In this document: positions 1-64,000 of the stretch, in pieces
How the letters are laid out: the number at the start of each line of letters is the position of its first letter
How positions within the stretch are numbered: position 1 is the stretch's first letter
Assembly (NCBI GenBank): GCA_030390025.1
Contig: CM059431.1
Coordinates: 133,426,001-133,490,000, forward strand
DNA length: 64,000 nucleotides
Direction of reading: 5' to 3'
From: Squalus acanthias
Taxonomy: Eukaryota
Made by a program: the position numbers and the translations under genes
The notes under the pieces: model-generated
Databases searched by the model: none
Told to the model about the DNA's origin: nothing
What the model saw: only the letters and a program-made list of their open reading frames with translations

Positions 1-1
1 A

Positions 2-1084
2 ACCATTAATCTGGGTCTGCAGCTCCACACTGTCTAGAGCGTTGACCACAGATGTACCTGTGTTAAAAGCAGTGAACGCGTCGTTCACTACACCCCTTCT
101 TTGCCTCCCTACTTGATCCAAAACTTCCTGTGGTGCGGTGTACAAACTTGTTTTATCAATTTCCGCGAAATCGAATTCGTAAAATTGTCTGAACATCTTG
201 GTCAACAGGACCTGATACAACTGTTCCGTCTTTTTGGGGCACCACTCTGGTAACCGCACCTCGGTGAGATTTAAAATCACCGAGGCCACCGCGTAATGTA
301 CCCCCTGGAATAGTATCTGGTCTGTGGGGACCAGTACCAAACCATTCCCGGGTCCCTTACTAGTTTTAGGGCACCCTTCCTCTTCAGCTAGAACCACCGG
401 AATCGTGGGCGGGGCTTTGCGTGGGCGCGTAATGAGTTCAGTGGCATTTACCGGGATCGAAGAGTATGGGGCTCCGCACCCCCTGGTGCTCGCATCCCAC
501 CTCATCCCCTGTCCGTTATCCTGCCATTGATTAATGAAAAATATGGAGATGCCTTTGGGGCAAGCGTACTTTGACCCCCACATGCATACATAAATTCCCT
601 CATCCGGTTCCCACCATTTGTCCCAACAGACTCTCACTTGTCCGTTTGTCCCCGTAATTGTCCGATGGGTATTATTACCCAGTCGTTCCCACTCGACCGA
701 AGAGTTCCTCATAGTTTTGCTCAGCTTTCGCAGCCACCACCATCGGCTCAATGGGACATTCCCATTACAAGTCAAACAAATCCGTTTGCCGACGGTGACG
801 CTGATCCTGGGTGCGATGATCCTTACTTTGGGGCACATTAAAGAAGTCTCTTGGTAGGCAAACCCCGATGTGCTGGAATACTCCGTTGAGTTCGTTCCCA
901 GCCATCCTGGCCACCTTCCCTTGTGGAAATAGGTGGTGGTCTCCTCAGCCTCCCGTCTTCCGGTCCCATCCACCGCGATGGGGGCCGTGTCCCCGGAGCA
1001 TCCAAACACCACGACATCCTTGGTGCGGCCTCGATAGGCCAATCCACATCCGATTGCCGCGAGCAATACTAGAATTCGTTCCAT
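2..1084 (-). CDS. env: Envelope glycoprotein, N-terminal 361 aa (runs off window edge)
   Basis: Manual translation, no stop from ATG 1084 to position 2. Signal peptide MERILVLLAAIGCGLA; N-glycosylation sequons (NST, NSS, NNT, NAT, NLT); Ig-like motifs; furin site RQRR (95-106) followed by GVVNDAFTAFNTGTSVVNALDSVELQTQING. Candidate splice acceptor ...ctatctgatcacAG at 1098-1099 just upstream of the ATG. Confidence 0.88.
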   Translation of the reverse strand, partial: MERILVLLAAIGCGLAYRGRTKDVVVFGCSGDTAPIAVDGTGRREAEETTTYFHKGRWPGWLGTNSTEYSSTSGFAYQETSLMCPKVRIIAPRISVTVGKRICLTCNGNVPLSRWWWLRKLSKTMRNSSVEWERLGNNTHRTITGTNGQVRVCWDKWWEPDEGIYVCMWGSKYACPKGISIFFINQWQDNGQGMRWDASTRGCGAPYSSIPVNATELITRPRKAPPTIPVVLAEEEGCPKTSKGPGNGLVLVPTDQILFQGVHYAVASVILNLTEVRLPEWCPKKTEQLYQVLLTKMFRQFYEFDFAEIDKTSLYTAPQEVLDQVGRQRRGVVNDAFTAFNTGTSVVNALDSVELQTQING

Positions 1085-1380
1085 CCTTCCTTGGTTCCTG
1101 TGATCAGATAGAATGAGGTAGCCAGCCTCGCAAGAGTCTCTGGCTTTTGTGAAGGGTGAGCGGGTCCCCTGACCTCGCCTCACGTAAACTTCAACGTTCG
1201 CTGAATAAACTTTAACTAGACCTATCTCTAAAGCTCCCATCATTTTATCATTTTCTGTTAAAATTAAACTACAAACTTAACCTTATTTAAAACTATAAAC
1301 TTATAACCTTAAACTATAAACTTAGAAACCTATCCTAAACTTATTACTGTACAGCGCCGCCCGTACTCAGGGCGGCCCCT

Positions 1381-4300
1381 TTAAATTCTGAGAAGGCTGC
1401 TGCGAGCTCTTCCCGACGGTGGGAGGGCACTGACCCTTTCCTTTGATCTGCCGCAGCCTGTTGCTGTTGCGATGGGACCGGATCCTATCTGGGCTGCCTT
1501 AACCTTAAGTCTGCGCCTTGGGGCAGTCTGGGGACATGACCACATCTTCCTGGGCTGGGGTGCCCGACCTGACCTACGAGGAGTTGTCGGGGGCATGAAC
1601 CCCAGGACCGACGGACCGGGTTCCGAGACTTCCACCGGGACGACCTGTGGTTCCACCACAGTCGCTGGCTCCGCCTCCGCTGACTCCGCCTCCCTAACCT
1701 CGGGACTTGCAGCTTGTGGCTCCGCCCTGCTCGGCCCAGCAGGCGGCCCTTCACTCGCGATCCCTGCCTCCCCCGAGGGCGGGACGTTCAAAGCGGGCGG
1801 CTCGGGCTCGGAGGTTCTCACCGTCACTCCCTGTGGTCTCACAGCGGCTGGCTCCGCCTCCCCTAGCTCCTCCCTCCTGTGTTCGGGACCTGCAGCCTCT
1901 GTGTCCACCCTGTGCGGATCTCCATCTGCAGCCCGTGTCCTCCCTATACCTAAAATGGGGGCGACCCTTTCGTTCCCCAAATCCCCCTCGTCTTCATCAC
2001 TATCCTCATCTGACTCGAGTTCCCGGAATTCTCCCTCATCTGACTCCCAACCCCACAAAAATGCTTCATGACTTTCCAGGATGTCTCCTCCCCTGATGCA
2101 AGCTGCTTTGCCTGCCTGTGTGCCTTGTGGTCCTACCTGGGGCTGCGAGTCCCCACTCGCAGGTTTTTCCCCTGTGGTTTTCCCTTGTGCACCTGGCTTG
2201 TACAGTTTGCACTGGTTTACGTGGAACCACTTAGTGCGCCGAGGTACCTTTACGGCGTATACCATGGGACTCGCCTTATCTACAATGTTGTAGGGTCCCA
2301 TATACAGTGGTTCCAGACTCCCTACTCTGGCGTAGTTTCTGACCATGACCTGGTCTCCTACTTCCCACTCCCGCGTTTTGCGGGGTTCCAGCAACAGGCG
2401 ATTGCCCTGATGCTGCCTTCCCATGTTCCCAGCCGCCTGCTCATACACCTGCTTCAGGCGCTCCAAGAGGGTCTGGGCGAACTTGTCCCTGCTTATCTCT
2501 TGGAGCTGGACCTCAGTGAGCACCGGCGCTAGCACATGGGTGGGGGTTCGCATGAGCCTCCCAGTCATCACCTCGTGCGGGGAATACCCCGTACTTTTCG
2601 ACTGACTGGCCCGGACCCCCATGAGGACTAAAGGCAGAACTTCCGCCCATTTTTGGGGCGAGTTCCTAGTCTCTTTCCTCAATTTCTCCTTCAGGGTCCG
2701 GTTCATGCGTTCAACAATCCCGGATGACTGGGGATTGTGTGCTACGTGCCACTTCCCTTCAATGCCCAAAAGCATGAGGGTGTTCTGCATCACCTGGCCG
2801 GTGAAATGGCTCCCTTGGTCTGACTCCACAAAACGGGGAAGTCCCCACCGCGAGAACACTTCCCTGACCAAGATTTTTGCAGTACCCAGTGCCGTAGCTG
2901 TTCGACAGGGGAAGGCTTCCACCCACTTGGAAAACACATCCACCAAGACGAGGCAGTATTTATAGCCTCCCTGGGTGGTGGGCAGGGGCCCTATATAGTC
3001 GATCTGTATCGACTGCCATGGTCCCTCTACCCTTCTTACGTGCCCCATGGGCACTTTCCTTTTCTGGGGGTCTGGGTTGTTTGCAGCACACACGAGACAG
3101 TTTGCACAGAACTCGCGGACCTGTTCCCTGAGCCCTGGCCACCATCCCGCTTGCTCTACCCGTTGCCAGGTAACCTCGGGCCCGGGGTGCCCTGCCCCTG
3201 GTCCCTCGTGAGCCAACTGGAGGAATTCCCTCCTGTGCTGCTGCGGCACAACCCACTGCTCCTCGCGGAACAGCATGCCTTCCTTAACTGAGAGGGTTGC
3301 CGTACTGTACGGACCCTCTACCTGCTTCCCCTCAGCAATGGTTTTTAGGACTGCTTTTAGGGCGGGATCCTGGTTCTGGACGGTCTTAAGGTCTAGGGGC
3401 AATGCTACCCTGGAGTTCCCGGGATTCCCGTCCCTGCCTTGGATCGCTGCCATGGGTCTGGTCCTATAGGGGTCCCAGAAAATGCCGTTGCGGGCACCTT
3501 CCCTGGCTAGCGCATCCGCCTGCTGGTTGCCCTCCCCACGGGGCTCTGTGGAGGAGTGAGCTTTCACCTTATGGATGAAAATCTCTCCTTCCTCCCCTAC
3601 TGCTGCTAGGATCTTTTCCAGCAAGGGCTTCACCGTTAAAGGTCGCCCGTCCGCGGAGGTGTATCCACGGCGGGACCAAATGGCCAGGTATTCCGTACAC
3701 GAATTGCAGGTGAACATACTGTCCGAGCAAATCGTGTATGGGGTTGGGAAAATGTCTGGGTGGGTAACAACGTACACCACGGCAGACAGCTCAGCCTGCT
3801 GCGCGCTCATGGTGCTAGGGAGCTTGATCGCCAGGGCAAGGTTTGCCGCAGGGTCATAAACTCCACACCCTGTGAGTCGTTCGCCAGCAGATACTGTGCT
3901 AGACCCATCAACATAAATCTCGCGCCCAGTGGGATGTATCCCGGCCCGCAAACCTATGTTGACGTCCCACACCCCTTCCACCGAACATCGGTGGGCTGTA
4001 CCGGGGTATACCAAATTGGCCGCAAGCCTGGGCTCGCAAAGACCTTTAACTCTAAGATCCATCTGGGAAAGAAGAAGGGTCCAGCGCGCAATACGCACGC
4101 TGCTTACGGTCCCATCTTTAATCCTCCCATCTAGAAGCATCTTAGTTGGCGTGTGATGGGTGAGGAGAGTGATGGGAGAGAGCCCTGTGAAGATCGCTGA
4201 TCTTTTCACAGCCCAATGCGTGGCTAAAAGGTGCCTTTCGCAATTGGAGAAACTTCTCTCCACATCCGTTAACACCCTGGATGAATAGACAACCGGCCTC

Positions 4301-5868
4301 AGCTTGCCGTGACGCTCTTGGAGCAGCACAGCGCTCAAGCTGTCTCCGCTGGCAGCTACCTCCAGGAAAAACTCCTTCCCCCCATCTATGGCCCCTAAGG
4401 CTGGCGCGGTCTGCAGATCCCTTTTTAACTTCTCGAAGGCTGCTTGGCAGCCCTCGTCCCAAGACCACTCCACTCCCTTATGGAGGAGTCGGAGGAGCGG
4501 CGCCGCTGTGGCCGCATAGTCTTCGATAAAATCCCTGCAGTAACCGGTCAGTCCCAAGAAGGACCTCACACCCCTTATGTTGTTGGGAATCGGTAACTCT
4601 TGCACCGACTCCCTCCTAGCTTTGTCTATGGCTCTTTCCCCAGCGCGAATGGTCAGTCCCAGGAATTTTACTTCCTGCTGACCGATACGTGCTTTCTTAG
4701 GATTTATTTTAAAACCCTTTCTCGCTAGCAGCTCCAATAACTCGTCCAGCAGTGGTCCATGCTCCTCCCTTGAATCCGTAAATAGGAGCAAATCATCCAC
4801 GTACTGCACTATCTGATTGGGCTGACTAAACTCCTTTAAACTTCCTGCCATACACTGATGGAAAATACTGGGGCTATTGTGGAAACCCTGTGGCAGACAG
4901 TTCCATGTGTACTGTTGTCCTTTGAAAGTAAAGGCAAACTTGTACTGGTCCTCTCGCCTCAGCGGGATGGACCAAAAACCGTTCGAGATATCCAACACCG
5001 TGAACGTGGTCGCGGACGCTGGGATACTCCCTATTAGGTCAGCAACTGCTGCTACCGTGGGCGCGCAGGCGGGAATGTTACTGTTAAGGACTCTGTAGTC
5101 CACCGTGGCTCTCCACGAATTATCCGGCTTCCTAACCGGCCATAATGGGGAGTTCACGTGTGTGGCTATCGGCCTCAACACGCCCTGCTGCACCAAGGAG
5201 GACATTGCTGTCTCCATATCGGGTTCTGCTTCTTTGGGGAAGTTATACTGTTTTTGGGGCCGGGTCATGGGGTCCCCATCTACGCTGACCTCAAACCCGG
5301 TAACCCTCCCACAATCGTGCTTGTGGGTTGCAAACGCGTGCATATTATCTGACACGTACGTTTGCATGTCCGTTGGGACACCTGCGACCATAAGCCCGAG
5401 GTCGTAGCCTCCGGATGGCTGCACGGTACACAGGACCCCTGTTTCTTCCTCCCCCGGAATCACTACTACCTCGCCTTTTTCACTCTTAGCCCCCCAGAGA
5501 CAGTGATTTCTGAGGTCCACGAGGATCCCGTGCCCTGATAGGAGATCGGACCCGAGGATACCTCTTCCACCCCCCTCCTGCCATTCCATCAGTATGCACT
5601 TCCACTTGAGGTGAAGTGCTCCCAAACGAATGGATAGCGGAAGGGAGAACGCGCCAGCCTGTTCTTTTCCCGTGAACCCCGCTAATGTGAATGGGACCTT
5701 GGTAGATAGCGGCGAGTCAAAAGGGCTATCTGTATGGATTATGGTGCAAGAAGCTCCCGTGTCCAACAAATAACTACCCTTCTGTTTCTCTACCTCCATC
5801 TCCACCAAAGGTCGCTTCCACGCATCATAGCTGAGCGGACACAGGTAGACGGGCTGCGCGGGCTCTAG
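1381..5868 (-). CDS. pol: Pol polyprotein: protease, RT, tether, RNase H, integrase, low-complexity tail
   Basis: LLDTGAS protease; LPQGFHNSP and YVDD RT; degenerate RNase H-like FFLEVAASG...SNCERHLLA; intact RNase H IYVDGSS/SAQQAEL/SDS/HKVKAH/GNQQAD; integrase H-H-C-C, QIDYIG, SDQGSHF, GIVERMN, GPY. Frame is open right up to the gag stop (ORF track starts at 5808). Confidence 0.96.
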   Translation of the reverse strand, partial: LEPAQPVYLCPLSYDAWKRPLVEMEVEKQKGSYLLDTGASCTIIHTDSPFDSPLSTKVPFTLAGFTGKEQAGAFSLPLSIRLGALHLKWKCILMEWQEGGGRGILGSDLLSGHGILVDLRNHCLWGAKSEKGEVVVIPGEEETGVLCTVQPSGGYDLGLMVAGVPTDMQTYVSDNMHAFATHKHDCGRVTGFEVSVDGDPMTRPQKQYNFPKEAEPDMETAMSSLVQQGVLRPIATHVNSPLWPVRKPDNSWRATVDYRVLNSNIPACAPTVAAVADLIGSIPASATTFTVLDISNGFWSIPLRREDQYKFAFTFKGQQYTWNCLPQGFHNSPSIFHQCMAGSLKEFSQPNQIVQYVDDLLLFTDSREEHGPLLDELLELLARKGFKINPKKARIGQQEVKFLGLTIRAGERAIDKARRESVQELPIPNNIRGVRSFLGLTGYCRDFIEDYAATAAPLLRLLHKGVEWSWDEGCQAAFEKLKRDLQTAPALGAIDGGKEFFLEVAASGDSLSAVLLQERHGKLRPVVYSSRVLTDVERSFSNCERHLLATHWAVKRSAIFTGLSPITLLTHHTPTKMLLDGRIKDGTVSSVRIARWTLLLSQMDLRVKGLCEPRLAANLVYPGTAHRCSVEGVWDVNIGLRAGIHPTGREIYVDGSSTVSAGERLTGCGVYDPAANLALAIKLPSTMSAQQAELSAVVYVVTHPDIFPTPYTICSDSMFTCNSCTEYLAIWSRRGYTSADGRPLTVKPLLEKILAAVGEEGEIFIHKVKAHSSTEPRGEGNQQADALAREGARNGIFWDPYRTRPMAAIQGRDGNPGNSRVALPLDLKTVQNQDPALKAVLKTIAEGKQVEGPYSTATLSVKEGMLFREEQWVVPQQHRREFLQLAHEGPGAGHPGPEVTWQRVEQAGWWPGLREQVREFCANCLVCAANNPDPQKRKVPMGHVRRVEGPWQSIQIDYIGPLPTTQGGYKYCLVLVDVFSKWVEAFPCRTATALGTAKILVREVFSRWGLPRFVESDQGSHFTGQVMQNTLMLLGIEGKWHVAHNPQSSGIVERMNRTLKEKLRKETRNSPQKWAEVLPLVLMGVRASQSKSTGYSPHEVMTGRLMRTPTHVLAPVLTEVQLQEISRDKFAQTLLERLKQVYEQAAGNMGRQHQGNRLLLEPRKTREWEVGDQVMVRNYARVGSLEPLYMGPYNIVDKASPMVYAVKVPRRTKWFHVNQCKLYKPGAQGKTTGEKPASGDSQPQVGPQGTQAGKAACIRGGDILESHEAFLWGWESDEGEFRELESDEDSDEDEGDLGNERVAPILGIGRTRAADGDPHRVDTEAAGPEHRREELGEAEPAAVRPQGVTVRTSEPEPPALNVPPSGEAGIASEGPPAGPSRAEPQAASPEVREAESAEAEPATVVEPQVVPVEVSEPGPSVLGFMPPTTPRRSGRAPQPRKMWSCPQTAPRRRLKVKAAQIGSGPIATATGCGRSKERVSALPPSGRARSSLLRI

Positions 5869-7677
5869 TCATTGGGTACTATTAGACGGTCCTGCGGCAC
5901 CTACGGGGCCGGTAGCAACCGCCACCTTTCCATGTGCACTCAATAATTTGCGCATGGCTCCCAACACTACTTCGAGGTCGTCGGGAGGGGTGGGTGCACT
6001 AGCTTCCCTAGCAGGGACAGGCGTCTGGGCTCGGGCTGCGGGAATTTTATCCCTGGAATCCTTCCAAGGGTTCCTGCAGTTCTTGCGCCAGTGCCCTGTC
6101 TTCCCACACCCGTAACAAGCATTACTTGCCTGCGGGGCGCGATTACCCTCCTGATGCCACTCCCTTTGATACGGGGCTGCGGGTCGTACCTCATGTACTT
6201 TTCCCTTAAGGGGACGTGTTCCCATACCCCTTATATTGCGATATCCTAACGTGAGTCGATTCAAGACCGACTCTTCCGTAATGTTGGGGTCATTGGGATC
6301 AAACCATGCTTTTGCCTGCTCTCTGACGGCTGGTAAACTGTTGGCTACTATGCACCTAAGCCAATGATTTAAACCGGCGCCGTCCATATCGTCGCGCTCT
6401 AGCGCACCTAGACAGCTGCGCTGATATACTGGCCACAGCCTGTCGGCAAAAACCTTCGGGGGTTCTCCCTCCATCTGCACTGTCTGTCCCACTCTAGCAA
6501 ACGGACCTTCATCGTCCGCCCCCAACACTTCCAGGACCTCATTCTTTAATGCCTCATAAGTCTTGGTTCCCCTCTTGCTCTCGCCCGAGAGACACTGAAG
6601 GATTGAACTGCCTAACGAAAACAACAGCATTTTTGCTGTTTCCCCATCATCGCAGCCGTTAATGGCTGCGGTTTGCTCAACTTCTCTGAAATGTACGGAA
6701 GGGTCGTCTAACTCGGTCAGCTTCCGTACATGATTTATCATAACTCTCAGCTGGTGTGAGCTGTGAGGCAACACAAGCTGGCCGAGGAGATCCCCTGGTT
6801 CCTCCCCACCGTTTCTGTTTGGGCCCCTTTTTATACCCGTTACTGGATACAACGGTCCCTTTTCCACTTCTTTCTCAATGGGCTCTTTCGTTTCTTCCAC
6901 TACTTCCTCCCTTACCCAGGTTTCCGAATAGCTGGGTGGCGCGGAGGGCGCAGTGGCTAATACTTCCTCTGCTTTACTTGGTGGGGACTTCTGAAACTCC
7001 TCTTTTACTAGCGGCTGGTGTGCTGACGGACTGATAAGGCACACCATGCCGTGCGCTTTGTTCACGGCCTTTTTGAGGTGCTCTATCTCTTTTTGGCAGG
7101 CGCTATGATCGGCTCCCTGAAACTTATCCTCAAGGGCCAACTTATATGCCGCCCTAACCCCCGTTAAGCTCTCTTCCTGAGTTCTTATCTGGGCAGCTTG
7201 GCGGGCACATCGTTCCTTTAATCTGCCCTCATTTAACTTTGCCTCAGTGACCTGGCACTCGAGGTAATCTATCCTTGTTTTATGGTGACTGGAGATTTCC
7301 TGGCGTTCTTGGTGCAGCGCACTTAAATTCCTAATGAGCAATTCCCCTCCAGAGACCTTCTCATCCATTTCTCCCTCTAAATGACTGATTCGAGCTGTTA
7401 GCGCTGTAATGACCTGGTTTGAAATCTGGACCTGCCTTTTGTAACACATTAGCCAGACTGCTTTCTCGAGTGTCTTTTTATGTTCTTTACTATCTGTCCA
7501 CCTTTCGGCTGCCTCTAGTGGACTTTTATCCGCTAACAATTCACTTATCCATTTCTTAGTTAGATTAACCTTTCCGAACACATAATCTGCTATCTTTTCC
7601 TGCATAACATTTCGTACAGTCACACCAAAGTCTAACACACTACCCTCTCGCTGCCAGTGTCCTGCCGCGGTCGCCAT
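5869..7677 (-). CDS. gag: Gag polyprotein, 602 aa
   Basis: ATG in good context (gaaaATGG); N-terminal coiled-coil-like region; PSAP/PPSY late-domain-like motifs; single CCHC knuckle CYGCGKTGHWRKNC; directly upstream of pol. Confidence 0.93.
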   Translation of the reverse strand: MATAAGHWQREGSVLDFGVTVRNVMQEKIADYVFGKVNLTKKWISELLADKSPLEAAERWTDSKEHKKTLEKAVWLMCYKRQVQISNQVITALTARISHLEGEMDEKVSGGELLIRNLSALHQERQEISSHHKTRIDYLECQVTEAKLNEGRLKERCARQAAQIRTQEESLTGVRAAYKLALEDKFQGADHSACQKEIEHLKKAVNKAHGMVCLISPSAHQPLVKEEFQKSPPSKAEEVLATAPSAPPSYSETWVREEVVEETKEPIEKEVEKGPLYPVTGIKRGPNRNGGEEPGDLLGQLVLPHSSHQLRVMINHVRKLTELDDPSVHFREVEQTAAINGCDDGETAKMLLFSLGSSILQCLSGESKRGTKTYEALKNEVLEVLGADDEGPFARVGQTVQMEGEPPKVFADRLWPVYQRSCLGALERDDMDGAGLNHWLRCIVANSLPAVREQAKAWFDPNDPNITEESVLNRLTLGYRNIRGMGTRPLKGKVHEVRPAAPYQREWHQEGNRAPQASNACYGCGKTGHWRKNCRNPWKDSRDKIPAARAQTPVPAREASAPTPPDDLEVVLGAMRKLLSAHGKVAVATGPVGAAGPSNSTQ

Positions 7678-7772
7678 TTTCTGTAAGGGTTTGCGTGCGT
7701 GTCTCTCAGCCTGTGAGATTCGCGTGGCTCTGTGCAGCCTGTATGTCAGTGCGGGTTTAGGCCTTGTTGCCT

Positions 7773-7811
7773 GTTCTGGTCTCCAGCCAGTCTGGGAACA
7801 CTAGACACACC
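7773..7811 (-). promoter_or_regulatory. Putative primer-binding region (imperfect, tRNA-Leu(CAA)-like)
   Basis: After the LTR end (...CACTCACA) the sense strand reads GGTGTgtctAGTG versus the Leu PBS TGGTGTCAGAAGTG. Plus-strand GTTCTGGTCTCC (7773-7784) matches the anticodon-stem/variable arm of vertebrate tRNA-Leu(CAA) as recalled from memory. Confidence 0.5.
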
Positions 7812-9364
7812 TGTGAGTGGTTCGAATCACTCGCCCTTACGGTTCTAGACACTGGACTTAGATGCGAGAGCAGTAATGGAGATGAAACTCATGTAGACTC
7901 GGTTGAATGGTACGAAATGGAAAATCTTTATTGCATAATATTCAAGATTACGAAATACATGTCATAAGCACAGATTAATGACAGTACAATCTTACACGCA
8001 GTTATGTAACTAATTCTAGGGAAACGAGGAACGAACGACACACCGTAAATGGGGGCACACATTACAATTATCCTTAGTACTTAAACCCTCCCCTATCAAT
8101 ATCTGTCCTAGCTAGATTCGTAGGATTCGAGACTCATGCTCACCACTCGTGATAACTCGGAGAAATTCCGAATAGCTGATCGGATGTTTTCACCGCAGCA
8201 CCCACGTGTCGATCAGGGGGTCTCCTGGCCCCACTTGTTTACTTGCTTCTGCTCCGGCTAGCAGGCTGGAACGTCTGTTGTTATGAAGATCTGTGTTTGT
8301 GGGTTTCACGTACCAGTCAACACTTAAGAGAATAATCTCTCGGTGTCGTCATGAGGATCTGCCCTGATGGGTTTCACAGACCAGTCAATACCTCAAAGAA
8401 GAATCTTCCGGGGTCCGTTCTTTAAAGTTCAAAGAAGTCTTCCTGGCAAGGAAAATTGTCTATTCGACCTACAGGCGCGGTCGGGGCTTACTGACCGTGG
8501 CGATAAGTATGGTCTTCGTCTCTTCTCATCTCATCTCATCTCTTCTCGGGCCTTTGGTTCCGATGCCGGTTACCAACACAGGTCTTCGTGACACGACACG
8601 AGGTAGATCCGAACGGATCACAAAGTTCAACAGTCTTTTAAAAGAGACACCAGGCAAACAGGAACAAGACGGCGAGTCAAGAACACAGGAGCAGCCACGA
8701 GGATGAACACCAGCAAGATAAGAGGATAAGAGAAAGATGGACGGTTTGGGGCTTGCAATTATAGTGCAAAATCTTCCGTTTCCCGCCCAACCTTAATGTC
8801 TTTTCTTTTGTTTGGGTTTGGCGCTCAAATGTCTTGTATAGGTGATCTCCGTTTTTAATGGGTTTCGGGGCTACTCGTAAATGTCTGAGTACCTGTTAAT
8901 ATTTCTCCCATTGTTTAATCGGTCGGTGTTCTCCCTGGAGGGGTTTTGGGGCCTCCAAGTGTTTTCTGTAACTACCCGCTAACGGCTCTCTCATCGTAGA
9001 GTCGTTGGGATTTTACATATTAATGTCTTTGGATGGGCCCTTGATTACTTGGTACAATAGCCTTTATTCGTACCCGGGAGACCGATTTCAGTATCTATGT
9101 GTATACTGCAAACCCATGATGTCTCGTGTATTATCTTCAATGTGCTGAATCCCAATCGGTCTTGTACAAATGTTTATTGGAACGCCATCCTGTCTGCCTG
9201 TCGAAAAGTCCAGAATGTTCCGCCACGAGGTGCGGCGGCCATTTTACAAGCTGCCTGTGTCCACTTTGAAACCTGACAGCATTCTGCTGAAATAAAAGCT
9301 GTTTGAACGAAACTATGTGTTTTCTCCTTATTTAATAAAATCGCGATATATTGCGAATTCTACA
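7812..9364 (-). repeat. 5' LTR (~1.55 kb); inner boundary inferred
   Basis: TG at 9364 and CA at 7812; TATAA-like box near 8758-8763; AATAAA at 7927-7932 (sense); terminal hairpin then ACA. The 3' LTR is not in the window, so the inner end is unconfirmed (alternatives 7863 or 7892). Confidence 0.7.
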
Positions 9365-9807
9365 GACTTCAGTTACGTGGATAGACTGGAGAAGCTGGGG
9401 TTGTTCTCCTCAGAGCAGTGAAGGTTGGGAGGAGATTTGATAGAGGTGTTCAAAATCATGAGGGATCTAGACAGAGTAGATAGAGAGAAACTGTTCCCAT
9501 TGGCGGAAGGGTTGAGAATCAGAGGACACAGATTTAAGCAGAAGAACCAAAGGTGACATGAGGAAAAGCATTTTTATGCAGCAAGTGGTTATGATCTGGA
9601 ATACACTGCCTGAAAGGGTGGTGGAGACAGATTCAATCATGGTTTTCAAAAGGGAATTGGATAAGTACCTGAAGAATAAAATTTGCAGGGTTACGGGGAA
9701 AGGGCGGGGGAGTGAGACTAGCTGAAGTGCTCTTGCAGACAGCCTGCACGGGTTCGACAGGCTGAATGGCCTCCTTCTGTGCTGTAACCATTCTATTCTA
9801 TGATTCT
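9365..9807 (+). mobile_element. CR1 LINE 3' fragment (insertion site of the provirus)
   Basis: RT C-terminal sequence similar to other CR1 ORF2 ends in the window; ATTCTATTCTATGATTCT tail. Confidence 0.85.
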
Positions 9808-10149
9808 CACCCCAGCCATGATGGCAGCAATCTGAGCTTGCGTCGCAACAAGCTGCACTTGCATGACAGATGTCTGAGCTTCCACTGCATATGCTGCAAT
9901 GGAATTCTCAATTGGAGTTAAGGATATGCAGGCTTGCCTGTCCCCCTCCAGTTAGCTGCTTCTGCTTATGCTGCAATGAGCAGCCTGGGAGGCCAGCCAG
10001 GAGAGCATTGGAATAGTCAAGTCGAGAGGTCATTGAAGGGAACGTGTGGGTTTTCATTACACAAGGAAAGTTATTGAACAATAGGATTTTTCCACAACTG
10101 TAAGTATTTTGTGATCATAGAGTTTCACTCAAATCTCCTGGCCAGTGCA

Positions 10150-10692
10150 TCAGCTCCCTATATAGTGTCCTCCTCCTCTACTTCATTCTGTGGGTCTGTA
10201 GACCCCTGGGCTTCCTCATCGTCCTACTGCATGATCGCTCATCGTTAGATAGCACAATTTTGCGACAAGCAGTCGACAGTGATGAGCATTAGAGACTTTG
10301 GCTGGATTGTTGAGCAGCATCCTACCTAAGTGTTCCAAACAACAGACTTGTTGCTTCAGTATTCCTGTAGTATGCTTGAGAATAACTTGGATGGTGGCAT
10401 GGGCTTCATTGTGTTTGTGCTCGAATTGAGGCATTTAGCTATGGTTATAAAGAGAAGCCCTGTTCTCCGAAGAACTAGCCATTCATTCTCTAGGGACCTT
10501 CAAGTATTTCATGGACTGATGCACAATAATAGCATCATGGATGCTGCCTGGATATCAGGCATTAAAGTGCAGGATCACATTTTTGTGGTTAGAAACTGCA
10601 TAAATATTTATGGTGTGGTATCTGTTTTTGTTCATGTATGTATTAGGATTGATGTGTAGAGATCCAATTGCCACATAGGTCTCATTTATAAT
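10150..10692 (-). pseudogene. Decayed Harbinger transposase fragment
   Basis: Residual similarity to the C-terminal half of the intact transposase (e.g. TTGILKQQVCCLEHLG versus TIGVLKQRFRCLDHSG); boundaries approximate. Confidence 0.6.
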
Positions 10693-11532
10693 GGCCCGGA
10701 TATTCCAATCCCTACGGGTGGGTACGCGCTGTGTACTCACCCGTAGGGACATCGGAAATGCCGGTTTCAGGCATGCACAGCGCATGCGCTGGAAACCGGC
10801 ATTTCCGATCTGTCAAGAAAGCGCTTGACAGAACAAACGCACGCGCAGGAAAGGCAGTGCTACCGGCTCAAAGTTCCGATTTTTTCTCAAATGCTTCAGT
10901 CCAGGTACGTCCGAAACAGCTGCGCCTAGTAAAAGCAGGCGTACAGCCTGCATTCTACCGGAAGAAGCTGCAGGAAGAAGAACACTTTCAGCAGTGGGCT
11001 TGGAAACGGAACATTTTTAATTGTGAAGGTGAGCAAAGTTCTTTGTAGAAAACCTGAGGTAAGTTTTTATCAACTTTAATTTGTTTAAAAACTTTATTGG
11101 TTTTGTATCTTGTTTTGAGTTGTGTAGTTATAAAGAGCAACTCTTGCTGTGTGCAAGGTAATCATTCTATTGAATTAGATTTCATTTTCTTAAATGTGAA
11201 AATAACTGTTTAAAAATGAATTATTTAACACTTACTAAAGTTTTAAAAAATTATGCCAGAAAATATCAATTAGTTATATGTTAACTTTTCCATGCCCTTT
11301 AAAAATTGTATGTATAACTTTGTGAAAATGTTAAAGTACTTAGAAAATCATCTCGGGCGTGATATTGATCAGGCGGGTATGACGTGTGCCCGATCCGATA
11401 CCGCACGTTTCACACTATAGCCCCACGTGATTTTCTAGCCACTCACTTTATTAAAATTATTTTTACAACTCTTTCCATTTTTTCCTTACAAGTACTTCAT
11501 CTGTTTAAAGAGGAAGCCTGTGAGGGAGAAAC

Positions 11533-12650
11533 ATGCCCTTTGACGATGTTGCCCTGATCCTCGGTGCGATTGTGCTTCAGAGAATTGGAAACGCCAGGGA
11601 ACAACAAAGAAGACTGAGGAACCATCACCGTCTCCTGATCAGGAGGAACTACTACCCACCCCAGAGAGTGTACAGGGAGAGGCTGTCATTTGAGATGCTG
11701 TCGGAGGAGTTGTGTGTGAGGAGGTTATGCTTCAGTAAAGAGGCAATCGGCCGACTATGTGACATGCTAAAGGAGGACCTTCAAACACGATTGACGACCC
11801 GCACTGCCTTGTCAGTGAACATGAAAGTAACCACAGCATTGAACTTCTTTGCAAGTGGTCCAACATCTCCCAGAGTGCTGCGTTGGTCTGCATTCACCAG
11901 GTCACAGATGCCATTTTCTGTGGGGCTTCAGAGTTCATAGACTTTGAGTTGTCCACTCGCCATCAAAAGGAGATGGCCCTTGCATTTTATAGCATTGCTG
12001 GATTCCCCAGAGTGATTGGGGCCGTCGATGGAACCCATGTTACATTGAAGGCACCACTGGATGCACCTGTGACATACATCAACAGGAAGGTGTTTCATTC
12101 ATTGAATGTCATGATAGTCTGTGATGCGCACCTCAGGATCCTAAGCGTGAATGCAGATCACCGGGGAAGTGCTCATGACTCCTTCGTCCTCTGTAACTCG
12201 GACTTATATGGCACCCTCAGCACATTGCCTCCAGGATCCGCATGGATATTGGGTGACAAGGGCTACCCACTAAGACCATGGCTGATGACTCCCTACCGCA
12301 AGACCAATAATGAGGCTCAGGAGAGATACAACTAGGCACACGTGTCCACACGGCAAGTGGTGGAGATGACAATCGGGGTTCTGAAATCACGCTTCCGGTG
12401 CCTGGACAGGTCAGGGGGGACCTTGCAGTATTCTCCTCTGAAAGTGGCAATAATTGTGGCCTGTTGTGCTTTGCATAACTTTGCCCTGCAGGAAGGACTG
12501 ACCCTTAACCCTGCAGAGGAGCTCCCTGCTGAAATGGAGGACATGGACGATGCCAATGTGCCTGTGGCCAGGCCTGATGGGGAGGAGCCAAGTGCTGCCA
12601 AATGTAAGGCTGCTCGGGAACTGCTAGTAGCCAACACCTTCACGAGGTGA
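11533..12650 (+). pseudogene. Harbinger (HARBI1-like) DDE transposase, disrupted
   Basis: Three ORF pieces with [35 protein letters not shown]; one frameshift and one in-frame stop. Confidence 0.9.
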
Positions 12651-13183
12651 TGATAGTGTCGCCTTGTACCTCCCCCTCCCCCAGCAAGGCAAAGAAAGGA
12701 ACAGACACAATTTAAAGTGAAACAGTGAACTTTTATTACAGCATCAAAGACTTTTGAGGTTCAGTTTTGATGTTCTTAGTTTTTAACTTTTAAATATTAA
12801 CTAGCTATTTTCTACTTTTCAAACATTCGCAAACATAATCTTTTTGAATAAAATTTGTAAACAGTTTAAAGTGACTTTTTTGGTTTCTCAGTACAATAAA
12901 GACATTCAAGATGGAAACTAGCTATTTTCTAATTTTGAAACAGTTGTAATTTTAAATATTTTTGCAAATAAAAAAGTAGAATTTTTTTTCAAAGTGACTA
13001 GAGGCTGTAATTTTTAAACAAAACGGTTACATACACTTTCAGTCACAAATATATATTTCAATAAAAAAAGCAACGACAACATTTAACATTTAAATAAAAC
13101 GAAACATTAAAGAATTGAACGATTTGCTCCCTCGCATCTGTGCCTGAGGGTCAAAGGAGGTGGATTGTGCAAAAGGTGACAAC

Positions 13184-13647
13184 CTACTGTCTCCTGCGCT
13201 TTCCCCTTCCCCATGACCGGAGCCCTCTGCTGCCAATTGAAAGGCCCCTGTGTGCCATCTCTTGCCCTTCAGCAATTGCCTCCTGACAGGGTTGCTGCTG
13301 CTGCTGCTGCTGCTGAAAGGCAACGTTTGCTTGCATCAGGACTGGTGGAGCTGCTGTCTCGTGGGCCTGCACTGTTTCTGCGCTGGGAGCAGGTAAGGGC
13401 GGTTCTGCGGGAGTCAAAGTTCCGCTGTCCGTGGAATGGTGGAGTTCGCGCTGACAGTCTGGGCAACTTCTGACCAAGCTGTCATCTGTCCTTTGCGCGG
13501 TGCCCTGGACTTCTCATTCCCAAGGATCCGCGGGTGCTTCGCCTCAACCTCATTGAGGAGTGTGCTGATGTCATCGTCCCGGAAATTCTGAGCTCTCTTA
13601 ATGATGTGAATTGTGCTCAGTCCTTCCATTTCACTTTGCTGATTCAT
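13184..13647 (-). pseudogene. Harbinger Myb/SANT(trihelix)-like DNA-binding protein, frameshifted
   Basis: RAQNFRDDDISTLLNEVE...AWSEVAQTVSANSTIPRT pattern; convergent with the transposase. Confidence 0.75.
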
Positions 13648-14329
13648 TAAAATGAATGAAAAAAATGTTTTCAGGGCTTTTAAAACTCTTTAAATTGCTT
13701 CAAATCTCTTTAAAACTACTTAAGATTCTTCAAATCCATGTAAAAGTCTTTAAAAGTTTCTAAAAGTTTACAAAAGATTCAAAAAACTATAAAGAAACAA
13801 CTTACCATTGAGTTTTGCAGCTACTTTCAGTTCAATGCTTCTGAAGAGTTGGAAAAAATCGGAGGCGTGGCCTATGCAAATATAACTTTTGTGGGCAGGT
13901 CTCCCCTACGCTCGAAGCCCTAGGCTCCGCACACGCTGCGCTCCTGGGCGGCGTGACATCATACGCTGCCCAGGAGTCCTCAGGATTAAATCGGAAGATT
14001 ACGTGGGCCCAGAGCATTAAGGTCGGTGCAGTTCTGTTTTTCAGGTCGGGGGCTTCCGTCCGCGGGAAGCCCCCGAACGGAATATACGGCCCATTACCTT
14101 GGTCAGTAAAAGTTCTGTGTCCTGTTCAGTTGGTGTCTGTTTCCACTGGAAAAGTGATGAAGCTCTTTCCCTTGGCAAACATAGTGTTGATCACTTGTTT
14201 TAAACAGATGTGAATGGCTTATCTGACAGCTGTCTTATGTGGTGGTCTGGAAGGATTTTGTTGCAGAGAAGCTTAATGTATTTGTGACCTTCACAGATAT
14301 GGGAAGAGCCATCCAAGACCTGGCCGCTA

Positions 14330-15069
14330 TCTGAGGCTGAACCAGACTGTTCGTAACCTTGGCGTCCAATTTGACCCTGAGCTGAGCCATATCCGCTCCA
14401 TCACCAAGACCACCTACTTCCACTTCCATAACATCGCCTGTCTCCACTCCTGTCTCAGCTCATCTGCTGCTGAAACCCACATCGAAGCCTTTGTTACCTC
14501 TAGACTCAATTATTCCAATGCTCTCCTGGCTGGCCTCCCACCTTGCACCCTCCGTAAACTTGAGCTCATCCAAAGCTCTGTTGTCCGTATCTTATCTCGC
14601 ATCAAGTCCAATTCACCCATCACCCCTGTGCTCACTGACCTACTTTGGCTCCTGGTCCCACAAAGCTGATTTTAAAATTCTCATCCTTTTTTTCAAATCC
14701 CTCCATGGCCTCTCCTCATCCTATCTCTGTAACCTCCTCCAGTCTTACAACCCTCCAAGATCTCTGTGCTCCTCCAATTATGGTCTCTGGCGGATTTCCA
14801 ATTTTCATCTCTCCAACATTGGCAGCTCTGCCTTCAGCTGCCTAGTCCTTAAGCTCTGGAATTCCCTCCCTAAACCTCTCTGCGTCTCTGCCTCTCTCCT
14901 CCTTTAAGACACTCCTTAAAACCTACTTCTATGACCAAGCTTTTGGTCACCTGTCCTAATATCTCCTTGTGTGGTTCCGTGTCAAATGTTTTTTGATAAC
15001 GCTCCTGTGAAGCGCCTTGAAAGTTTTACTATGTTGAAGGCGTTATATAAATCCAAGTTGTTGTTGTTG
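14330..15069 (+). mobile_element. L2-clade LINE 3' fragment
   Basis: Pyrimidine-rich RT C-terminus (AFSC..LKLWNSLP); L2-type tail TGTGAAGCGCCTTG...GGCGTTATATAAAT followed by (GTT)n. Confidence 0.75.
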
Positions 15070-15175
15070 AAGTCTGTAAGTCTGCCACATCATAATTTGC
15101 ACTAGGTTGAAGCAGAGGCGTTGAAGACAATTTACCTATTCCAGGGGTTGTGCGTCTATATATCTACAGCTCCTT

Positions 15176-15645
15176 GGGGGAAAAATTGGGTATCGCCCAT
15201 TTTGGGGCGCTGATATCGGCCTGGCGCTAATTATCGCCGCCGACCGCGAAATTCATCTCCAGCGCCCCTGAAGGTGATTAGAGCATTAATCAAGCGCTAC
15301 ACATCTCTCTTAGGGTGTTAACATTGGGGATCGAGGCTGAAGCTCAGGTGATGTCAATTACCTGGTACTCAGACAGACTGGCACCATCCAGTTCTTAAAA
15401 GGAAGGGTCCATCTTGTTGCACAGCCACACCCTGCTCATTGCAGCGTTTGACATCGGCCTGCAAGCAGTTAAACATCTTCATCCAAGATTTATGATGGAT
15501 ACTCAGAGGCCCAGGGAGAGAGCTCGGCAGTTTAGTGACCAGGCATTGGTGGCTCTGGTTGGCGCTGTGGAACGGCGATGGGCAGTGCTGTTTCCAGAGA
15601 CTGGCCTGAGACCATTGCCCCAGGAGTTTACAAGGGTCTGGAGGG
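15176..15645 (+). mobile_element. Harbinger left arm with start of Myb-like gene, split by a CR1 insertion (continues at 25151)
   Basis: TIR GGGGGAAAAATT; RERARQFSDQALVALVGAVERRWAVLFP...VWRE resumes as AQHISSRSLVQRTHTQCRKKFNDL at 25151. Confidence 0.85.
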
Positions 15646-17662
15646 AGCCCAGGAGAGCGAGAGTTCGGAGCTACTAAAACAGCGGGAGCCCAGGTGAGCG
15701 AGAGTTCGGAGCAACTAAAACAGCAGGAGTTCAGGAGAGCGAGAGTTCGGAGCTACTAAAACAGCGGGAGTTCAGGAGAGCGAGAGTTCGGAGCTACTAA
15801 AACAGCGGGAGCCCAGGTGAGCGAGAGTTCGGAGTGACTAAAACAGCGGGAGCCCAGGAGAGCGAGAGTTCGGAGCGACTAAAACAGCGGGAGCCCAGGA
15901 GAGCGAGAGTTCGGAGTGACTAAAACAGCGGGAGCCCGGGAGAGAGCGAGAGTTCGGAGCAACTAAAACAGCGGGAGTTCAGGAGAGCGAGAGTTCGGAG
16001 CAACTAAAACAGCGGGAGTTCAGGAGAGCGAGAGTTCGGAGCAACTAAAACAGCGGGAGCCCAGGTGAGCGAGAGTTCGGAGCGACTAAAACAGCGGGAG
16101 CCCAGGTGAGCGAGAGTTCGGAGCGACTAAAACAGCGGGAGCCCAGGAGAGCGAGAGTTCGGAGCAACTAAAACAGCGGGAGCCCAGGAGAGCGAGAGTT
16201 CGGAGCTACTAAAACAGCGGGAGTTCAGGAGAGCGAGAGTTCGGAACAACTAAAACAGCGGGAGTTCAGGAGAGCGAGAGTTCGGAGCAACTAAAACAGC
16301 GGGAGTTCAGGAGAGCGAGAGTTCGGAGCAACTAAAACAGCGGGAGTTCAGGAGAGCGAGAGTTCGGAGCAACTAAAACAGCGGGAGTTCAGGAGAGCGA
16401 GAGTTCGGAGCAACTAAAACAGCGGGAGTTCAGGAGAGCGAGAGTTCGGAGTGACTAAAACAGCGGGAGTTCAGGAGAGCGAGAGTTCGGAGCAACTAAA
16501 ACAGCGGGAGTTCAGGAGAGCGAGAGTTCGGAGTGACTAAAACAGCGGGAGTTCAGGAGAGCGAGAGTTCGGAGCTACTAAAACAGCGGGAGTTCAGGAG
16601 AGCGAGAGTTCGGAGTGACTAAAACAGCGGGAGTTCAGGAGAGCGAGAGTTCGGAGCTACTAAAACAGCGGGAGCCCAGGAGAGCGAGAGTTCGGAGCAA
16701 CTAAAACAGCGGGAGCCCAGGAGAGCGAGAGTTCGGAGCAACTAAAACAGCGGGAGCCCAGGTGAGCGAGAGTTCGGAGTGACTAAAACAGCGGGAGCCC
16801 AGGTGAGCGAGAGTTCGGAGCGACTAAAACAGCGGGAGCCCAGGAGAGCGAGAGTTCGGAGCAACTAAAACAGCGGGAGCCCAGGAGAGCGAGAGTTCGG
16901 AGCTACTAAAACAGCGGGAGTTCAGGAGAGCGAGAGTTCGGAACAACTAAAACAGCGGGAGCCCAGGAGAGAGCGAGAGTTCGGAGCTACTAAAACAGCG
17001 GGAGCCCAGGAGAGAGCGAGAGTTCGGAGCTACTAAAACAGCGGGAGCCCAGGAGAGCGAGAGTTCGGAGCTACTAAAACAGCGGGAGCCCAGGAGAGAG
17101 CGAGAGTTCGGAGCTACTAAAACAGCAGGGAGCCCAGGAGAGCGAGAGTTCGGAGCAACTAAAACAGCGGGAGCCCAGGTGAGCGAGAGTTCGGAGCTAC
17201 TAAAACAGCGGGAGCCCAGGAGAGCGAGAGTTCGGAGCTACTAAAACAGTGGGAGCCCAGGTGAGCGCGAGTTCGGAGCTACTAAAACAGCGGGAGCCCG
17301 GGAGAGAGCGAGAGTTCGGAGCAACTAAAACAGCGGGAGTTCAGGAGAGAGTGAGAGTTCGGAGCAACTAAAACAGCGGGAGTTCAGGAGAGAGCGAGAG
17401 TTCGGAGCAACTAAAACAGCGGGAGCCCAGGTGAGCGAGAGTTCGGAGCAACTAAAACAGCGGGAGCCCAGGAGAGAGCGAGAGTTCGGAGCAACTAAAA
17501 CAGCGGGAGTTCAGGTGAGCGAGAGTTCGGAGCTACTAAAACAGCGGGAGCCCAGGAGAGAGCGAGAGTTCGGAGCTACTAAAACAGCGGGAGTTCAGGA
17601 GAGCGAGAGTTCGGAGCAACTAAAACAGCGGAGTTCAGGAGAGCGAGAGTTCAGGAGAGCGG
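15643..17662 (+). repeat. 41-bp tandem array (~49 copies) forming the CR1-A 5' end
   Basis: Unit GAGCGAGAGTTCGGAGCTACTAAAACAGCGGGAGCCCAGGA with recurring variants; no unique spacers. Confidence 0.95.
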
Positions 17663-17861
17663 CTACAACAGACCAGTGAGTGTAAAGAAGTAAAAAGTAA
17701 TCAAAGTGTGACATCACCAGAAAGCAGGTAAGTGATTGGTTGGTGAGTATTTGTCTATTTCTCGCTTTTTTTTTCCAAACTTGGGTGTCTAAATTTAAAT
17801 GCCTTAGTGTAGATTAAAAGATATACATGTTCCAAATTTTAAAACTAATTAATTAATTGAG

Positions 17862-19712
17862 ATGGGAGACCAGGCAATGTGTTGTTGTTGTTGCATGTGG
17901 GAGCTGGTGGACACCATTGAGGTCCAAGGCGACCACATCTGCAGCAAATGTTGGCTGCTCGAGGGACTTCGGCTCAGAGTTGATGAGCTGGAGTCCGAGA
18001 TTCAGACACTGCGACACATTAGGGAGGGGAACGTTACCTGGACACTAAGGGGGAAAAATTCAGTTGGTTGCGCCTCCCGTTAGCGCCTTAAGAGAGCGCT
18101 AATGGGGCGCAAAGCATCTAGCGCCCAGGCGCGGCGAAGTTTGTGCCGCTCGCGAAATTAACTAGACATTTTGTGGCGGTGCTAAACACTACTGCCACGA
18201 TCTCCTGCGCCGGCAGATCGTGACGTCAGTCGAGTGCGCAACGCCCCGGTATCGCCCCGGAGCGGATATTGAGTGGCGCCCCCTGCCATACCGCCTGACG
18301 CAAGCAACGACAGGTTGAGGGGAGTGTTCTGCAGTCATGAAGGGAAAGGGGGAGCGCTATTTAAAGGTGACCGCTTCCTGCCTTTTATTGTTGGTGCCAT
18401 TTTTGAACTGTGTATTCTGAGAGAGAGAGGGAGAGACTTCTGGAGAGATTCAATGCTGTGTGAAGGAGTTTTGGGTACTGAGCAGCACTTTGCACGTTCA
18501 TTTTGATTTGCCATTCCTTGTATCGATTTAGAAGAGACTGTGGGGGCTGCACTCTGAGCTCTTTGCCTGGTACTCTCCATTGTTCTTTCCAGCAGATTTG
18601 ATGTGCAGGTCTCTCCAGGCTGAGATTCAAGGCTGCAATGAGCAGGATGTGGATGGAAAGCAAGATTAACCATCCCCTTTAAGAACTGGCCCATGCCATT
18701 GTGTGTGTGTTCCATTGCTGACTGACATTACATGAGCTTCGCCTGCGCTCTGAGGTAGCGCCTCGCTCCTCGGCCTTTGCGCCTTAAGACAGGTGTGAAG
18801 CGCCTGATTTAGCGCTCCAATCACCTCCAGGGGCGATAAAAGTCAAGTTTGCAGTCGGTGGCGATAATTAGCGCCAGACGCTAATCTTTGCGCCCGGCCG
18901 ATAATTGCGCCCCAAATGGGGTGAGACTGAATTTCTCCCCCTAAGTTCCAGGAGGCAGTCACACCCACTAGAGTAATTACTTCCAATTTGGCCCATGGTC
19001 AGGGACAGGAGGGTGTGACTACAAGCGAGGCAGGTATTGGGATCCAGGAGGTAGTGATGGAGGAGCCTCAGCCCTTGGCCTTGTCCAACAGGTACGAGAT
19101 TCTTGCTCCCTGTGTGGACGAGGGCAGGGGCTGCAGGAAGGATGAGCAATCTGACCACAGCACCGTGGTACAGGGAGCCATTCAAGTGGGGGGAGTAAAA
19201 AGAAATGTTGTAGTGATGGGGGATAGTATAGTTAGGGGGATAGACACTGTCTCTGCAGCCGAGAGCGTGAGTCCCGAAGGCTGTGTTGCCTGCCCGGTGC
19301 CAGGGTTAAGGACATCTCCTCTGGGCTGGAGAGAAACTTGGAATGGGAGGGGGAGGATCCAGTTGTCATGGTCCACGTAGGCACCAATGACATAGGTAGG
19401 ACAAAGAAAGAGGTTCTGCTGAAAGAGTATGAGCAGCTAGGGGCTAAATTAAAAAGCAGAACCACAAAGGTAATAATCTCTGGATTACTACCTGAGCCAC
19501 GGGCGAATTTGCATAGGGTAAATAAGATCAGAGAAATGAACGAGTGGCTCAAAGACTGGTGTGGGAGAAATGGGTTTCGATTTGTGGGGCACTGGCACCA
19601 GTACTGGGATAAGAGGGAGCTGTTCTGTTTGGACGGGCTTCACTTGAACCATGCTGGGGCTAGAGTCCTGGCAAATCGAATAACTAGGGCTGTAGAGAGG
19701 GCTTTAAACTAA
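17862..19712 (+). pseudogene. CR1-A ORF1 (Cys/His zinc motif, leucine zipper, GDSL/SGNH esterase), split by a MITE
   Basis: CCMWE...HICSKC; GDSIVRG, VHVGTNDIG, DGLHLN motifs; frameshift near 19250. Confidence 0.88.
18049..18941 (-). mobile_element. Non-autonomous Harbinger (MITE family 1), 893 bp
   Basis: TIRs GGGGGAAAAATTCAG / CTGAATTTCTCCCCC; TSD TAA; near-identical inverted copy at 30381-31275. Confidence 0.93.
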
Positions 19713-20413
19713 ATAGTGGGGGGGAGGATCCAGGTGAGCAGGAATTTAAAAAGTCAATGAGAAATGAGAAAGCAATAGAGCAGGATAGAGATGGGGGAAA
19801 TAATAACCAGAGTGTGACAGGAAGGGACAGAATGTTTAAAAATAAGAGTGCAACAGAAAATGGGGCCAAAACAAGGAGAAATAGTAAAAAGACAAAGTTA
19901 AAAGCTCTATATCTGAATGCACGCAGCATTCGTAACAAGATAGATGAGTTGACGGCACAATTAGATACAAATGGGTATGATCTGATCGTCATTACAGAGA
20001 TGTGGTTGCAAGGTGATCAGAGCTGGGAACTGAATATTCCAGGGTATTTGACAATTCGGAAGGATGGACAGAAAGGAAAGGAAAGTGGGGTGGCTTTGTT
20101 GGTAAAGGATGGGATCAGTGCAGTGGTGAGAAGTGATATTGGCTCAGAAGATCAAGATGTAGAATCGGTTTGGGTGGAGATAAAAAATAATAAAGGGAAA
20201 AAGTCTCTGGTGGGCATAGTCTACAGGGCCCCGAACAGTAGCAAAACTGTTGGACAGAGTATAAATCAACAAATAATGGAGGCCTGTAAAAAAGGTATGG
20301 TAATAATCATGGGTGATTTTAATCTCTATATTGATTGGACAATTCAAATTGGCCATGGTAGCCTTGAGGAGGAGTTCATTGAATGCATCCGGGATGGTTT
20401 CCTAGAACAGTAT

Positions 20414-21857
20414 AAGAACATAAGAACATAAGAAATAGGAGCAGGAGTAGGCCAATCGGACCTTCGAGCTTGCTCCGCCATTCAATAAGATCATGGCTGA
20501 TCTGATCCTCACCTCAAATCTAAAGAACACAAGAAGTAGTAGCGGGACCTGGCCACTCAGCCCCTGGGCCCGCTACGCCACCCACAGGGCCTCGACCGAT
20601 CCGAACTCAGCCTCATGTCCAATTTCCTGCCCGCTCCCCGTAACCCCTAATTCCCTTTACTTCTAGGAAACTGTCTATTTCTGTTTTAAATTTATTTAAT
20701 GATGTAGCTTCCACAGCTTCCTGGGGCAGCAAATTCCACAGACCTACTACCCTCTGAGTGAAGAAGTTTCTCCTCATCTCAGTTTTGAAAGAGCAGCCCC
20801 TTATTCTAAGATTATGCCCCCTAGTTCTAGTTTCACCCATGCTTGGGAACATCCTTACCGCATCCACCCGATCAAGCCCCTTCACAATCTTATATGTTTC
20901 AATAAGATCGCCTCTCACTCTTCTGAACTCCAATGAGTAGAGTCCCAATCTACTCAACCTCTCCTCATATGTCCACCCCCTCATCCCGGGGATTAACCGA
21001 GTGAACCTTCTTTGTACTGCCTCGAGAGCAAGTATGTCTTTTCTTAAGTATGGACACCAAAACTGTATGCAGTATTCCAGGTGCGGTCTCACCAATACCT
21101 TATATAACTGCAGCAATACCTCCCTGTTTTTATAATCTATCCCCCTAGCAATAAAAACCAACATTCCGTTGGCCTTCTTGATCACCTGCTGCACCTGCAT
21201 ACTAACTTTTTGATTTTCTTGCACTAGGACCCCCAGATCCCTTTGTACTGCAGTACTTTCCAATTTCTCGCCATTAAGATAATAACTTGCTCTCTGATTT
21301 TTCTTGCCAAAGTGCATAACCTCACATTTTCCAATATTGTATTGCATCTGCCAAATCTCCGCCCACTCACCCAGCCTGTCTATATCCCCTTGTAGGTTTT
21401 TTATGTCCTCCTCACTTTCTACTTTCCCTCCCATCTTTGTATCATCTGCAAACTTTGATATGTTACACTCGGTCCCCTCCTCCAAATCGTTAATATAGAT
21501 TGTAAAAAGTTGGGGACCCAGTACCGACCCTTGTGGAACACCACTGGCTACTGGTTGCCAGTCCGAGAATGAACCATTTATCCCAACTCTCTGCTTCCTG
21601 TTAGATAACCAAACCTCCACCCATGCCAGAATATTCCCCCCAATCCAGTGATTTTTTATCTTGAGCAATAATCTTTTATGTGGCACCTTGTCGAATGCCT
21701 TCTGGAAGTCTAAATACACTACGTCCATTGGTTCCCCTTTATCCACCCTGTACGTTATGTCCTCAAAGAACTCAAGCAAATTTGTCAGACATGACTTCCC
21801 CTTCATAAAGCCATGCTGACTTTGTCCTATTAAATTATGTTTATCTAAATGTTCCGG
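20414..21857 (-). mobile_element. 5'-truncated CR1 copy B nested in CR1-A, RT half still open
   Basis: ORF 20613-21872 with QHGF, GVPQGSVLGP, KFADD; (TTCTTATG)n tail at ~20414-20432; host ORF2 resumes after it. Confidence 0.92.
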
Positions 21858-22267
21858 ATGTAATGGAACCAACCAGGGAGCAGGCTATCTTGGATCTGGT
21901 ACGATGTAATGAGACAGAATTAATAAATGATCTCATAGTAAAGGATCCTCTAGGAAAGAGTGATCATAGCATGGTTGAATTTCAAATTCAGTTGGAGGGT
22001 GAGAAAGTTGTATCTCAAACCATTGTCCTGATCTTAAACAAAGGCAATTACAATGGCATGAGGGCAGAATTGGCTAAAGTGGACTGGAAAAATAAATTAA
22101 AGGGTAAGACAGTTGAAATACAGTGGAGGACATTTAAGGAGATATTTCATAACTCTCAACAAAAATATATTCCAGTGAGAAAGAAAGATTTTAAAAGAAG
22201 GGAGCACCATCCGTGGCTAACTAAGGAAGTAAAGGATGGTATCAAATTGAAAATGAAGGCATGCACT

Positions 22268-23175
22268 TGTACGAAAGGCTGATATTTAAAGATATTTAGT
22301 AAATGAGAATCATATATGTATAACTTCAAGTGTAGCCATTGATCAAATAATATTACCCATAATTACTCCTGAGTAACTAAAAAAGCTAGACTTGTTCAAA
22401 ATGCAGCTGCGAAGGACGGTCAAAAGCAGTTTTGACTAAGCTTTGATAACAAGCAGTCACAGGCTGCTAGTGAAGGTCAAATCATTAAATAACATATTAT
22501 GATGCTAAGTAGAACTTAGAATTCACTTAATAAAACTAATTGCAACAATATTTAAAGAATAATTAGAATAAGGACATAAAATGAAAGAGATCATGGAAAT
22601 AAGGTATTTATCTGGTCGATTAAAGTGAGATAGTTTGGATACCTCAAGACTAGTGAAACAGCGCTGATACGGGCCCTTGGTATAAAGGCCTTGTACTGCT
22701 TGAAGCTAGAAATGAAAGAGATAAAGTAAATTCCAATGGGGTGAAAAACTATAAACAAGATAACACTGAACATGGCAAGGTTGGTGGAAAAATACTGGAA
22801 AGGCGGGATGCTACCTTAGTCTGAGTGACAATGGTATTTTGACCATTAGAACCAATTAAAAAAGGTGATTTTGTTAAAGACCATATATGGACACTGGCCA
22901 AACCAACTTTTGATAAGAAAAGGGTTAAAACCTCGATACCCAAAGAACAACTTCACACAGACGTACTGCAAGGACAACGGAACAGACTTAAGACGACATC
23001 ATCTGTGTCCGAGAGGTTCCAGAGACCTAGGGCTGCGAGCTACTCATTAAAACTATTGCCTAATATTAAGTATATTACGCTGTATGCTTAATAAATCTTG
23101 ATCTATTACTCAAACATACTGGCTGCTGCCTATTGGTGTCTTGTCCAAGAACTCAGAGATCGTTAAGATCTTACA
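22268..23175 (+). mobile_element. Solo LTR (908 bp)
   Basis: Starts TGTA, ends TTACA; flanks CACT/CAAT (4-bp TSD, 1 mismatch); AATAAA at 23090-23095; CR1 ORF2 sequence rejoins across it. Confidence 0.8.
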
Positions 23176-25150
23176 CAATGTTGCCAAGATTGGTGGGAGA
23201 CCAGAGGATTGGGAAATTTTTAAAAACCAGCAAAGGATGACTAAAAAAATAATAAAGAGAGAGAAGATGAATTATGAGAGTAAACTGGCAAGAAACATTA
23301 AAACAGATAGTAAGAGCTTCTACAGGTATATAAAAAGGAAGAGGGTAGCTAAAGTAAATGTTGGTCCCTTAGAGGATGAGACTGGGGAATTAATAATGGG
23401 GAATGGGGAAATGGCAGAGACTCTGAACAAATATTTTGTATCTGTCTTCACGGTAGAAGACACTAACAACATCCCAATAATGGATAATCAAGGGGCCACA
23501 GGGAGGGGGGAACTAAAGACAATCACTATCATTAAGGAAATAGTACTTGGTAAAATAATGGAACTAAAAGATGACAATTCCCCTGGACCAGATGGCCTGC
23601 ATCCCAGGGTCTTAAAAGAAGTGACTGCAGAGAAAGTGGATGCATTGGTTGCAATATACCAAAATTCCCTGGACTCTAGAGAGGTCCCATCTGATTGGAA
23701 AACCGCAAATATAACACCCCTATTTAAGAAAGGAGGGAGAAAGAAAGCAGGAAACTATAGACCAGTTAGCCTAACATCTGTCGTTGGGAAAATGCTGGAA
23801 TCCTTCATTAAGGAAGCAGTAGCAGGGTATTTGGAAATCATAATGCAGTCAAGCAGAGTCAGCATGGTTTTATGAAAGGGAAATCATGTTTAACAAACTT
23901 GCTGGAGTTCTTTGAGAAGGTAATGAGCAGGGTGGACAAAGGTGAACCAGTGGATGTGGTGTATTTAGATTTCCAGAAGGCATTTGATAAGGTGCCACAT
24001 AAAAGGTTACTGCATAAGATAAGAGCTCACAGAATTGGGGGTAATATACGAGCATGGATAGAAAATTGGCTAACTAACTAGCAGAGAGTTGGGATAAATG
24101 GGCCATTTTCCGGTTGGCAAACGGTAACTAGTGGGGTGCCACAGGCTGGGGCCTCAACTATATACAATCTACATTAATGACTTGGATGAAGAGACCGATT
24201 GTAATGTAGCCAAGTTTGCGGATGATACAAAGATGGGTGGGAAAGCAAGTTGTGCAGAGGACTCAAATAACCTGCAAAGGGATATAGACAGGCTAAGTGA
24301 GTGGGCAAACATTTGGCAGATGGAGTATAATGTGGGAAAGTGCGAGGTTATACACTTTGGCAGGAAAAATAAAAAAGCAAATTATTATTTAAATGGAGAG
24401 AGATTACAAAATGCTACAGTTCAGAGGGACCTGGGAGTCCTTGTGCATGAAACACAAAAAGTTAGCATGCAGGTACAGCAAGTAATCAAAAAGGCAAATG
24501 GAATGTTGGCCTTTATTTCAAAAGGGTTGGAGTATAAAAGCAGGGAAGTCCTGCTACAACTGTACAGGGTATTGGTGAGACCACACCTTGAGTACTGCGT
24601 ACAGTTTTGGTCTCCTTATTTAAGGAAGGATATACTTGCATTGGAGGAAGTTCAGAGACGATTCACTAGGTTAATTCCAGAGATGAGGGGTTTGACTTAT
24701 GAGGAAAGGTTGAGCAGGCTGGGCCTATACTCATTGGAATTTAGAAGAATGAGAGGTGATCTTATTGAAACATATAAGATACTGAGGGGGCACAACAGGA
24801 TAGATGCAGTGAGGATGTTTCCCCTCGTGGGAAAATCTAGAACGCGGGGGCACAGTTTTAGAATAAAGGGTCGCCCTTTTCGAACTGAGATGAGAAGGAA
24901 TTTCTTCTCTCAGAGGGTTGTAAATCTGTGGAATTCTCTGCCCCAGAGAGCAATGGAGGCTGGGTCATTAAATACATTTAAGGTGGAGATAGACAAATTT
25001 TTGCAAGATAAGGGAGTGACGGGTTATGGGAAGCGGGCGGGGAAGTGGCTTTGAGCCCAAGATCAGCCATGATCTTATTGAATGGAGGAGCAGGCTCAAG
25101 GGGCCAAGTGGCCTATTCCTGCTCCTATTTCTTATGTTCTTATGTTCTTA

Positions 25151-25410
25151 TGCCCAGCATATTTCATCGAGGAGCCTGGTCCAAAGGACGCATACGCAGT
25201 GCCGTAAGAAGTTCAACGACCTCATTCAGGTGGTCAGGGTGAGTACCTGCTTGAAAAACCTTTACATTCCACCATCTCAACCTCACTCTGTGCACAGATG
25301 GTGTAAATATGCAAATGCCCAACACTCACCCAACAACTATGTCCATTTCATAAAAGTCACATCCCACACCTTGCACGCATTAACGGCTATTCAACTGATC
25401 TTCAACCTGA
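25151..25410 (+). pseudogene. Continuation of Harbinger Myb-like exon 1 and intron
   Basis: QCRKKFNDLIQVVR followed by GTGAGT donor, same position as in the intact copy at 58529. Confidence 0.8.
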
Positions 25411-25413
25411 ACT

Positions 25414-25585
25414 GAACCTTCCCGCCGATCCTCATATCCCTTGATTCTCTTAGAGTCCAAAAATCTATCGATCTCAACCTTGGATATATTCAACGACTGA
25501 GCATCCACTCTGGAGTTGAGAATTCTGAAGATTCACAATCCTCTAAGTGAAGAAATTCCTCCTCATCTCAGTCCTAAATGGCTGA
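25414..25585 (-). mobile_element. CR1 3' fragment, host of CR1-C (continues 31293-31660)
   Basis: Reverse-complement RT C-terminal sequence that resumes after 31292. Confidence 0.7.
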
Positions 25586-25591
25586 CGCTTA

Positions 25592-26207
25592 AGCGTCGGC
25601 GGGAGTTTCAGCGGCGGCAGTGGGCCTATAAAAGGCTCCAGAGACCAGGTAAGGCCTCAGAGTGTCGGCGGGTCTTTCAGCGGCGGCAGTGGGCCTGTAA
25701 AAGGCTCCAGAGACCAGGTAAGGCCTCAGAGCGTCGGCGGGAGTTTCAGCGGCGGCAGTGGGCCTGTAAAAGGCTCCAGAGACCAGGTAAGGCCTCAGAG
25801 TGTCGGCGGGAGTTTCAGCGGCGGCAGTGGGCCTGTAAAAGGCTCCAGAGACCAGGTAAGGCCTCAGAGCGTCGGCGGGAGTTTCAGCGGCGGCAGTGGG
25901 CCTGTAAAAGGCTCCAGAGACCAGGTAAGGCCTCAGAGCGTCGGCGGGAGTTTCAGCAGCGGCAGTGGGCCTGTAAAAGGCTCCAGAGACCAGGTAAGGC
26001 CTCAGAGCGTCGGCGGGAGTTTCAGCGACGGCAGTGGGCCTATAAAAGGCTCCAGAGACCAGGTAAGGCCTCAGAGCGTCGGCGGGAGTTTCAGCGGCGG
26101 CAGTGGGCCTGTAAAAGGCTCCAGAGACCAGGTAAGGCCTCAGAGCGTCGGCGGGAGTTTCAGCGGCGGCAGTGGGCCTGTAAAAGGCTCCAGAGACCAG
26201 GTAAGGC
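25592..26207 (+). repeat. 69-bp tandem array (9 copies) at the CR1-C 5' end
   Basis: Unit AGCGTCGGCGGGAGTTTCAGCGGCGGCAGTGGGCCTRTAAAAGGCTCCAGAGACCAGGTAAGGCCTCAG. Confidence 0.95.
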
Positions 26208-26431
26208 GAACCAGTCTCCGAACTCAGAGGGAAAAATAATCGAAGTGTGACGTCACCAAAAAGCAGGTAAGTGATTGGTTGGTGAGAATTTCTCTCTAAG
26301 CTTAAATTCTGTGGTGTTAAATTTCTAGGGTCTCTGTGGTGTAGTGGGGACAGTTGGTAAATAAAGCGTCCTAGAGTATATCTGTAACTGGGGTATTGAA
26401 TACATTTTTAATTTAATTAAAGGAGTAGGTC

Positions 26432-27382
26432 ATGACAGGTGATATCAGCCCCGTGTTATGCTCCTCTTGCTCCATGTGGGAATTCAGGGACGCTGCCAGT
26501 GTCCCTGGGGACCACGTGTGCGAGAAATGCATCCAGCTGCAGCTACTTGTAGACCGCATTGCGGCACTCGAGCTGCGGGTGGATGAGTTTTGGAGCATAC
26601 GCGATGCTGAGAGGGTCGTGGATAGCACGTTTAATGAGTTGGTCACGCCGCAGGGTAGGGCTGCACAGGCAGAAGGGAAATGGGTGACCATCAGGCGGAG
26701 CAGCAGAGGCAGGCAGGGAGTACAGGGGACCCCTGCGGTCATCCCCATTTCAAACAGGTATACCGATTTGGATACTGTTGAGGGGGATGACTCACCAGGG
26801 GAGAGTGGCAGCAGCCAACTTCCTGGCACCAGGGTTGCTTCTGCTGCTCAGAAAGGGAGGAAAAAGAGTGGGAGAGCAATAGTGGTAGGGGATTCTATCG
26901 TAAGGGGAACAGATAGGCGTTTCTGTGGCCGCAAAAGTGACTCCAGGATGGTTTGTTTCCTCCCTGGGGCCAGGGTCATGGATGTCACTGAGCGGCTACA
27001 GGGCATTCTTAAGGGGGAGGGTGAGCAGGCAGAGGTCGTGGTTCACATTGGGACCAACGACATAGGTAGGAAGGGGGATGAGGTCCTGCATCAAGAATTT
27101 AGGGAGCTAGGCAGCAGATTAAAGAGCAGGACCTCAAAGGTTGTAATCTCTGGATTACTCCCAGTGCCACGTGCTAGTGAGTATAGGAATAGGAGGATAG
27201 AACAGATGAATGCGTGGCTAAAGAGTTGGTGCAGGAGGGAGGGTTTTAGTTTCCTGGATCACTGGGCCTGCTTCTGGGGAAGGTGGGACTTGTACAAGTC
27301 GGACGGTTTGCACCTGAACCAGAGCGGGACAAATATCCTTGCGGGGAGGTTTGCTAGCACTGTTGGGGGGGGTTTAAACTAA
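26432..27382 (+). CDS. CR1 ORF1 protein (zinc motif, leucine zipper, GDSL/SGNH esterase)
   Basis: CSSCSMWE...HVCEKC; heptad leucines; VVGDSIVRG, PGA, HIGTNDIG, DGLHLN. Confidence 0.93.
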   Translation: MTGDISPVLCSSCSMWEFRDAASVPGDHVCEKCIQLQLLVDRIAALELRVDEFWSIRDAERVVDSTFNELVTPQGRAAQAEGKWVTIRRSSRGRQGVQGTPAVIPISNRYTDLDTVEGDDSPGESGSSQLPGTRVASAAQKGRKKSGRAIVVGDSIVRGTDRRFCGRKSDSRMVCFLPGARVMDVTERLQGILKGEGEQAEVVVHIGTNDIGRKGDEVLHQEFRELGSRLKSRTSKVVISGLLPVPRASEYRNRRIEQMNAWLKSWCRREGFSFLDHWACFWGRWDLYKSDGLHLNQSGTNILAGRFASTVGGGLN

Positions 27383-30300
27383 CTTGGCAGGGGGATGGGA
27401 TACAGAGTGGAGCTACAATAGGGGGTGATATACAGTCAAATATAGAGAAAAAAACAAGTCAGCTTGGAAGACAGGGCAAACATGTAAGAGCAAGGCTGGA
27501 AGGCATCTATTTTAATGCAAGGAGTCTAGCGAATAAGGTGGATGAACTGAAGGTGTTGATAAACACATGGGAGTATGATATTGTTGCTATCACGGAGACA
27601 TGGTTGAGGGAGGGGCAAGACTGGCAGCTCAATATTCCGGGGTACAGAATCTTCAGGCGAGACAGAGGGGGAGGTATAAGAGGAGGGGGTGTCGCAATAT
27701 TAATTAAGGAATCAATTACTGCCATAAGGAGGGATGATATATTAGCAGGTTCCTCCAATGAGGCTATATGGGTGGAGCTTAAAAACAAAAAGGGGGCAAG
27801 CACTTTGCTTGGAGCGTACTATAGGCCCCCAAACAGTCAGGGGGAGATAGAGGAACAGATATGTAGGCAAATCTCAGAGAAATGTGCAAATAATAGGGTA
27901 ATAATAATGGGGGATTTCAACTTCCCCAATATTAACTGGGATAGTCAGAGTGTAAAAGGCTTAGAGGGTTCAAAATTCTTAAAGTGCATCCAGGAGAGCT
28001 TTTTGAGCCAGCATGTAGAAAGTCCTACAAGAGAGGGGGCGGTACTGGACCTAATTCTCAGGAATGTGGCCGGCCAAGTGGAAGAAGTGCTAGTAGGTGA
28101 ACACTTTGGTGACAGTGACCATAATACGGTGAGATTTAAGGTGGTCATGGAAAAGGACAGGGATGGGCCGGAAATAAAGGTTCTAAATTGGGGGAAGGCC
28201 GATTTTAATAGGATAAGGCAGGATCTGGCCAAAAGGGACTGGGATCAGCTGCTTGTAGGAAAATCCGCATCGGAGCAATGGGATTCTTTCAGAAGGGAGA
28301 TTGAGATCATACAATGGCAGCATGTTCCCGTAAAGGTCAAGGGTGGTTCCAGAAACCACAGGGAACCTTGGATGTCAGGGGATATACGAGAATGGATCAG
28401 GAAAAAAAGGAGGGCTTTTGGCAGATACAAAATGCTAAAGACGGAGGAAGCCCTAGAGGAGTACAAAAAGTGCAGGGGGATACTTAAAAAAGAAATTAGG
28501 AGATCAAGGAGGGGCCATGAAATAACACTGGCGAGCAAAATAAAGGAAAATCCTAAGATGTTTTATAAGTATATTAAGGGTAAGAGGATAACTAGGGAAA
28601 AGATAGGGCCCATTAGGGACAAAAGTGGCAATCTGTGTGTGGAGCCGGAAGATGTAGGTGGGGTTCTAAATGAATTTTTTGCATTTGTTTTCACTATGGA
28701 GAAGGACGATGCAGACATAAAATTAGGGCAGGGGGACTGTGATATACTCGAACATTTTAACATCGAGAGGGAGGAGGTATTGGCGGTTTTAGCAGGTCTG
28801 AAAATGGATAAATCCCCAGGTCCGGACGAAATGTATCCCAGGCTGCTGTGTGAGGCAAAGGAGGAGATTGCGGGGGCTCCAACACATATATTCAGAACCT
28901 CTCTGGCCACAGGGGATGTGCCAGAGGACTGGAGAACCGCTAATGTAGTACCATTATTCAAGAAAGGGAGTAGGGAAAAACTGGGGAACTACAGGCCAGT
29001 GAGCCTAACATCAGTGGTAGGAAAATTATTGGAAAAAATTCTGAGGGACAAAATTAGTCTCCACTTGGAGAGGCAAGGATTAATCAGGGTTAGCCAACAT
29101 GGCTTTGTCAAGGGAAAATCATGTCTGACTAATTTGATTGAATTTTTTGAGGGGGTGACTAGGTGTGTGGATGAGGGTAACGCAGTGGTTGTGGTATACA
29201 TGGATTTCAGTAAGGCCTTCGATAAAGTCCCGCACAGGAGACTGGTCAAGAAGATAAGAGCCCATGGAATCCAGGGTGCCTTGGCACATTGGATACAAAA
29301 CTGGCTCAGTGGCAGAAGGCAGAGGGTGATGGTCGAAGGTTGTTTTTGTGACTGGAAGCCTGTGGCCAGTGGGGTACCACAGGGATCGGTGCTGGGTCCC
29401 TTGCTGTTTGTGGTCTACATTAACGACTTGGATATGAATGTAAAAGGTATGATCAGTAAGTTCGCGGATGATACAAAAATTGATAGGGTGGTAAATAGCG
29501 AGGAGGGTAGCCTCAGTCTGCAGGACGATATAGATGGGTTGGTCAGATGGGCGGAACAGTGGCAAATGGAATTTAATCCGGAAAAGTGCGAGGTGATGCA
29601 CTTTGGAGGGACTAACAAGGCAAGGGAATACACAATGAATGGTAAGACCCTAGGCAAGACGGAGGGTCAGAGGGATCTTGGTGTGCAAGTACACAGATCC
29701 CTGAAGGCGGCGGAACAGGTGGATAAGGTGGTAAAAAAGGCATATGGGATACTTGCATTCATTAGCCGAGGCATAGAATATAAGAGCAAGGAGGTTATGA
29801 TGGAGCTGTATAAAACACTGGTTAGGCCACATCTGGAATACTGTGTGCAGTTCTGGTCGCCACACTACAGGAAGGATGTGATCGCTTTGGAGAGGGTGCA
29901 GAGGAGATTCACCAGAATGTTACCCGGGCTGGAGTGCTTCAGCTATGAAGAGAGACTGGGCAGATTGGGTTTGTTTTCCTTGGAGCAGAGGAGGCTGAGG
30001 GGTGACATGATTGAGGTGTACAAAATTATGAGGGGCATAGATAGGATGGATACTAAGGAGCTTTTTCCCTTAGTAGAGGGGTCTATAACAAGGGGGCATA
30101 GATTCAAGGTAAAGGGCGGGAGGTTTAGAAGGGATTTGAGAAAGAACTTTTTCACCCAGAGGGTGGTTGGAGTCTGGAACTCACTGCCTGAAAGGGTTGT
30201 GCAGGCAGGAACCCTCACAACATTCAAGAAGCATTTGGATGAGCACTTGAAATGCCATAGCATACAAGGCTACGGACCAAATGCTGGAATATGGGATTAG
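27373..30300 (+). CDS. CR1 ORF2 (APE endonuclease + reverse transcriptase)
   Basis: Frame open from the ORF1 stop region through YFNARS, ITETWL, MGDFN, SDH, QGSVLGP, FADD. The ORF track start (27538, GTG) lies inside the APE domain. Confidence 0.94.
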   Translation, partial: FKLTWQGDGIQSGATIGGDIQSNIEKKTSQLGRQGKHVRARLEGIYFNARSLANKVDELKVLINTWEYDIVAITETWLREGQDWQLNIPGYRIFRRDRGGGIRGGGVAILIKESITAIRRDDILAGSSNEAIWVELKNKKGASTLLGAYYRPPNSQGEIEEQICRQISEKCANNRVIIMGDFNFPNINWDSQSVKGLEGSKFLKCIQESFLSQHVESPTREGAVLDLILRNVAGQVEEVLVGEHFGDSDHNTVRFKVVMEKDRDGPEIKVLNWGKADFNRIRQDLAKRDWDQLLVGKSASEQWDSFRREIEIIQWQHVPVKVKGGSRNHREPWMSGDIREWIRKKRRAFGRYKMLKTEEALEEYKKCRGILKKEIRRSRRGHEITLASKIKENPKMFYKYIKGKRITREKIGPIRDKSGNLCVEPEDVGGVLNEFFAFVFTMEKDDADIKLGQGDCDILEHFNIEREEVLAVLAGLKMDKSPGPDEMYPRLLCEAKEEIAGAPTHIFRTSLATGDVPEDWRTANVVPLFKKGSREKLGNYRPVSLTSVVGKLLEKILRDKISLHLERQGLIRVSQHGFVKGKSCLTNLIEFFEGVTRCVDEGNAVVVVYMDFSKAFDKVPHRRLVKKIRAHGIQGALAHWIQNWLSGRRQRVMVEGCFCDWKPVASGVPQGSVLGPLLFVVYINDLDMNVKGMISKFADDTKIDRVVNSEEGSLSLQDDIDGLVRWAEQWQMEFNPEKCEVMHFGGTNKAREYTMNGKTLGKTEGQRDLGVQVHRSLKAAEQVDKVVKKAYGILAFISRGIEYKSKEVMMELYKTLVRPHLEYCVQFWSPHYRKDVIALERVQRRFTRMLPGLECFSYEERLGRLGLFSLEQRRLRGDMIEVYKIMRGIDRMDTKELFPLVEGSITRGHRFKVKGGRFRRDLRKNFFTQRVVGVWNSLPERVVQAGTLTTFKKHLDEHLKCHSIQGYGPNAGIWD

Positions 30301-30380
30301 ATTAGACAGGGCTTGATGGCCGGCGCGGACACGATGGGCTGAAGGGCCTCTATCCGTGCTGTATAACTCTATGACTCTAT

Positions 30381-31275
30381 GGGGGAGAAATTCAGTATCG
30401 CCCCATTTGGGGCGCAATTATCGGCCGGGCGCAAAGATTAGCGCCTGGCGCTAATTATCGCCATCGACTGCAAACTTGACTTTTATCGCCCCTGGAGGTG
30501 ATTGGAGCACTAAATCAGGCCCTTCACACCGGTCTTAAGGCGCAAAGGCCGAGGAGCGAGGCGCTACCTCAGAGCGCTGGCGAAGCTCATGTAATGTCAG
30601 TCAGCAATGGAGCACACACACAATGGCACGGGCCAGTTCTTAAAGGGAATGGTTAATCTTGCTTTCCATCCACATCCTGCTCATTGCAGCCTTGAATCTC
30701 TGCCTGGAGAGACCTGCACATCAAATCTGCTGGAAAGAACAATGGAGAGTACCAGGCAAAGAGCTCAGAGTGCAGCCCCCACATTCTTTTCTAAATCGAT
30801 ACAAGGAATGGCAAATCAAAATGAACCTGCAAAGTGCTGCTCAGTACCCAAAACTCCTTCACACAACGTTGAATCTCTCCAGAAGTCTCTCTCACTCTCT
30901 CTCTCAGAATGCGTAGTTCAAAAATGGCACCAACAATAAAAGGCAGGAAGCGGTCACCTTTAAATAGCGCTCCCCCTTTCCCTTCCTGACTGCAGAACGC
31001 TCCCCTCAACCTGTCGTTGCTAGCGTCAGGCGGTAAGGCAGGGGGCGGCACTCAATATCCGCTCTGGGGCGATACCAGGGCGTTGCGCACTCGACTGACG
31101 TCACGATCTGCCGGCGCAGGAGATCGTGGCGGTAGTGTTTAGCGCCGCCGCAAAATGTCTAGTTAAGTTCGCGAGCGGCGCAAACATCGCTGCGCCCAGG
31201 CGCTAGTTGCTTTGCGCCCCATTAGCGCCCTCTTAAGGCGCTAACGGGAGGCGCAACCAACTGAATTTTTCCCCC
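30381..31275 (+). mobile_element. Non-autonomous Harbinger (MITE family 1) inserted in CR1 tail
   Basis: TIRs GGGGGAGAAATTCAG / CTGAATTTTTCCCCC; TSD TAT; ends homologous to 57936-62169. Confidence 0.94.
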
Positions 31276-31292
31276 TATGACTCTATGACTAT

Positions 31293-31660
31293 GCCCCCAA
31301 GTTCTAGACTCTCCAGCCAGGAGAAACAACCTCTCAGCATCTACCCTGTGAATCCCCCTCAGAATGTTTCAATGAGATCGCCTCTCATTCTTCTAAACTC
31401 CAGGCAGTATAGACCCAATCTACTCAATCTCTCCTATCATCCCAGGAATCAGTCTGGTGAACCTTCGTTGCACCGCCTCTAAGGTAAGTATATCCTTCCT
31501 TAGGTACGGAGACCAAAACTGTACACAGTACTCCAGGTGTGGTTTCACCAAAGCCCAGTACAATTGCAGCAAGATTTCCTCACTCTTGGACTCCAACCCC
31601 CTTGCAATAAAGACCAACATACCATTTGCCTTCCTAATTGCTTGCTGCACCTGCATGTTA
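31293..31660 (-). mobile_element. CR1 RT fragment
   Basis: ORF 31420-31656 MQVQQAIRKANGML...LEYCVQFWSP. Confidence 0.85.
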
Positions 31661-32590
31661 ACTTGCAGGCCACGAAATTCGTCACCTTAGCGCCGGTTGA
31701 TAAGGTCAGTTTCAGCAAAAAAATTGCGGCTGCCTCGCTTCCGCCCAATTACGGAGCGGGCTGCGGCTGCCGCTATTTTGGGCAGCTCGTTCGCCAGAAG
31801 ATTGCTAATGAGGCAGATGGTGATGTGGATCGTGCAGCGCTGATTTGACGCACGACCTGCTATTTTGGATGTCGCTGCTTGATTGCATGCCCTCTCCAAA
31901 GCACACACAGCTGAACGTATGTTCAGCTGCATGAGGGACCACCCCCCAACGGTATTTAAAGGCATCACCAACAACTTGCAGGTGACTTACTTATTAATTT
32001 CTACTGGCTCTGTGTAAGTCTGTGCAACGATTTGGAGCTTTCTACAGTTATTTAAAGTTGTTGAGGTGACAGGGAGTGGTGCTGCAAGTGGAGAAGGCTT
32101 TGCTTCTGAATTCAAGGGTTCTGCTCAGACCATTTGCTCCCAGTCATGGGGGCGCTACTTACAGTCCCCCTCGCACTGGTGCATGAAAGGGAGATGGAGC
32201 AGAGGCAGCAAAAAAGAGGACAAGTTGCTAACAGGGATGAGGAGGAGGGGCAGGAGGGCTCTCAGCAGGAGGCCTTACCCACCTAGGGTCTTCCGAGAGC
32301 ACTTCTCCTACCTGTACTTAAGCCAGGAGCAGTGTGTTCAGAGGCTCCGCTTCACCAAGCAGGTGGTCACAGAACTCTGCCACCTCCTGGAACCAGACCT
32401 GCAGCCTCAGAGCAGGGTGCAACGGCGTAGCCAATGGCAGTCAAGGTCACTGTGTCCCTCAATTTTTTCACCACCAGATCCTTCCAGTCTGCAACAGGTG
32501 ACAAAGCTAACATCTCCCAGTTCGCTGTCCATTGCTGCATCTGAGAGGTCACAGAGGCTCTGTACTCCAAGAGAAGGGACTTAATTGTCT
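31661..32590 (+). pseudogene. Harbinger fragment with transposase N-terminus
   Basis: RRPYPPRVFREHFSYL...RLRFTKQVVTELCHLL in ORF 32066-32584. Confidence 0.8.
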
Positions 32591-32704
32591 GCCCTTATTT
32601 CCCCTTATAATTTCTTCTGTCTCAGCCTCTAAGGGACCCACATTTACTTTCGCTACTCTCTTCCTTTTTACATACTTGTAGAAGCTCTTACAATCTGTTT
32701 TTAT

Positions 32705-34444
32705 GGGCTGCATTTTCCCAGTGGAGGCGGGTTCACAGCGGGAGAGCTAGTTGGCGGGTTCCAGTCCCACTCCCGGCTCCAGCTGCTCTCTGTAAACAAT
32801 TTTGCGCTGATTGGGCTTGTTAAGCCCGCCGTGCACGTTACCCGGCCCAATTACAGGGTGCAGGTCTGTTGAGGTCCTCTGATGATGCGTTTGTTGCTGG
32901 ACTACTTAAGGGGGCCATGTCCCCATTTGCTCTCCATTCTGATTTGATACTCCTGAGTGCTGCTTCTTTGAGAAATGACTGCAGAGAGACCATTTTGAGC
33001 AACCCTATTGTTTGCTCTATGACACTTCTGGTGGAAATGTGGCTTTGATTGTAACGCTCCTCAGATTTGTTTGATGGCCTCCTCAATGGTGTCATTAGCC
33101 ATGTCTTCAGGGGATAGCCCTTGTCTCCAAGGAGCCAGCCGGAAAGTTCATTTGGCGGAGTGAAGAGCTGAGGGACAGTGGAGCGGCGCAGGCTGTAAGA
33201 GTCATGGCAGCTGCCAGGGAACTTGGCGCACACATGCATGATGCTCTTCCTATGGTTGCAGACCAGCTGCACGTTAAGGGAGTGGAAGCCCTTGCGGTTG
33301 ACTGCTGGGTTGTGATGGGGTGCCCTGATGGCCACATGTGTGCAGTCGATGACGCCCTGCACCCATGGGAAGCCAGCCAGATTGACAAAGCCGAACACCA
33401 GCTCCGTAACACTGGCTTCATCAGTGGAAAAGCGGATGTAATTGGTGGACTTGTCAAAGAGGCCATCGGTAACCTGCCTGATGCATCTGTGGGCGGCCGA
33501 CTGGGAGATGCCGCTAATGTCTGCTGCAGATCCCTGGAAGGACCCCGACGCAAAGAAGTTGAGTGCAGTGGTGACTTTGACAGCCAGTGGTAACTGGTGT
33601 CCACCTGCTCCTTTGGGCTGCAGGTCTTGATCGAGCATTGTGCAAAAGTCTGCGACTACCTCTCGCAAAAGTCTCAGCCTCCTTTGGCACTGCTGCTCAG
33701 CCATGTGGAAGCTCACCCTCTGCCTGTAAACCCTGTGTTGGGGGTATCTCCTGCAGCATGGTGCAGCCCTGCACTGATGGCCTCTTCCCTACGCAGCATC
33801 AGGTGGTTGAGGAGAAGGTTGCTGCTCTTGTTGTTGGTGCTGCTGGTGTGCCTGGTTCTGCTGCTGTTGCGGCTGATCCTCTTCAGATTCTGAGGACCAG
33901 GGTGAGAGAGTATAAATGGTTCCCATTCTGCTGTTATATATGGCAGTTGAGGATGAGATGTTAGAAGCCGCCAGTCAATGGGGAGAAAGGTTATTTCAAG
34001 GTGGTGACAGTGCATATAGAGTTTACACCACACACTTACAACCTCAATACAGATCAAATGTGTCTTCCAAATCCTGAAATCAGCAACTTCTGACATTTGA
34101 AAGTGAACAGATGTGAGAGGTTAGCTTTTATACTGCAGTTGCAGCTGTGAACTATTCAGCTCGCTGGAACGGCTGACATATTTACCTGATGTGATCTCCG
34201 AATGACGTGAAACCCGTTGAAAATGTGGGAAAATAGAAAAAGGCTGGCAAAATAGTAGTTAACAAGCAGTTAACTATCTTCAATGCCTCCCATGCTGCTT
34301 GGTGTCGAGTCTGTTCTGAAAAGCGCAGACCCGACACTTTGGGAACTTACATGGAGGCGGGTTCGCAGCGGGTTCCCAACCCGCCATCAATCATTTCAAA
34401 TTTAACAGCTGACCCACCTCCGAACCCACCCTCTGAGCGCGGCC
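32705..34444 (-). mobile_element. Harbinger deletion derivative with truncated transposase (32838-33716)
   Basis: [33 protein letters not shown]; left TIR GGGCTGCATTTT, right TIR eroded. Confidence 0.82.
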
Positions 34445-35659
34445 TATATTTCTTGCTAGTTTACTCTCATTCTATTTTCTCCCTCTTCATAAATTTTTTG
34501 CTCATCCTTTGCTGGTTTCTAAAACTCTCCCAATTCTCAGGCTTACTACTTTTCTTGGCAACGTTATAAGCCATGGATGGATCACTTTTACTGCAAAGTT
34601 TTTATTTCTCAATGGAATGCATATTCATTGAGGATTATGATATATTTCTTTAAATGTTCACCATTGCTTATCCACCATCATACCTTTTAATCTAATTTCC
34701 CAATCTACCTTAGCCAACTCACCTCTCATACCTAGGTAATTGGCTTTATTTAAGTTTAATATCTAGTTTCAGACTTAAGTACATCCCTCTCGTACTCAAT
34801 GTAAAATTCTATCATATTATGATTACTCTTCCCTGGAGGATCCCTTGCTATGAGATTACTAATTAACCCTGTCTCTTTACGCAAGACAAGATCAAAAATA
34901 AACTCTTCCATGGTTGGTTCTATGGCGTATTGTTCTAGGAAACTGTCTCGAATGCATTCCATGAACTCGTCCTCTGACTACTTTTGCCAATTTGATCTGT
35001 CCCGTCTCTATGAAGATTAACGTCCCCCAAGATTATTGCATTACCTTTGTTACAAGCTCCTCTTATTTCTTGATTAATACTCTGTTCAACAGTATAGCTA
35101 CTGGGGGCCTATAAGCTACACCTAACAGTATTTTCTGCCCCTTGTTATTACTTATCTGCACCCATACTGATTCTACTTACTGCTCTTCCGAGCCAAGATC
35201 TTTCCTCACTACTGTCCTTATGTCATCCTTTATTATCAGGGCTACCCCCGCCTCCCCCCCACCCCGAACTCTTCTATTTTGTTTGTCTTTCCGAAACATC
35301 AAGTACCCTGGAATATTTTGTTCCCAACCTTGGTCACCATGCAACCATGTCTCTTAAGAGCTAGTAGATCAAACCCATTTATCTCTATTTGTGCCCTTAA
35401 TTCATTTATCTTGTTACGAATGATTTGTGCATTCAGTTACAGCACTTATGATTTTAACTTTTTTATCATTTTCCCAGATTTCACCTTATTCACTGATGCA
35501 CTTTTACCATTAAATTCTCCGGGGGAAAAATTCAGTACCTTAGTGCCTCCCATTAGCACCAGCAGATGGCGCTAATGGGGCACTAGAGCATTATTGCTCG
35601 GGCAAGGTGAATCCAATGCTGCACACCAAATCCACCTCCCCCACCCCCGCAGCGCCGCC

Positions 35660-37208
35660 GATGCATTTTGGCAGAAGGAACAGGGAGAGGCAATATACAC
35701 TTAATGGCACAGTTTTAAAGAGTGTGCAGGGACAGAGGGACCAAAGAGTTAATGTGCATAGGTCCCTGAAGGTGGCAAGAGATATTGAGAGAGTGGTTAG
35801 CAAAGCATATGGGATCTTGGGCTTCATAAATAGAAGTATTGAGTACAAAAGTAGAGAAGTTATGCTGAACCTTTATAAAGCGCTGGTTAGGCCACAACTG
35901 GAGTATTGCGTCCAGTTCTGATCACCACACTTTAGGAAGGATGTGAAGGCCCTTGAGAGGGTGCAGAGGAGATTTACCAAAATGGTTCCGGGGATGGGGG
36001 ATCTTAGCTACAAGGACAGGTTGGAGAAGCTGGATTTGTTTTCATTAGAGCAAAGGAGGTTGATTTGATAGAAGTGTACAAGATTATGACGGGTTTGGAT
36101 AGGCTAGACGGGGAAAGGCTGTTCCCACTAGTTGATGGTACAAGGACAAGGGGACACAGATTTAAGGTTTTGGGCAAGAGATACAGGGGGGGGGTGAGGG
36201 AAAACTTTTTTACACAGCAAGTGGTGAGGACCTGGAATTCGCTGCTGACGGACGCGGTGGAGGCGGAGACACTCAATGTTCTCAAGGGGAGACTGGATAG
36301 GCACTTGAGGGAAATAAACTTGCAGGGCTACGGGGATAGAGCGGGTGAATGGGACTGACTGGATTGCTCTACAGAGAGCTGGCACAGACTTGATGGGCCA
36401 AATGGCTTCCTTCTGTGCTGTTATGACTCTATGACTATATGAGCTAAAAATTGAGTAGCTCCCCCGTTGGGGTACTAATGTCGTTGGGGCACTAATTTTA
36501 GCGCCCCGGAAAAATTAGCACCCCCGTGACGGAAATTGAGTAGTAGCACCCCAAGAGGGAAGCGGGGCGCTACTGGAAGCGCCCCACCTCCCCCTTGGAG
36601 CTCTGCAAGGGAATATCGCGGTGCGACATGCCACAGCGCCGTGCCTCAGTATTGCAGGCCTTCTTAAAGGGGAGGGACCTTCCGCAGCATGACCTGGGGC
36701 CCAGCTGGGCCCCCGGGGATCGGGAGTGCCGGCAAAAGAGCCCGGCACTCAAAAGAAGTGCCGGGCTCATGGAGCGCAGCCGGCACTCCGCGGTGGGGGG
36801 TGGGGGGCGGGTAAGGAGGCCGGGGACGGGAGTGGACGCAGGTGCTGGCAGGCGGCCAGCAACAAAAATGGCGGACCCACACCTCGCCTTTAAATAGCGC
36901 CTCCCCGGCCGCAGGTCGACCCCCCTGACCCCGTCGGACATAGCGTCCGGCGGTAAGTCAGGGGGCGCTCCTGAAGATCGTGGCCGGGGCGCGGGCGGGG
37001 TGCTGTGTACGGCGATGATGTCATCGCCGGCGGCGTAGCGCCACAGGGGTGCTACCGGTTACCGCCGCTGCTAACCTCCCGCTGAATTTCGCGGGAGGCG
37101 TTGGCGGTGCCTGCGCCCGGGCGCTAGTTGCTTTGCACCCCGTTAGCGCCCTAAGAGGGCACCAACGGGATACTCAAAGCAACCAAATTTTTCCCCCTAT
37201 GACTCTAA
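35660..37208 (+). mobile_element. 5'-truncated CR1 with MITE in its tail
   Basis: MHFGRRN...LEYCVQF; RGHRFK; (ACTCTATG)-type tail on both sides of 36441-37197. Confidence 0.85.
36441..37197 (+). mobile_element. Non-autonomous Harbinger (MITE family 2), GC/CpG-rich
   Basis: Ends GAGCTAAAAATT / AAATTTTTCCCCC; TSD TAT; inverted homolog at 40473-41246. Confidence 0.88.
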
Positions 37209-37572
37209 CAGTTATCGCCGGGAGCCTCAACACCAGGTGGATTGTGACATCAGTGAGTGTGCAATGCTCACTCACTGCCCGATCTGCGAAATTGATTGTC
37301 ACCAGCTACCTTAGTGCCTGGAGGAAACAACAACAGGGAGAGGTGGTGTGAAGCAACAGGAAGCTAGCTCCAGGGACATAATTTAAAGGGCTCATCAGTA
37401 ATGACTCGCAGCTGTAGGTTAGTGAATTTTCAGTGCTTTCTTGTCAGTTTCACATAGTGCAACAATCTCATTCTGTAATTTCAATGTTATTTAGTATCAG
37501 GAGTGTTGTGGCAACTAAAAAGTAACTACATTTATTCTTAAAAAAATCAAACTGCTACACTTGGTTACATTA

Positions 37573-38770
37573 ATGGGCGCTGTACTTTCAGTCAACCTCG
37601 CCCTCCAGGATCTATAGCGGAGGGAGCAGAAGCAGCGAGAAACACTGGAACATGTGCCCAGAGGGAGGAGGAGGGCCATCAGGGCTCTCAACAGGAGGCC
37701 TTACCCTCCGAGGGTATGCGAAGAGCACTTCTCCTACCTCCAGTTAAGCGAGGAGCAGTGTATGAGAAGGCTCTGCTTCACCAAGGAGGTGGTCACAGAA
37801 CTCTGCCACCTCCTGCAACCAGACTTGCAGTCTCAGATCAGGGTGACCACGGCTCTCTTAATGGTAGTCAAGGACACCGTCGCCCTCAATTTCTTCGCCA
37901 GTGGATCCTTCCAGTCTGCAACAGAAGACATAGCTAACATCTCGCAGTTCACTGTCCATCGCTGCATCCGGGAAGTCACAGAGGCTCTCTACAGTAGGAG
38001 AAGGGATTACATTTCCTTCCCCATCACCAGAGTGAAGCAGGACAAACATGCATGTGGCTTTGCCAGGATAGCGGGATTCCCCATGGTGCAGGGCACCATT
38101 GACTGAACCCACGTGGCTTTGCGGGCACCGCATAACAATCCTGAGATCTTCCGTAACCTCAAAGGCTACCACTCACTCAATGTGCAGTTGGTGTGCAACC
38201 ACAGACAGATAATCTTCAATGTCAATGCTCGCTATCCTGACAGCAGCCACAATGCCTTTATCCTGTGCCAGCACTCTTCCAGCCACCACGTCAAGCTCGC
38301 GGCTGGCTGGTTGTAGACAAGGGCTATCTGCTCTCCACCTGGCTCATGACTCCCCTCCGCAACCCCACCACTCCTGCCTAGCACTCATATAATGAGAGCC
38401 CTGCTGCCACCAGGAACATCATCGAGCAGACCATCAGCTTGCTGAAGCAATGGTTCTGCTGCCTTGACCGCTCGAGAGGAGCCCTCCAGTACTCAGCTGA
38501 GCGGGTGTCCCATTTCGTGGTGGTCTGCTGCATGCTCCACAACTTGGCCAACATGAAGGCTCAGCCCATGCCAGCAGGGATTGCGGGATCACTTCAGTAG
38601 GAGGAAGAGGGAGAGGAGGAGGAGGAGGAGGAGGACGAGGAGGAAGAGGAAGATGAGGAGGACGACGAGGAGGACGAGGAGGAGGAAGAACAGGAGGGAG
38701 GAGGCAGCCACTTAATCGGCCTTCCGGAAGAGCGGTCCATGACCGCCTGATCAGACTATGGTTCCAATGA
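37573..38770 (+). pseudogene. Harbinger transposase, multiple stops and frameshifts
   Basis: Collinear with 60497-61657: [35 protein letters not shown], acidic tail. Confidence 0.88.
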
Positions 38771-38957
38771 ATTAAACCCCAGATCCCCATTGCTCACCAC
38801 ATCCCCATCATTACATCCCTGTCGCAGGCCATATCACAGCACAAAGCTGAAATGAGACACACCACAAAAGAATCCAAACTGAATTAATAAATTTATCAAA
38901 AATCAGTGAACACATATTTACACCAAAAATATTAACTATTCACCCCTGTGCAATCAC

Positions 38958-40236
38958 TTAGTGCCTGTCATTACTGTGCCTTTGCCTACTCTAGTGCTCC
39001 TATGAAGTGTTGGCCCAGTGGCTGCAGCACGGCTGGTGGAAGGCTGCTGAGTGTCCATGTGGGAGACTTCAGATGGCCTTGCAGGACGCCCTCAACCGGC
39101 TCTGGGCCTGGAATGCCCGGCTGTAGACTGCACCATCTCAGCATGGGCGGCAGCAGTCTGGGCTGGCTGGATGACAGGCAGCGACAAGGGCAATGGCGGA
39201 GTGGCAGTGGTGGGAGCAGGAATGCTGTCATCCTGAGAGGTTCCTGCTCCACTGACCCACTGCCACTCCCCTGGGGCAGCACCTCAGCATCTCTAGCAAC
39301 CTGTTGGAGCACAGATTGCTGGCCTGCTGCAACACCGTGAAAGCCCCGGTCGACGGTGGTAGACCCAGCCACGATGGCAGCAGTCACAGCTTATGTGGCA
39401 TCAAGAAAAGACTGCATGAGAGCAGTCTGAGATTGGATGCCACCAAGCATAGACTGCATTACAGCACTAAGATGTTGCCTCGCTTCCGCCTGTGCTGCAA
39501 TGGAAGCTATCAGATCACCCATCACACGCAGCATCAGGTCTGGGTCGCCATGGTCTCTCTGGGAGTCTACCATGTAGGATGTGAGAAGAAGGAGTGGGGA
39601 TGAACATACCATTGTTGTCCCCAAGGGGGTCAACGTCACCGGTGGCCACGATGCCCACCACCTGGTGCCCAATAATCTACAGCACTCTATTTTCCAGCTC
39701 AGACAGTGGTTGGGTATCGGCTTGTCTCCCGCCTGTGTGCTCCTGCTCCCTCCTGTTGTGAGCCACCTTGGCCTGCAAGAGAAAGGAAAGTTATGAGTGA
39801 GTGTGGAGCAATGTGTTTGGGTGATGTGCCTGCCGTAGTTGAATAGCTGTCATTGTGTGCAAGGTGTGAGATGTGGGTGTGAGTGTTGGTAGAGATTGTT
39901 GGTAGTGAGCGCTGGGGGTGTGGTGCTTTGGGCAGTGTGTGCAGACTGTGGTTCAGACAGTGATGTGTAGCATTTGTTGAAGCATTCACTCACCCTGACC
40001 ACCCGAGTGAGGTTGTTAAATTTCTTCCTGCACTGTGTTTGGGTCCTGGAGACCACAATGCTGCCCGAGATGTGCTGCACTACCTCCCTCCACATGGTGC
40101 GGAAGACTTGCGGCGAGGACCTCCTGCCACTTGCCAGATAGAGCACCGTCCTCCATCTCTCCACAGCGAACACCAACACCTCCAATGCTTGATCGTAGAA
40201 TCTGCAGGTTCTGTCCCTAGGGAGTGGATCTTCCAT
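38958..40236 (-). pseudogene. Harbinger Myb-like gene, decayed, spliced
   Basis: RFYDQALEVLVFAVERW...WREVVQHIS...QCRKKFNNLTRVVR then GTGAGT donor; C-terminal GQQSVLQQVA..AEVLP. Confidence 0.82.
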
Positions 40237-40472
40237 GAGTACAGCTGCTTCAGTCCTCCGGCTCCTTCTCCTTGACCTGCTTCTGCTTGCTGAGGCAGCT
40301 GCACAGCCAGCAATGCTGAGAATGAGGTTCTGCAGCATTATCGAACCTCCCCTTTAAGAACTGAAAAAAGCCTGTGGCAATCATGACTTGCAATTAGACT
40401 GCACCTGATATTGGTCCACCCTTTGATATTGGTCCACCCTTTGAATGTATCGTCAATGAGCCTGGGCTTTAG

Positions 40473-41246
40473 GGGGGAAAAATTCAGCTGCTTGCGCCTC
40501 CCGTTAGCGCCTTAAGAGGGCGCTAATGGGGCGTAAAGCAGCTAACGCCCGGGCGCAGCGCCGCCCACGCCTCCCGAAAAATTCAGCGGGAGGTTAGCGG
40601 CGGCGCCAGCCGGTAGCGCCCTGTGGCGCTGCGCCGCCGGCGATGACGTCATCACCGTGCGCAGCACCCCGCTCGCGCTCCAGCCGCGATCTTCAGTCGT
40701 GCCCCCTGATTTACCGCCAGACGCTATGTCCGACGGGTTCAGGGAGGCGTACGTGCGGCCGGGGCGGCGATATTTAAAGGGGAGGTGGCAGGCGGCCATT
40801 TTTGTTGCTGGCCGCCTGCCAGCACCTGCCCCCGTTGCTGTCCCCGGCCCCCGTGAAGCCCCCCCACCGTGAAGTGCCGGCTGCGCTCCAAGAGCCCGGC
40901 ACTTCTCTTGAGTGCCGGGCTCTTTTGCCGGCACTCCCGATCCCTGGGGGCCCAGCTGGGCCCCGGTTCGCGCTGCGCAGGGTCCCTCCCCTTTAAGAAG
41001 GGGAGGAAGGCCTGCAATACCGCGGTGCGACGTGCCGCAGCGCGTGGCGCTGCGGCACGTAGCGCCAGGATATTCCCTCGCAGCGCCCCAAGAGGGATGC
41101 GGGGTGCTTCCAGTGGCGCCCCGCTTCCCTCTTGGGGCGCAACCACTGAAGTTCCGGCGCGGGGCCGCTAATTTTTTCGGGGCGCTAAAAGTAGCGCCCC
41201 GGCGAGGTTAGCGCCCCAAATGGGGCGCGACTCAATTTTTAGCCCC
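40473..41246 (-). mobile_element. Non-autonomous Harbinger (MITE family 2)
   Basis: Ends GGGGGAAAAATTCAG / CAATTTTTAGCCCC; flanks TAG/AAG; homologous to 36441-37197. Confidence 0.87.
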
Positions 41247-42176
41247 AAGACTTGAATTAGTGCTCCAATCATTTCTTTGAGCAGTGAGCATGAATTTTGC
41301 GTGCAGTCTAAAGCATTATTGCCTGGCGCTAATTCTCCAACTTTTCTAAAGATACCGGCCATTCCTGGGCTATAATGAATTTCTAGCCCCCTGTCCCTTC
41401 CTGTCACATTGCTTATCTTTACCCGAATCACTACACTGCTCTATGGCCTTGACTTTTCACCTAAGATTTATAAATTTCCCCTCACCTGAAGCCTCCCCAC
41501 CACCTTTTTAGTTTAAAGCCCTATCTACAGCCCTCGTTATTCAATTCGCCAGGACACTGGTCCCAGCTCCCTCTTTCCCCAGTACTGGTGCCAGTGTCCC
41601 ATGAATCAAAATCCTTGTCTCCCACACCACTCTTTGAGCCATGCGTTCAATTTTCTGATCTGTTTGACTCTATGCCAATTTGCACATGGCCTTTTAGGGT
41701 CTGCTTATTAATAATTTCAGCCCTAGCTCCTCAAACTCCCTTAGCAGAACCTCGTTCCTAGTTCTACCTATGTCATTGGTTCCTACGTGGACCACAACAA
41801 CAGGATCCTCCCCCTCCCACTCCAAGTTCTTCTCCAGCCGCAAGGAGCTGTCCTTAACCCTGGCACCAGGCAGGCAACACAACCTTCAGAACTCCCCATT
41901 CCTGTACCACTGTGTAAACTAAGGGGTGTGACTGCCTCCTGGATCAAAGTGTCCAGGTAACTCTCCCCCTCTCTGATGCCCTGCAATGTCTGCACCTCGG
42001 ACTCCAGCTCAACAACTCTGAGCTGAATTTCCTCGAGATACAAACATTTACTGCAGATGTGGTTGTCCGGGATCGCGATGCTCTCCGCAAACTCCCACAT
42101 GCTGCAGTTGAGGCACACCTCCTGCACTGCCATCCCTATATAACCTTGTTTTATTTATTTAATTAATTAAAGTTTT

Positions 42177-43886
42177 GGGCTAGAAATTCATCTCCTTACC
42201 AACACTCCATAGCACCATGAAATGGCAATAAAATGGCGGCTGCCGCTCTTTTTCCAGCTGGCGGTGGGTCCCGCGGCGGCAGCCATATTGCTCTCCCCCA
42301 GTTACCGGCAGTGCCCTGGAAAAAAAATGGCGCCGTGGGGACGTCAATTGGCGTGCAATGCCAACTTAACATCACCAATGCGAACTTCAACCCTAGCGCT
42401 GACAGTGGAGATGTCTGCAGCTCTTAAAGGGACACACACATCATTCAGGTAAGTTTGAATTTAAGGGTTTGGACTAGGTTTTTTGATTTTATTGAAGTGG
42501 TGGCTTGCTGCATTAGACGTGAAAGGTTTTTTAAGTGTGTAGGAAGTGCTGCTGGATGCTTGCAAGGGCTTGGATGGTAAATGAAGGCCTTTGAGAAGAC
42601 AGAACATGCTGTGAATACTCAGCAGGTCACACAACATCCGTGGAGAGAAAAACAGAGTTCACGTCTCAGGTCGATAGCTGCCTGACCAACTGAGTATTTC
42701 CAGCATTTTATGCTGTCATTTCACATTTACAGCATCCGCTTGCAGAAGGAAGAGGAAGAAGCAGAAGTGGAGGAAGCTGAAGAGGAGGAATCAGATGGAA
42801 GGATGCATCCCAGACAGTCACTTTGTGGCCGGGATATCCGGGATGGAATTAGCTACCTGCGGTGGTAGCTGCCTGGGCAGGCTGCATTTCTTGGGTGTGA
42901 AATGAGGAAGGCACAAGGGTGGAGTTGTGCTGATGGGATGGTGGGAAAGCAAGAGGTGCATGCCAGAAGGAGGATAATGTAGAAGGATATCAGCATCTTG
43001 TATCCTTTCAGCCACGCCGCTGGCCAAGGGCTCAACCATGCCCCTGCCAAGAATGGCCTGCACTGTCACCTGCAAGGGGGTGAGGTGAGGCTAGGAATGG
43101 GAGATGTGCCTCGTCATTGGTGCAGATTGTTGGTAGGTGAGTGATTGGGGGTCGTGCATTGAGCAGTGTGTGAGGCTAGTGGTGCAGTTGGTAGGAGGCG
43201 GGTTTTGAAGATGCATTCACTGACCTTGACCACTGGTCTGAGGTCATGAAGCTTCTTTGGGCACTGGAGCCAGGCGGTGTGGCCTTAGTGATGTACTCGA
43301 ACATCGTTCTTTCTGGAGGGCCTCCTGGCCCCTGTGGATAGAGGGCCACTCTTGCAGTGTTGACCCCCTGCACAAAGCTGGAGTGCTGCGTATGAGACCC
43401 TCGGTGCCCCTTCCCTGGCTTGCTGAGCCATTTGTGTTAGTGCTGAGGCTGTTTTCCCATTTTTTGAGGTTAGGAATGTAATTCAGCTTTAACAGCTGAA
43501 TATTCACATTTGGAACTTCTTTTAAATGTTGAATATTTTTTAAAAGGCAGAAAGGGTTGAAAAATGTATTAATTAACTGCATTTTATTTTGTATTGCTTC
43601 AGTGTGCATGGCCCCTTTAAATCTCAGACCTCTTCATTGCCCACAATTCCTTGCGAGCTCCACAGCTTCGCCCACAGAGACTGTGGGAAGCTGCAATGCC
43701 GGACCTGGACAGGATCTTCATCCCGGATCCCTCCAGCAACACCACCAGGACGGCATTGCATTGAAGGTGAGCGCTGCACCACCTATCTCCATGCCCCCCA
43801 GACCAATTTCACTCGGTTAGCGTTGCAGCCATTTCCAGCGGCCGATGTCACCGGCAACTTTGCTGGCGAAGAGGAATTTTTGCCCC
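42177..43886 (-). mobile_element. Decayed Harbinger deletion derivative
   Basis: Ends GGGCTAGAAATTC / GAATTTTTGCCCC; Myb-like remnants around 43000-43440. Confidence 0.62.
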
Positions 43887-44603
43887 TATGTATTTAATCA
43901 ACTTAGCTTATATTTTCAGTTGTTTAACAACTTACTTGATCTAGTTTAAGTTCTAGGTAGATTAAATTAATTATTTACCTGTAACTTATCCTTTATACTC
44001 TCGGGCCACTCTCTCTCTCTCTCTCGCCGCTTCATTCTCTCGGGCCATCTCTCTCTCTCTCTCTTCAAAATACTATCAATACTAACAAAGCAGAGAAAAG
44101 ACTTTTAGCAGCTATATCGGGAACATCCCAATTAAATAATTTTGATCTCATGGACTGATTTCGATCACCTGAGGGGGTCGGAGAGCAATTTTTCTGTCAG
44201 TTTCTCGGGCTGATTAATTTCCATTGAGGGAAACATCTTTACCGGATCCCAAGCCGTTCCCTCCTCCCCTCCTTTCTTGGCCAATTCTTGGCCTGTTTTC
44301 ATTTCTCCGTTCTCTATTTTACTGGATCCGTCTAGATATATACCTTGAGAGTCTGCCTTTATTGGACCCTTACGCTGATGCTTTTCTCCCTGATACATCA
44401 GATTTCCTGCTAAGCTTAGCATATTTGGGTTGTGGTGGACCTAAATATCTCTTCCCTGCAATAACAGGGTTCACCGGGCTAAGCGGACGTTAGACACTGA
44501 ACTATCCTATAATTGCCTGTCTAACAACAACTCCGTTGGAGTGTAGTTGGTTAATAGATGCATCGGTGCTAATCCCACTATGTAAGTAAAATGCTTAATG
44601 GCC

Positions 44604-44775
44604 CTAACCACATTTAAAAAGTACTTGGATGTGCACTTGGGATGCTCTAACCTGCAGGGCTACGAACCAAGAGCTGGGAAGTGGGATTAGGCTGGATAGC
44701 TCTTTGTTGGCCGGCGCGGACACAATGGGCCGAAATGGCCTCCTTCCGTGCTGTAACTTTCTATGATCCTATGGT
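44604..44775 (+). mobile_element. CR1 3' end fragment
   Basis: TTTAAAAAGTACTTGGAT...GGCCTCCTTCCGTGCTGTAAC then TTCTATG-type tail. Confidence 0.75.
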
Positions 44776-45936
44776 GTAAGCATGCATTTCTTACTTTCTC
44801 CTCCCTCCTCACCACAACCCTACCCTTGTCCCTTTTTCCTTTCAGATACCCAAGAACTACAACCTGCTTAGGCAGTGGAGCAAGAAGACAGAGAAGAAGA
44901 CACACGCCACTCGATTTCACAATCGCAGCCACCAGCTCAGATACTGAAACTGCGCATAATTTAGAGGATAGCATAGAGGCAGGATCTGCAGGTGGTGAGA
45001 CACCAGACACAACTGCACTGGAAAGTTTGCCAAAGAGCCTGCATTCAATGTCAAGGAGCATTGAGGAGTCCGGCACCAACTTGGCACAGATCTTTGTGCA
45101 GAGCTTGCAGCTCATCCTTTCTAACATAGAACGTGGCTACCTCCAGCAGCACACCTGTGGACCAAACCATAATGTAACGTCTGATGGCCGATGTCTCAGC
45201 TTCCATTGCAGCACAAGCAGCTTCCACCAAATGTCTGAGTGCTGAGGAAGCTCAGACTCCTGTCGTGCAATCTCAGCTTGCTGCCATCATGGCTCTGGAA
45301 ACCACTGATCAAAGGGGCTTGCAGGGTGCCACAGCAAGCTGCTCTCCAACAGAGTATTAGGATTGCTGAGGTGCTGTCCCGGGACAGTGGCAGTGGCTCC
45401 ATGGAGTACGAACCTGCTGTCCTCTCTCGGGATGACAGTATTTGTGCTCCCACCCCTCCCACTCTGCCAGTGCCCTTGCTGTTGCCTGTCAGCCAGCCCA
45501 GACTTCTGCAGCCCAGGCTGGTGCAATCTACAGCCGGGCTCTCTAGTCCCAAAGCTGCTTGCGGTCACCCTCCAAGGCCATCTACAGTCTTCGCCACTGA
45601 AAGTCAGCAGCCTTCCACCAGCCATGCTGTAGCCACTGGGGAAGCACCTTGTCAGAGCACCAGGATGGGAAAAGGCACATGGAAGAGGCACTAAGTGAAT
45701 ACACAAGGGTGATTAATTTATTTTTTATGCACTATGGCACGATTTAATTTATAAATTTGGATTGGAATGTATATCTTTTGTTGGCTTTTGTTTTTGCATT
45801 GTGGGAAAGAGGACAAATTGATGGTAAGTGACAAAGGACGATGGAATTAGAAGTGACAGAGGGAAGGTAAGGAGTGTGGGACTGTTAGTGAATAGGGCGC
45901 TAACGGGAGGCGCAAATCAACCGAATTTAGCCCCCC
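44776..45936 (+). mobile_element. Harbinger fragment: Myb-like gene last exon and right TIR
   Basis: AEVLSRDSGSGSMEYEPAVLSRDDSI motif shared with 59159-60202; ends GGCGCTAACGGGAGGCGC...GAATTTAGCCCC. Confidence 0.75.
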
Positions 45937-46107
45937 AAGTGTCTTCCCCAATTGTTCCTTTACCTTTTCCAGTTCCCTCTTTAGATTAGATACCTCTGTT
46001 TCTAACCCTTGCTTTTCCTTCTCATCACTTTATTTTTGTTTACTGAAGGCTAATAGTCATAAGGCTTGTAGGGGGTGGAGTGGTAGGGTCAGCCTCACCT
46101 CTGACTC

Positions 46108-47385
46108 AGTGAGCGGTTCGAATCGCTCCCACGCTCCTGGTTCTAGACCTTGGACTTATTTAGGGGTTGTGAATAAAGATGCAGTAGACAACAGGTTCCG
46201 ATGAAAGAATTTTGACTTTATTAAAAGAAAAAAGGTAACAAACTTAAAACACACTTAGATGCTTAAACACAGGTTGGGGAACACACGGTACAGACGAGGG
46301 AGAATGACAATATACAAAAACCCTTATCCCTCCCAATCCCACTTCACTAGCTAGGTTGGACTCTGGAGAACCAGGGATAATGCTCACCAAACGACTCCTT
46401 GACAGTTGAGAGTTAGGGTTTAGAGTCTTTTGAGTAAAAGGTTTCAGAAGGCCCTTGTTGCCGCGAGGTGTCCGATGGTCACTGAGGCAGTCGCTCTGGT
46501 TTCTTCTTGCGTGTCGGTCTGCTTGTGAAGTTGTTGGTCTTCTTTGTTGAACTTCTTGCTGTAACTCTGCCTCTGTTTAAACTGTCTTCTTCTGAGCTGT
46601 GGAACTGCCTTCTTGCAGAACTGTGGAAACTGCCTTCTGCCTGCTTGTCCTGAACTCTGTAACTGCAGCCCTGACTTCTTGCTGAAAACAGGCTTTTCGA
46701 TTGAACTGCAGAACTGCCTTCTGTTGAACTTGAACTGTTTTTACTGTTTGATGGGCCTTCAATTATACTAAATTGAAGTGGCCTTATCTACCCCAAATCA
46801 AATCCAGGTCATTGTAAGACCTTGTTAACAGTAACGACTTTACTAGCGTGTTAACTGGTTTTGTAAATGTGTGAAGTGGTTTCCGGATAGCTCCATCCTG
46901 TCGATCTGTTGTTTAATCGGAGTTTGCATTGTCCTCATGTTTTGGGTTTCTTGACTGGGTCTAGGACTCCTATCTTTATGCATGTCTTTAATGGGTTCTG
47001 TAAGTGTCAAATGGTTTTTTTTGGGGATGGGTTGCATCCTGTCGATCTTCTTGGCTGATTGGTTTTTGATGGGATGAGACTGTCTTCTCCTAGGGTCTAT
47101 TGTCAAAATGTTAATGCTTGCTGGGGCTTGAGTGAGGTCATCCCGATTCCCCAGACAATGCAATTTAACTGCAATACCCAAAACTACTTTTGCAGAGGTC
47201 GGTCCCAACTTCCTTCACAGCCTTTTCTCCCTCCACAGGCCCAGACATGCTTTTAAAATGCCAAAACTTGGTTTTTGGTCTTACAGTCTCTTAGGTTAGG
47301 CCCAAATGCATTTTTATCACTCTGGGTAGTTCCAAAGTCCTTTTTCCTTAGGTTTTGGGGATCTGCAAATTTTGGAAACCTTACA
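46108..47385 (-). repeat. Putative 5' LTR of the second retrovirus-like element
   Basis: Sense start TGTAA (47385; alternative 47285); TATAA near 46763; AATAAA near 46218; conserved terminal hairpin; Leu-like PBS remnant TGAGTCAGAGGTGAG follows. Confidence 0.62.
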
Positions 47386-49914
47386 GGCTTCAGCCTGTTT
47401 TTTAAATTGTTTTGGCCATTCTTCTAACATACGTAGCCATCTATCATCATATGCTTTGAAGAGGTCTGACTGATGATCCTCTACTGAGAACTTGGTAACA
47501 CCTTCTCTATGTATTTCTTAATTGCTGCTTCCATTTTCCACCTGCCTCGGCCCAGAAAACCTTGTTTCTGCTCAGACGTTGGACACAGTATAATTTTAAC
47601 CTTTCTTTGATTGACTATGTCAGGTCCCTATTTGGGTGCTAATTAATCTGTAGGGATACAGATGTTCCAGTGATTCATGAACCTGGATAGTATTCAGTCA
47701 AAGAAAGTCACACTACTCTGTATATTAATTAATCAAAGTTACCTTTAATGATTTAAACATTGCACACAGCGTTAAAACAGTTTACACAAGCATCAAGCAA
47801 ATCAATAAATGCATACAACCTTTTAAACCAGGATCTCAAGGCAGAAAAGTGATCAGCTCTCTTGTAGCTCTTCTTTTTCTTTCTTCTTCTTGTTCCTGGA
47901 TGTCCTTCCTCTAGGCAAAGCTTCTTAAGGGTCCTCTGACTGCAGTAAAGAATCTGCCATGATGTCCCATTTTTACATGATTTTTGTCAGTTTGGGTGTG
48001 AATTAAAGTCAAGAGAAGTCCCATTTTGGCCACGCCACTGGGTTCATGGATGGTTGGCTGGGCCACTCAAAACCATGTGAACACAGGTGCGGCCTTTCTA
48101 CCACGTGAAACCAATGTGTGAAATCTTCTACAGCCTCTTGTCCGTGTGAAACCAGGTGCTGTACCTTAGTTGTCTTTCTCAAAGATTTCTGGCTGTCAGC
48201 AATGTTTTTCCAAGTCAGTTGTTTTGAGAACCAAAGTTGTTTTGAGAACCAAAGACCTGTTCGAAGCTTTGAGAAGCTTCGTAAAGTTTCTGCACATTGC
48301 TGCCTTTGCAGTTTAAACTTATGTCCAAATGTAATACCCAAAGGGGAATATGTAACCTTTTCCTTCAGTAATGTGCTGAATTGGACTATTACACTCATAG
48401 AGGGTGTGGTTTAGGGACTTTCAGATGTTTTTCAAGTTTTTACTCACATCCTTAAAAAGAGTATTTTGTATTTTTTAATACCAATACCATGAACCAATAG
48501 TAGATTTTCATGGCTTACCTGTTATAGCCAATTGACCTGTTCACTCATGTAATTTGGGACTGAGTGTATCATATTTCAGTTTCAGGGCTTTGCTTTGTTC
48601 TAATTCCTCCCCCATCATAATCAAATTCACTTCAAAATATTTATATATGTTAATAACTGATTTTATATTTTATTGTTTTATCTATACATTTTTTCTTTTT
48701 AGCTTTACTCCATCTCTACTACACACTTCTATGCATTCTCCCTCATCTCAAAAGGACTTTTGATGCTAGAAAAAAAGGCATGGTTAGCTGTACTGTCATG
48801 ATGAATTTCTCAGCGACATTCTACATGATAATCTACTTGAAAACGAACTGACAAATTTTGAATATCTGAATCAATTGGTCCAAGTCTGTGACCATCATGC
48901 AGCAAAGCAACAGAAATGTCTAATTTCCTTCGATTTGTGTGTGCATTTAAAATGTAGGTGATTTATCTAAGTGTAGACTGTTGGTACTGATTGAGGTCCA
49001 TCGCACCCATATTGTGGCTCTGAGCAGACATGCTGCCCCACACCTCCAACTCTGGAATATTGCTGGAGCTAGGATATAAAATATAGAAAGAAATTTTAAA
49101 TATTATCCTAAACTAGAACAAATTACATTTATATAGAACTTTTTAATGTAGAAAATGTCGGGTCAGTGTGTTGCATACATTGAACTGCCAATAATCTCTC
49201 CCCCAATTTCAGAATCAACAGTGAAATTTTTATTTCTCATACTCATGTACTTTTTGGTATCTCTGAGTGGAATCAGAGCCAATCATTGATATATGTTGTG
49301 AACTGAGTGATAACAGATCTCTTCATCTTGAACGTAGTTTCAGAAATTGTTTTAAAAAGTGGTGGAAATATTTTTTAATGAAAAGCTTTTAACCTTGTGA
49401 ATTCTGCAAGCTAAGTGAAGTCTATCATCAAGTTTTAAAATGTAGATATTAAGAGGTAAAATTTAATTTAATTTCTCAAAATTATTCCCTTTGCTACGTT
49501 TCCTTATTTTGTTTATCTCTGTCCACAGCTTTATCTTCTCCAGAAGACTTTCATTGTGTGCTGTCAGCACCTTGGAATTTCACCACTCTTTGCAAAAAGC
49601 TCCATTTTCTAGGTTGTACCTTTTACCTTTATGGGGACACTGATTTCATTCTGATCCTAAAATTTTAATCTTCATTTTTCCCTGCTTTGTGTTAAAACTT
49701 CATGCTCTAAGTAATCTGTATCCACAGGTGCATGCAAGATATTTTGTTTCCAAATATTGTCTGAGAACTTGACTGATCTAAAAAAAGACTATTAAAAAAT
49801 ACAAAAGTGGGCAAGTGAGAAGATTTTTAGTATCACAAAATACTGAGTGGGAAGAATTGCACTGGTCTCTATGTAAAATGACATTGTAAAATTCATTCAA
49901 TTTGGCAACATGTA

Positions 49915-50595
49915 ACCCTGATTTTTACTGAGTGGGAATCATGTAGGTGTCGGGGGAGGGGAGCGGGTGGGTCCACCTTGGTAGAATGAGGCTCAAGCAA
50001 ATTTATCGCCGGGCCTCATCTGGTTGCTGCCAGGCAGATGTCCGTCTGAAACGAGTGGGAAACAGCAGCTGGCAGGTGGGTTGGAAATTTCGGGCAGCAG
50101 GAGGCCATTGGCCGACACTGAAGGAACGGTTGCCGGAAACAAGGTAAGTGGCAGGGCGGGGGGTTTCGGAAGGGTCTGGCAGGAGGGAAGGAAGGGGAGC
50201 CTGGGGCAGGGAGAGCCTATACTTTTCTTGTGGGACCAGGAGGCGCACTGCTGCTTCTCCTGGTCCCATAGGGAAACTAAAAAAAATAAAATAGTGTACC
50301 TTTTTGGGCCTCTTCTGGCCCTGGATCCTCTTCCCGTTGTTTTCACCTGGCAGGAAAGTCACAATAGCGTCTCTGCTCAGCCCACCGGTTAAATTTGGAG
50401 CCAATGCCCGAGGACTCCATCTGACCTCGATCTGCATATTTAATAAAGGACCCCGCTGGCTTTAGGCGTGCACCTTGCCACCTGCTCAGAAGAGCAGCTT
50501 AAAATTCCAGAGAGCAGGATCGGTAAGTGACCAGGCCAATTTTAACTGCCCACTCGCCGGGCTTCCGCAGGGCGGGTATGGATAAAATCACCCCC
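49915..50595. mobile_element. Possible decayed Harbinger-type MITE
   Basis: GC-rich island in AT-rich DNA ending GGATAAAATCACCCC, like the TIR at 53446-53460; left end poorly preserved. Confidence 0.45.
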
Positions 50596-51849
50596 ATACT
50601 AACCAGAGCAATTCTTCCCCATTGTTTGTTGAACCAAGTACAATTTCTTTCTGAATAGCTATACTCGTGTTTTAAAATGTCTGCTGTATATAGATTATTT
50701 TATTTAAAATTCAACTTTAGTAATTTAGTAGTATAATAGTTATAGCAAACTGATTGTCATGGGGATGAATTTCAAGGCCGTGTGAAAGGTTCAGTTTATC
50801 TGCACAGACAGAGGTCTGGCTGCTTTTGCACAATTGCTGTTGTTGTCTCAATAACTCCAGACATGGGTGGGCTGTTGGGCTGCCTCTGGGAAGAGTAGAC
50901 TGGGAGAATGAAGGAAGGCACCACAGAACAGGGCAAGCTGCCAAAAGAGGGAGGAGGAGGGCACTTAGCAGAAGGCCATATCCACAGAGGGTCTTCAGGG
51001 AGCACTTCTCCTACCTCAACTTCACTGAGGAGCAATGTAGGCGGTGCCTTTGCTTTACCAAGGAGTAATGTTAATGAGCAATGACAGCAGCCTAAAACTG
51101 CAGCATCTTCATTCTCATCATGTTCCTTCATTGGCGGAGGGACTTCCACATCCTGGGGAGCTGAAATGAAAAAGGGACAAGGGTTAGGTTGTGATGTGGG
51201 GAGAAGAGAGGAAGTGTATATTGAGAGCATCTGCAGCTTCTGTAGAGTGTGTGGGGTGACGGACTAGTGAGAAAAGAGAAGGAGGGTTAGGTATGAAGAG
51301 ACCTTGCTCGGCGTGTCCTCTGGCGTTGCCAGTGGCCACGGCCTCCGGTCTGCCCCTTCCCATTATTGGCAGCACTGTCTCCTCAATGGGGGAAAGGGTG
51401 TGTAGTCGCACTGCTCCTCCACCGGTGTCAGTCTGCTGGCTTGTGCTACGCGCCACCTTCTCCTGCAAGAAAGAGCGAAGTTTGTTAGTGAGAATCTTGT
51501 GAGATGTTTAGGTAATGCAATCCTAGCAAGTAACACCACAAAAGGAGGCCATTTGGCATTGTCAGCCCACTCCTTCATAGTCACCCTCTACAGATATAAC
51601 CCATCCATCCCTTACACTCATTCCATCACTCTCCCTCAAAGTTCTCTTCTTTCCCTCCTTGCAGGAGAAGAGCGCAGAACAATAGGGAGCAGCAGAGAAC
51701 CGGAGGTGGCCCTCCAGTATTGACGCAACTGACTCCAGCAGAGGAGGGGGCTCTGGCGATATCGCGAGTGGCAGATCTGCTGGCGGTGGGAGAGGAAAGA
51801 GGGGGACATCCCAGACACCCAGGTCCCTCTGAATACCAACATTTCTCAA

Positions 51850-52250
51850 TCTCTCACCATTTAAAAAATATTCTGCTTTTCAATTTTTCCTACCAAAGTG
51901 GATAATGTCACATTTCTCCACATTATAATCCACCTGCCATGTTCTTGCCCATTCACTTAACCTCCCTTTGCAGCCTTTTTGCATCCTCCTCACAACTTAC
52001 TTCCCCACCTAGCTTTGTATCGTCAGCAAACTTGGGTACATTACACTCGGTCCACTCATCCAAATCATTGATATAGATTGTGAATAGCTGAGGCCCAAGC
52101 ACTGATCCGTGCGGTATCCCACTAGTTACAGCCTGCCAATCCGAAAATGACCCATTTATTCCCACTCTGTTTTCTGTCCGTTAACCAATCCTCAATCCAT
52201 GCTCATATATTACCCCAATACCATGAGCCCTAATTCTGTGTAATAACATG
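51850..52250 (-). mobile_element. CR1 RT fragment
   Basis: GIPHGSVLGPQLFTIYINDL...KFADD (51953-52165). Confidence 0.82.
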
Positions 52251-52439
52251 TGATTATTCATGAGGGCACAGCCCTTGCCACCAGGTATAGGGCGAAGAGC
52301 TGAGGAGGAGGAGGAGGAGGAGGAGGAGGAGGCAACCAACACAACCCCTTTCTGGCCGGGCTGCCCGTAATCAACTGATCCGACTGCGGTACCAGTGAAC
52401 ACAACCCCAATTTCCCATTCACCCACAATCCCACACCTT

Positions 52440-53460
52440 GGGCTGATTTTTAACCGTCCGATGCGCTGGCAGCGGGGGAGCCCTGTAGCACATGGGGAAC
52501 CTGAAAGTTTCAGAAGCATGTTTGTTAGTGGCTTTTTATCTTGCAGATGCACTCATTCCTATCTGTCCAGGCACCTAAAGCACAACTGCAGCATTCCCTT
52601 TGCTTGTTCGATGACAGTTCTCATGGTCATGTGGCTTTGATTGTATCTCTGCTGGGCCCCATTGTTTGGGTTCCTAATGGGGGTCATCAGCCACGTCTTC
52701 AGGGGATAGCTCGTGTCTCCAAGGATTCAGCCGCTAACTCTGCTTCGAGGTCCGAAGAGCTCTGGGAGGGTGGTCTGGCGCAGGATGAAAGCATTGTGGC
52801 AGCTGCCTGGGAATCTTGCACACACCTGCATGATGACCTTTTTGTGGCTGCATACGAGCTGATCATTGATGGAGTGGAAGCCCTTGCGGTTGATGAAGAC
52901 TCCAGGCTGATCTGGGGGCACCTTGATTGTCACATGTGTGCAGTCGATGACTCCCTGGACCTGTGGGAAGCCAGCCAGAACTGCAAAGCCGAAAGCTGCT
53001 GATTCTGATGTTCAAAGTAGTGGAAATCACCTGCAAAGTAATGAAAGCACACTCTCGGAACAAGTCCTGTGAGCAAAAGCCTTTCACTTAGACAAGGAAA
53101 CAGGTGTGAGGTCTGAGCACTTATAGGAGTGTTTGCCTGTCCTTTGGTCAACCCCCTCAGTTCGCACTGTTATCTTGCCTTGCTTTCACTGACGAGTTCC
53201 AGGAAGCCCGGGAAACCTGTGCACTCAGAGTTAAAACTCAAATCTGCAGTTAAAACAGCCTCTTAACACCTGCAGTTAAAATTGCCTTTTAACACCTTCT
53301 AATTGTCTCTTAACATCTTTTAATTTCCAATCCGTTTCTCCCATGGTTAAAAGTTAAAAGCGGAAGTCAGCGGGTTCGAGTCAGCTTCCTGTCAATTTCA
53401 GCCATTTTAACCACCAACCCACTCCCAAACGCACACACTTTTTTAGGTTAAAATTACCCC
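52440..53460 (-). mobile_element. Nested Harbinger deletion derivative with transposase core fragment
   Basis: Ends GGGCTGATTTTTAACC / GGTTAAAATTACCCC; INRKGFHSI..QLVC..FPGSCH. Confidence 0.75.
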
Positions 53461-55504
53461 TGGTACCTTCCCTCTGTTATGGACCATCACAGCGTCCTCT
53501 TGGCCACAATGCTACAATAAAAGCTATCACAAAATAAACATTCCAAACCAACTTTATACCTCATTCCATCCAATATTACATAACAAACGTCAACTAATCA
53601 CCCTTGCACATTCCCTTAGTGCCTGTCTCCTGTGTGCCTTTGCCTATCCTAGTGCTCCTACGCAGTGCTACCCCAGTAGCTGCAACATGGCTGGTGGAAG
53701 GCTGCTGACTTTCAGTGGAGGAGATTGCCAATGGCCTTGCAGGACGACCTTGAGCAGCTCTGGTCCTAGAAAGCCTGACTTTAGACTGCACAACCTCGGC
53801 ATGGGTGGCAGCTGTCTGGGCTGGCTGGATGACAGGCAACAGCAAGGGCACTGGTGGAGTGGCAGTGGTGGGAGGATGAATGCTGTCATCCTGAGAGAGG
53901 ACAGCAGGTTCGTGCTCCACGGTCCCACTGTCACTGCCTAGGGGCGGCGTCTCAGCAATCCTAGTAATTTGTTGGAGGACAGATTGCTAGACTGCTGTGA
54001 CACCCTGCAAGCCCCTTTCAACACTGGTAACCGCAGCCATGACGGCAACAATCTGTGCTTGAGTGGCAGCAAGCTGCGCTTGCATGACTTCAGTCTGAGC
54101 TTTCACTGCAGCCCTCAGACATTGGGTGGCTTATGTTGCAATGGAAGCTGAGGTATCGGACATCAGATGCTACATCATGGTTGGGTCCACAAGTGTGCTA
54201 ATGGAGTTGCCCATCACTTTACTAGCTCTGTGCAAAGCCCTGTGCAATGTTGGTGCTGGACTCCTCCATGCTCCTTGACATTGCACTCAGGCTTTCTGGC
54301 AGGCCTGCCAATGCACCAAGCATTTCATTGTGCATACCCATCAGCCTTCTTCTGTGGGCCACCCCATCGAAGTCCCCATCTGAGTCCTGTGCAGCAGAAC
54401 TCATGTGCGACCTCGCCCTCCGGGGAACTGGCATCTGTGCTAACCTTGCCCCCTGTCCTGGCTGCAGGCCACTCATGCCCGATGTCTCACTGCTTGCAGA
54501 TCCCGCGTCTAACCTATCCTCTAAAGTACATGGTGTGTCAGTATCTGAGCTGGTGGCTGCAAGTGTGAAATCGAGTGACAGTTCATCTTTTGCATCACTT
54601 CCTTCCTCCTCTTGCACTTCCTGCTCCTTCACCACTGCCTGGCCAGGTTGCAGTTCTTGGATAGCTGAAAAAAGAAAAGCACATGGGTAGGGTTGCGATG
54701 AGGGGACGGGGGAAGCAAGAGGTGTATGCTTACACCATCTGCAGCTTGTAAATCAGATCAGAAGAGAGTGTGGGATGAGGGGGAAGTGGGATGTGGGAAG
54801 GAGGATTAGGGATGAGGATACCGTCATCTTCCATTGTTTTAGCCCCGTCACTGTCCACGGGCTCAGCAATGGCCACTCCAATTATCTCCAGCACCATCTC
54901 CTCTATGGGTGTTAGATCCTGCAGGCGCGCCTGTTCTCCACCGGTTAGCTCCTGCTGCCTCCGGTTATGAGTCACCTTGTTCTGTAAGAGAAAAGGAAGT
55001 GTTTCAATGAGTGTGATGCAATGTGTTTGGGTGATGTGCCTGTCAGGGTTGAATAGCTGGCATTGTGTGCAAGCTGTGTGATGTGGATCGAGGGCACCTC
55101 TCCTCCTGTCCACCTCCTGCACCAGGGCCTCGAGTGCTGCATCAGAAAATCTGGGAGCCCTCTCTGCCATGTTGCGCCATCTTCACTCTTCCTGTAGGTC
55201 ACACACTCCTTTACAATGACTTCCAATACTTGCTGCAGCCAGAATGCACCTCACCATTAGGAGGTGCAGGCTGGCTTTAAGAAGTGCAGGCTAGCTTTAA
55301 TTGATGCCAGCCTCGCACAAACTTGTGCCCCCTGCTGAGACATGCAGCCTCTCAACTTGAGCGCTGGGCTGCATGCTGCTGTCATTTAAATTAGGTGGCA
55401 GCACAAAGTTTGCGTGCTGCCTGCATTGGAAGGAACGGGCGCGGGGTAGTCGCGCATTGTGATACCCGCGCCTGTTTTTGGGCCTAATCCAATTTCTAGG
55501 CCTA

Positions 55505-56450
55505 TGTGTCCCAACAACATCCTGGCTGAAGTGCTGAAGACCTGTGCTCCAGAACTAGTCGCGCCTCTAGCCAAGCTGTTCCAGTACAGCTACAACACTG
55601 GCATATACCTGGCAATGAGGAAAATAAGCCTACTCTCAATGGTTAGCAAATGATGGAAGTAGTCGTGTACAGTGCTATCAAGCGGTACTTACCCACCAAT
55701 GACCTGCTTGCTGATTCTTTGTCTGGGTTATGACTGTCTACTCGGCTCCAGATCTCATTACAGCCTTGGTCCAAACATGGACAAAAAGGCTGAATTCCAG
55801 AGGTGAGGTGAGAGTGACTGCCCTAGATATCAAGGCAGCATTTGGCTGAGTGTGGCACCAAAGAGACCTAGTAAAACTGAAGTCAATGGGGATCAGGGGA
55901 AAACTCTCCACTGGCTGGAGTCATACCTAGCACAAAGGAAGATGTTTATGGTTGTTGGAGGCCAATCATCGCAACTACAGGATATCGCTGCAGGAGTTCC
56001 TCGGGGCAATGTCTTAGGCCCAACTATCTTCAGCTGCTCACCTTCCCTCCGTCATAAATCAGAAATGGGGATGTTCGCTGATGATTGCACAGTGTTCAGT
56101 TCCATTCGCAACTCCTCAGATAATGAAGCAATCCATGCACGAATGCAACAAGACCTGGACAACATCCAGGCTTGGGCTGATATGTGGCAAGTAACATTCG
56201 TGCCATACAAATGCCAGGCAAGGATCACCTCCCCTTAACATTTAATGGCATTACCATCGCCGAATCCCCCAATATCAACATCCTGGGTGTCACCATTGAC
56301 CAGAAACTCAACTGGACCAACCACATAAATTCCATGGCTATTAAAGCAGGTCGGAGGCTGGGTAATCTGCAGCGCGTAGCTCACTTCCTGCCTCCCCAAA
56401 GTCTCTCCACCACCTACAAGGCACAAGTCAGGAGTATGATGGAATACTCA
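55505..56450 (+). mobile_element. Decayed non-LTR retrotransposon RT fragment, different family from the main CR1s
   Basis: LKTCAPELVAPLAKLFQ; GVPRGNVLGP; MFADDC; QQDLDNIQAWADMWQ. Confidence 0.8.
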
Positions 56451-57935
56451 GGCTGCTGTGTGAGGCAAGGGAGGAAATTGCAAGGGCTCTGACACAAATT
56501 TTCAGAAACTCTCTGGCCACTGGGGAGGTACCAGAGGACTGGAGGACAGCTAACGTAGTACCATTATTCAAGAAGGGTAGTAGGGATAAACCAGGGAATT
56601 ACAGGCCAGTGAGCCTAACATCAGTGGTAGGGAAATTATTGGAAAAATTTTGAGGGACAGAATTACTCTCCACTTGGAGAGGCAAGGATTAATCAAGGAT
56701 AGTCAGCGTGGCTTTGTCAGGGGGAGATCATGTCTAACCAATTTGATTGAATTTTTCGAGGGGGTGACTAGGTGTGTGGATAAGGGTAGTGCAGTTGATG
56801 TGGTCTACATGGACTTCAGTAAGGCTTTTGACAAAGTCTCGCATGGGAGACTGGTCAAGAAGGTAAGAGCCCATGGGATCCAGGGCAATTTGGCACATTG
56901 GATCCAAAATTGGCTCAGTGGCAGGAGGCAGAGGGTAATGGTCGAAGGTTGTTTTTGTGACTGGAAGCCTGTGTCCAGTGGTGTACTGCAGGCATCGGTG
57001 CTGGGTCCCTTGCTGTTTGTAGTGTACATTAATGATTTAGATATGAATGTAGGAGGTATGATTAGTAAGTTCGCAGATGACACGAAAATTGGTGGAGTGG
57101 TAACTAGTGAGGAGGGAAGCCTCAGATGGGCAGAACAGTGGCAAATAGAATTTAACCCTGAAAAGTGTGAGGTGATGCATTTTGGGAGGACTAACAAGGC
57201 AAGGGAATACACAATGAATGGTAGGACCCTAGGAAGGACAGAGGATCAGAGGGACCTTGGTGTGCATGTACATAGATCCCTGAAGGCAGCAGGACAGGTA
57301 GATAAGGTGGTTAAAAAGGCATATGGGATACTTGCCTTCATTAGCCGAGGCATAGAATATAAGAGCAGGGAGGTTATGATGGAGCTGTACAAAACGCTAG
57401 TTAGGCCACAGCTGGAATATTGTGTGCAGTTCTGGTCGCCACACTATAGGAAGGATGTGATTGCATTGGAGAGGGTGCAGAGGAGATTCACCAGGATGTT
57501 ACCTGGGCTGCAGCGCTTCAGCTATGAAGAGAGACTGGACAGGCTGGGGTTGTTTTCCTTAGAGCAGAGAAGGCTGAGGGGGGACCTGATTGACGTGTAC
57601 AAAATTATGAGGGGCATAGATAGGATAGATAGAAAGGAACTTTTCCCCTTAGTAGAGGGGTCAATAACCAGGGGGCATAGTTTCAAGGTAAGGGGCAGGA
57701 GGGTTAGAGGGGATTTGAGGAAAAACTGGTTGGAATCTGGAATTCACTGCCTGAAAGGGTGGTAGAGGCAGGAACCCTCACAACATTCAAGAAGCATTTA
57801 GATGAGCACTTGAAATGCCATAGCTTACAAGGCTACGGACCAAGTGCTGGAAAATGGGATTAGAATAGACACGGCTTGATGGCCGGCACAGACACGATGG
57901 GCTGAAGGGCCTCTTTCTGTGCTGTATAACTCTAT
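56451..57935 (+). mobile_element. 5'-truncated CR1, same family as copy C; tail resumes at 62170
   Basis: ORF 56650-57765 highly similar to CR1-C ORF2; tail ACTCTAT | Harbinger | TATGACTCTA. Confidence 0.92.
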
Positions 57936-58292
57936 GGGGTAGAAATTAGGTCGCGCCCCATTTGGGGCGCAAATATCGTCCGCGCGCAAATATTAGCGCC
58001 TGGCGCTAATTATCGGCACTGACAGGAAACTTCACTTTTACCGCCCCGGGAGGTGAGTGGAGCGCTAAATTAGGCGCTGCACACCTCTCTTAAGGCGCAA
58101 AGGCCTAGGAGTGAGGCGCTAACTCAGCGCACGAGCGCAGCGCAGCTGCTGCCAGTTAGCGCGGTAACACAGACACACTGGCGCCGGACACTTCTTAAAG
58201 CGGGGGGGGCCACTTGCTCCCCAGCCACACCCTGCTCATTGCAGCCTTGAATCTCAGCCTGGAGAGACCTGTAATCCATTTTGCTGCCAAGA

Positions 58293-60202
58293 ATGGAGAG
58301 GGTGAGAGAACGCGCTCATCGCTTCACCGAGCGGGCCTTGGATGCTCTGGTTGACGCAGTGGAGCGCAGACGATGCATGCTGTTCCCAGAGAGTGGCAGG
58401 AGGCCTTTGCCACGCGAGTTCAGAAGAGTGTGGAGGGAGGTGGCTCAGAGCGTCTCCTCCAGGAGCATGGTGCCCAGGACCCATGTCCAGTGCCGCAAGA
58501 AGTTCAACGACCTCACTCGGGTCGTCAGGGTGAGTGGCTTTTTCTCAATACCTCTCCATCCCTCCATCTCAACCTCACTCTATGGCCAGAGGGTCTTAAA
58601 ACCCCAATGCACAACACTCATGCAACACCTATGGCCCTTTCATCAAACACACACACACATTCCACACTTTGCATACAGTAAGGGCTATTCACCTATGGGA
58701 GGCACATCAGGCAAGACCATGGCTGCATATTGTAAGGGCTATTCACCTATGGGAGGCACATCAGGCAAGACCATGGCTGCATATTGACTCAGATGCTGTC
58801 CTTTTTCTTGCAGGCTAAGCTGGCTCATAATCGGAGACAGCAGCAACGGACGGGTGGAGGTCGGCTTCAGCTGCAACCCCTCAGCGATCTGGAGGAGCGC
58901 GTCCACAGGATTGTGGCAAGCCGGGTGATCGGTCCCGTCGCCACTGGAGACGCCGACCCCGTTGTGGACAGCAATGGTAAGGTCATCACCTTTTTGTCCT
59001 CTGTCCTTCCACTTGTCCCTCACAATACCAGCCTTTGACACTTTCAATCCAACTTGCTAACTCGCTGCACTTATTCCTCCCTTACTGCCACCCTGTCCTC
59101 ACGCTAAAGCCACTCTTGTACCTCCCTGCTTTCAGATGGTGATTCACCAGCTGAGGAGATGGTCCCTGAAGCTGCCACTGGGAGTGATGCTGCAGCTGAG
59201 GAGGAAGAGGAAGCCGCAGCATCAGTGCCACCCTCTCCCGAGGAAGCCCATGGCCACACTGGGAACACGCCTTCCCCGGAGGGGAGCAGGGGGGAAGGGG
59301 CTGATGATGGTGAAGTTCCAGGACCCAGCGGGCTGCAGCAACGCCATGGGGGGGGGAGGGAAGAACGGGGGAGCAGGGGGGAAGGGGCTGATGATGGTGA
59401 AGTTCCAGGACCCAGCGGGCTGCAGCAACGCCATGGGGGGGGGAGGGAAGAACGGGAGCCTTCTCCCCAGAGGGAGAGTATGCCAGACACTCCTAATGCA
59501 ATGGACGCAGAGGAGGAGCGGATGATTGCAGAAATGAACAGCCAGGCGGTGGTCATGCACACTGAGCTCATGGGTGCAGTGGGAAGGGTGCCCGAATGCA
59601 TTGAGGCACTGGCAAGGAGTGTGGAGCACTTCGCTGTAGCACAGGCGGATGCCACACTAAAGCTTGCTGCTGCAATTCAGTCACTGGCTGCCAGGAACCC
59701 ATCTGAGCCTGCTCTCATGCAGACTCAGATTGAGGCCACGCGAGCACTGACTGCTGCCATCCTCGATGGTTCGTGCACATGTCCCCGGGGCTGTCACCGC
59801 GCCGCAGCAGGCCAGCAATCTGTTCTCAGGCAAATTGCTCCGGATGCTGAAGTGCTGCCCCGTGGGAGTGCCAGTGTGTCGGGCGAGCAGGGAGTTGCTG
59901 TCCTCTCTCACGATGACAGCATTCCTGCTGCCAACACTGTCACTTCTCCACTGCACTTGCCACCGCCTGTAGGACAGACTGCTGCCGCCCATGCAGAGTT
60001 GGTGCAGTCTGCAGCCGGGCCCTCCAGGCCCAGAAGTGGTCGAGGCCGGCCTTCAGGGGCATCTGCAGTGTCAGGGTCTGACAAGCAGCAGCCTTCCACC
60101 AGCCTTGCTGCAGCCACTGAGGTCCCATTACGGAGGAGCAGTAGGGTTAGAAGGGGGGAAGTGCGCAAGGGAAGGAGATCACCCTCGAAGGGCAAAAAGT
60201 AG
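58293..60202 (+). CDS. Harbinger Myb/SANT-like protein, 3 exons (58293-58529, 58814-58976, 59136-60202), 488 aa
   Basis: RFTERALDALVDAVERR...VWREVAQSVS...QCRKKFNDL; GT-AG introns in phase 0 and phase 1 join the three ORF pieces without a stop. Confidence 0.85.
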
Positions 60203-60496
60203 GATGTGTGCCAAAATGCTGGTCATTTTTTTATTAAAGGCCGAGGTTCATGGCCCAACTTTTGTTTAGTGTTTTGGACATTATCTCCAGGTTGTGAGAA
60301 CCAGTTATGTTATTGACTGTTTTTTGGTGTTTATTTCTATGAGTTTGTCATGAGGAATTGACACACACAGAGTTTGTACAATAAATAAGTTTATGTATTC
60401 AAAATATACATGGCTGGTGGTTGGAATTATTGGTGCCTTGGCCGGCTTAGGGGTTGCGTGCTGGGTTGATTCGTGTTTGTAGCACTGGCAGGGGTC

Positions 60497-61657
60497 CTAG
60501 AAGCGGCTTGCTATTAGTCGTTGACGGACGGCCCTTGCAGTTTGACCATTGTGGGCCGCCCTCCTGCCTTGGTGCTGCTGCTGATCATCGTCCTCGGCCT
60601 GTTCCTCCTCTTCCTCCTCCTCCTCTTGTGGTGCTGCAAGGCCTGGTGGCATTGGCTGCGTCCTGAGGATTGCCATGTTGTGCAACATGCAGCACACCAC
60701 TACGAATTTGGAAACTTGCTCAGGCGAGTACTGCAGGGCTCCTCCGGAATGGTCCAGACAGCGGAATCGTTGTTTGAGCACGCCGATTGTGCGCTCAATA
60801 ATGTTCCTCGTTGCTTGTTGGCTTTCCTGGTACCGCAGCTCAGCAGGGGTGTTTGGCGCACGGAGCGGTGTCATCAGCCAGGTGCTCAATGCGTACCCCT
60901 TGTCCCCCAGAAGCCAACCGACTGGCTGATGCGGTGCCTCGAAAATTTCTGCCACAGTACTCTGGCGCAGGATGAAAGCATCGTGGCAGCTGCCCGGATA
61001 GTGGGCATTGACAGCGAGAATCACCTGTCTGTGGTCACAGACCAACTGCACATTCAAGGAATGGAACCCCTTTCTGTTCCGGAACTCCTCTGCATTCTCT
61101 CGCGGAGCACGCAAAGCCACATGCGTGCAGTCAATGGCGCCCTGCACCATGGGGAAGCCCGCTACCCTCGCAAAGCCCATAGCACGGTCATGCTGCTTGT
61201 CTGGGGTCATAGGGAAGGAGATGAAGTCTCGTCTCCTTGTGAAGAGGGCATTGGTGACCTGCCGGATGCAGCGATGCACCGCAAACTGGGAGATATTGGC
61301 GAGGTCCCCAACAGCAGCTTGGAATGAGCCAGTGGCGTAGAAGTTCAAGGCCACTGTGACCTTCACTGCCACCGACAGAGACGTCCTGGACCTCAGCTGA
61401 GGCTGCAGATCTGGCTGCAGCAGGTGGCAGAGCTCAGTGACCACCTCCTTGCTGAATCGCAGCCTTCGCAAACACAGCTCCTCGGACATGTGGATGTAGG
61501 AGAGCTGTTCACGATATACCCTGGGAGGGTAAGTTCTCCTGTACATGCGCCTGATGGGCCTCCTCCGTCTGGCCATCATTGCCACTCTCTGTCTGCGTCT
61601 CACTCTGCTCCGATTGAGCTGGAGCAGGACGACGCCCCCAATCATTGCAGCCCCCAT
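60497..61657 (-). CDS. Harbinger (HARBI1-like) DDE transposase, 386 aa
   Basis: [55 protein letters not shown] all intact. Confidence 0.95.
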   Translation of the reverse strand: MGAAMIGGVVLLQLNRSRVRRRQRVAMMARRRRPIRRMYRRTYPPRVYREQLSYIHMSEELCLRRLRFSKEVVTELCHLLQPDLQPQLRSRTSLSVAVKVTVALNFYATGSFQAAVGDLANISQFAVHRCIRQVTNALFTRRRDFISFPMTPDKQHDRAMGFARVAGFPMVQGAIDCTHVALRAPRENAEEFRNRKGFHSLNVQLVCDHRQVILAVNAHYPGSCHDAFILRQSTVAEIFEAPHQPVGWLLGDKGYALSTWLMTPLRAPNTPAELRYQESQQATRNIIERTIGVLKQRFRCLDHSGGALQYSPEQVSKFVVVCCMLHNMAILRTQPMPPGLAAPQEEEEEEEEQAEDDDQQQHQGRRAAHNGQTARAVRQRLIASRF

Positions 61658-63672
61658 CTTCTCTTTGCCAGAAAAGTAATGAGGTACAGCAACGAAAGTA
61701 GCAGCAAAGTTAGGATGAACTAGGCAAAACTACCTCACAAAGCGTTGAGTCAATGTAGAAGTCTCTCTCTCTCTCTCTCCGAATCTCTCTCTCTCTCTCA
61801 GAACGAGTGGTGCATAAATGTCGACCACAGAAAAAGACAGGAAGAGGCCCCCTTTAAATAGCGCCCCCCCCAGCCCCAGACCGATTGATAACGTTCCAGT
61901 CTTCCGGTCGTTGGAAGCGCCAGGCGGTAAGGCAGGGGGCGCCACTCAATTTCCGCTCCGGGGCGCCCCAAGGGCGTTGCACCACAGAATGACGTCACAA
62001 TCTGCGCGCGCAGGTGGTCGCAGCGGTAAGTTTTAGCGCCGCCGCACAATCTCAAGTTAAGTTCTCGAGGGGCGCAAACAGCGCTGCGCCCAGGCGTTAG
62101 CGCCTTAACGCCCCATTAGCGCCCATTTAAGGCGCTAACGGGAGGCGCAACCAACTGAATTTTTACCCCTATGACTCTAAGTTTTTTATTGACGTGGTAT
62201 AAAACGTTCTATAGTCTATTTCACTTTCTGATATGTTAACAATGCACCCATTTTTGTATATATAACTTAAAAAAAATTCCCAGTATTCATTACTCATTTT
62301 CATTGAGGTTTTGTTCTATAAAATCACATGATATTGCAGCCCACATACACAGTGCAAAATAATCACCCTGTTCTCACTTTTGTAAATGCCACTCTGTTAA
62401 TTGTTCATCAAAATGAGTCTTAGCAACTTATTGTTTATTATTGGCATCTTTGGCAAAAAATTTCAATTTTAAATGATTTCATTAATTTTATGGTAACTAT
62501 AAAACATATTTTAGTCTGCTTTTGTTCACAGTACTTATCATCTAAATCATATATTTTGTACTACAGTGTACTTACATGAACTTGCCCGAGTTAAGTGTGT
62601 AGGAAGAAGCTGTACAGTTAGGAACGCACTGTGTGTAGGTTAATTTTTCAAACTACATCACTCTAAACAACTACAGACTCCTTGATCTGCATTATCGACA
62701 TCTTATACATTTACTTAAAGAGAGGTGCAATCTTATTGTAGTCTTATACACAACAGACTGTTAGAATGGATCCAGACAGTCTTTGGAACTTGTTCCAATT
62801 CTTCAATGAAGTTGCCAGGATGTTATTTAAATCTTTAAATAAACAGGGTGGGGGTTATGTTATAATCTATTTCTATGGATCACAAATGACATTTGCGACT
62901 TGAATCCATTTTGTGTTTCTTACACAGTGGATTACTTTTGCGTAATGCACTATTGTGTCCCAGAAAGTGTTATCTATGAAGTAATTTGTTTAATCTCTGT
63001 CTCTAAAGTGTGTGACCAGGAAAGTCCGGACCTTGTATTTTAATAATTGCATTGGTTTAAATACTATCATTTCAAAATACAATTTAACGACTTACAGTTG
63101 AAGAAAGGGACAAATGTCCCTTCAATAAATTTTTCTAAACATTGACTTGGTGGAACGATTTCCGTACTGCATTTAAGTTAAAGTCACATATTCTGGGCAT
63201 TCTTTAAAAGACACACCTAATATCTAATGATATGAAGTAGCTTTTAAAAGTCATATGCTCATACAAAAGGGACTATTGTCCCCGCTACTCTGTTACTAAT
63301 AAACCACAAGGCTGCGTTTCCTTGAGGATAACTAAAGATAATTTTGCGAAGTCAAGAACACCTCGACACAAGGCAGTTCCGAGTCTTGTCTGTGCGTGGA
63401 GCTTATCCCCATTTCAGAGTCGGTATCATTCACATTGGAAGGGGAGGGAGGATCTGAATGGCTCCCAGATTGATACTTGACACTCTTTCGTGGCAAACTA
63501 TACTTGGTCAAATCCTTACAAACCCAGTCACCAGGGCTTCACTCTCCGCATCCTCTGGAAAGTGCAGTGACTTCAGTTGTTCGACTAAGTGATCACATTC
63601 CTCTGCCTTTTTACTCAGTAATAATTCCTTATGTTTCACTTTCTCCTGAACGTCCATTAAATGTTTGCAGAG

Positions 63673-63860
63673 TTAAACATACAACAAAAAAAACTCTAAT
63701 TCCAAATGGAGCTCAAATAAGAAAGTGAATAAAGTGGTTAAACTCCCCAATCCTAAGAAGGTGAGGTTATCGATCCCCAGCCTTGGCGATGAGTTGGGAT
63801 CAGTTTTGGAGAAGTTGTTTCCTCTTTTTCTGCTGCCGTTCCCTCCGTCTCTCACAGACT
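63673..63860 (-). other. Possible terminal exon of an unidentified host gene (upstream exon end at 63977-64000)
   Basis: Donor GTAAGT at 63976-63971 and acceptor ...ctgtttgtacctCAG at 63863-63861. The phase-1 join is open to a hydrophobic C-terminus. Gene not recognised. Confidence 0.35.
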
Positions 63861-64000
63861 CTGAGGTACAAACAGGGGTACAAACTTTTCCCCCTCTCTC
63901 ATAACATGATTTAAATAACCCTGATAGACTCTTTCAATAAGGGGACAACACCTGGCAAAATTTAACTGGAACTTACCGCGACATTCAACATCACTTTCCC

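What the first reader, a model, noticed from the sequence alone, without database searches (positions are those of the whole stretch)
1..9364. Apparently intact env-bearing provirus with dual RNase H (lokiretrovirus-like)
Seen: gag, pol and the visible env have no disabling mutations. Pol carries a Ty3/Gypsy-like RNase H remnant that lacks the catalytic acids plus a second complete RNase H. Established: tether + RNase H is the retrovirus/lokiretrovirus arrangement, and lokiretroviral Env resembles Mononegavirales F proteins. Inference: a young, possibly replication-competent member of a poorly sampled lineage.
Basis: partly seen in the sequence, partly recalled or inferred. Interest (0 to 1): 0.75.

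Follow-up and report, generated by a model that had tools for sequence, protein, structure and literature searches.

The report
Deep-branching shark retrovirus, not lokiretrovirus
A retrovirus copy with unbroken gag, pol and visible env genes sits in what is likely a shark or skate genome; it is likely not a lokiretrovirus but a deep, little-studied retroviral branch whose envelope is predicted to resemble measles-type fusion proteins with an antibody-like head, which bears on how retroviruses first got their envelope.

Summary
In detail: a minus-strand provirus with a likely 1.68-kb 5' LTR (7682-9364), open gag, open pol (dead tether plus complete RNase H) and 361 open env codons. The 3' env, 3' LTR and TSD lie outside the window, so 'intact' and 'replication-competent' are unshown. 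The label is probably wrong: the RT motif-B' residue is Gln as in Retroviridae, but Phe in 24 of 24 published lokiretroviruses. Nearest Pol relatives are frog and coelacanth ERVs (RT 51-53%); the nearest reference virus is snakehead retrovirus (SnRV, 43%). Named Env and Gag relatives are shark or skate. Gag and pol share a frame across a UGA-CUA-G stop (likely readthrough). Env likely carries an Ig-like head on an F-like core (weak evidence). Gypsy-rooted RT+tether trees place the lineage outside SnRV+foamy+epsilon/gamma (88-99 bootstrap; RT alone 64), yet AU tests do not reject grouping with SnRV and no lokiretrovirus rows were in my trees. This scan already noted the family, its Ig head and SnRV likeness at other loci of this genome; the possible basal placement is not in the notes I saw.

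The parts
7682..9364 (-). Likely 5' LTR, 1683 bp, TG...CA with 4-bp terminal inverted repeat; TATA-like box 8763-8759, poly(A) hexamer 7932-7927
   Evidence: Sequence; contig depth steps up inside bin 7635-7981 and stays high to 9369; PBS right behind it. Inner end inferred, no 3' LTR to compare.
7659..7676 (-). Primer-binding site, 5 nt behind the LTR end; tRNA-Arg(UCG) by recall
   Evidence: One search shows the site; the same 18-mer forms the 3' end of an ARAGORN-called tRNA in 1 of 34 viral loci (L014). The vertebrate isotype is recalled, not tested.
5872..7677 (-). gag, 602 aa from the ATG that overlaps the PBS (578 aa from the conserved Met25): N-terminal coiled coil, PPxY-type late motif (recalled), one CCHC knuckle
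   Evidence: skate relative P0132 53%; all 3 aligned Gags end at the same residue
5865..5871 (-). gag stop TGA followed by CTA G, pol in the same frame: likely readthrough site
   Evidence: UGA-CUA is the type II context of Sindbis virus (PMC13517186 passages); no stable local stem-loop (z +1.56)
5536..5820 (-). Aspartic protease (D36)
   Evidence: Pfam RVP E 6.5e-4, gag-asp_proteas 8e-4, below cut-off; alignment
4459..5250 (-). Reverse transcriptase core and thumb (pol 207-470); Gln327 in motif B'
4018..4380 (-). Tether: Ty3/Gypsy-type RNase H with all four catalytic acids replaced
   Evidence: 29% mean identity to 7 gypsy RNases H
3493..3921 (-). Second, complete RNase H
   Evidence: Pfam RNase_H E 3e-20; acids D654, E693, D716, D785
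2200..3249 (-). Integrase: HHCC, DDE core, SH3-like end
1381..2181 (-). About 266-aa acidic, Pro/Ala-rich Pol tail and pol stop
   Evidence: none of the 10 Pol relatives carries a comparable tail (some are truncated models)
1098..1118 (-). Likely env splice acceptor, 13 nt before the env ATG
   Evidence: Sequence; inferred, no transcript seen
2..1084 (-). env, first 361 codons, open to the window edge; hydrophobic signal-peptide-like start
   Evidence: 18 relatives; named members of the Env family are sharks
524..826 (-). Predicted Ig-like head domain of Env (about aa 87-187; Cys106, Trp115-117, Cys167)
   Evidence: 11 of 12 weak PDB hits are Ig chains, E 0.3-1; Pfam Ig_3 E 0.0085 in relative P0111; model pLDDT 44; Foldseek best E 0.014, listed rows are antibody-type domains; VIA Z up to 5.1
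2..373 (-). Predicted F2/F1-like fusion core: Cys-bounded strands and helix, furin-type site R327-R330 (106-95), fusion-peptide-like stretch, start of a heptad helix
   Evidence: Alignment; profile aligns to SnRV Env over 287 columns, E 7e-5, probability 62%; Atlas feature hits to PF00523 clusters for relative P0126, weak
9365..9800 (+). Host flank: 3' part of a CR1-type LINE into which the provirus inserted
   Evidence: Repeat families D10, D14, D15 match the 980-aa LINE ORF; loose ends at 9365 in all 4 runs continue as the LINE

Best explanation
This is the 5' part of an endogenous retrovirus with open gag, pol and visible env frames, likely in a shark or skate, from a deep retroviral lineage that is likely distinct from lokiretroviruses and whose Env is predicted to be an F-type fusion protein with an Ig-like, probably cell-binding head. 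How it would work: the long LTR drives a full-length RNA; a host tRNA (Arg by recall) primes reverse transcription at 7676-7659; Gag ends at a UGA, and occasional readthrough of UGA-CUA-G would give Gag-Pol (inferred); the tether is a dead Ty3/Gypsy RNase H and the second RNase H keeps its catalytic acids (shown in sequence); env would come from a spliced RNA using the acceptor at 1098 (inferred). Furin would cut after R330 to free a fusion peptide, and the head supplies the attachment function that paramyxoviruses encode in a separate protein (inferred). The family spread to very many copies and is shared by several organisms at about 97-99% identity; this copy has since gained private substitutions. 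Its closest described virus is SnRV; whether it is SnRV's clade-mate (about 0.5) or branches below SnRV, foamy and epsilon/gamma viruses (about 0.38) is open.
For: RT identity to the window: frog/coelacanth ERVs 51-53%, SnRV 43%, epsilon/gamma-like 34-39%, foamy 31-36%, best gypsy 35%. L035 is SnRV: 10,688 nt as in PMC12193657 and its RT equals the supplement's SnRV row. Pol residue 327 is Gln in the window and in the SnRV, foamy, gamma and epsilon rows, Phe in 24 of 24 lokiretrovirus rows (by eye). Lokiretrovirus RNase H has Cys two places after the first acid in 17 of 17 rows seen; the window has Ser. Lokiretrovirus integrase has Cys at window position D977 in 22 of 24 rows. The window lies in a 95/98 clade with frog and coelacanth ERVs on 617 columns. 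Shared with SnRV: in-frame gag-pol stop, Gag coiled coil plus one CCHC (profile E 4e-4), Env core. The gag stop is conserved in 2 of 2 Gag relatives at 46-54%. Host: all 9 Env-family hits are named sharks (4 species), the named Gag hit is a skate.
Against: No lokiretrovirus, Odin, ERV-L/S, alpha/beta/delta/lenti or fish foamy-like row was in my trees, so exclusion from lokiretroviruses rests on residues read by eye. Several traits are lokiretrovirus-like: well-kept tether (26-33% to gypsy RNase H for the window group against 18-25% for SnRV, WDSV, L113, P0010), integrase close in style to the lokiretrovirus rows and only 36% to SnRV, long LTR with a several-base gap before the PBS as in the Loki-Bsp sequence (by eye). 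F-likeness is weak: no PF00523 hit for the window Env or for 5 shark relatives incl. the full-length one, no fusion-protein hit in the PDB, the full-length model failed (pLDDT 34), and HMMER scores the Env profile against SnRV Env at only E 0.61. The Ig head rests on a pLDDT-44 model and Z of 5 or less. No downstream readthrough structure was found.
Confidence: 0.74

Rival explanations
1. Placement A: an ordinary member of the SnRV-related clade ('Huo', class III-like); the basal position in my rooted trees is a rooting artefact of a distant outgroup joining slowly evolving rows.
For: AU tests do not reject window group + SnRV (p 0.19) or + SnRV + P0010 + L113 (p 0.14). The quick unrooted tree made SnRV its sister at SH-aLRT 89. 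Shared readthrough, Gag layout, Env core and (by recall) Arg primer. Xu et al. 2018 (passages) screened frog, coelacanth and cartilaginous genomes and reported five clades, Huo being the widest. The root falls inside the window group, a sign of unstable rooting.
Against: Window group + SnRV appears in 13 of 1000 (RT) and 0 of 1000 (RT+tether) bootstrap trees; the careful unrooted tree leaves SnRV unplaced; the integrase tree separates them, weakly; LTR 1.68 kb against 518 bp.
Confidence: 0.5
2. Placement B: a separate lineage (sharks/skates, frogs, coelacanth) that branched after lokiretroviruses but before foamy viruses and orthoretroviruses split.
For: SnRV + foamy + epsilon/gamma + P0010/11 + L113 form a clade without the window group at 97/99 (LG+G4), 99/98 (mixture model) and 88/93 with a second, non-overlapping gypsy outgroup. 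Mosaic of retroviral RT with lokiretrovirus-like tether, integrase style and LTR layout.
Against: RT alone gives 637 of 1000 bootstrap trees and an open fork. AU tests do not exclude placement A. The outgroup branch is 1.3-1.4 changes per site with no lokiretrovirus to break it. The window group is not a clade in the rooted trees.
Confidence: 0.38
3. A true lokiretrovirus, the first in cartilaginous fish.
For: Dual RNase H, Env with signal peptide, furin site, fusion peptide and coiled coil, coiled-coil Gag as in BHIKHARI, Pol relatives annotated NYNRIN-like, long LTR; 0 of 6 chondrichthyan genomes were positive in 2020, so the niche is open.
Against: Diagnostic RT, RNase H and integrase residues differ (24 of 24, 17 of 17, 22 of 24 rows). 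The bullfrog, Xenopus and coelacanth proteins nearest the window are visibly unlike Loki-Rca, Loki-Xtr and Loki-Lch from the same hosts.
Confidence: 0.07
4. An env-bearing Ty3/Gypsy element, or a foamy, epsilon or gamma retrovirus.
For: Best PDB scores are MLV-type RT (237 bits) and foamy RT (224), ahead of Ty3 (147); epsilon/gamma viruses also read through the gag stop.
Against: Excluded from gypsy (100/100), foamy (100/100) and epsilon/gamma (98-100/96-99) clades.
Confidence: 0.03

Closest known systems
Snakehead retrovirus (SnRV, L035) and clade Huo of Xu et al. 2018 (PMC6001957)
   Same: In-frame gag-pol stop, coiled-coil Gag with one CCHC, Gln in RT motif B', RT 43%, alignable Env core, tRNA-like PBS starting with the same six bases (Arg by recall), same four bases after the poly(A) hexamer
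   Different: UGA-CUA against UAG-GGC stop context; LTR 1.68 kb against 518 bp; 5-nt against 1-nt gap before the PBS; integrase only 36%; Env head not alignable (E 0.12); clade membership not supported by bootstrap
Lokiretroviruses / lokiorterviruses (Wang and Han 2020 PMC7947760, 2022 PMC9040795), incl. BHIKHARI
   Same: Tether + RNase H, F-type Env layout, coiled-coil Gag, long LTR with a gap before the PBS, similar integrase style
   Different: RT motif B' Gln against Phe; lacks the lokiretrovirus Cys residues in RNase H and integrase; no PF00523 hit; extra Ig-like head; host class reported negative in 2020
Undescribed 'NYNRIN-like' ERV Pol proteins of frogs and coelacanth (P0002-P0007, P0009)
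   Same: One 95/98 clade on RT-tether-RNase H; RT 51-53%
   Different: No long acidic Pol tail; their Env genes were not seen, apart from an Ig-like stretch spliced onto P0002
Foamy virus Env, class Ib fusogens (Fernandez et al. 2024, PMC11468914)
   Same: Proposed layout: F-like core with an added receptor-binding module
   Different: Foamy RBD is inserted between the subunits; here the module is N-terminal, as in coronavirus spike. RT is outside the foamy clade.
IgV receptor-binding domains of gamma-type Env and the SIRP-derived RBD (Hotzel, bioRxiv 2024.03.17.585361)
   Same: An N-terminal Ig-fold module as the likely attachment part
   Different: Those sit on class Ia gamma-type Env; this one sits on a predicted F-type core

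Membership tests
Lokiretrovirus | RT falls in the lokiretrovirus clade | not testable with these tools
   No lokiretrovirus sequence was among the proteins and loci fetched (segments inspected); trees lack them
Lokiretrovirus | RT motif B' residue Phe (24 of 24 published rows) | tested here: not met
   Window has Gln327 (read by eye)
Lokiretrovirus | Group-specific Cys in RNase H (17 of 17 rows seen) and integrase (22 of 24 rows) | tested here: not met
   Window has Ser656 and Asp977 (by eye). These markers are my reading of the alignments, not named by the authors.
Lokiretrovirus | Tether plus second RNase H | tested here: met
   shared with all retroviruses and Odin
Lokiretrovirus | Env similar to PF00523 fusion glycoprotein | tested here: inconclusive
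   No Pfam or PDB hit; Atlas feature hits 0.91-0.92 to PF00523 clusters with low recognition; full-length model failed
Lokiretrovirus | Env signal peptide, basic cleavage site, fusion peptide, coiled coil, TM | tested here: inconclusive
   First four visible in sequence (site is R-X-R-R); TM outside the window, present in relative P0126
SnRV clade (Huo) | RT/Pol groups with SnRV | tested here: inconclusive
   0-13 of 1000 bootstrap trees; AU p 0.14 and 0.19
SnRV clade (Huo) | Pol made by suppression of an in-frame gag stop | tested here: met
   Layout met (SnRV); readthrough itself untested
SnRV clade (Huo) | Gag with N-terminal coiled coil and one zinc knuckle | tested here: met
SnRV clade (Huo) | tRNA-Arg primer | tested here: inconclusive
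   Site is a tRNA 3' end; Arg isotype for both viruses is recalled (Hart 1996 not held; one search found nothing)
SnRV clade (Huo) | Env homologous to SnRV Env | tested here: inconclusive
   hhalign E 7e-5, probability 62%; BLASTP of the window fragment none; hmmsearch E 0.61 among 630 peptides
SnRV clade (Huo) | Accessory ORFs behind env (SnRV itself) | not testable with these tools
   Outside the window; no genome
Metaviridae (Ty3/Gypsy) | RT inside gypsy diversity, single active RNase H | tested here: not met
   100/100 split; tether acids lost
Spumaretrovirinae | RT in the foamy clade; Gag without CCHC; pol not in frame behind gag | tested here: not met
   Outside the 100/100 clade of 8 foamy-like records; CCHC present; fish foamy-like ERVs not sampled
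Epsilon-/Gammaretrovirus | RT in the class I clade | tested here: not met
   Outside the 100/98 clade of WDSV, two epsilon records, Xen-1 and a gamma-like ERV
Immunoglobulin superfamily (Env head) | B- and F-strand cysteines, C-strand Trp, beta-sandwich | tested here: inconclusive
   Cys106/Trp/Cys167 kept in the 4 relatives that span the domain; pLDDT 44; Foldseek E 0.014 or worse; VIA Z 5.1 or less

The most novel reading that the evidence does not exclude
A third deep lineage of enveloped retroelements, alive recently in sharks, skates, frogs and coelacanth, that sits between lokiretroviruses and all classified Retroviridae. With foamy, SnRV, lokiretrovirus and this Env all F-type, the F-type (class Ib) fusogen would be the ancestral retroviral envelope, carried with swappable heads such as a captured Ig domain, and orthoretroviral Env the later replacement, against the independent-origin scenario preferred by Wang and Han 2022.
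Probability: 0.35. Interest if true: 0.82.

Novelty: new variant of a known kind. Interest (0 to 1): 0.56.

Why it matters
The origin of retroviral Env is open: Wang and Han 2022 prefer separate gains in lokiretroviruses and canonical retroviruses, while Fernandez et al. 2024 show foamy Env is F-like. A young, abundant element that joins a retroviral-type RT to an F-like Env, a little-decayed tether and a lokiretrovirus-style integrase is the kind of taxon that can decide between these scenarios, and its open genes make the structural test easy. It also shows that 'dual RNase H plus F-like env' does not diagnose a lokiretrovirus. Shark relatives with the same Env core but a different head suggest modular swapping of the attachment part. 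A UGA-CUA gag-pol junction is not among the retroviral contexts listed in the passages of the 2026 readthrough review that I saw.

Tried and rejected
Own genome: none held, so no 3' LTR, TSD or LTR dating. A first LTR end at 7892 (6-bp inverted repeat) was rejected: no PBS follows it and LTR-level depth continues to 7847. PBS check: the paper search for the 15-mer found 0; 33 of 34 viral loci were not tRNAs. Readthrough structure: none in 132 nt (190 of 200 shuffles fold as well). Full-length Env fold of P0126: pLDDT 34, not searched. PDB search with alignment A7 was swamped by zinc fingers of the chimeric model P0110; A7 also fed the head model. Atlas search with the window Env: no usable hit. 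Env profile against whole foamy records: not held. Capsid domain: no PDB hit for the Gag profile beyond the knuckle. SnRV Env head against the window head: E 0.12. Expression: no RNA holder listed; X12 is only guessed to be RNA. Insertion polymorphism: the empty site cannot be seen with one flank. Exact look-ups of window Gag and Harbinger-like proteins: not in the collection. Rows left out of trees: near-identical frog paralogues, most of the 60-odd caulimovirus-like and most gypsy rows, partial P0008 N-terminal RT (RT-only tree alone), P0009 (gapped; left out); P0116 was left out of the Pfam scan (too long).
Full report
1. What is in the window. The element lies on the minus strand. Gag runs 7677-5872, pol 5868-1384 and env from 1084 to the window edge, each without a stop. 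Pfam finds protease (below cut-off), RT, a Ty3/Gypsy-type RNase H remnant, a second RNase H, HHCC, integrase core and an SH3-like end (below cut-off) in pol, a zinc knuckle in gag and nothing in env. The four acids invariant in 7 of 7 gypsy RNases H are all replaced in the remnant, while protease, RT, second RNase H and integrase keep their catalytic residues. No genome is held, so the rest of env, the 3' LTR and the TSD are unseen.

2. Ends and signals. At 9365 a CR1-type LINE resumes: repeat families D10, D14 and D15 match the LINE ORF at 27358-30300, and loose ends at 9365 in all 4 runs continue as that LINE. Contig depth rises inside bin 7635-7981 and stays high to 9369. A CA at 7682 is followed after 5 nt by an 18-mer that forms the 3' end of an ARAGORN-called tRNA in 1 of 34 viral loci holding its first 15 bases. 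I infer a 1683-bp LTR and a PBS; the isotype tRNA-Arg(UCG) is recalled. Gag stops at TGA followed by CTA G with pol in frame. Both Gag relatives end at the same residue, so the stop is not a private lesion. UGA-CUA is the Sindbis-type context; SnRV has UAG-GGC and three other aquatic-host retroviruses have UGA with other followers (PMC13517186, passages). No stable structure follows the stop, so readthrough is inferred from layout and context only. A splice-acceptor-like stretch ends 13 nt before the env ATG.

3. Host, abundance, age. All 9 proteins returned for the Env core of relative P0122 are named from sharks (Mustelus, Chiloscyllium, Heterodontus, Pristiophorus); the named one of 2 Gag hits is from a skate, Rhinoraja longicauda, at 53%. 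The host is thus likely a cartilaginous fish; the species is not determined. 20 of 23 listed runs hold part of window 1-10000, under five organism labels and two unlabelled rows, in 8 studies. In run X3 summed depth is about 94,000-354,000 over the internal region against 27 on the unique flank; the tool warns this is no copy number, but it shows very many copies. Run X10 (another organism label) has pieces with 3 to 43 differences over 252-540 nt and no cover of the unique flank. At 13 of 38 listed sites inside the element at least 90% of X3 depth shows another letter (937 rows not shown), so this copy has aged somewhat. No RNA run is on record.

4. Is it a lokiretrovirus? I read parts 1-3 of 4 of Wang and Han 2020 (PMC7947760) and supplement parts 1, 8, 70, 71, 76, 81, 82 plus searches (the file is cut at page 300 of 318). 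They found none in 6 chondrichthyan genomes. By eye, pol residue 327 in RT motif B' is Gln in the window and in the SnRV, foamy, gamma and epsilon rows, and Phe in 24 of 24 lokiretrovirus rows. Group-specific cysteines of their RNase H (17 of 17 rows seen) and integrase (22 of 24) are absent. The nearest Pol relatives are 'NYNRIN-like' proteins of frogs and coelacanth (44-45% over RT-RNase H), and these differ plainly from the paper's bullfrog, Xenopus and coelacanth lokiretroviruses. Notes of this scan on other copies pointed me to SnRV; locus L035 proved to be SnRV. RT identities are 51-53% (frog, coelacanth), 43% (SnRV), 34-39% (epsilon/gamma-like), 31-36% (foamy-like), 35% at best (gypsy). 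So the lokiretrovirus label fails on markers, though no tree with their rows could be built.

5. Trees. RT alone (48 rows, 264 columns): retrovirus side against gypsy and caulimovirus rows 100/100; window outside foamy (100/100) and epsilon/gamma (100/98); deeper forks open. RT-tether-RNase H (24 rows, 617 columns, no gypsy): window in a 95/98 clade with the frog and coelacanth proteins and P0004; SnRV unplaced (the quick tree made it sister at 89). RT+tether with gypsy outgroup: SnRV, foamy, epsilon/gamma, P0010 and L113 form a clade without the window group at 97/99 (LG+G4) and 99/98 (mixture), and at 88/93 with ten other gypsy rows. That split is in 637 of 1000 RT-only and 989 of 1000 RT+tether bootstrap trees; window group + SnRV in 13 and 0. 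Against this, AU tests do not reject grouping with SnRV (p 0.19) or with SnRV, P0010 and L113 (p 0.14); the root lands inside the window group; and the taxa that would break the long outgroup branch are missing. Part of the signal may be a slowly decaying tether (26-33% to gypsy RNase H against 18-25%; the paper gives 32% for the Loki-Str tether against Ty3). The integrase tree is poorly resolved and does not join the window to SnRV. Xu et al. 2018 (passages) sorted 8,075 ERVs from such hosts into five clades, which is a prior for the SnRV-related clade. I put placement with SnRV at 0.5, a separate basal lineage at 0.38, lokiretrovirus at 0.07.

6. Env. 18 relatives were found. They share a core with a Cys-bounded strand-helix segment, a basic cleavage site, a fusion-peptide-like stretch and a heptad helix, but carry two different heads. 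A profile of the core aligns to SnRV Env over 287 columns with cysteines and cleavage site in register (E 7e-5, probability 62%); HMMER gives only E 0.61 and BLASTP of the window fragment nothing. For full-length P0126 the Atlas lists fusion-glycoprotein, baculovirus F and gypsy Env clusters at 0.91-0.92 with low recognition; Pfam and PDB give no F hit and folding failed. F-likeness is thus likely, not shown here. For the window's head, 11 of 12 weak PDB hits are Ig chains, one relative has Pfam Ig_3 at E 0.0085, and a pLDDT-44 model matches antibody-type domains in Foldseek (best E 0.014) and mostly Ig domains in VIA-align (Z up to 5.1, rmsd 3-4, about 80-95 residues); these are consistent but each is weak. 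Class Ib fusogens take receptor-binding modules at the N terminus or between subunits (PMC11468914, passages), and IgV-type RBDs are known on gamma-type Env (bioRxiv 2024.03.17.585361, abstract and passages). An attachment role for the head is inferred.

7. Literature and novelty. Searches listed no paper describing a chondrichthyan ERV with an F-like, Ig-headed Env or a lineage between lokiretroviruses and Retroviridae; the library lacks most subscription journals and bioRxiv supplements are closed. Passages only were seen for PMC9040795, bioRxiv 2024.03.25.586437 (29), PMC11089739, PMC12193657, bioRxiv 2021.11.23.469661 (126), PMC12690878, bioRxiv 2023.10.26.564294 (128) and PMC2717909; Hart et al. 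1996 was not held and is recalled. Within this scan the family, its Ig head, its SnRV likeness and pol-less copies were noted at other loci of the same genome; those are leads, not support. I rate it a new variant of a known kind: an endogenous retrovirus with an unusual mix of parts, interest 0.56, rising to about 0.8 if the basal placement survives proper sampling.

Noticed in passing
P0002 residues about 1200-1291 (Pyxicephalus gene model): The model runs from integrase into a signal-peptide-like stretch and an Ig-like domain (Pfam Ig_3 E 0.012); the frog relative's Env may also start with an Ig domain, or the model spliced onto a host exon.
   Followed up: partly
L035 6131-6450 (SnRV Env start): By eye a strand-Cys, Trp, Tyr-x-Cys pattern like an Ig domain; profile comparison with the window head was not significant (E 0.12).
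   Followed up: partly
P0119, P0121, P0122, P0126, P0128 (shark Env proteins): Same Env core as the window but a different, shorter Cys-rich head, suggesting head swapping among shark ERVs.
   Followed up: partly
window 7677-7659 and P0132 N terminus: The first gag ATG overlaps the PBS; the skate Gag model starts the same way with two changed residues that, by recall, fit another tRNA-Arg isodecoder. Met25 is invariant in all 3 Gags and may be the real start.
   Followed up: partly
window 1381-2181: About 266-aa acidic, Pro/Ala-rich Pol tail with an internal duplication and a basic end; bin 1736-2082 has the lowest internal depth in 3 of 4 runs, and one joint 1466-1430 recurs in 3 runs.
   Followed up: no
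window 7682-9364 in run X12: LTR bins are about 50-100 times deeper than internal bins in this guessed-RNA run, against about 2-4 times in the DNA runs; could reflect LTR pieces in host transcripts. Contig depth cannot rank expression.
   Followed up: no
window 26429-30300 +: CR1-type LINE with a 317-aa ORF1 and an open 980-aa ORF2; family name recalled.
   Followed up: no
window 60497-61729 - (also 11524-12650, 32838-33788, 37618-38106): Harbinger/PIF-like transposase ORFs, one open over 410 aa, with nearby Myb/SANT-like ORFs; names recalled, not tested.
   Followed up: no
window 15530-17200 and 25523-26281: Tandem arrays with 41-bp and 69-bp units.
   Followed up: no
L113 162-5828: Metagenome contig with a deep-branching retroviral pol next to an env that looks gamma-type by eye and does not match the shark Env profile.
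   Followed up: partly
L014 60-138: A viral tRNA gene with a four-base anticodon call whose last 18 bases match the provirus PBS.
   Followed up: no

Follow-up and report, generated by a model that had tools for sequence, protein, structure and literature searches.

A candidate readthrough signal, UGA-CUAG with a predicted long stem-loop, at the gag-pol junction of a Squalus acanthias provirus

On the minus strand of a 64,000-nucleotide stretch of Squalus acanthias DNA (contig CM059431.1, positions 133,426,001 to 133,490,000; referred to here as the window), a provirus was identified in which gag and pol share one frame, with a single UGA codon between them. The gag gene (5869..7677) extends from the ATG at 7677 to the TGA, and codes for 602 amino acids with one CCHC zinc knuckle. 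The pol gene (1381..5868) codes for 1495 amino acids without an internal stop, comprising in order protease, RT (with YVDD), tether, RNase H, integrase, and an SH3-like domain, and ends in a low-complexity tail of about 270 amino acids. The env gene (2..1243) is truncated at the window start, and an RQRR cleavage site lies close to the truncation; for this sequence, which ends about 30 amino acids past RQRR, no match was found in Pfam or in the ESM Atlas. Upstream of gag, a probable 5' LTR (8960..9364) begins with TG, ends with CA, and contains AATAAA at 9178 and 9068, while the 3' LTR position lies beyond the window. A host repeat of family D10 starts at 9367, beside the probable LTR. Two nucleotides past the LTR end, a candidate primer-binding site is present (8948..8957), a putative match to tRNA-Thr.

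A previous sequence-only reading of this locus had proposed that gag ends in CAA-TGA followed by CTAG, and that pol continues in the same frame to give a fusion of 2098 amino acids if the TGA is recoded. Both statements were confirmed, the first letter for letter at 5874-5865 (CAA at 5874-5872, TGA at 5871-5869, CTAG at 5868-5865) and the second by the 602 residues of gag and the 1495 stop-free codons of pol. The putative readthrough signal (5865..5871) thus reads UGA CUA GAG, with A at position -1. Since, over the 300 nt that flank the junction on each side, the two other frames contain 8 and 11 stops, and since the sole slippery heptamer found in 5700-6100 is located at 5725, about 145 nt downstream of the stop, a -1 or +1 frameshift route was ruled out. 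Among TGA trinucleotides, 4 of 2170 across the window have CTAG next, as does 1 of 116 within the element, namely the gag stop itself, and a pattern scan of the 64-kb window found no second such junction. With the motif exact, the frame open, the Gag end conserved and no frameshift route available, the proposal that Pol is made by readthrough of UGA was supported as the best explanation, and it is very probably correct.

The stop codon in relatives and the beginning of the protease

Two Gag relatives, P0001 with 53% identity and P0002 with 43%, end at the same column as the gag of the element, in Q, the position of the stop being judged here from the Gag protein ends. P0004 and P0005 have a C-terminus in common with P0001, and the fifth relative, P0003, is a partial protein of 334 amino acids. 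A private mutation of the stop, an outcome which the earlier reading had named as one that would speak against it, is unlikely because of this common end. In scans of viral contigs and metagenome contigs, no DNA loci of the relatives were found.

The junction is covered by contigs of four sequencing runs (organisms A, B, C, and E), in a comparison that comprised 4 of 20 matching runs and gave differences without assigning them to positions in individual contigs. No matching run is annotated as RNA, which carries no weight in either direction. Among the variants listed (40 of 131), none falls into 5817-5934. In divergent contigs, the match is confined to an island that runs from 5837 to 5872 or 5876. 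The low contig depth at 5774-5800 is an effect of repeat skipping.

The protease coding region begins ahead of the first Met of pol. This Met is residue 24 and lies within the protease, with the DTG at residue 36. Residues 16-46 of pol align to residues 5-35 of HIV-1 protease (E about 0.1 for the single domain, 0.003 for the best monomer), so that Met24 corresponds to HIV protease residue 13. The Pfam RVP match begins at pol residue 17, and the alignment to a Latimeria relative at residue 9, both upstream of Met24. With its first Met inside the protease, Pol depends on the codons upstream of that Met. Among the 11 closest Pol relatives, 10 have been called as proteins beginning in or beside the protease.

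The predicted hairpin and competing explanations

The sequence-only reading had suggested folding the 100 nt downstream of the stop in search of a stimulatory structure. Within 100-140 nt none was detected, as neither short folds of 42-141 nt (z -1.05 to +1.5) nor six windows of 60 nt (z -1.6 to +1.2) revealed any structure, but at 232 nt a long rod is predicted. It was seen only once the 3' arm at 5690-5645 was included; the length of 232 nt had been picked after a weak first hint, for which 24 of 500 shuffles and 5 of 200 other positions were as good. The predicted rod-like stem-loop (5646..5866) is unbranched, contains 84 pairs in 232 nt, and, when 8 nt past the stop are kept from pairing, begins at +12 (5860), with partners from 5650 on. 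Its minimum free energy is -95.8, compared to -72.6 +/- 4.4 for shuffled sequences (z -5.26; 0/200 as good), and none of 300 synonymous permutations folded as well. The region has the lowest z among 158 windows over the element, against a background with a median z of -1.4 and 19 windows at z <= -3. The core helices have pair probabilities of 0.96-1.0 in three contexts. On this basis, a hairpin of about 220 nt is predicted to begin directly after the gag stop. A simple scan for a pseudoknot gave no significant result (15 of 200 shuffles scored as well). Among the variants listed, 11 fall within the rod, of which 4 are unpaired, 5 keep a pair and 2 break one; the proportion of pair-keeping variants (5/7 vs a base rate of 33/56) lends no significant support to the pairs, and no two-sided, covarying changes were found among these variants.

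A mechanism can be proposed in which Gag-Pol would arise when a few percent of ribosomes pass the UGA, so that the rate of readthrough would set the ratio of Gag to Gag-Pol. To judge from alphaviruses and the human UGA-CUAG genes, a near-cognate tRNA would decode the UGA, and CUAG would give a basal leakiness of about 1.3-1.5% in mammalian cells. A stem positioned at the mRNA entry channel, which raises readthrough 3- to 9.5-fold in SINV and VEEV, might add to this; the predicted 220-nt stem-loop starts about 8 nt downstream of the UGA and would likely help. Stimulation by the rod is somewhat favoured, and the whole account, including the help of the predicted stem-loop, is likely to be the best explanation of the locus.

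It is conceivable, though less probable, that readthrough depends on UGA-CUAG alone and that the rod is incidental or serves another purpose, such as genome packaging and dimerisation or shielding from nonsense-mediated decay. UGA-CUA by itself supports about 1.5% readthrough according to the passages available from PMC4132726, the stem-loop after UGA-CUA in PSIV has no stimulatory effect, and the effect of the one in CHIKV is unsettled. The rod's interior stands out as strongly as its base does (z -6.3 for the window at 5813), which exceeds the needs of a stimulator, and no covariation was seen among the variants listed. Against this, the rod starts at the stop with an 8-nt spacer, like known stimulators, and the part of the island kept in divergent contigs, 5837-5872, corresponds to the stop and the 5' arm of the rod. 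If Pol were made in the manner of foamy viruses, with a spliced mRNA or with an internal start, the TGA would be a plain stop, an outcome which the earlier reading had likewise named as adverse and which looks quite unlikely because Met24 is at HIV protease residue 13 and a start there would drop the N-terminal strand of the protease. An acceptor-like AG preceded by 12 pyrimidines in 17 positions does end at 5831, 38 nt past the stop, but the first ATGs after it are out of frame, and the junction is free of contig alignment joints and is bridged without a gap by a 158-nt contig of X11, tentatively taken as RNA. Moreover, pol shares the frame of gag, whereas in spumaviruses, as described in the accessible part of PMC8278194, pol is in a different frame and has its own start codon.

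Fused forms of gag and pol exist, which would fit a TGA that arose by nonsense mutation in a single copy of a gene fused in its ancestral state, CpG decay being one conceivable route. In P0159, a close relative from a Latimeria RefSeq model, a Gag-like part is joined to Pol without a stop; 10 of 24 lokiretrovirus entries are annotated as fused, and in Loki-Pfl the corresponding position is occupied by a sense codon, with CUA next. This origin is nevertheless highly unlikely, given the common end of the Gag relatives, the lack of any other break in the 2098 codons of gag-pol, and the finding that of 682 near-stop sense codons (one change away from a stop) in gag-pol only one would yield TGA-CTAG; a weak search found no longer, fused Gag relatives. 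Hardly to be expected is a recoding of the UGA by rod-guided A-to-I editing or by selenocysteine insertion. A long rod is an ADAR-type substrate, and editing of this type takes place on a long rod at the amber/W site of hepatitis delta, but the UGA is unpaired in the minimum free energy fold, and among 5' neighbours G is the one that ADAR favours least. In 5400-9500, Rfam gave no family at the gathering score and no SECIS, the one weak match being to a snoRNA (E 0.11).

Comparable signals and the placement of the element

Readthrough of UGA-CUAG is known from vertebrate genes, and of the genes named by the sequence-only reading, MDH1 and AQP4 bear this out. LDHB is a vertebrate readthrough gene of this type, and so is MDH1, which has UGACUAGAC, a nonamer from which UGACUAGAG of the element is one letter off. 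AQP4 is one of four such genes, together with OPRK1, OPRL1, and MAPK10, in the passages available from PMC4132726. The heptamer of these genes is identical to the one in the element, but they yield cellular C-terminal extensions, while the element would yield an enzyme polyprotein of 1495 amino acids.

The use of UGA-CUA by some alphaviruses was also borne out, for SINV and ONNV. According to the part of PMC13517186 that was accessible, UGA followed by CUA is present at the nsP3-nsP4 junction of SINV, ONNV, CHIKV, and VEEV (type II of Beier and Grimm), with UGA CUA G in ONNV as in the element, and the polymerase is made by readthrough with a long-range stem that starts at +9 to +16, in a layout like that proposed for the element. 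The same part of the review describes a sense codon at the stop site of some alphaviruses, as some relatives of the element are fused. Type II signals are characterised by UGA followed by CUA or CGG, a long in-frame reading frame without a usable start of its own, and an extended 3' stem-loop that starts at about +9 to +16. At the gag stop, TGA CTA G (5871-5865) and a frame of 1495 codons with its first Met within the protease were found, and the stem-loop is present by prediction. The alphavirus structures, as given in the accessible text, span 126-177 nt and consist of a stem at the base and an interior that is mostly open, whereas the element has a continuous predicted rod of about 220 nt with 84 pairs; alphaviruses belong to an unrelated virus order, and their structures have been tested, while the rod is predicted. 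UAG followed by GGR, as in the gammaretroviral type III signal, is absent from the gag stop. For MLV, the statement that gammaretroviruses use UAG and a pseudoknot was found to hold. Its signal has the same purpose as that proposed here, lies likewise at a junction between zinc knuckle and DTG and has the same 8-nt spacer, and the stem start at +12 is shared by the element, VEEV, and MLV. However, MLV has UAG-GGA and a 50-nt H-type pseudoknot in place of UGA-CUAG and a long predicted rod. The layout of the element thus appears to be of the alphavirus type rather than the MLV type.

UGA at a gag-pol junction has been published before, in the accessible passages of PMC13517186 for SSSV (UGAAGA), ZFERV (UGACGA), and RMEV (UGAAGU), and in those of PMC8278194 for XtERV-S (TGA-CAGG). 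In these sources, all four have gag and pol in frame with one stop, occur in non-mammalian hosts and have suppression proposed, like the element, but unlike the element none has CUAG; for SnRV, the stop context is given as UAGGGC (PMC13517186). The passages of this 2026 review that were available give no more than hexamers at the UGA junctions of fish and frogs, call readthrough in epsilonretroviruses unverified with unclear cis elements, and name no downstream structure. Because of these junctions, the novelty is limited to the CUAG context and the long stem-loop: these, and not the UGA, are the new part. A literature search, largely of open-access papers, came upon none that describes UGA-CUAG at the gag-pol junction of a retrovirus.

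Sequences already published for two further deep retroviral lineages contain the identical heptamer. At its gag-protease junction, a bullfrog class III provirus related to XtERV-S has TGA-CTAG (PMC8278194, supplement 5), which goes unremarked in the available passages of that paper, and in 4 of 24 lokiretrovirus entries (Ofa, Cne, Pyo, and Sau) an in-frame TGACTAG precedes the protease (sequences of PMC7947760). The main text of PMC7947760 gave no match for stop codon, readthrough or shark, and a supplement search with six motifs revealed no further junction. It might tentatively be proposed that UGA-CUAG readthrough combined with a long downstream stem-loop forms a third route to retroviral Pol, one that is widespread and has gone unrecognised, used by a Huo-like lineage of cartilaginous fish, frog class III proviruses, and lokiretroviruses as the sister group of all retroviruses, that it was perhaps the ancestral or repeatedly re-invented source of the MLV UAG-pseudoknot and of -1 frameshifts, and that the stimulator of the element is the largest yet in an animal virus. 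If so, retroviruses and alphaviruses would have one recoding solution in common, and many frog, coelacanth, and skate 'NYNRIN-like' models that begin within the protease would represent halves of readthrough products, wrongly annotated. The pseudoknot of MLV is the one tested retroviral readthrough signal, and the locus offers a concrete, testable one, a vertebrate leaky-stop heptamer with a long predicted stem-loop at the canonical spacer.

By its RT, the element looks snakehead-virus-like. Its RT motifs resemble, by eye, the SnRV row of the supplement alignment, and in an RT tree of 73 rows it falls into a clade of 59 rows (98/97); P0028, which carries the SnRV motif, is in the same open fork of this tree, which includes no named SnRV sequence. 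Clade Huo comprises SnRV-related class III retroviruses (PMC6001957). Five rows with the Loki motif, a label resting on the motif as read from the supplement alignment, sit in a separate clade of six rows (100/98). An identity as a lokiretrovirus was rejected on the SnRV-like motifs and the position outside this clade. Lokiretroviruses share the dual RNase H and the gag-pol-env order with the element and differ in RT clade; they are described as having an integrase closest to CGIN1/NYNRIN and a paramyxovirus F-like Env with an RXKR site (PMC7947760). In the element, the best named integrase matches are labelled NYNRIN-like, and the dual RNase H, a trait common to all retroviruses, consists of Pfam RT_RNaseH at 497-602 and RNase_H at 650-792.

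The gag-pol junction and the start of pol

On the minus strand, gag extends from the ATG at 7677 to a TGA at 5871-5869 and encodes 602 amino acids with one CCHC knuckle. The last sense codon of gag is CAA (5874-5872), the TGA is directly followed by CTAG (5868-5865), and pol continues in the gag frame immediately after the stop for 1495 codons without a further stop, coding for protease, RT, tether, RNase H, integrase and an SH3-like domain. The sequence-only reading had described this arrangement, with a fusion of 2098 amino acids upon recoding; the window sequence bears it out, and the joined frame gives the same length. The junction, one frame with a single UGA followed by CUAG, is a real feature. 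In the window, 4 of 2170 TGA trinucleotides are followed by CTAG; within the element, it is one of 116. Both alternative frames were found to be closed near the junction, and the sole slippery heptamer within 5700-6100 is located about 145 nt downstream of it.

The first methionine of pol is residue 24, and the catalytic DTG is at residue 36. Protease sequence precedes this methionine: the Pfam RVP match begins at pol residue 17, the alignment to a Latimeria relative (P0159) begins at residue 9, and HIV-1 protease residues 5-35 align to pol 16-46 at weak E-values (best monomer 0.003) but in a register that matches the motifs WKRPLV and LLDTGA. Retropepsin dimerisation requires the N-terminal strand, which would be lost upon translation from Met24. 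Judged from these alignments, pol cannot have an independent start, since protease coding sequence lies ahead of Met24.

Inheritance of the stop codon

The Gag search identified two relatives among 7998 candidates, P0001 from the skate Rhinoraja longicauda and P0002, with 53% and 43% identity, respectively. Both end in Q, at a column identical to the end of the window Gag. The P0001 cluster has four members, three with this C-terminus and one being a partial protein of 334 amino acids. From these relatives, a cartilaginous fish is the likely host. Among the closest 11 Pol relatives, 10 called proteins begin in or adjoining the protease, and the remaining one, P0159, is a fusion with a Gag-like part. 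This Latimeria RefSeq model has a Gag-like N-terminus (E 0.002 against the window Gag) and runs into Pol without a stop, owing either to a genuine sense junction or to a gene model in which the stop was skipped. The P0006 cluster (24 members, from frogs), P0157, P0158 and P0007 are intact-looking endogenous retroviral Pols labelled 'NYNRIN-like' or 'Gypsy integrase-like'; since they begin three residues before DTG, they are devoid of the protease N-terminus.

Contigs from four of 20 matching sequencing runs (four organisms, four studies) were aligned on 5450-6250. The junction was covered in all four runs, and no contig joint was identified at it; four of the contigs listed, three from run X10 and one from X11, span it without a gap. 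No variant falls in 5817-5934 among the 40 listed of 131 variants. Among the 22 listed of 58 loose contig ends, X3, X11 and X13 have ends behind 5872 and X10 has them behind 5876; ends before 5837 occur in X10, X11 and X13. These positions imply that more distant copies match the window in an island comprising the stop plus about 32 nt after it, with divergence to either side. An X10 contig of 896 nt aligns to 5815-5876 (8 differences in 62 positions) and to 5615-5721 (22 in 107), and is unaligned over the stretch coding for the catalytic DTG. The sequence-only reading had proposed to examine the conservation of TGA-CTAG across family copies. The end column of Gag is conserved in the two relatives; the contig matches, being run alignments rather than codon-by-codon reads, are indirect signs pointing to an inherited stop.

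A private nonsense mutation is an unlikely origin of the TGA, given that just one of the 682 near-stop codons of gag-pol has the TGA-CTAG context and that both Gag relatives end at the column of the window Gag. Synthesis of Pol from a spliced mRNA or an internal start is an unlikely alternative to readthrough; an acceptor-like AG is present at 5831, but the ATGs nearest downstream of this AG are out of frame. Recoding of the stop by editing or as selenocysteine is a further, improbable explanation. The single frame, the conserved Gag end and the protease sequence before Met24 support the earlier proposal of UGA readthrough, by which Pol is very probably made. The UGA would be decoded by a near-cognate tRNA in a few percent of passages. 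UGA-CUA alone was reported to result in about 1.5% readthrough (PMC4132726), and UGACUAG in at least about 1.3%.

A predicted stem-loop downstream of the stop codon

Folding of the ~100 nt after the stop had been suggested as a check for a stimulatory structure. In folds of up to 141 nt no structure was identified, whereas a fold of 232 nt (5871-5640) predicted an unbranched rod of 84 pairs with -95.8 kcal/mol, compared with -72.6 +/- 4.4 kcal/mol for shuffled sequences (z -5.26, none of 200 as good). Since this length was picked after a duplex scan had hinted that the first 40 nt pair with sequence located 150-220 nt downstream (as good in 24 of 500 shuffles), additional controls were run. 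The element was covered with 158 windows of 232 nt (step 58, with 14 shuffles for each). The z value is lowest (-6.8) in the window beginning at the stop and second lowest (-6.3) in the neighbour that overlaps it, compared with a median of -1.4; 19 windows are at -3 or below. In raw energy the stop-start window is not the lowest. None of 300 synonymous-codon permutations within the rod region reaches the folding energy of the native sequence (mean -73.1). Taken by itself, the basal duplex stands out less, being matched by 14 of 1000 synonymous recodings and at 5 of 200 other positions. In each of three contexts, the helices 5855-5852/5656-5659 and 5845-5840/5669-5674 are predicted with pair probabilities of 0.96-1.0.

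Of 11 listed variants within the rod, four are at unpaired sites, five keep a pair and two break weak pairs, with no two-sided change among them; as 33 of 56 transitions at paired third positions would keep the pair anyway, these variants give no significant support for pairing. The Rfam scan returned no family at gathering score, and no significant pseudoknot emerged from a scan (15 of 200 shuffles as good). Further structured windows with z of about -4 were observed at 6103, 3261, 4073 and 5465 (minus strand), including one in the final 230 nt of gag, directly upstream of the stop.

By analogy, the junction would function in the manner of type II (alphavirus) readthrough sites, and it has the sequence features of that class; it is not of the type III kind known from MLV. 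When the 8 nt after the stop are kept unpaired, the predicted stem starts at +12, as reported for VEEV and MLV. According to a review (PMC13517186), extended stem-loops boost readthrough 9.5-fold in VEEV and 3.2-fold in SINV, whereas that of PSIV has no effect and the case of CHIKV is unresolved. The predicted rod may likewise raise readthrough at the window junction, a role somewhat more likely than another job for the rod.

Related elements and further features of the window

An initial assignment of the element to the lokiretroviruses was rejected, because its RT motifs differ and its RT is placed outside the clade with the Loki motif. By eye, the motifs are unlike the seven Loki RT passages (six entries) in the supplement of PMC7947760 and resemble its row for snakehead retrovirus (SnRV). 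A tree was built from 73 RT rows, the best 62 of 242 usable ones together with Loki-motif and Gypsy rows. It places the window RT in a retroviral clade of 59 rows (98/97), separate from the clade that contains the Loki-motif rows (100/98) and next to frog and coelacanth Pols with 54-56% RT identity. The element likely belongs to clade Huo, the SnRV-related retroviruses (PMC6001957). SnRV-like endogenous retroviruses are carried by the elephant shark (PMC4422223).

A gag-pro UGA is in print for SSSV, ZFERV and RMEV in other contexts, while SnRV has UAG (PMC13517186) and was placed among the stop-suppressing genomes (PMC1224870). The former review makes no mention of lokiretroviruses, and in the freely available literature neither UGA-CUAG nor an extended stem-loop was found for a retroviral gag-pol junction. 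In the PMC7947760 supplement, where line breaks may hide motifs, TGACTAG occurs at least 17 times, four of these just upstream of the protease region (Loki-Ofa, Cne, Pyo and Sau). The printed Gag ends at this site in Ofa, Pyo and Sau, and in all four the annotated pol start shares the frame of the stop by our count. Among the 24 Loki entries, gag-pol is annotated as fused in 10 and as separate genes in 14; at least four of the latter have the TGACTAG junction, which was not found in the other 10. At the matching place, the fused Loki-Pfl has a sense codon followed by CUA, similar to the stop/sense polymorphism of alphaviruses. Readthrough, stop codon and frameshift were not found as terms in the main text of PMC7947760, nor in the Odin paper (PMC9040795). 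For XtERV-S, gag and pol are separated by a TGA for which suppression was proposed (PMC8278194); in its supplements, this junction is TGA-CAGG in two copies, and the African bullfrog file contains TGA-CTAG upstream of the protease and TGA-CTAA in a second stretch. The junction thus varies among these three forms within one frog lineage (supplements 3 and 5). That UGA-CUAG with a long stem-loop might be a widespread and perhaps ancestral mode of Pol synthesis in deep-branching retroviruses is a tentative and rather doubtful suggestion.

The Pol relatives span at most 82% of the query. The Pol tail (~2190-1381, minus strand), C-terminal to the SH3-like domain, comprises about 270 acidic, Pro/Ala/Glu-rich residues with a duplicated EPAxV.PQ.V.V..SEP motif. 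On the same strand, env begins at 1243 and is truncated by the edge of the window (1243-2); it has no Pfam or Atlas match, and its N-terminal half, upstream of an RQRR site, contains a Cys...Trp...DEGIYVC pattern, which we take to be an immunoglobulin-like motif. The leader (8947-7678, minus strand) separates the candidate PBS from the gag ATG by about 1270 nt; it contains a GATGA repeat near 8540 and, at 7932, a third AATAAA. Outside the element, broken transposase-like frames with a GAVDGTH motif at 11524-12650 (plus strand) are presumably Harbinger/PIF, and tandem repeats at 15530-17000 and 25523-26281 consist of a 41-nt satellite (at least 36 copies) and a 69-nt array.

Follow-up and report, generated by a model that had tools for sequence, protein, structure and literature searches.

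Insertion of Harbinger-type elements into the microsatellite tail of one CR1 lineage in Squalus acanthias

The 3′ microsatellite tail of one CR1 lineage is a real and very large insertion hot spot for Harbinger-type elements throughout the genome of Squalus acanthias: among the first 100 matches listed for one tail type, 13% carry an element at one base, the first TAT of the tail, which is about 8,000 times the mean per base. Very probably, the hot spot is made by an ordinary extended target preference of the transposon, which the tail of this lineage matches by chance. The window analyzed here is the whole stretch of 64,000 nucleotides at positions 133,426,001 to 133,490,000 of contig CM059431.1 (assembly GCA_030390025.1, forward strand), for which a first-pass annotation had described three CR1 tails, each interrupted at a TAT by a Harbinger-type element and resuming afterwards.

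Direct reading of the three junctions confirmed this description. All the host tails are of the (ACTCTATG)n type, TAT is found on both flanks of every insert, and the resumed tail reads GACTCTA after each of them. The first insert, E1 (30381-31275, + strand; 895 bp), is a non-autonomous Harbinger-type MITE whose TIRs match at 15 of 16 bases; the 5′ part of its host tail (30363-30380, + strand) ends in the tail's second TAT (30378-30380), and the other copy of the TAT (31276-31278) opens the resumed tail (31276-31293, + strand). E2 (36441-37197, + strand; 757 bp) is a MITE of a second family, whose decayed left TIR matches the right one at 11 of 16 bases. It lies between TATs at 36438-36440 and 37198-37200, with the tail resuming at 37198, and its host tail (36421-36440, + strand) is that of a CR1 fragment (about 35660-36440) that is older and more distant. 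Both E1 and E2 are non-coding. E3 (57936-62169, + strand; 4,234 bp) is a Harbinger element that has two genes and belongs to a very young family, with TIRs matching at 13 of 16 bases and the duplicated TAT at 57933-57935 and 62170-62172; the tail resumes at 62170. The start of its host tail (57923-57935, + strand) is that of a third CR1 3′ fragment, 87% identical to the young CR1 that hosts E1, and here the first TAT was used. A single duplicated event behind the three inserts is ruled out, as had been claimed, because the inserts differ: E1 and E3 are about 80% identical at their ends, and E1 and E2 are 69% identical over 279 nt. The CR1 tails at 9790, 20414, 25130 and 44760, which had been named as free of inserts, indeed showed no such element end. 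The annotation missed two further elements in the same window, neither in a tail, which serve as internal controls: a second copy of the E1 family (18049-18941, − strand; 95.4% identity; TSD TAA) and a relative of E2 (40473-41246, − strand; 80.5% identity; flanks TAG/AAG).

A 5-bp TSD (CTATG) would fit the three tail junctions taken alone, but it is excluded by the non-tail copies with both ends in view (e.g. TAA, AAA and TTG), which fix the length at 3 bp, the value given in the first-pass annotation; 3-bp duplications are present in most of the elements with both ends in view. That all three (ACTCTATG)n tails in the window are occupied is a lucky draw, since genome-wide occupancy is about 0.19 per tail and the probability of three out of three is 0.007. 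When public contigs were compared with 29800-37600, no interpretable empty-allele joint was found at E1 or E2 among the matches listed, in which repeat copies dominate. The window also contains open gag and pol frames at 1381-7800 (− strand; 643 and 1,495 aa stop to stop), which look like those of an LTR retrotransposon as assigned by eye, and a 41-bp tandem array of 48.7 copies (15643-17657), which starts at the truncation point of a left end of Harbinger type (15176).

The CR1 copy hosting E1 belongs to a very young subfamily, the best 39 other copies being 99-100% identical over 666 nt. Its ORF1 (26429-27382, + strand) is open and encodes a GDSL/SGNH esterase domain (PF13472, E 1.5e-15), and its ORF2 (27358-30300, + strand; 980 aa stop to stop) is likewise open and encodes an endonuclease (PF03372) and a reverse transcriptase (PF00078). 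The element has CR1 anatomy, namely the esterase ORF1, the endonuclease and reverse transcriptase ORF2, and the short tandem-repeat tail; we take its clade to be CR1 on this ORF and tail anatomy. Just upstream of ORF1, a 69-bp array of 8.9 copies (25592-26207) is probably the 5′ UTR of the young CR1. In the folded CR1 3′ UTR, a hairpin just upstream of the tail had no support (z = −0.82). Some young copies are part of segmental duplications that exist in several copies, on contigs of chromosome scale as well as small ones: L232-L235 (contigs C9, C3214, C244 and C29), L209-L211 and L213. For several LINEs, the 3′ UTR and the terminal repeats matter for retroposition (PMC3747384), and an insertion in the tail may accordingly disable the host LINE.

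E3 carries a DDE transposase gene (60497-61657, − strand; 386 aa, open) with the domains DDE_Tnp_4 (PF13359, E 5.2e-38) and Plant_tran (PF04827, E 7.3e-12), and a Myb/SANT-like gene (58293-60202, + strand; about 488 aa; PF13873, E 1.3e-9). For the latter, three exons with GT-AG borders are predicted from the sequence (58293-58529, 58814-58976 and 59136-60202), and the frame is open across the putative join. Among the family members, copy number differs for a 54-bp repeat in intron 1 (58670-58786) and for 87 bp duplicated in frame within the Myb-like gene (59281-59456). At 29 other loci, the E3 family is 99.6-99.75% identical over about 1,620 nt, and it looks recently active. The features of PIF/Harbinger elements are all present: a Harbinger-type DDE transposase, a Myb/SANT-like second gene, short TIRs, a 3-bp TSD, and an insertion preference reaching past the TSD, as seen in a matrix of 107 non-tail half-sites and in four site classes. 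A search of PDB sequences returned a low-complexity match only and no transposase.

Genome-wide counts were obtained by exact-pattern searches of the 3.71-Gb assembly, and occupancies were taken from the first 100 matches listed. The terminal 12-mer shared by the elements, GGGGKARAAATT, occurs 122,438 times, as compared with 3,667 times for the reversed control; assuming two ends each, this corresponds to about 59,400 elements, or 1.6e-5 per base. In total, 3,200 element ends sit 3-40 bases behind the CR1 3′ anchor CTGTGCTGT (control, 1), and by our tally 94 of the first 100 listed lie at the tail TAT or a close variant. The anchor misses tail variants, including the window's own young subfamily, and the anchored totals are therefore lower bounds. 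One (ACTCTATG)n tail type was searched for with a pattern that bars C at the last position, and it occurs 7,887 times. Among the first 100 of these 7,887 matches listed, we counted 12 exact and one near-exact end at the first TAT and six ends at the second TAT, all six confirmed by the anchor search, so that 18-19 of the 100 tails are occupied.

The tails nevertheless hold a minor share of the elements. Set against the total of about 59,400 elements, the anchored insertions (about 3,000) or the downstream junctions (3,651) amount to 5-6%; on contig C1, seven of the first 100 ends listed were left out as unlike the family, and 7 of the remaining 93 unselected ends are tail-like. About 5-8% of the elements are in tails and more than 90% are elsewhere, so there is no homing to tails. 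The subfamilies may differ in this share, as one of the 29 youngest full-length copies but nine of 30 left-end matches sit in tails (Fisher P = 0.012). Both orientations are represented, with a mild bias: by our tallies among the matches listed, left and right ends occur at about 65:34 at upstream junctions (P = 0.002) and 43:56 at downstream ones (P = 0.23), which may be explained by TSD asymmetry between the ends.

Several nested arrangements were observed at these loci. In L057 and L079, two elements are stacked in one tail with one regenerated repeat unit between them, and stacked pairs also occur at G000:C1:27304697-27304747 and C1:40699535-40699585. L236 (G000:C15:25024363-25025333) shows nesting at three levels: the tail of a very young CR1 contains a MITE, and 344 bp into this MITE lies an element of the E3 type, 99% identical and with its right end first. 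In L032 (638-1530), the MITE has CR1 ORF2 on one flank and a tail on the other, and the MITEs of L033 and L038 are without a TSD; the mismatched flanks of these three suggest recombination between copies or transposition-linked deletion.

What the elements recognize can be derived from the insertions outside the tails. These show a palindromic preference, TWRRACAC-TWA-GTGTYYWA, spanning about 19 bp, and they bear out the extended target preference that the first-pass annotation had put forward. Training relied on few half-sites, biased toward two subfamilies: 159 pooled half-sites gave 107 unique ones, and 95 after removal of tail and control look-alikes. The half-site consensus T-W-R-R-A-C-A-C stands beside a triplet rich in TTA/TAA/TAT and carries about 3.2 bits; in the 107 unique half-sites, the frequency of A at −7 is 0.79 and that of C at −4 is 0.65, with A/G at −9 and −8. 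In the 95-site matrix, the optimum target for non-tail insertions is TTAGACAC-TTA-GTGTCTAA at 18.2 bits, the first tail TAT reaches 11.5 bits (bootstrap 9.9-12.7) and the second 9.9 bits. These two are the best scores anywhere in a 4-kb CR1 copy, the window's four unoccupied CR1 tails score 6.1, 5.1, 5.1 and 1.5 bits, and 10 of 148,681 background positions reach 10 bits. The (ACTCTATG)n tail is a good yet sub-optimal match, about 6.7 bits under the optimum, and ACTC-TAT-GACT can no longer be regarded as the preferred site. Other termini, GGGCTGGATTTT, GGCCTAGAAATT, GGCCCAGAAATT and GGGCTAGAAATT, are found at the palindromic motif too and, in one or two cases, in these tails (including L229). 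Because different termini are found at one motif, the preference seems to be common to several Harbinger-like families. Such termini are also present in the window at 41245, 41389, 42177 and 55502.

Occupancy was found to depend on the motif score in sites of other kinds as well, each class being represented by the first 100 matches listed, on one contig. One control, a recurrent non-tail site, is located in another CR1 family where the endonuclease frame starts (7,024 copies; 10.7 bits), and an insertion there interrupts ORF2. It is occupied in 11 of the first 100 of 7,024 matches listed, against 13 of 100 for the first tail TAT (Fisher P = 0.83). Another is a second 8-bp CR1 tail, (GTTCTTAT)n, scoring 5.5 bits, which is occupied in none of the first 100 of 36,947 matches listed (P = 0.00016 against the 13/100 of the (ACTCTATG)n first TAT); a general liking for microsatellites is ruled out by these empty tails. 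The generic best half-site, TWARACACTWA followed by G, has 2,017 copies with mostly unrelated flanks, and by our count the first 100 of these listed contain 22 exact and four near-exact ends, with other termini, which we read as Harbinger-like, in 10 of the 100. The insertions are not those of a generic 3-bp preference lacking enrichment in CR1 tails, as the 3,200 anchored ends and the occupancies of 18-19/100 and 0/100 in the two tail types (matches listed) indicate.

For the first tail TAT, the matrix predicts an occupancy of 5.2% (95% bootstrap 1.7-11.2%) against the 13% observed (exact CI 7-21%). The ratio of observed to predicted occupancy is 2.5 for the first tail TAT, 3.6 for the second, 3.9 for the ORF2 site and 2.0 for the generic site, the prediction for the generic site (11%) coming from the 107-site matrix and the others from the 95-site matrix. 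The matrix is 2- to 4-fold too low in every class tested, and since the ratio for the tail is no higher than those of the controls, the tail shows no excess beyond its sequence; there may be a modest tail-specific boost on top of the motif score. Further recurrent insertion points were noticed within CR1 ORF2 bodies (L025, L031, L055, L103, L104, L119, L149, L168, L190 and others), and among 100 unselected flanks, at least 22 correspond to CR1 copies of the window.

In the reading that we prefer, a PIF/Harbinger transposase complex would read an extended palindrome, approximately TWRRACAC-[TWA-like 3-bp TSD]-GTGTYYWA, and would target well-matching sequences of any kind thousands of times above the average. 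The motif may be read directly by the transposase or the Myb-like protein, as in Harbinger3_DR. The 8-bp repeat tail TATAACTC-TAT-GACTCTA of one CR1 lineage fits both half-sites fairly well, presumably by coincidence and not by evolved matching. The tail is then one of several repeat-borne hot spots, taking about 5-8% of the insertions because CR1 has copied its tail thousands of times. Every insertion would be a separate cut-and-paste event, later than the landing of the CR1 copy, and because the 3-bp duplication regenerates the repeat, a second element can stack beside the first.

Two other readings hold that the agreement between motif and tail is not a coincidence. According to one, which we regard as unlikely, the two lineages are coupled: the preference of the transposon would have drifted or been selected toward a site that an active LINE keeps making, and the tail would be a renewed, low-cost sink. 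Renewal of the tail sites as such is supported, as the youngest CR1 copies are already about 16% occupied. In the young subfamily, eight of the best 39 other copies carry an element in the tail; when seven of the 39 hosts were collapsed as segmental duplicates, in three sets, five of 32 independent hosts were occupied, by different inserts, as compared with 19 of 100 older tails (P = 0.80). Since fresh tails are filled at the rate of older ones, the word "self-renewing" used in the first-pass annotation is borne out in part, as a description of the tails. If the coupling is true, filling about a fifth of the tails could sterilize LINE copies by splitting the 3′ UTR from the terminal repeats, and the LINE could be pushed to change its tail. 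The other reading, a co-adapted safe harbor, is quite improbable; in it, the preference would be tuned to the CR1 tail, or tail insertions would be selectively retained, in a harmless niche renewed by the LINE, comparable to that of Dada in small-RNA genes or of Pokey in rDNA. The tail is the top-scoring site of a CR1 copy, but it falls short of the optimum by the 6.7 bits given above, and more than 90% of the insertions lie outside tails. The ORFs of E1's host stay open and the youngest tails are filled at the older-tail rate, but the site whose use destroys ORF2 is occupied as often, and the observed/predicted ratio of the tail does not exceed those of the controls. The TSD is W-rich (TTA/TAA/TAT), unlike the CWG of zebrafish, but of the six bases of the zebrafish half-site, the optimum AGACAC shares five and the tail halves share four.

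Very improbable is the view that the CR1 machinery has inflated the count by copying a small number of CR1 elements together with the MITEs in their tails. The orientation bias of about 60:40 agrees with it, but the downstream junctions (3,651) are not above the upstream ones (5,310), the patterns being unmatched in length and specificity. Comparison of 30 anchor-selected loci and the three window sites showed different inserts in the hosts that resemble each other most, and among these 33 loci no linked pair was found, with host and insert both more than 97% alike. L226 is a near-identical host with the same junction as E1 in the window, but its insert is only 93.4% identical to E1, and that of L191 is 94.2% identical, despite hosts 99-100% alike; at 93-94% insert identity, co-retrotransposition of either with E1 is rejected. 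L192, L212, L215 and L216 have one common insert, but they also share the far flank and are thus one segmental duplication, by which co-retrotransposition is rejected for them too. CR1 copies that retrotransposed together with the insert, which the first-pass annotation had listed as a check, were looked for as LINE and MITE composites sharing host and insert variants in different flanks, and none was seen in 33 + 39 loci.

The MITEs in hosts that differ by less than 1% are themselves 4-7% apart, mostly through differences outside CpG; the simplest reading of these sequences is that a young E3-type transposase would have recently re-mobilized many older MITE donors. Such diverse donors are required by the finding that very young hosts carry inserts 93-96% alike to the family sample, which could speak for an effect of structure or process, in which the transposase is drawn, independently of base sequence, by bent DNA, open chromatin or a repair intermediate, either at the tandem repeat or where a CR1 copy is just integrating, but this too has very little probability, as the equally tandem 8-bp (GTTCTTAT)n tail, 4-5 times commoner, is empty in 100 matches listed and one exact triplet is used (94 of 100 listed at the tail TAT or a close variant).

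The hot spot, in summary, is real and strong; it is very probably due to the chance match of an ordinary extended preference, a mechanism already known, and this instance of it is apparently unreported: no paper on Harbinger insertion into CR1 tails was found in a literature search that had subscription journals and Repbase entries outside its range. It provides a quantified case in which an interspersed repeat becomes a hot spot across the genome through a known extended preference, with about one fifth of the tails of one CR1 lineage filled, and thousands of natural sites for defining a vertebrate Harbinger target matrix. Repeat annotation is affected by the nested and stacked elements. The weight of the finding would be greater if tail occupancy curbs CR1 mobility or drives tail turnover.

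The anatomy of the PIF/Harbinger family is described in PMC9179366, and all the characterized elements have a preference reaching past the TSD (PMC2836001). The closest likeness, by motif and anatomy, is to zebrafish Harbinger3_DR/Harbinger3N_DR, which has a DDE transposase and a Myb-like gene, short TIRs, a 3-bp TSD and an extended palindromic target, AAACACCWGGTCTTT (PMC3016246 and PMC3432063, citing Sinzelle et al. 2008). Its half-site AAACAC agrees with the AGACAC optimum found here in five of six bases. Against the zebrafish target AAACAC-CWG-GTCTTT, it is the flanks that match (5/6), whereas the commonest central triplets here are TTA/TAA/TAT instead of CWG, the preference is looser, at about 3.2 bits per half-site, and a LINE tail provides the motif thousands of times over. 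Maize PIF and rice mPing/Pong (Tourist MITEs) share the TTA-like 3-bp TSD, the preference past the TSD and MITEs mobilized in trans, but their preference covers 9 bp as compared with about 19 bp here (PMC2836001). Dada, with strict targeting of small-RNA genes, and Pokey, with partial targeting of rDNA, likewise insert repeatedly at one position of a multicopy sequence (PMC3706591). They belong to another superfamily, and their target is a conserved RNA gene and not the tail of a mobile LINE. Dada places most of its copies at one site of one multicopy target; the elements studied here, with about 5-8% of copies and 7 of 93 unselected ends in tails, have no such strict specificity and, like Pokey, also insert elsewhere.
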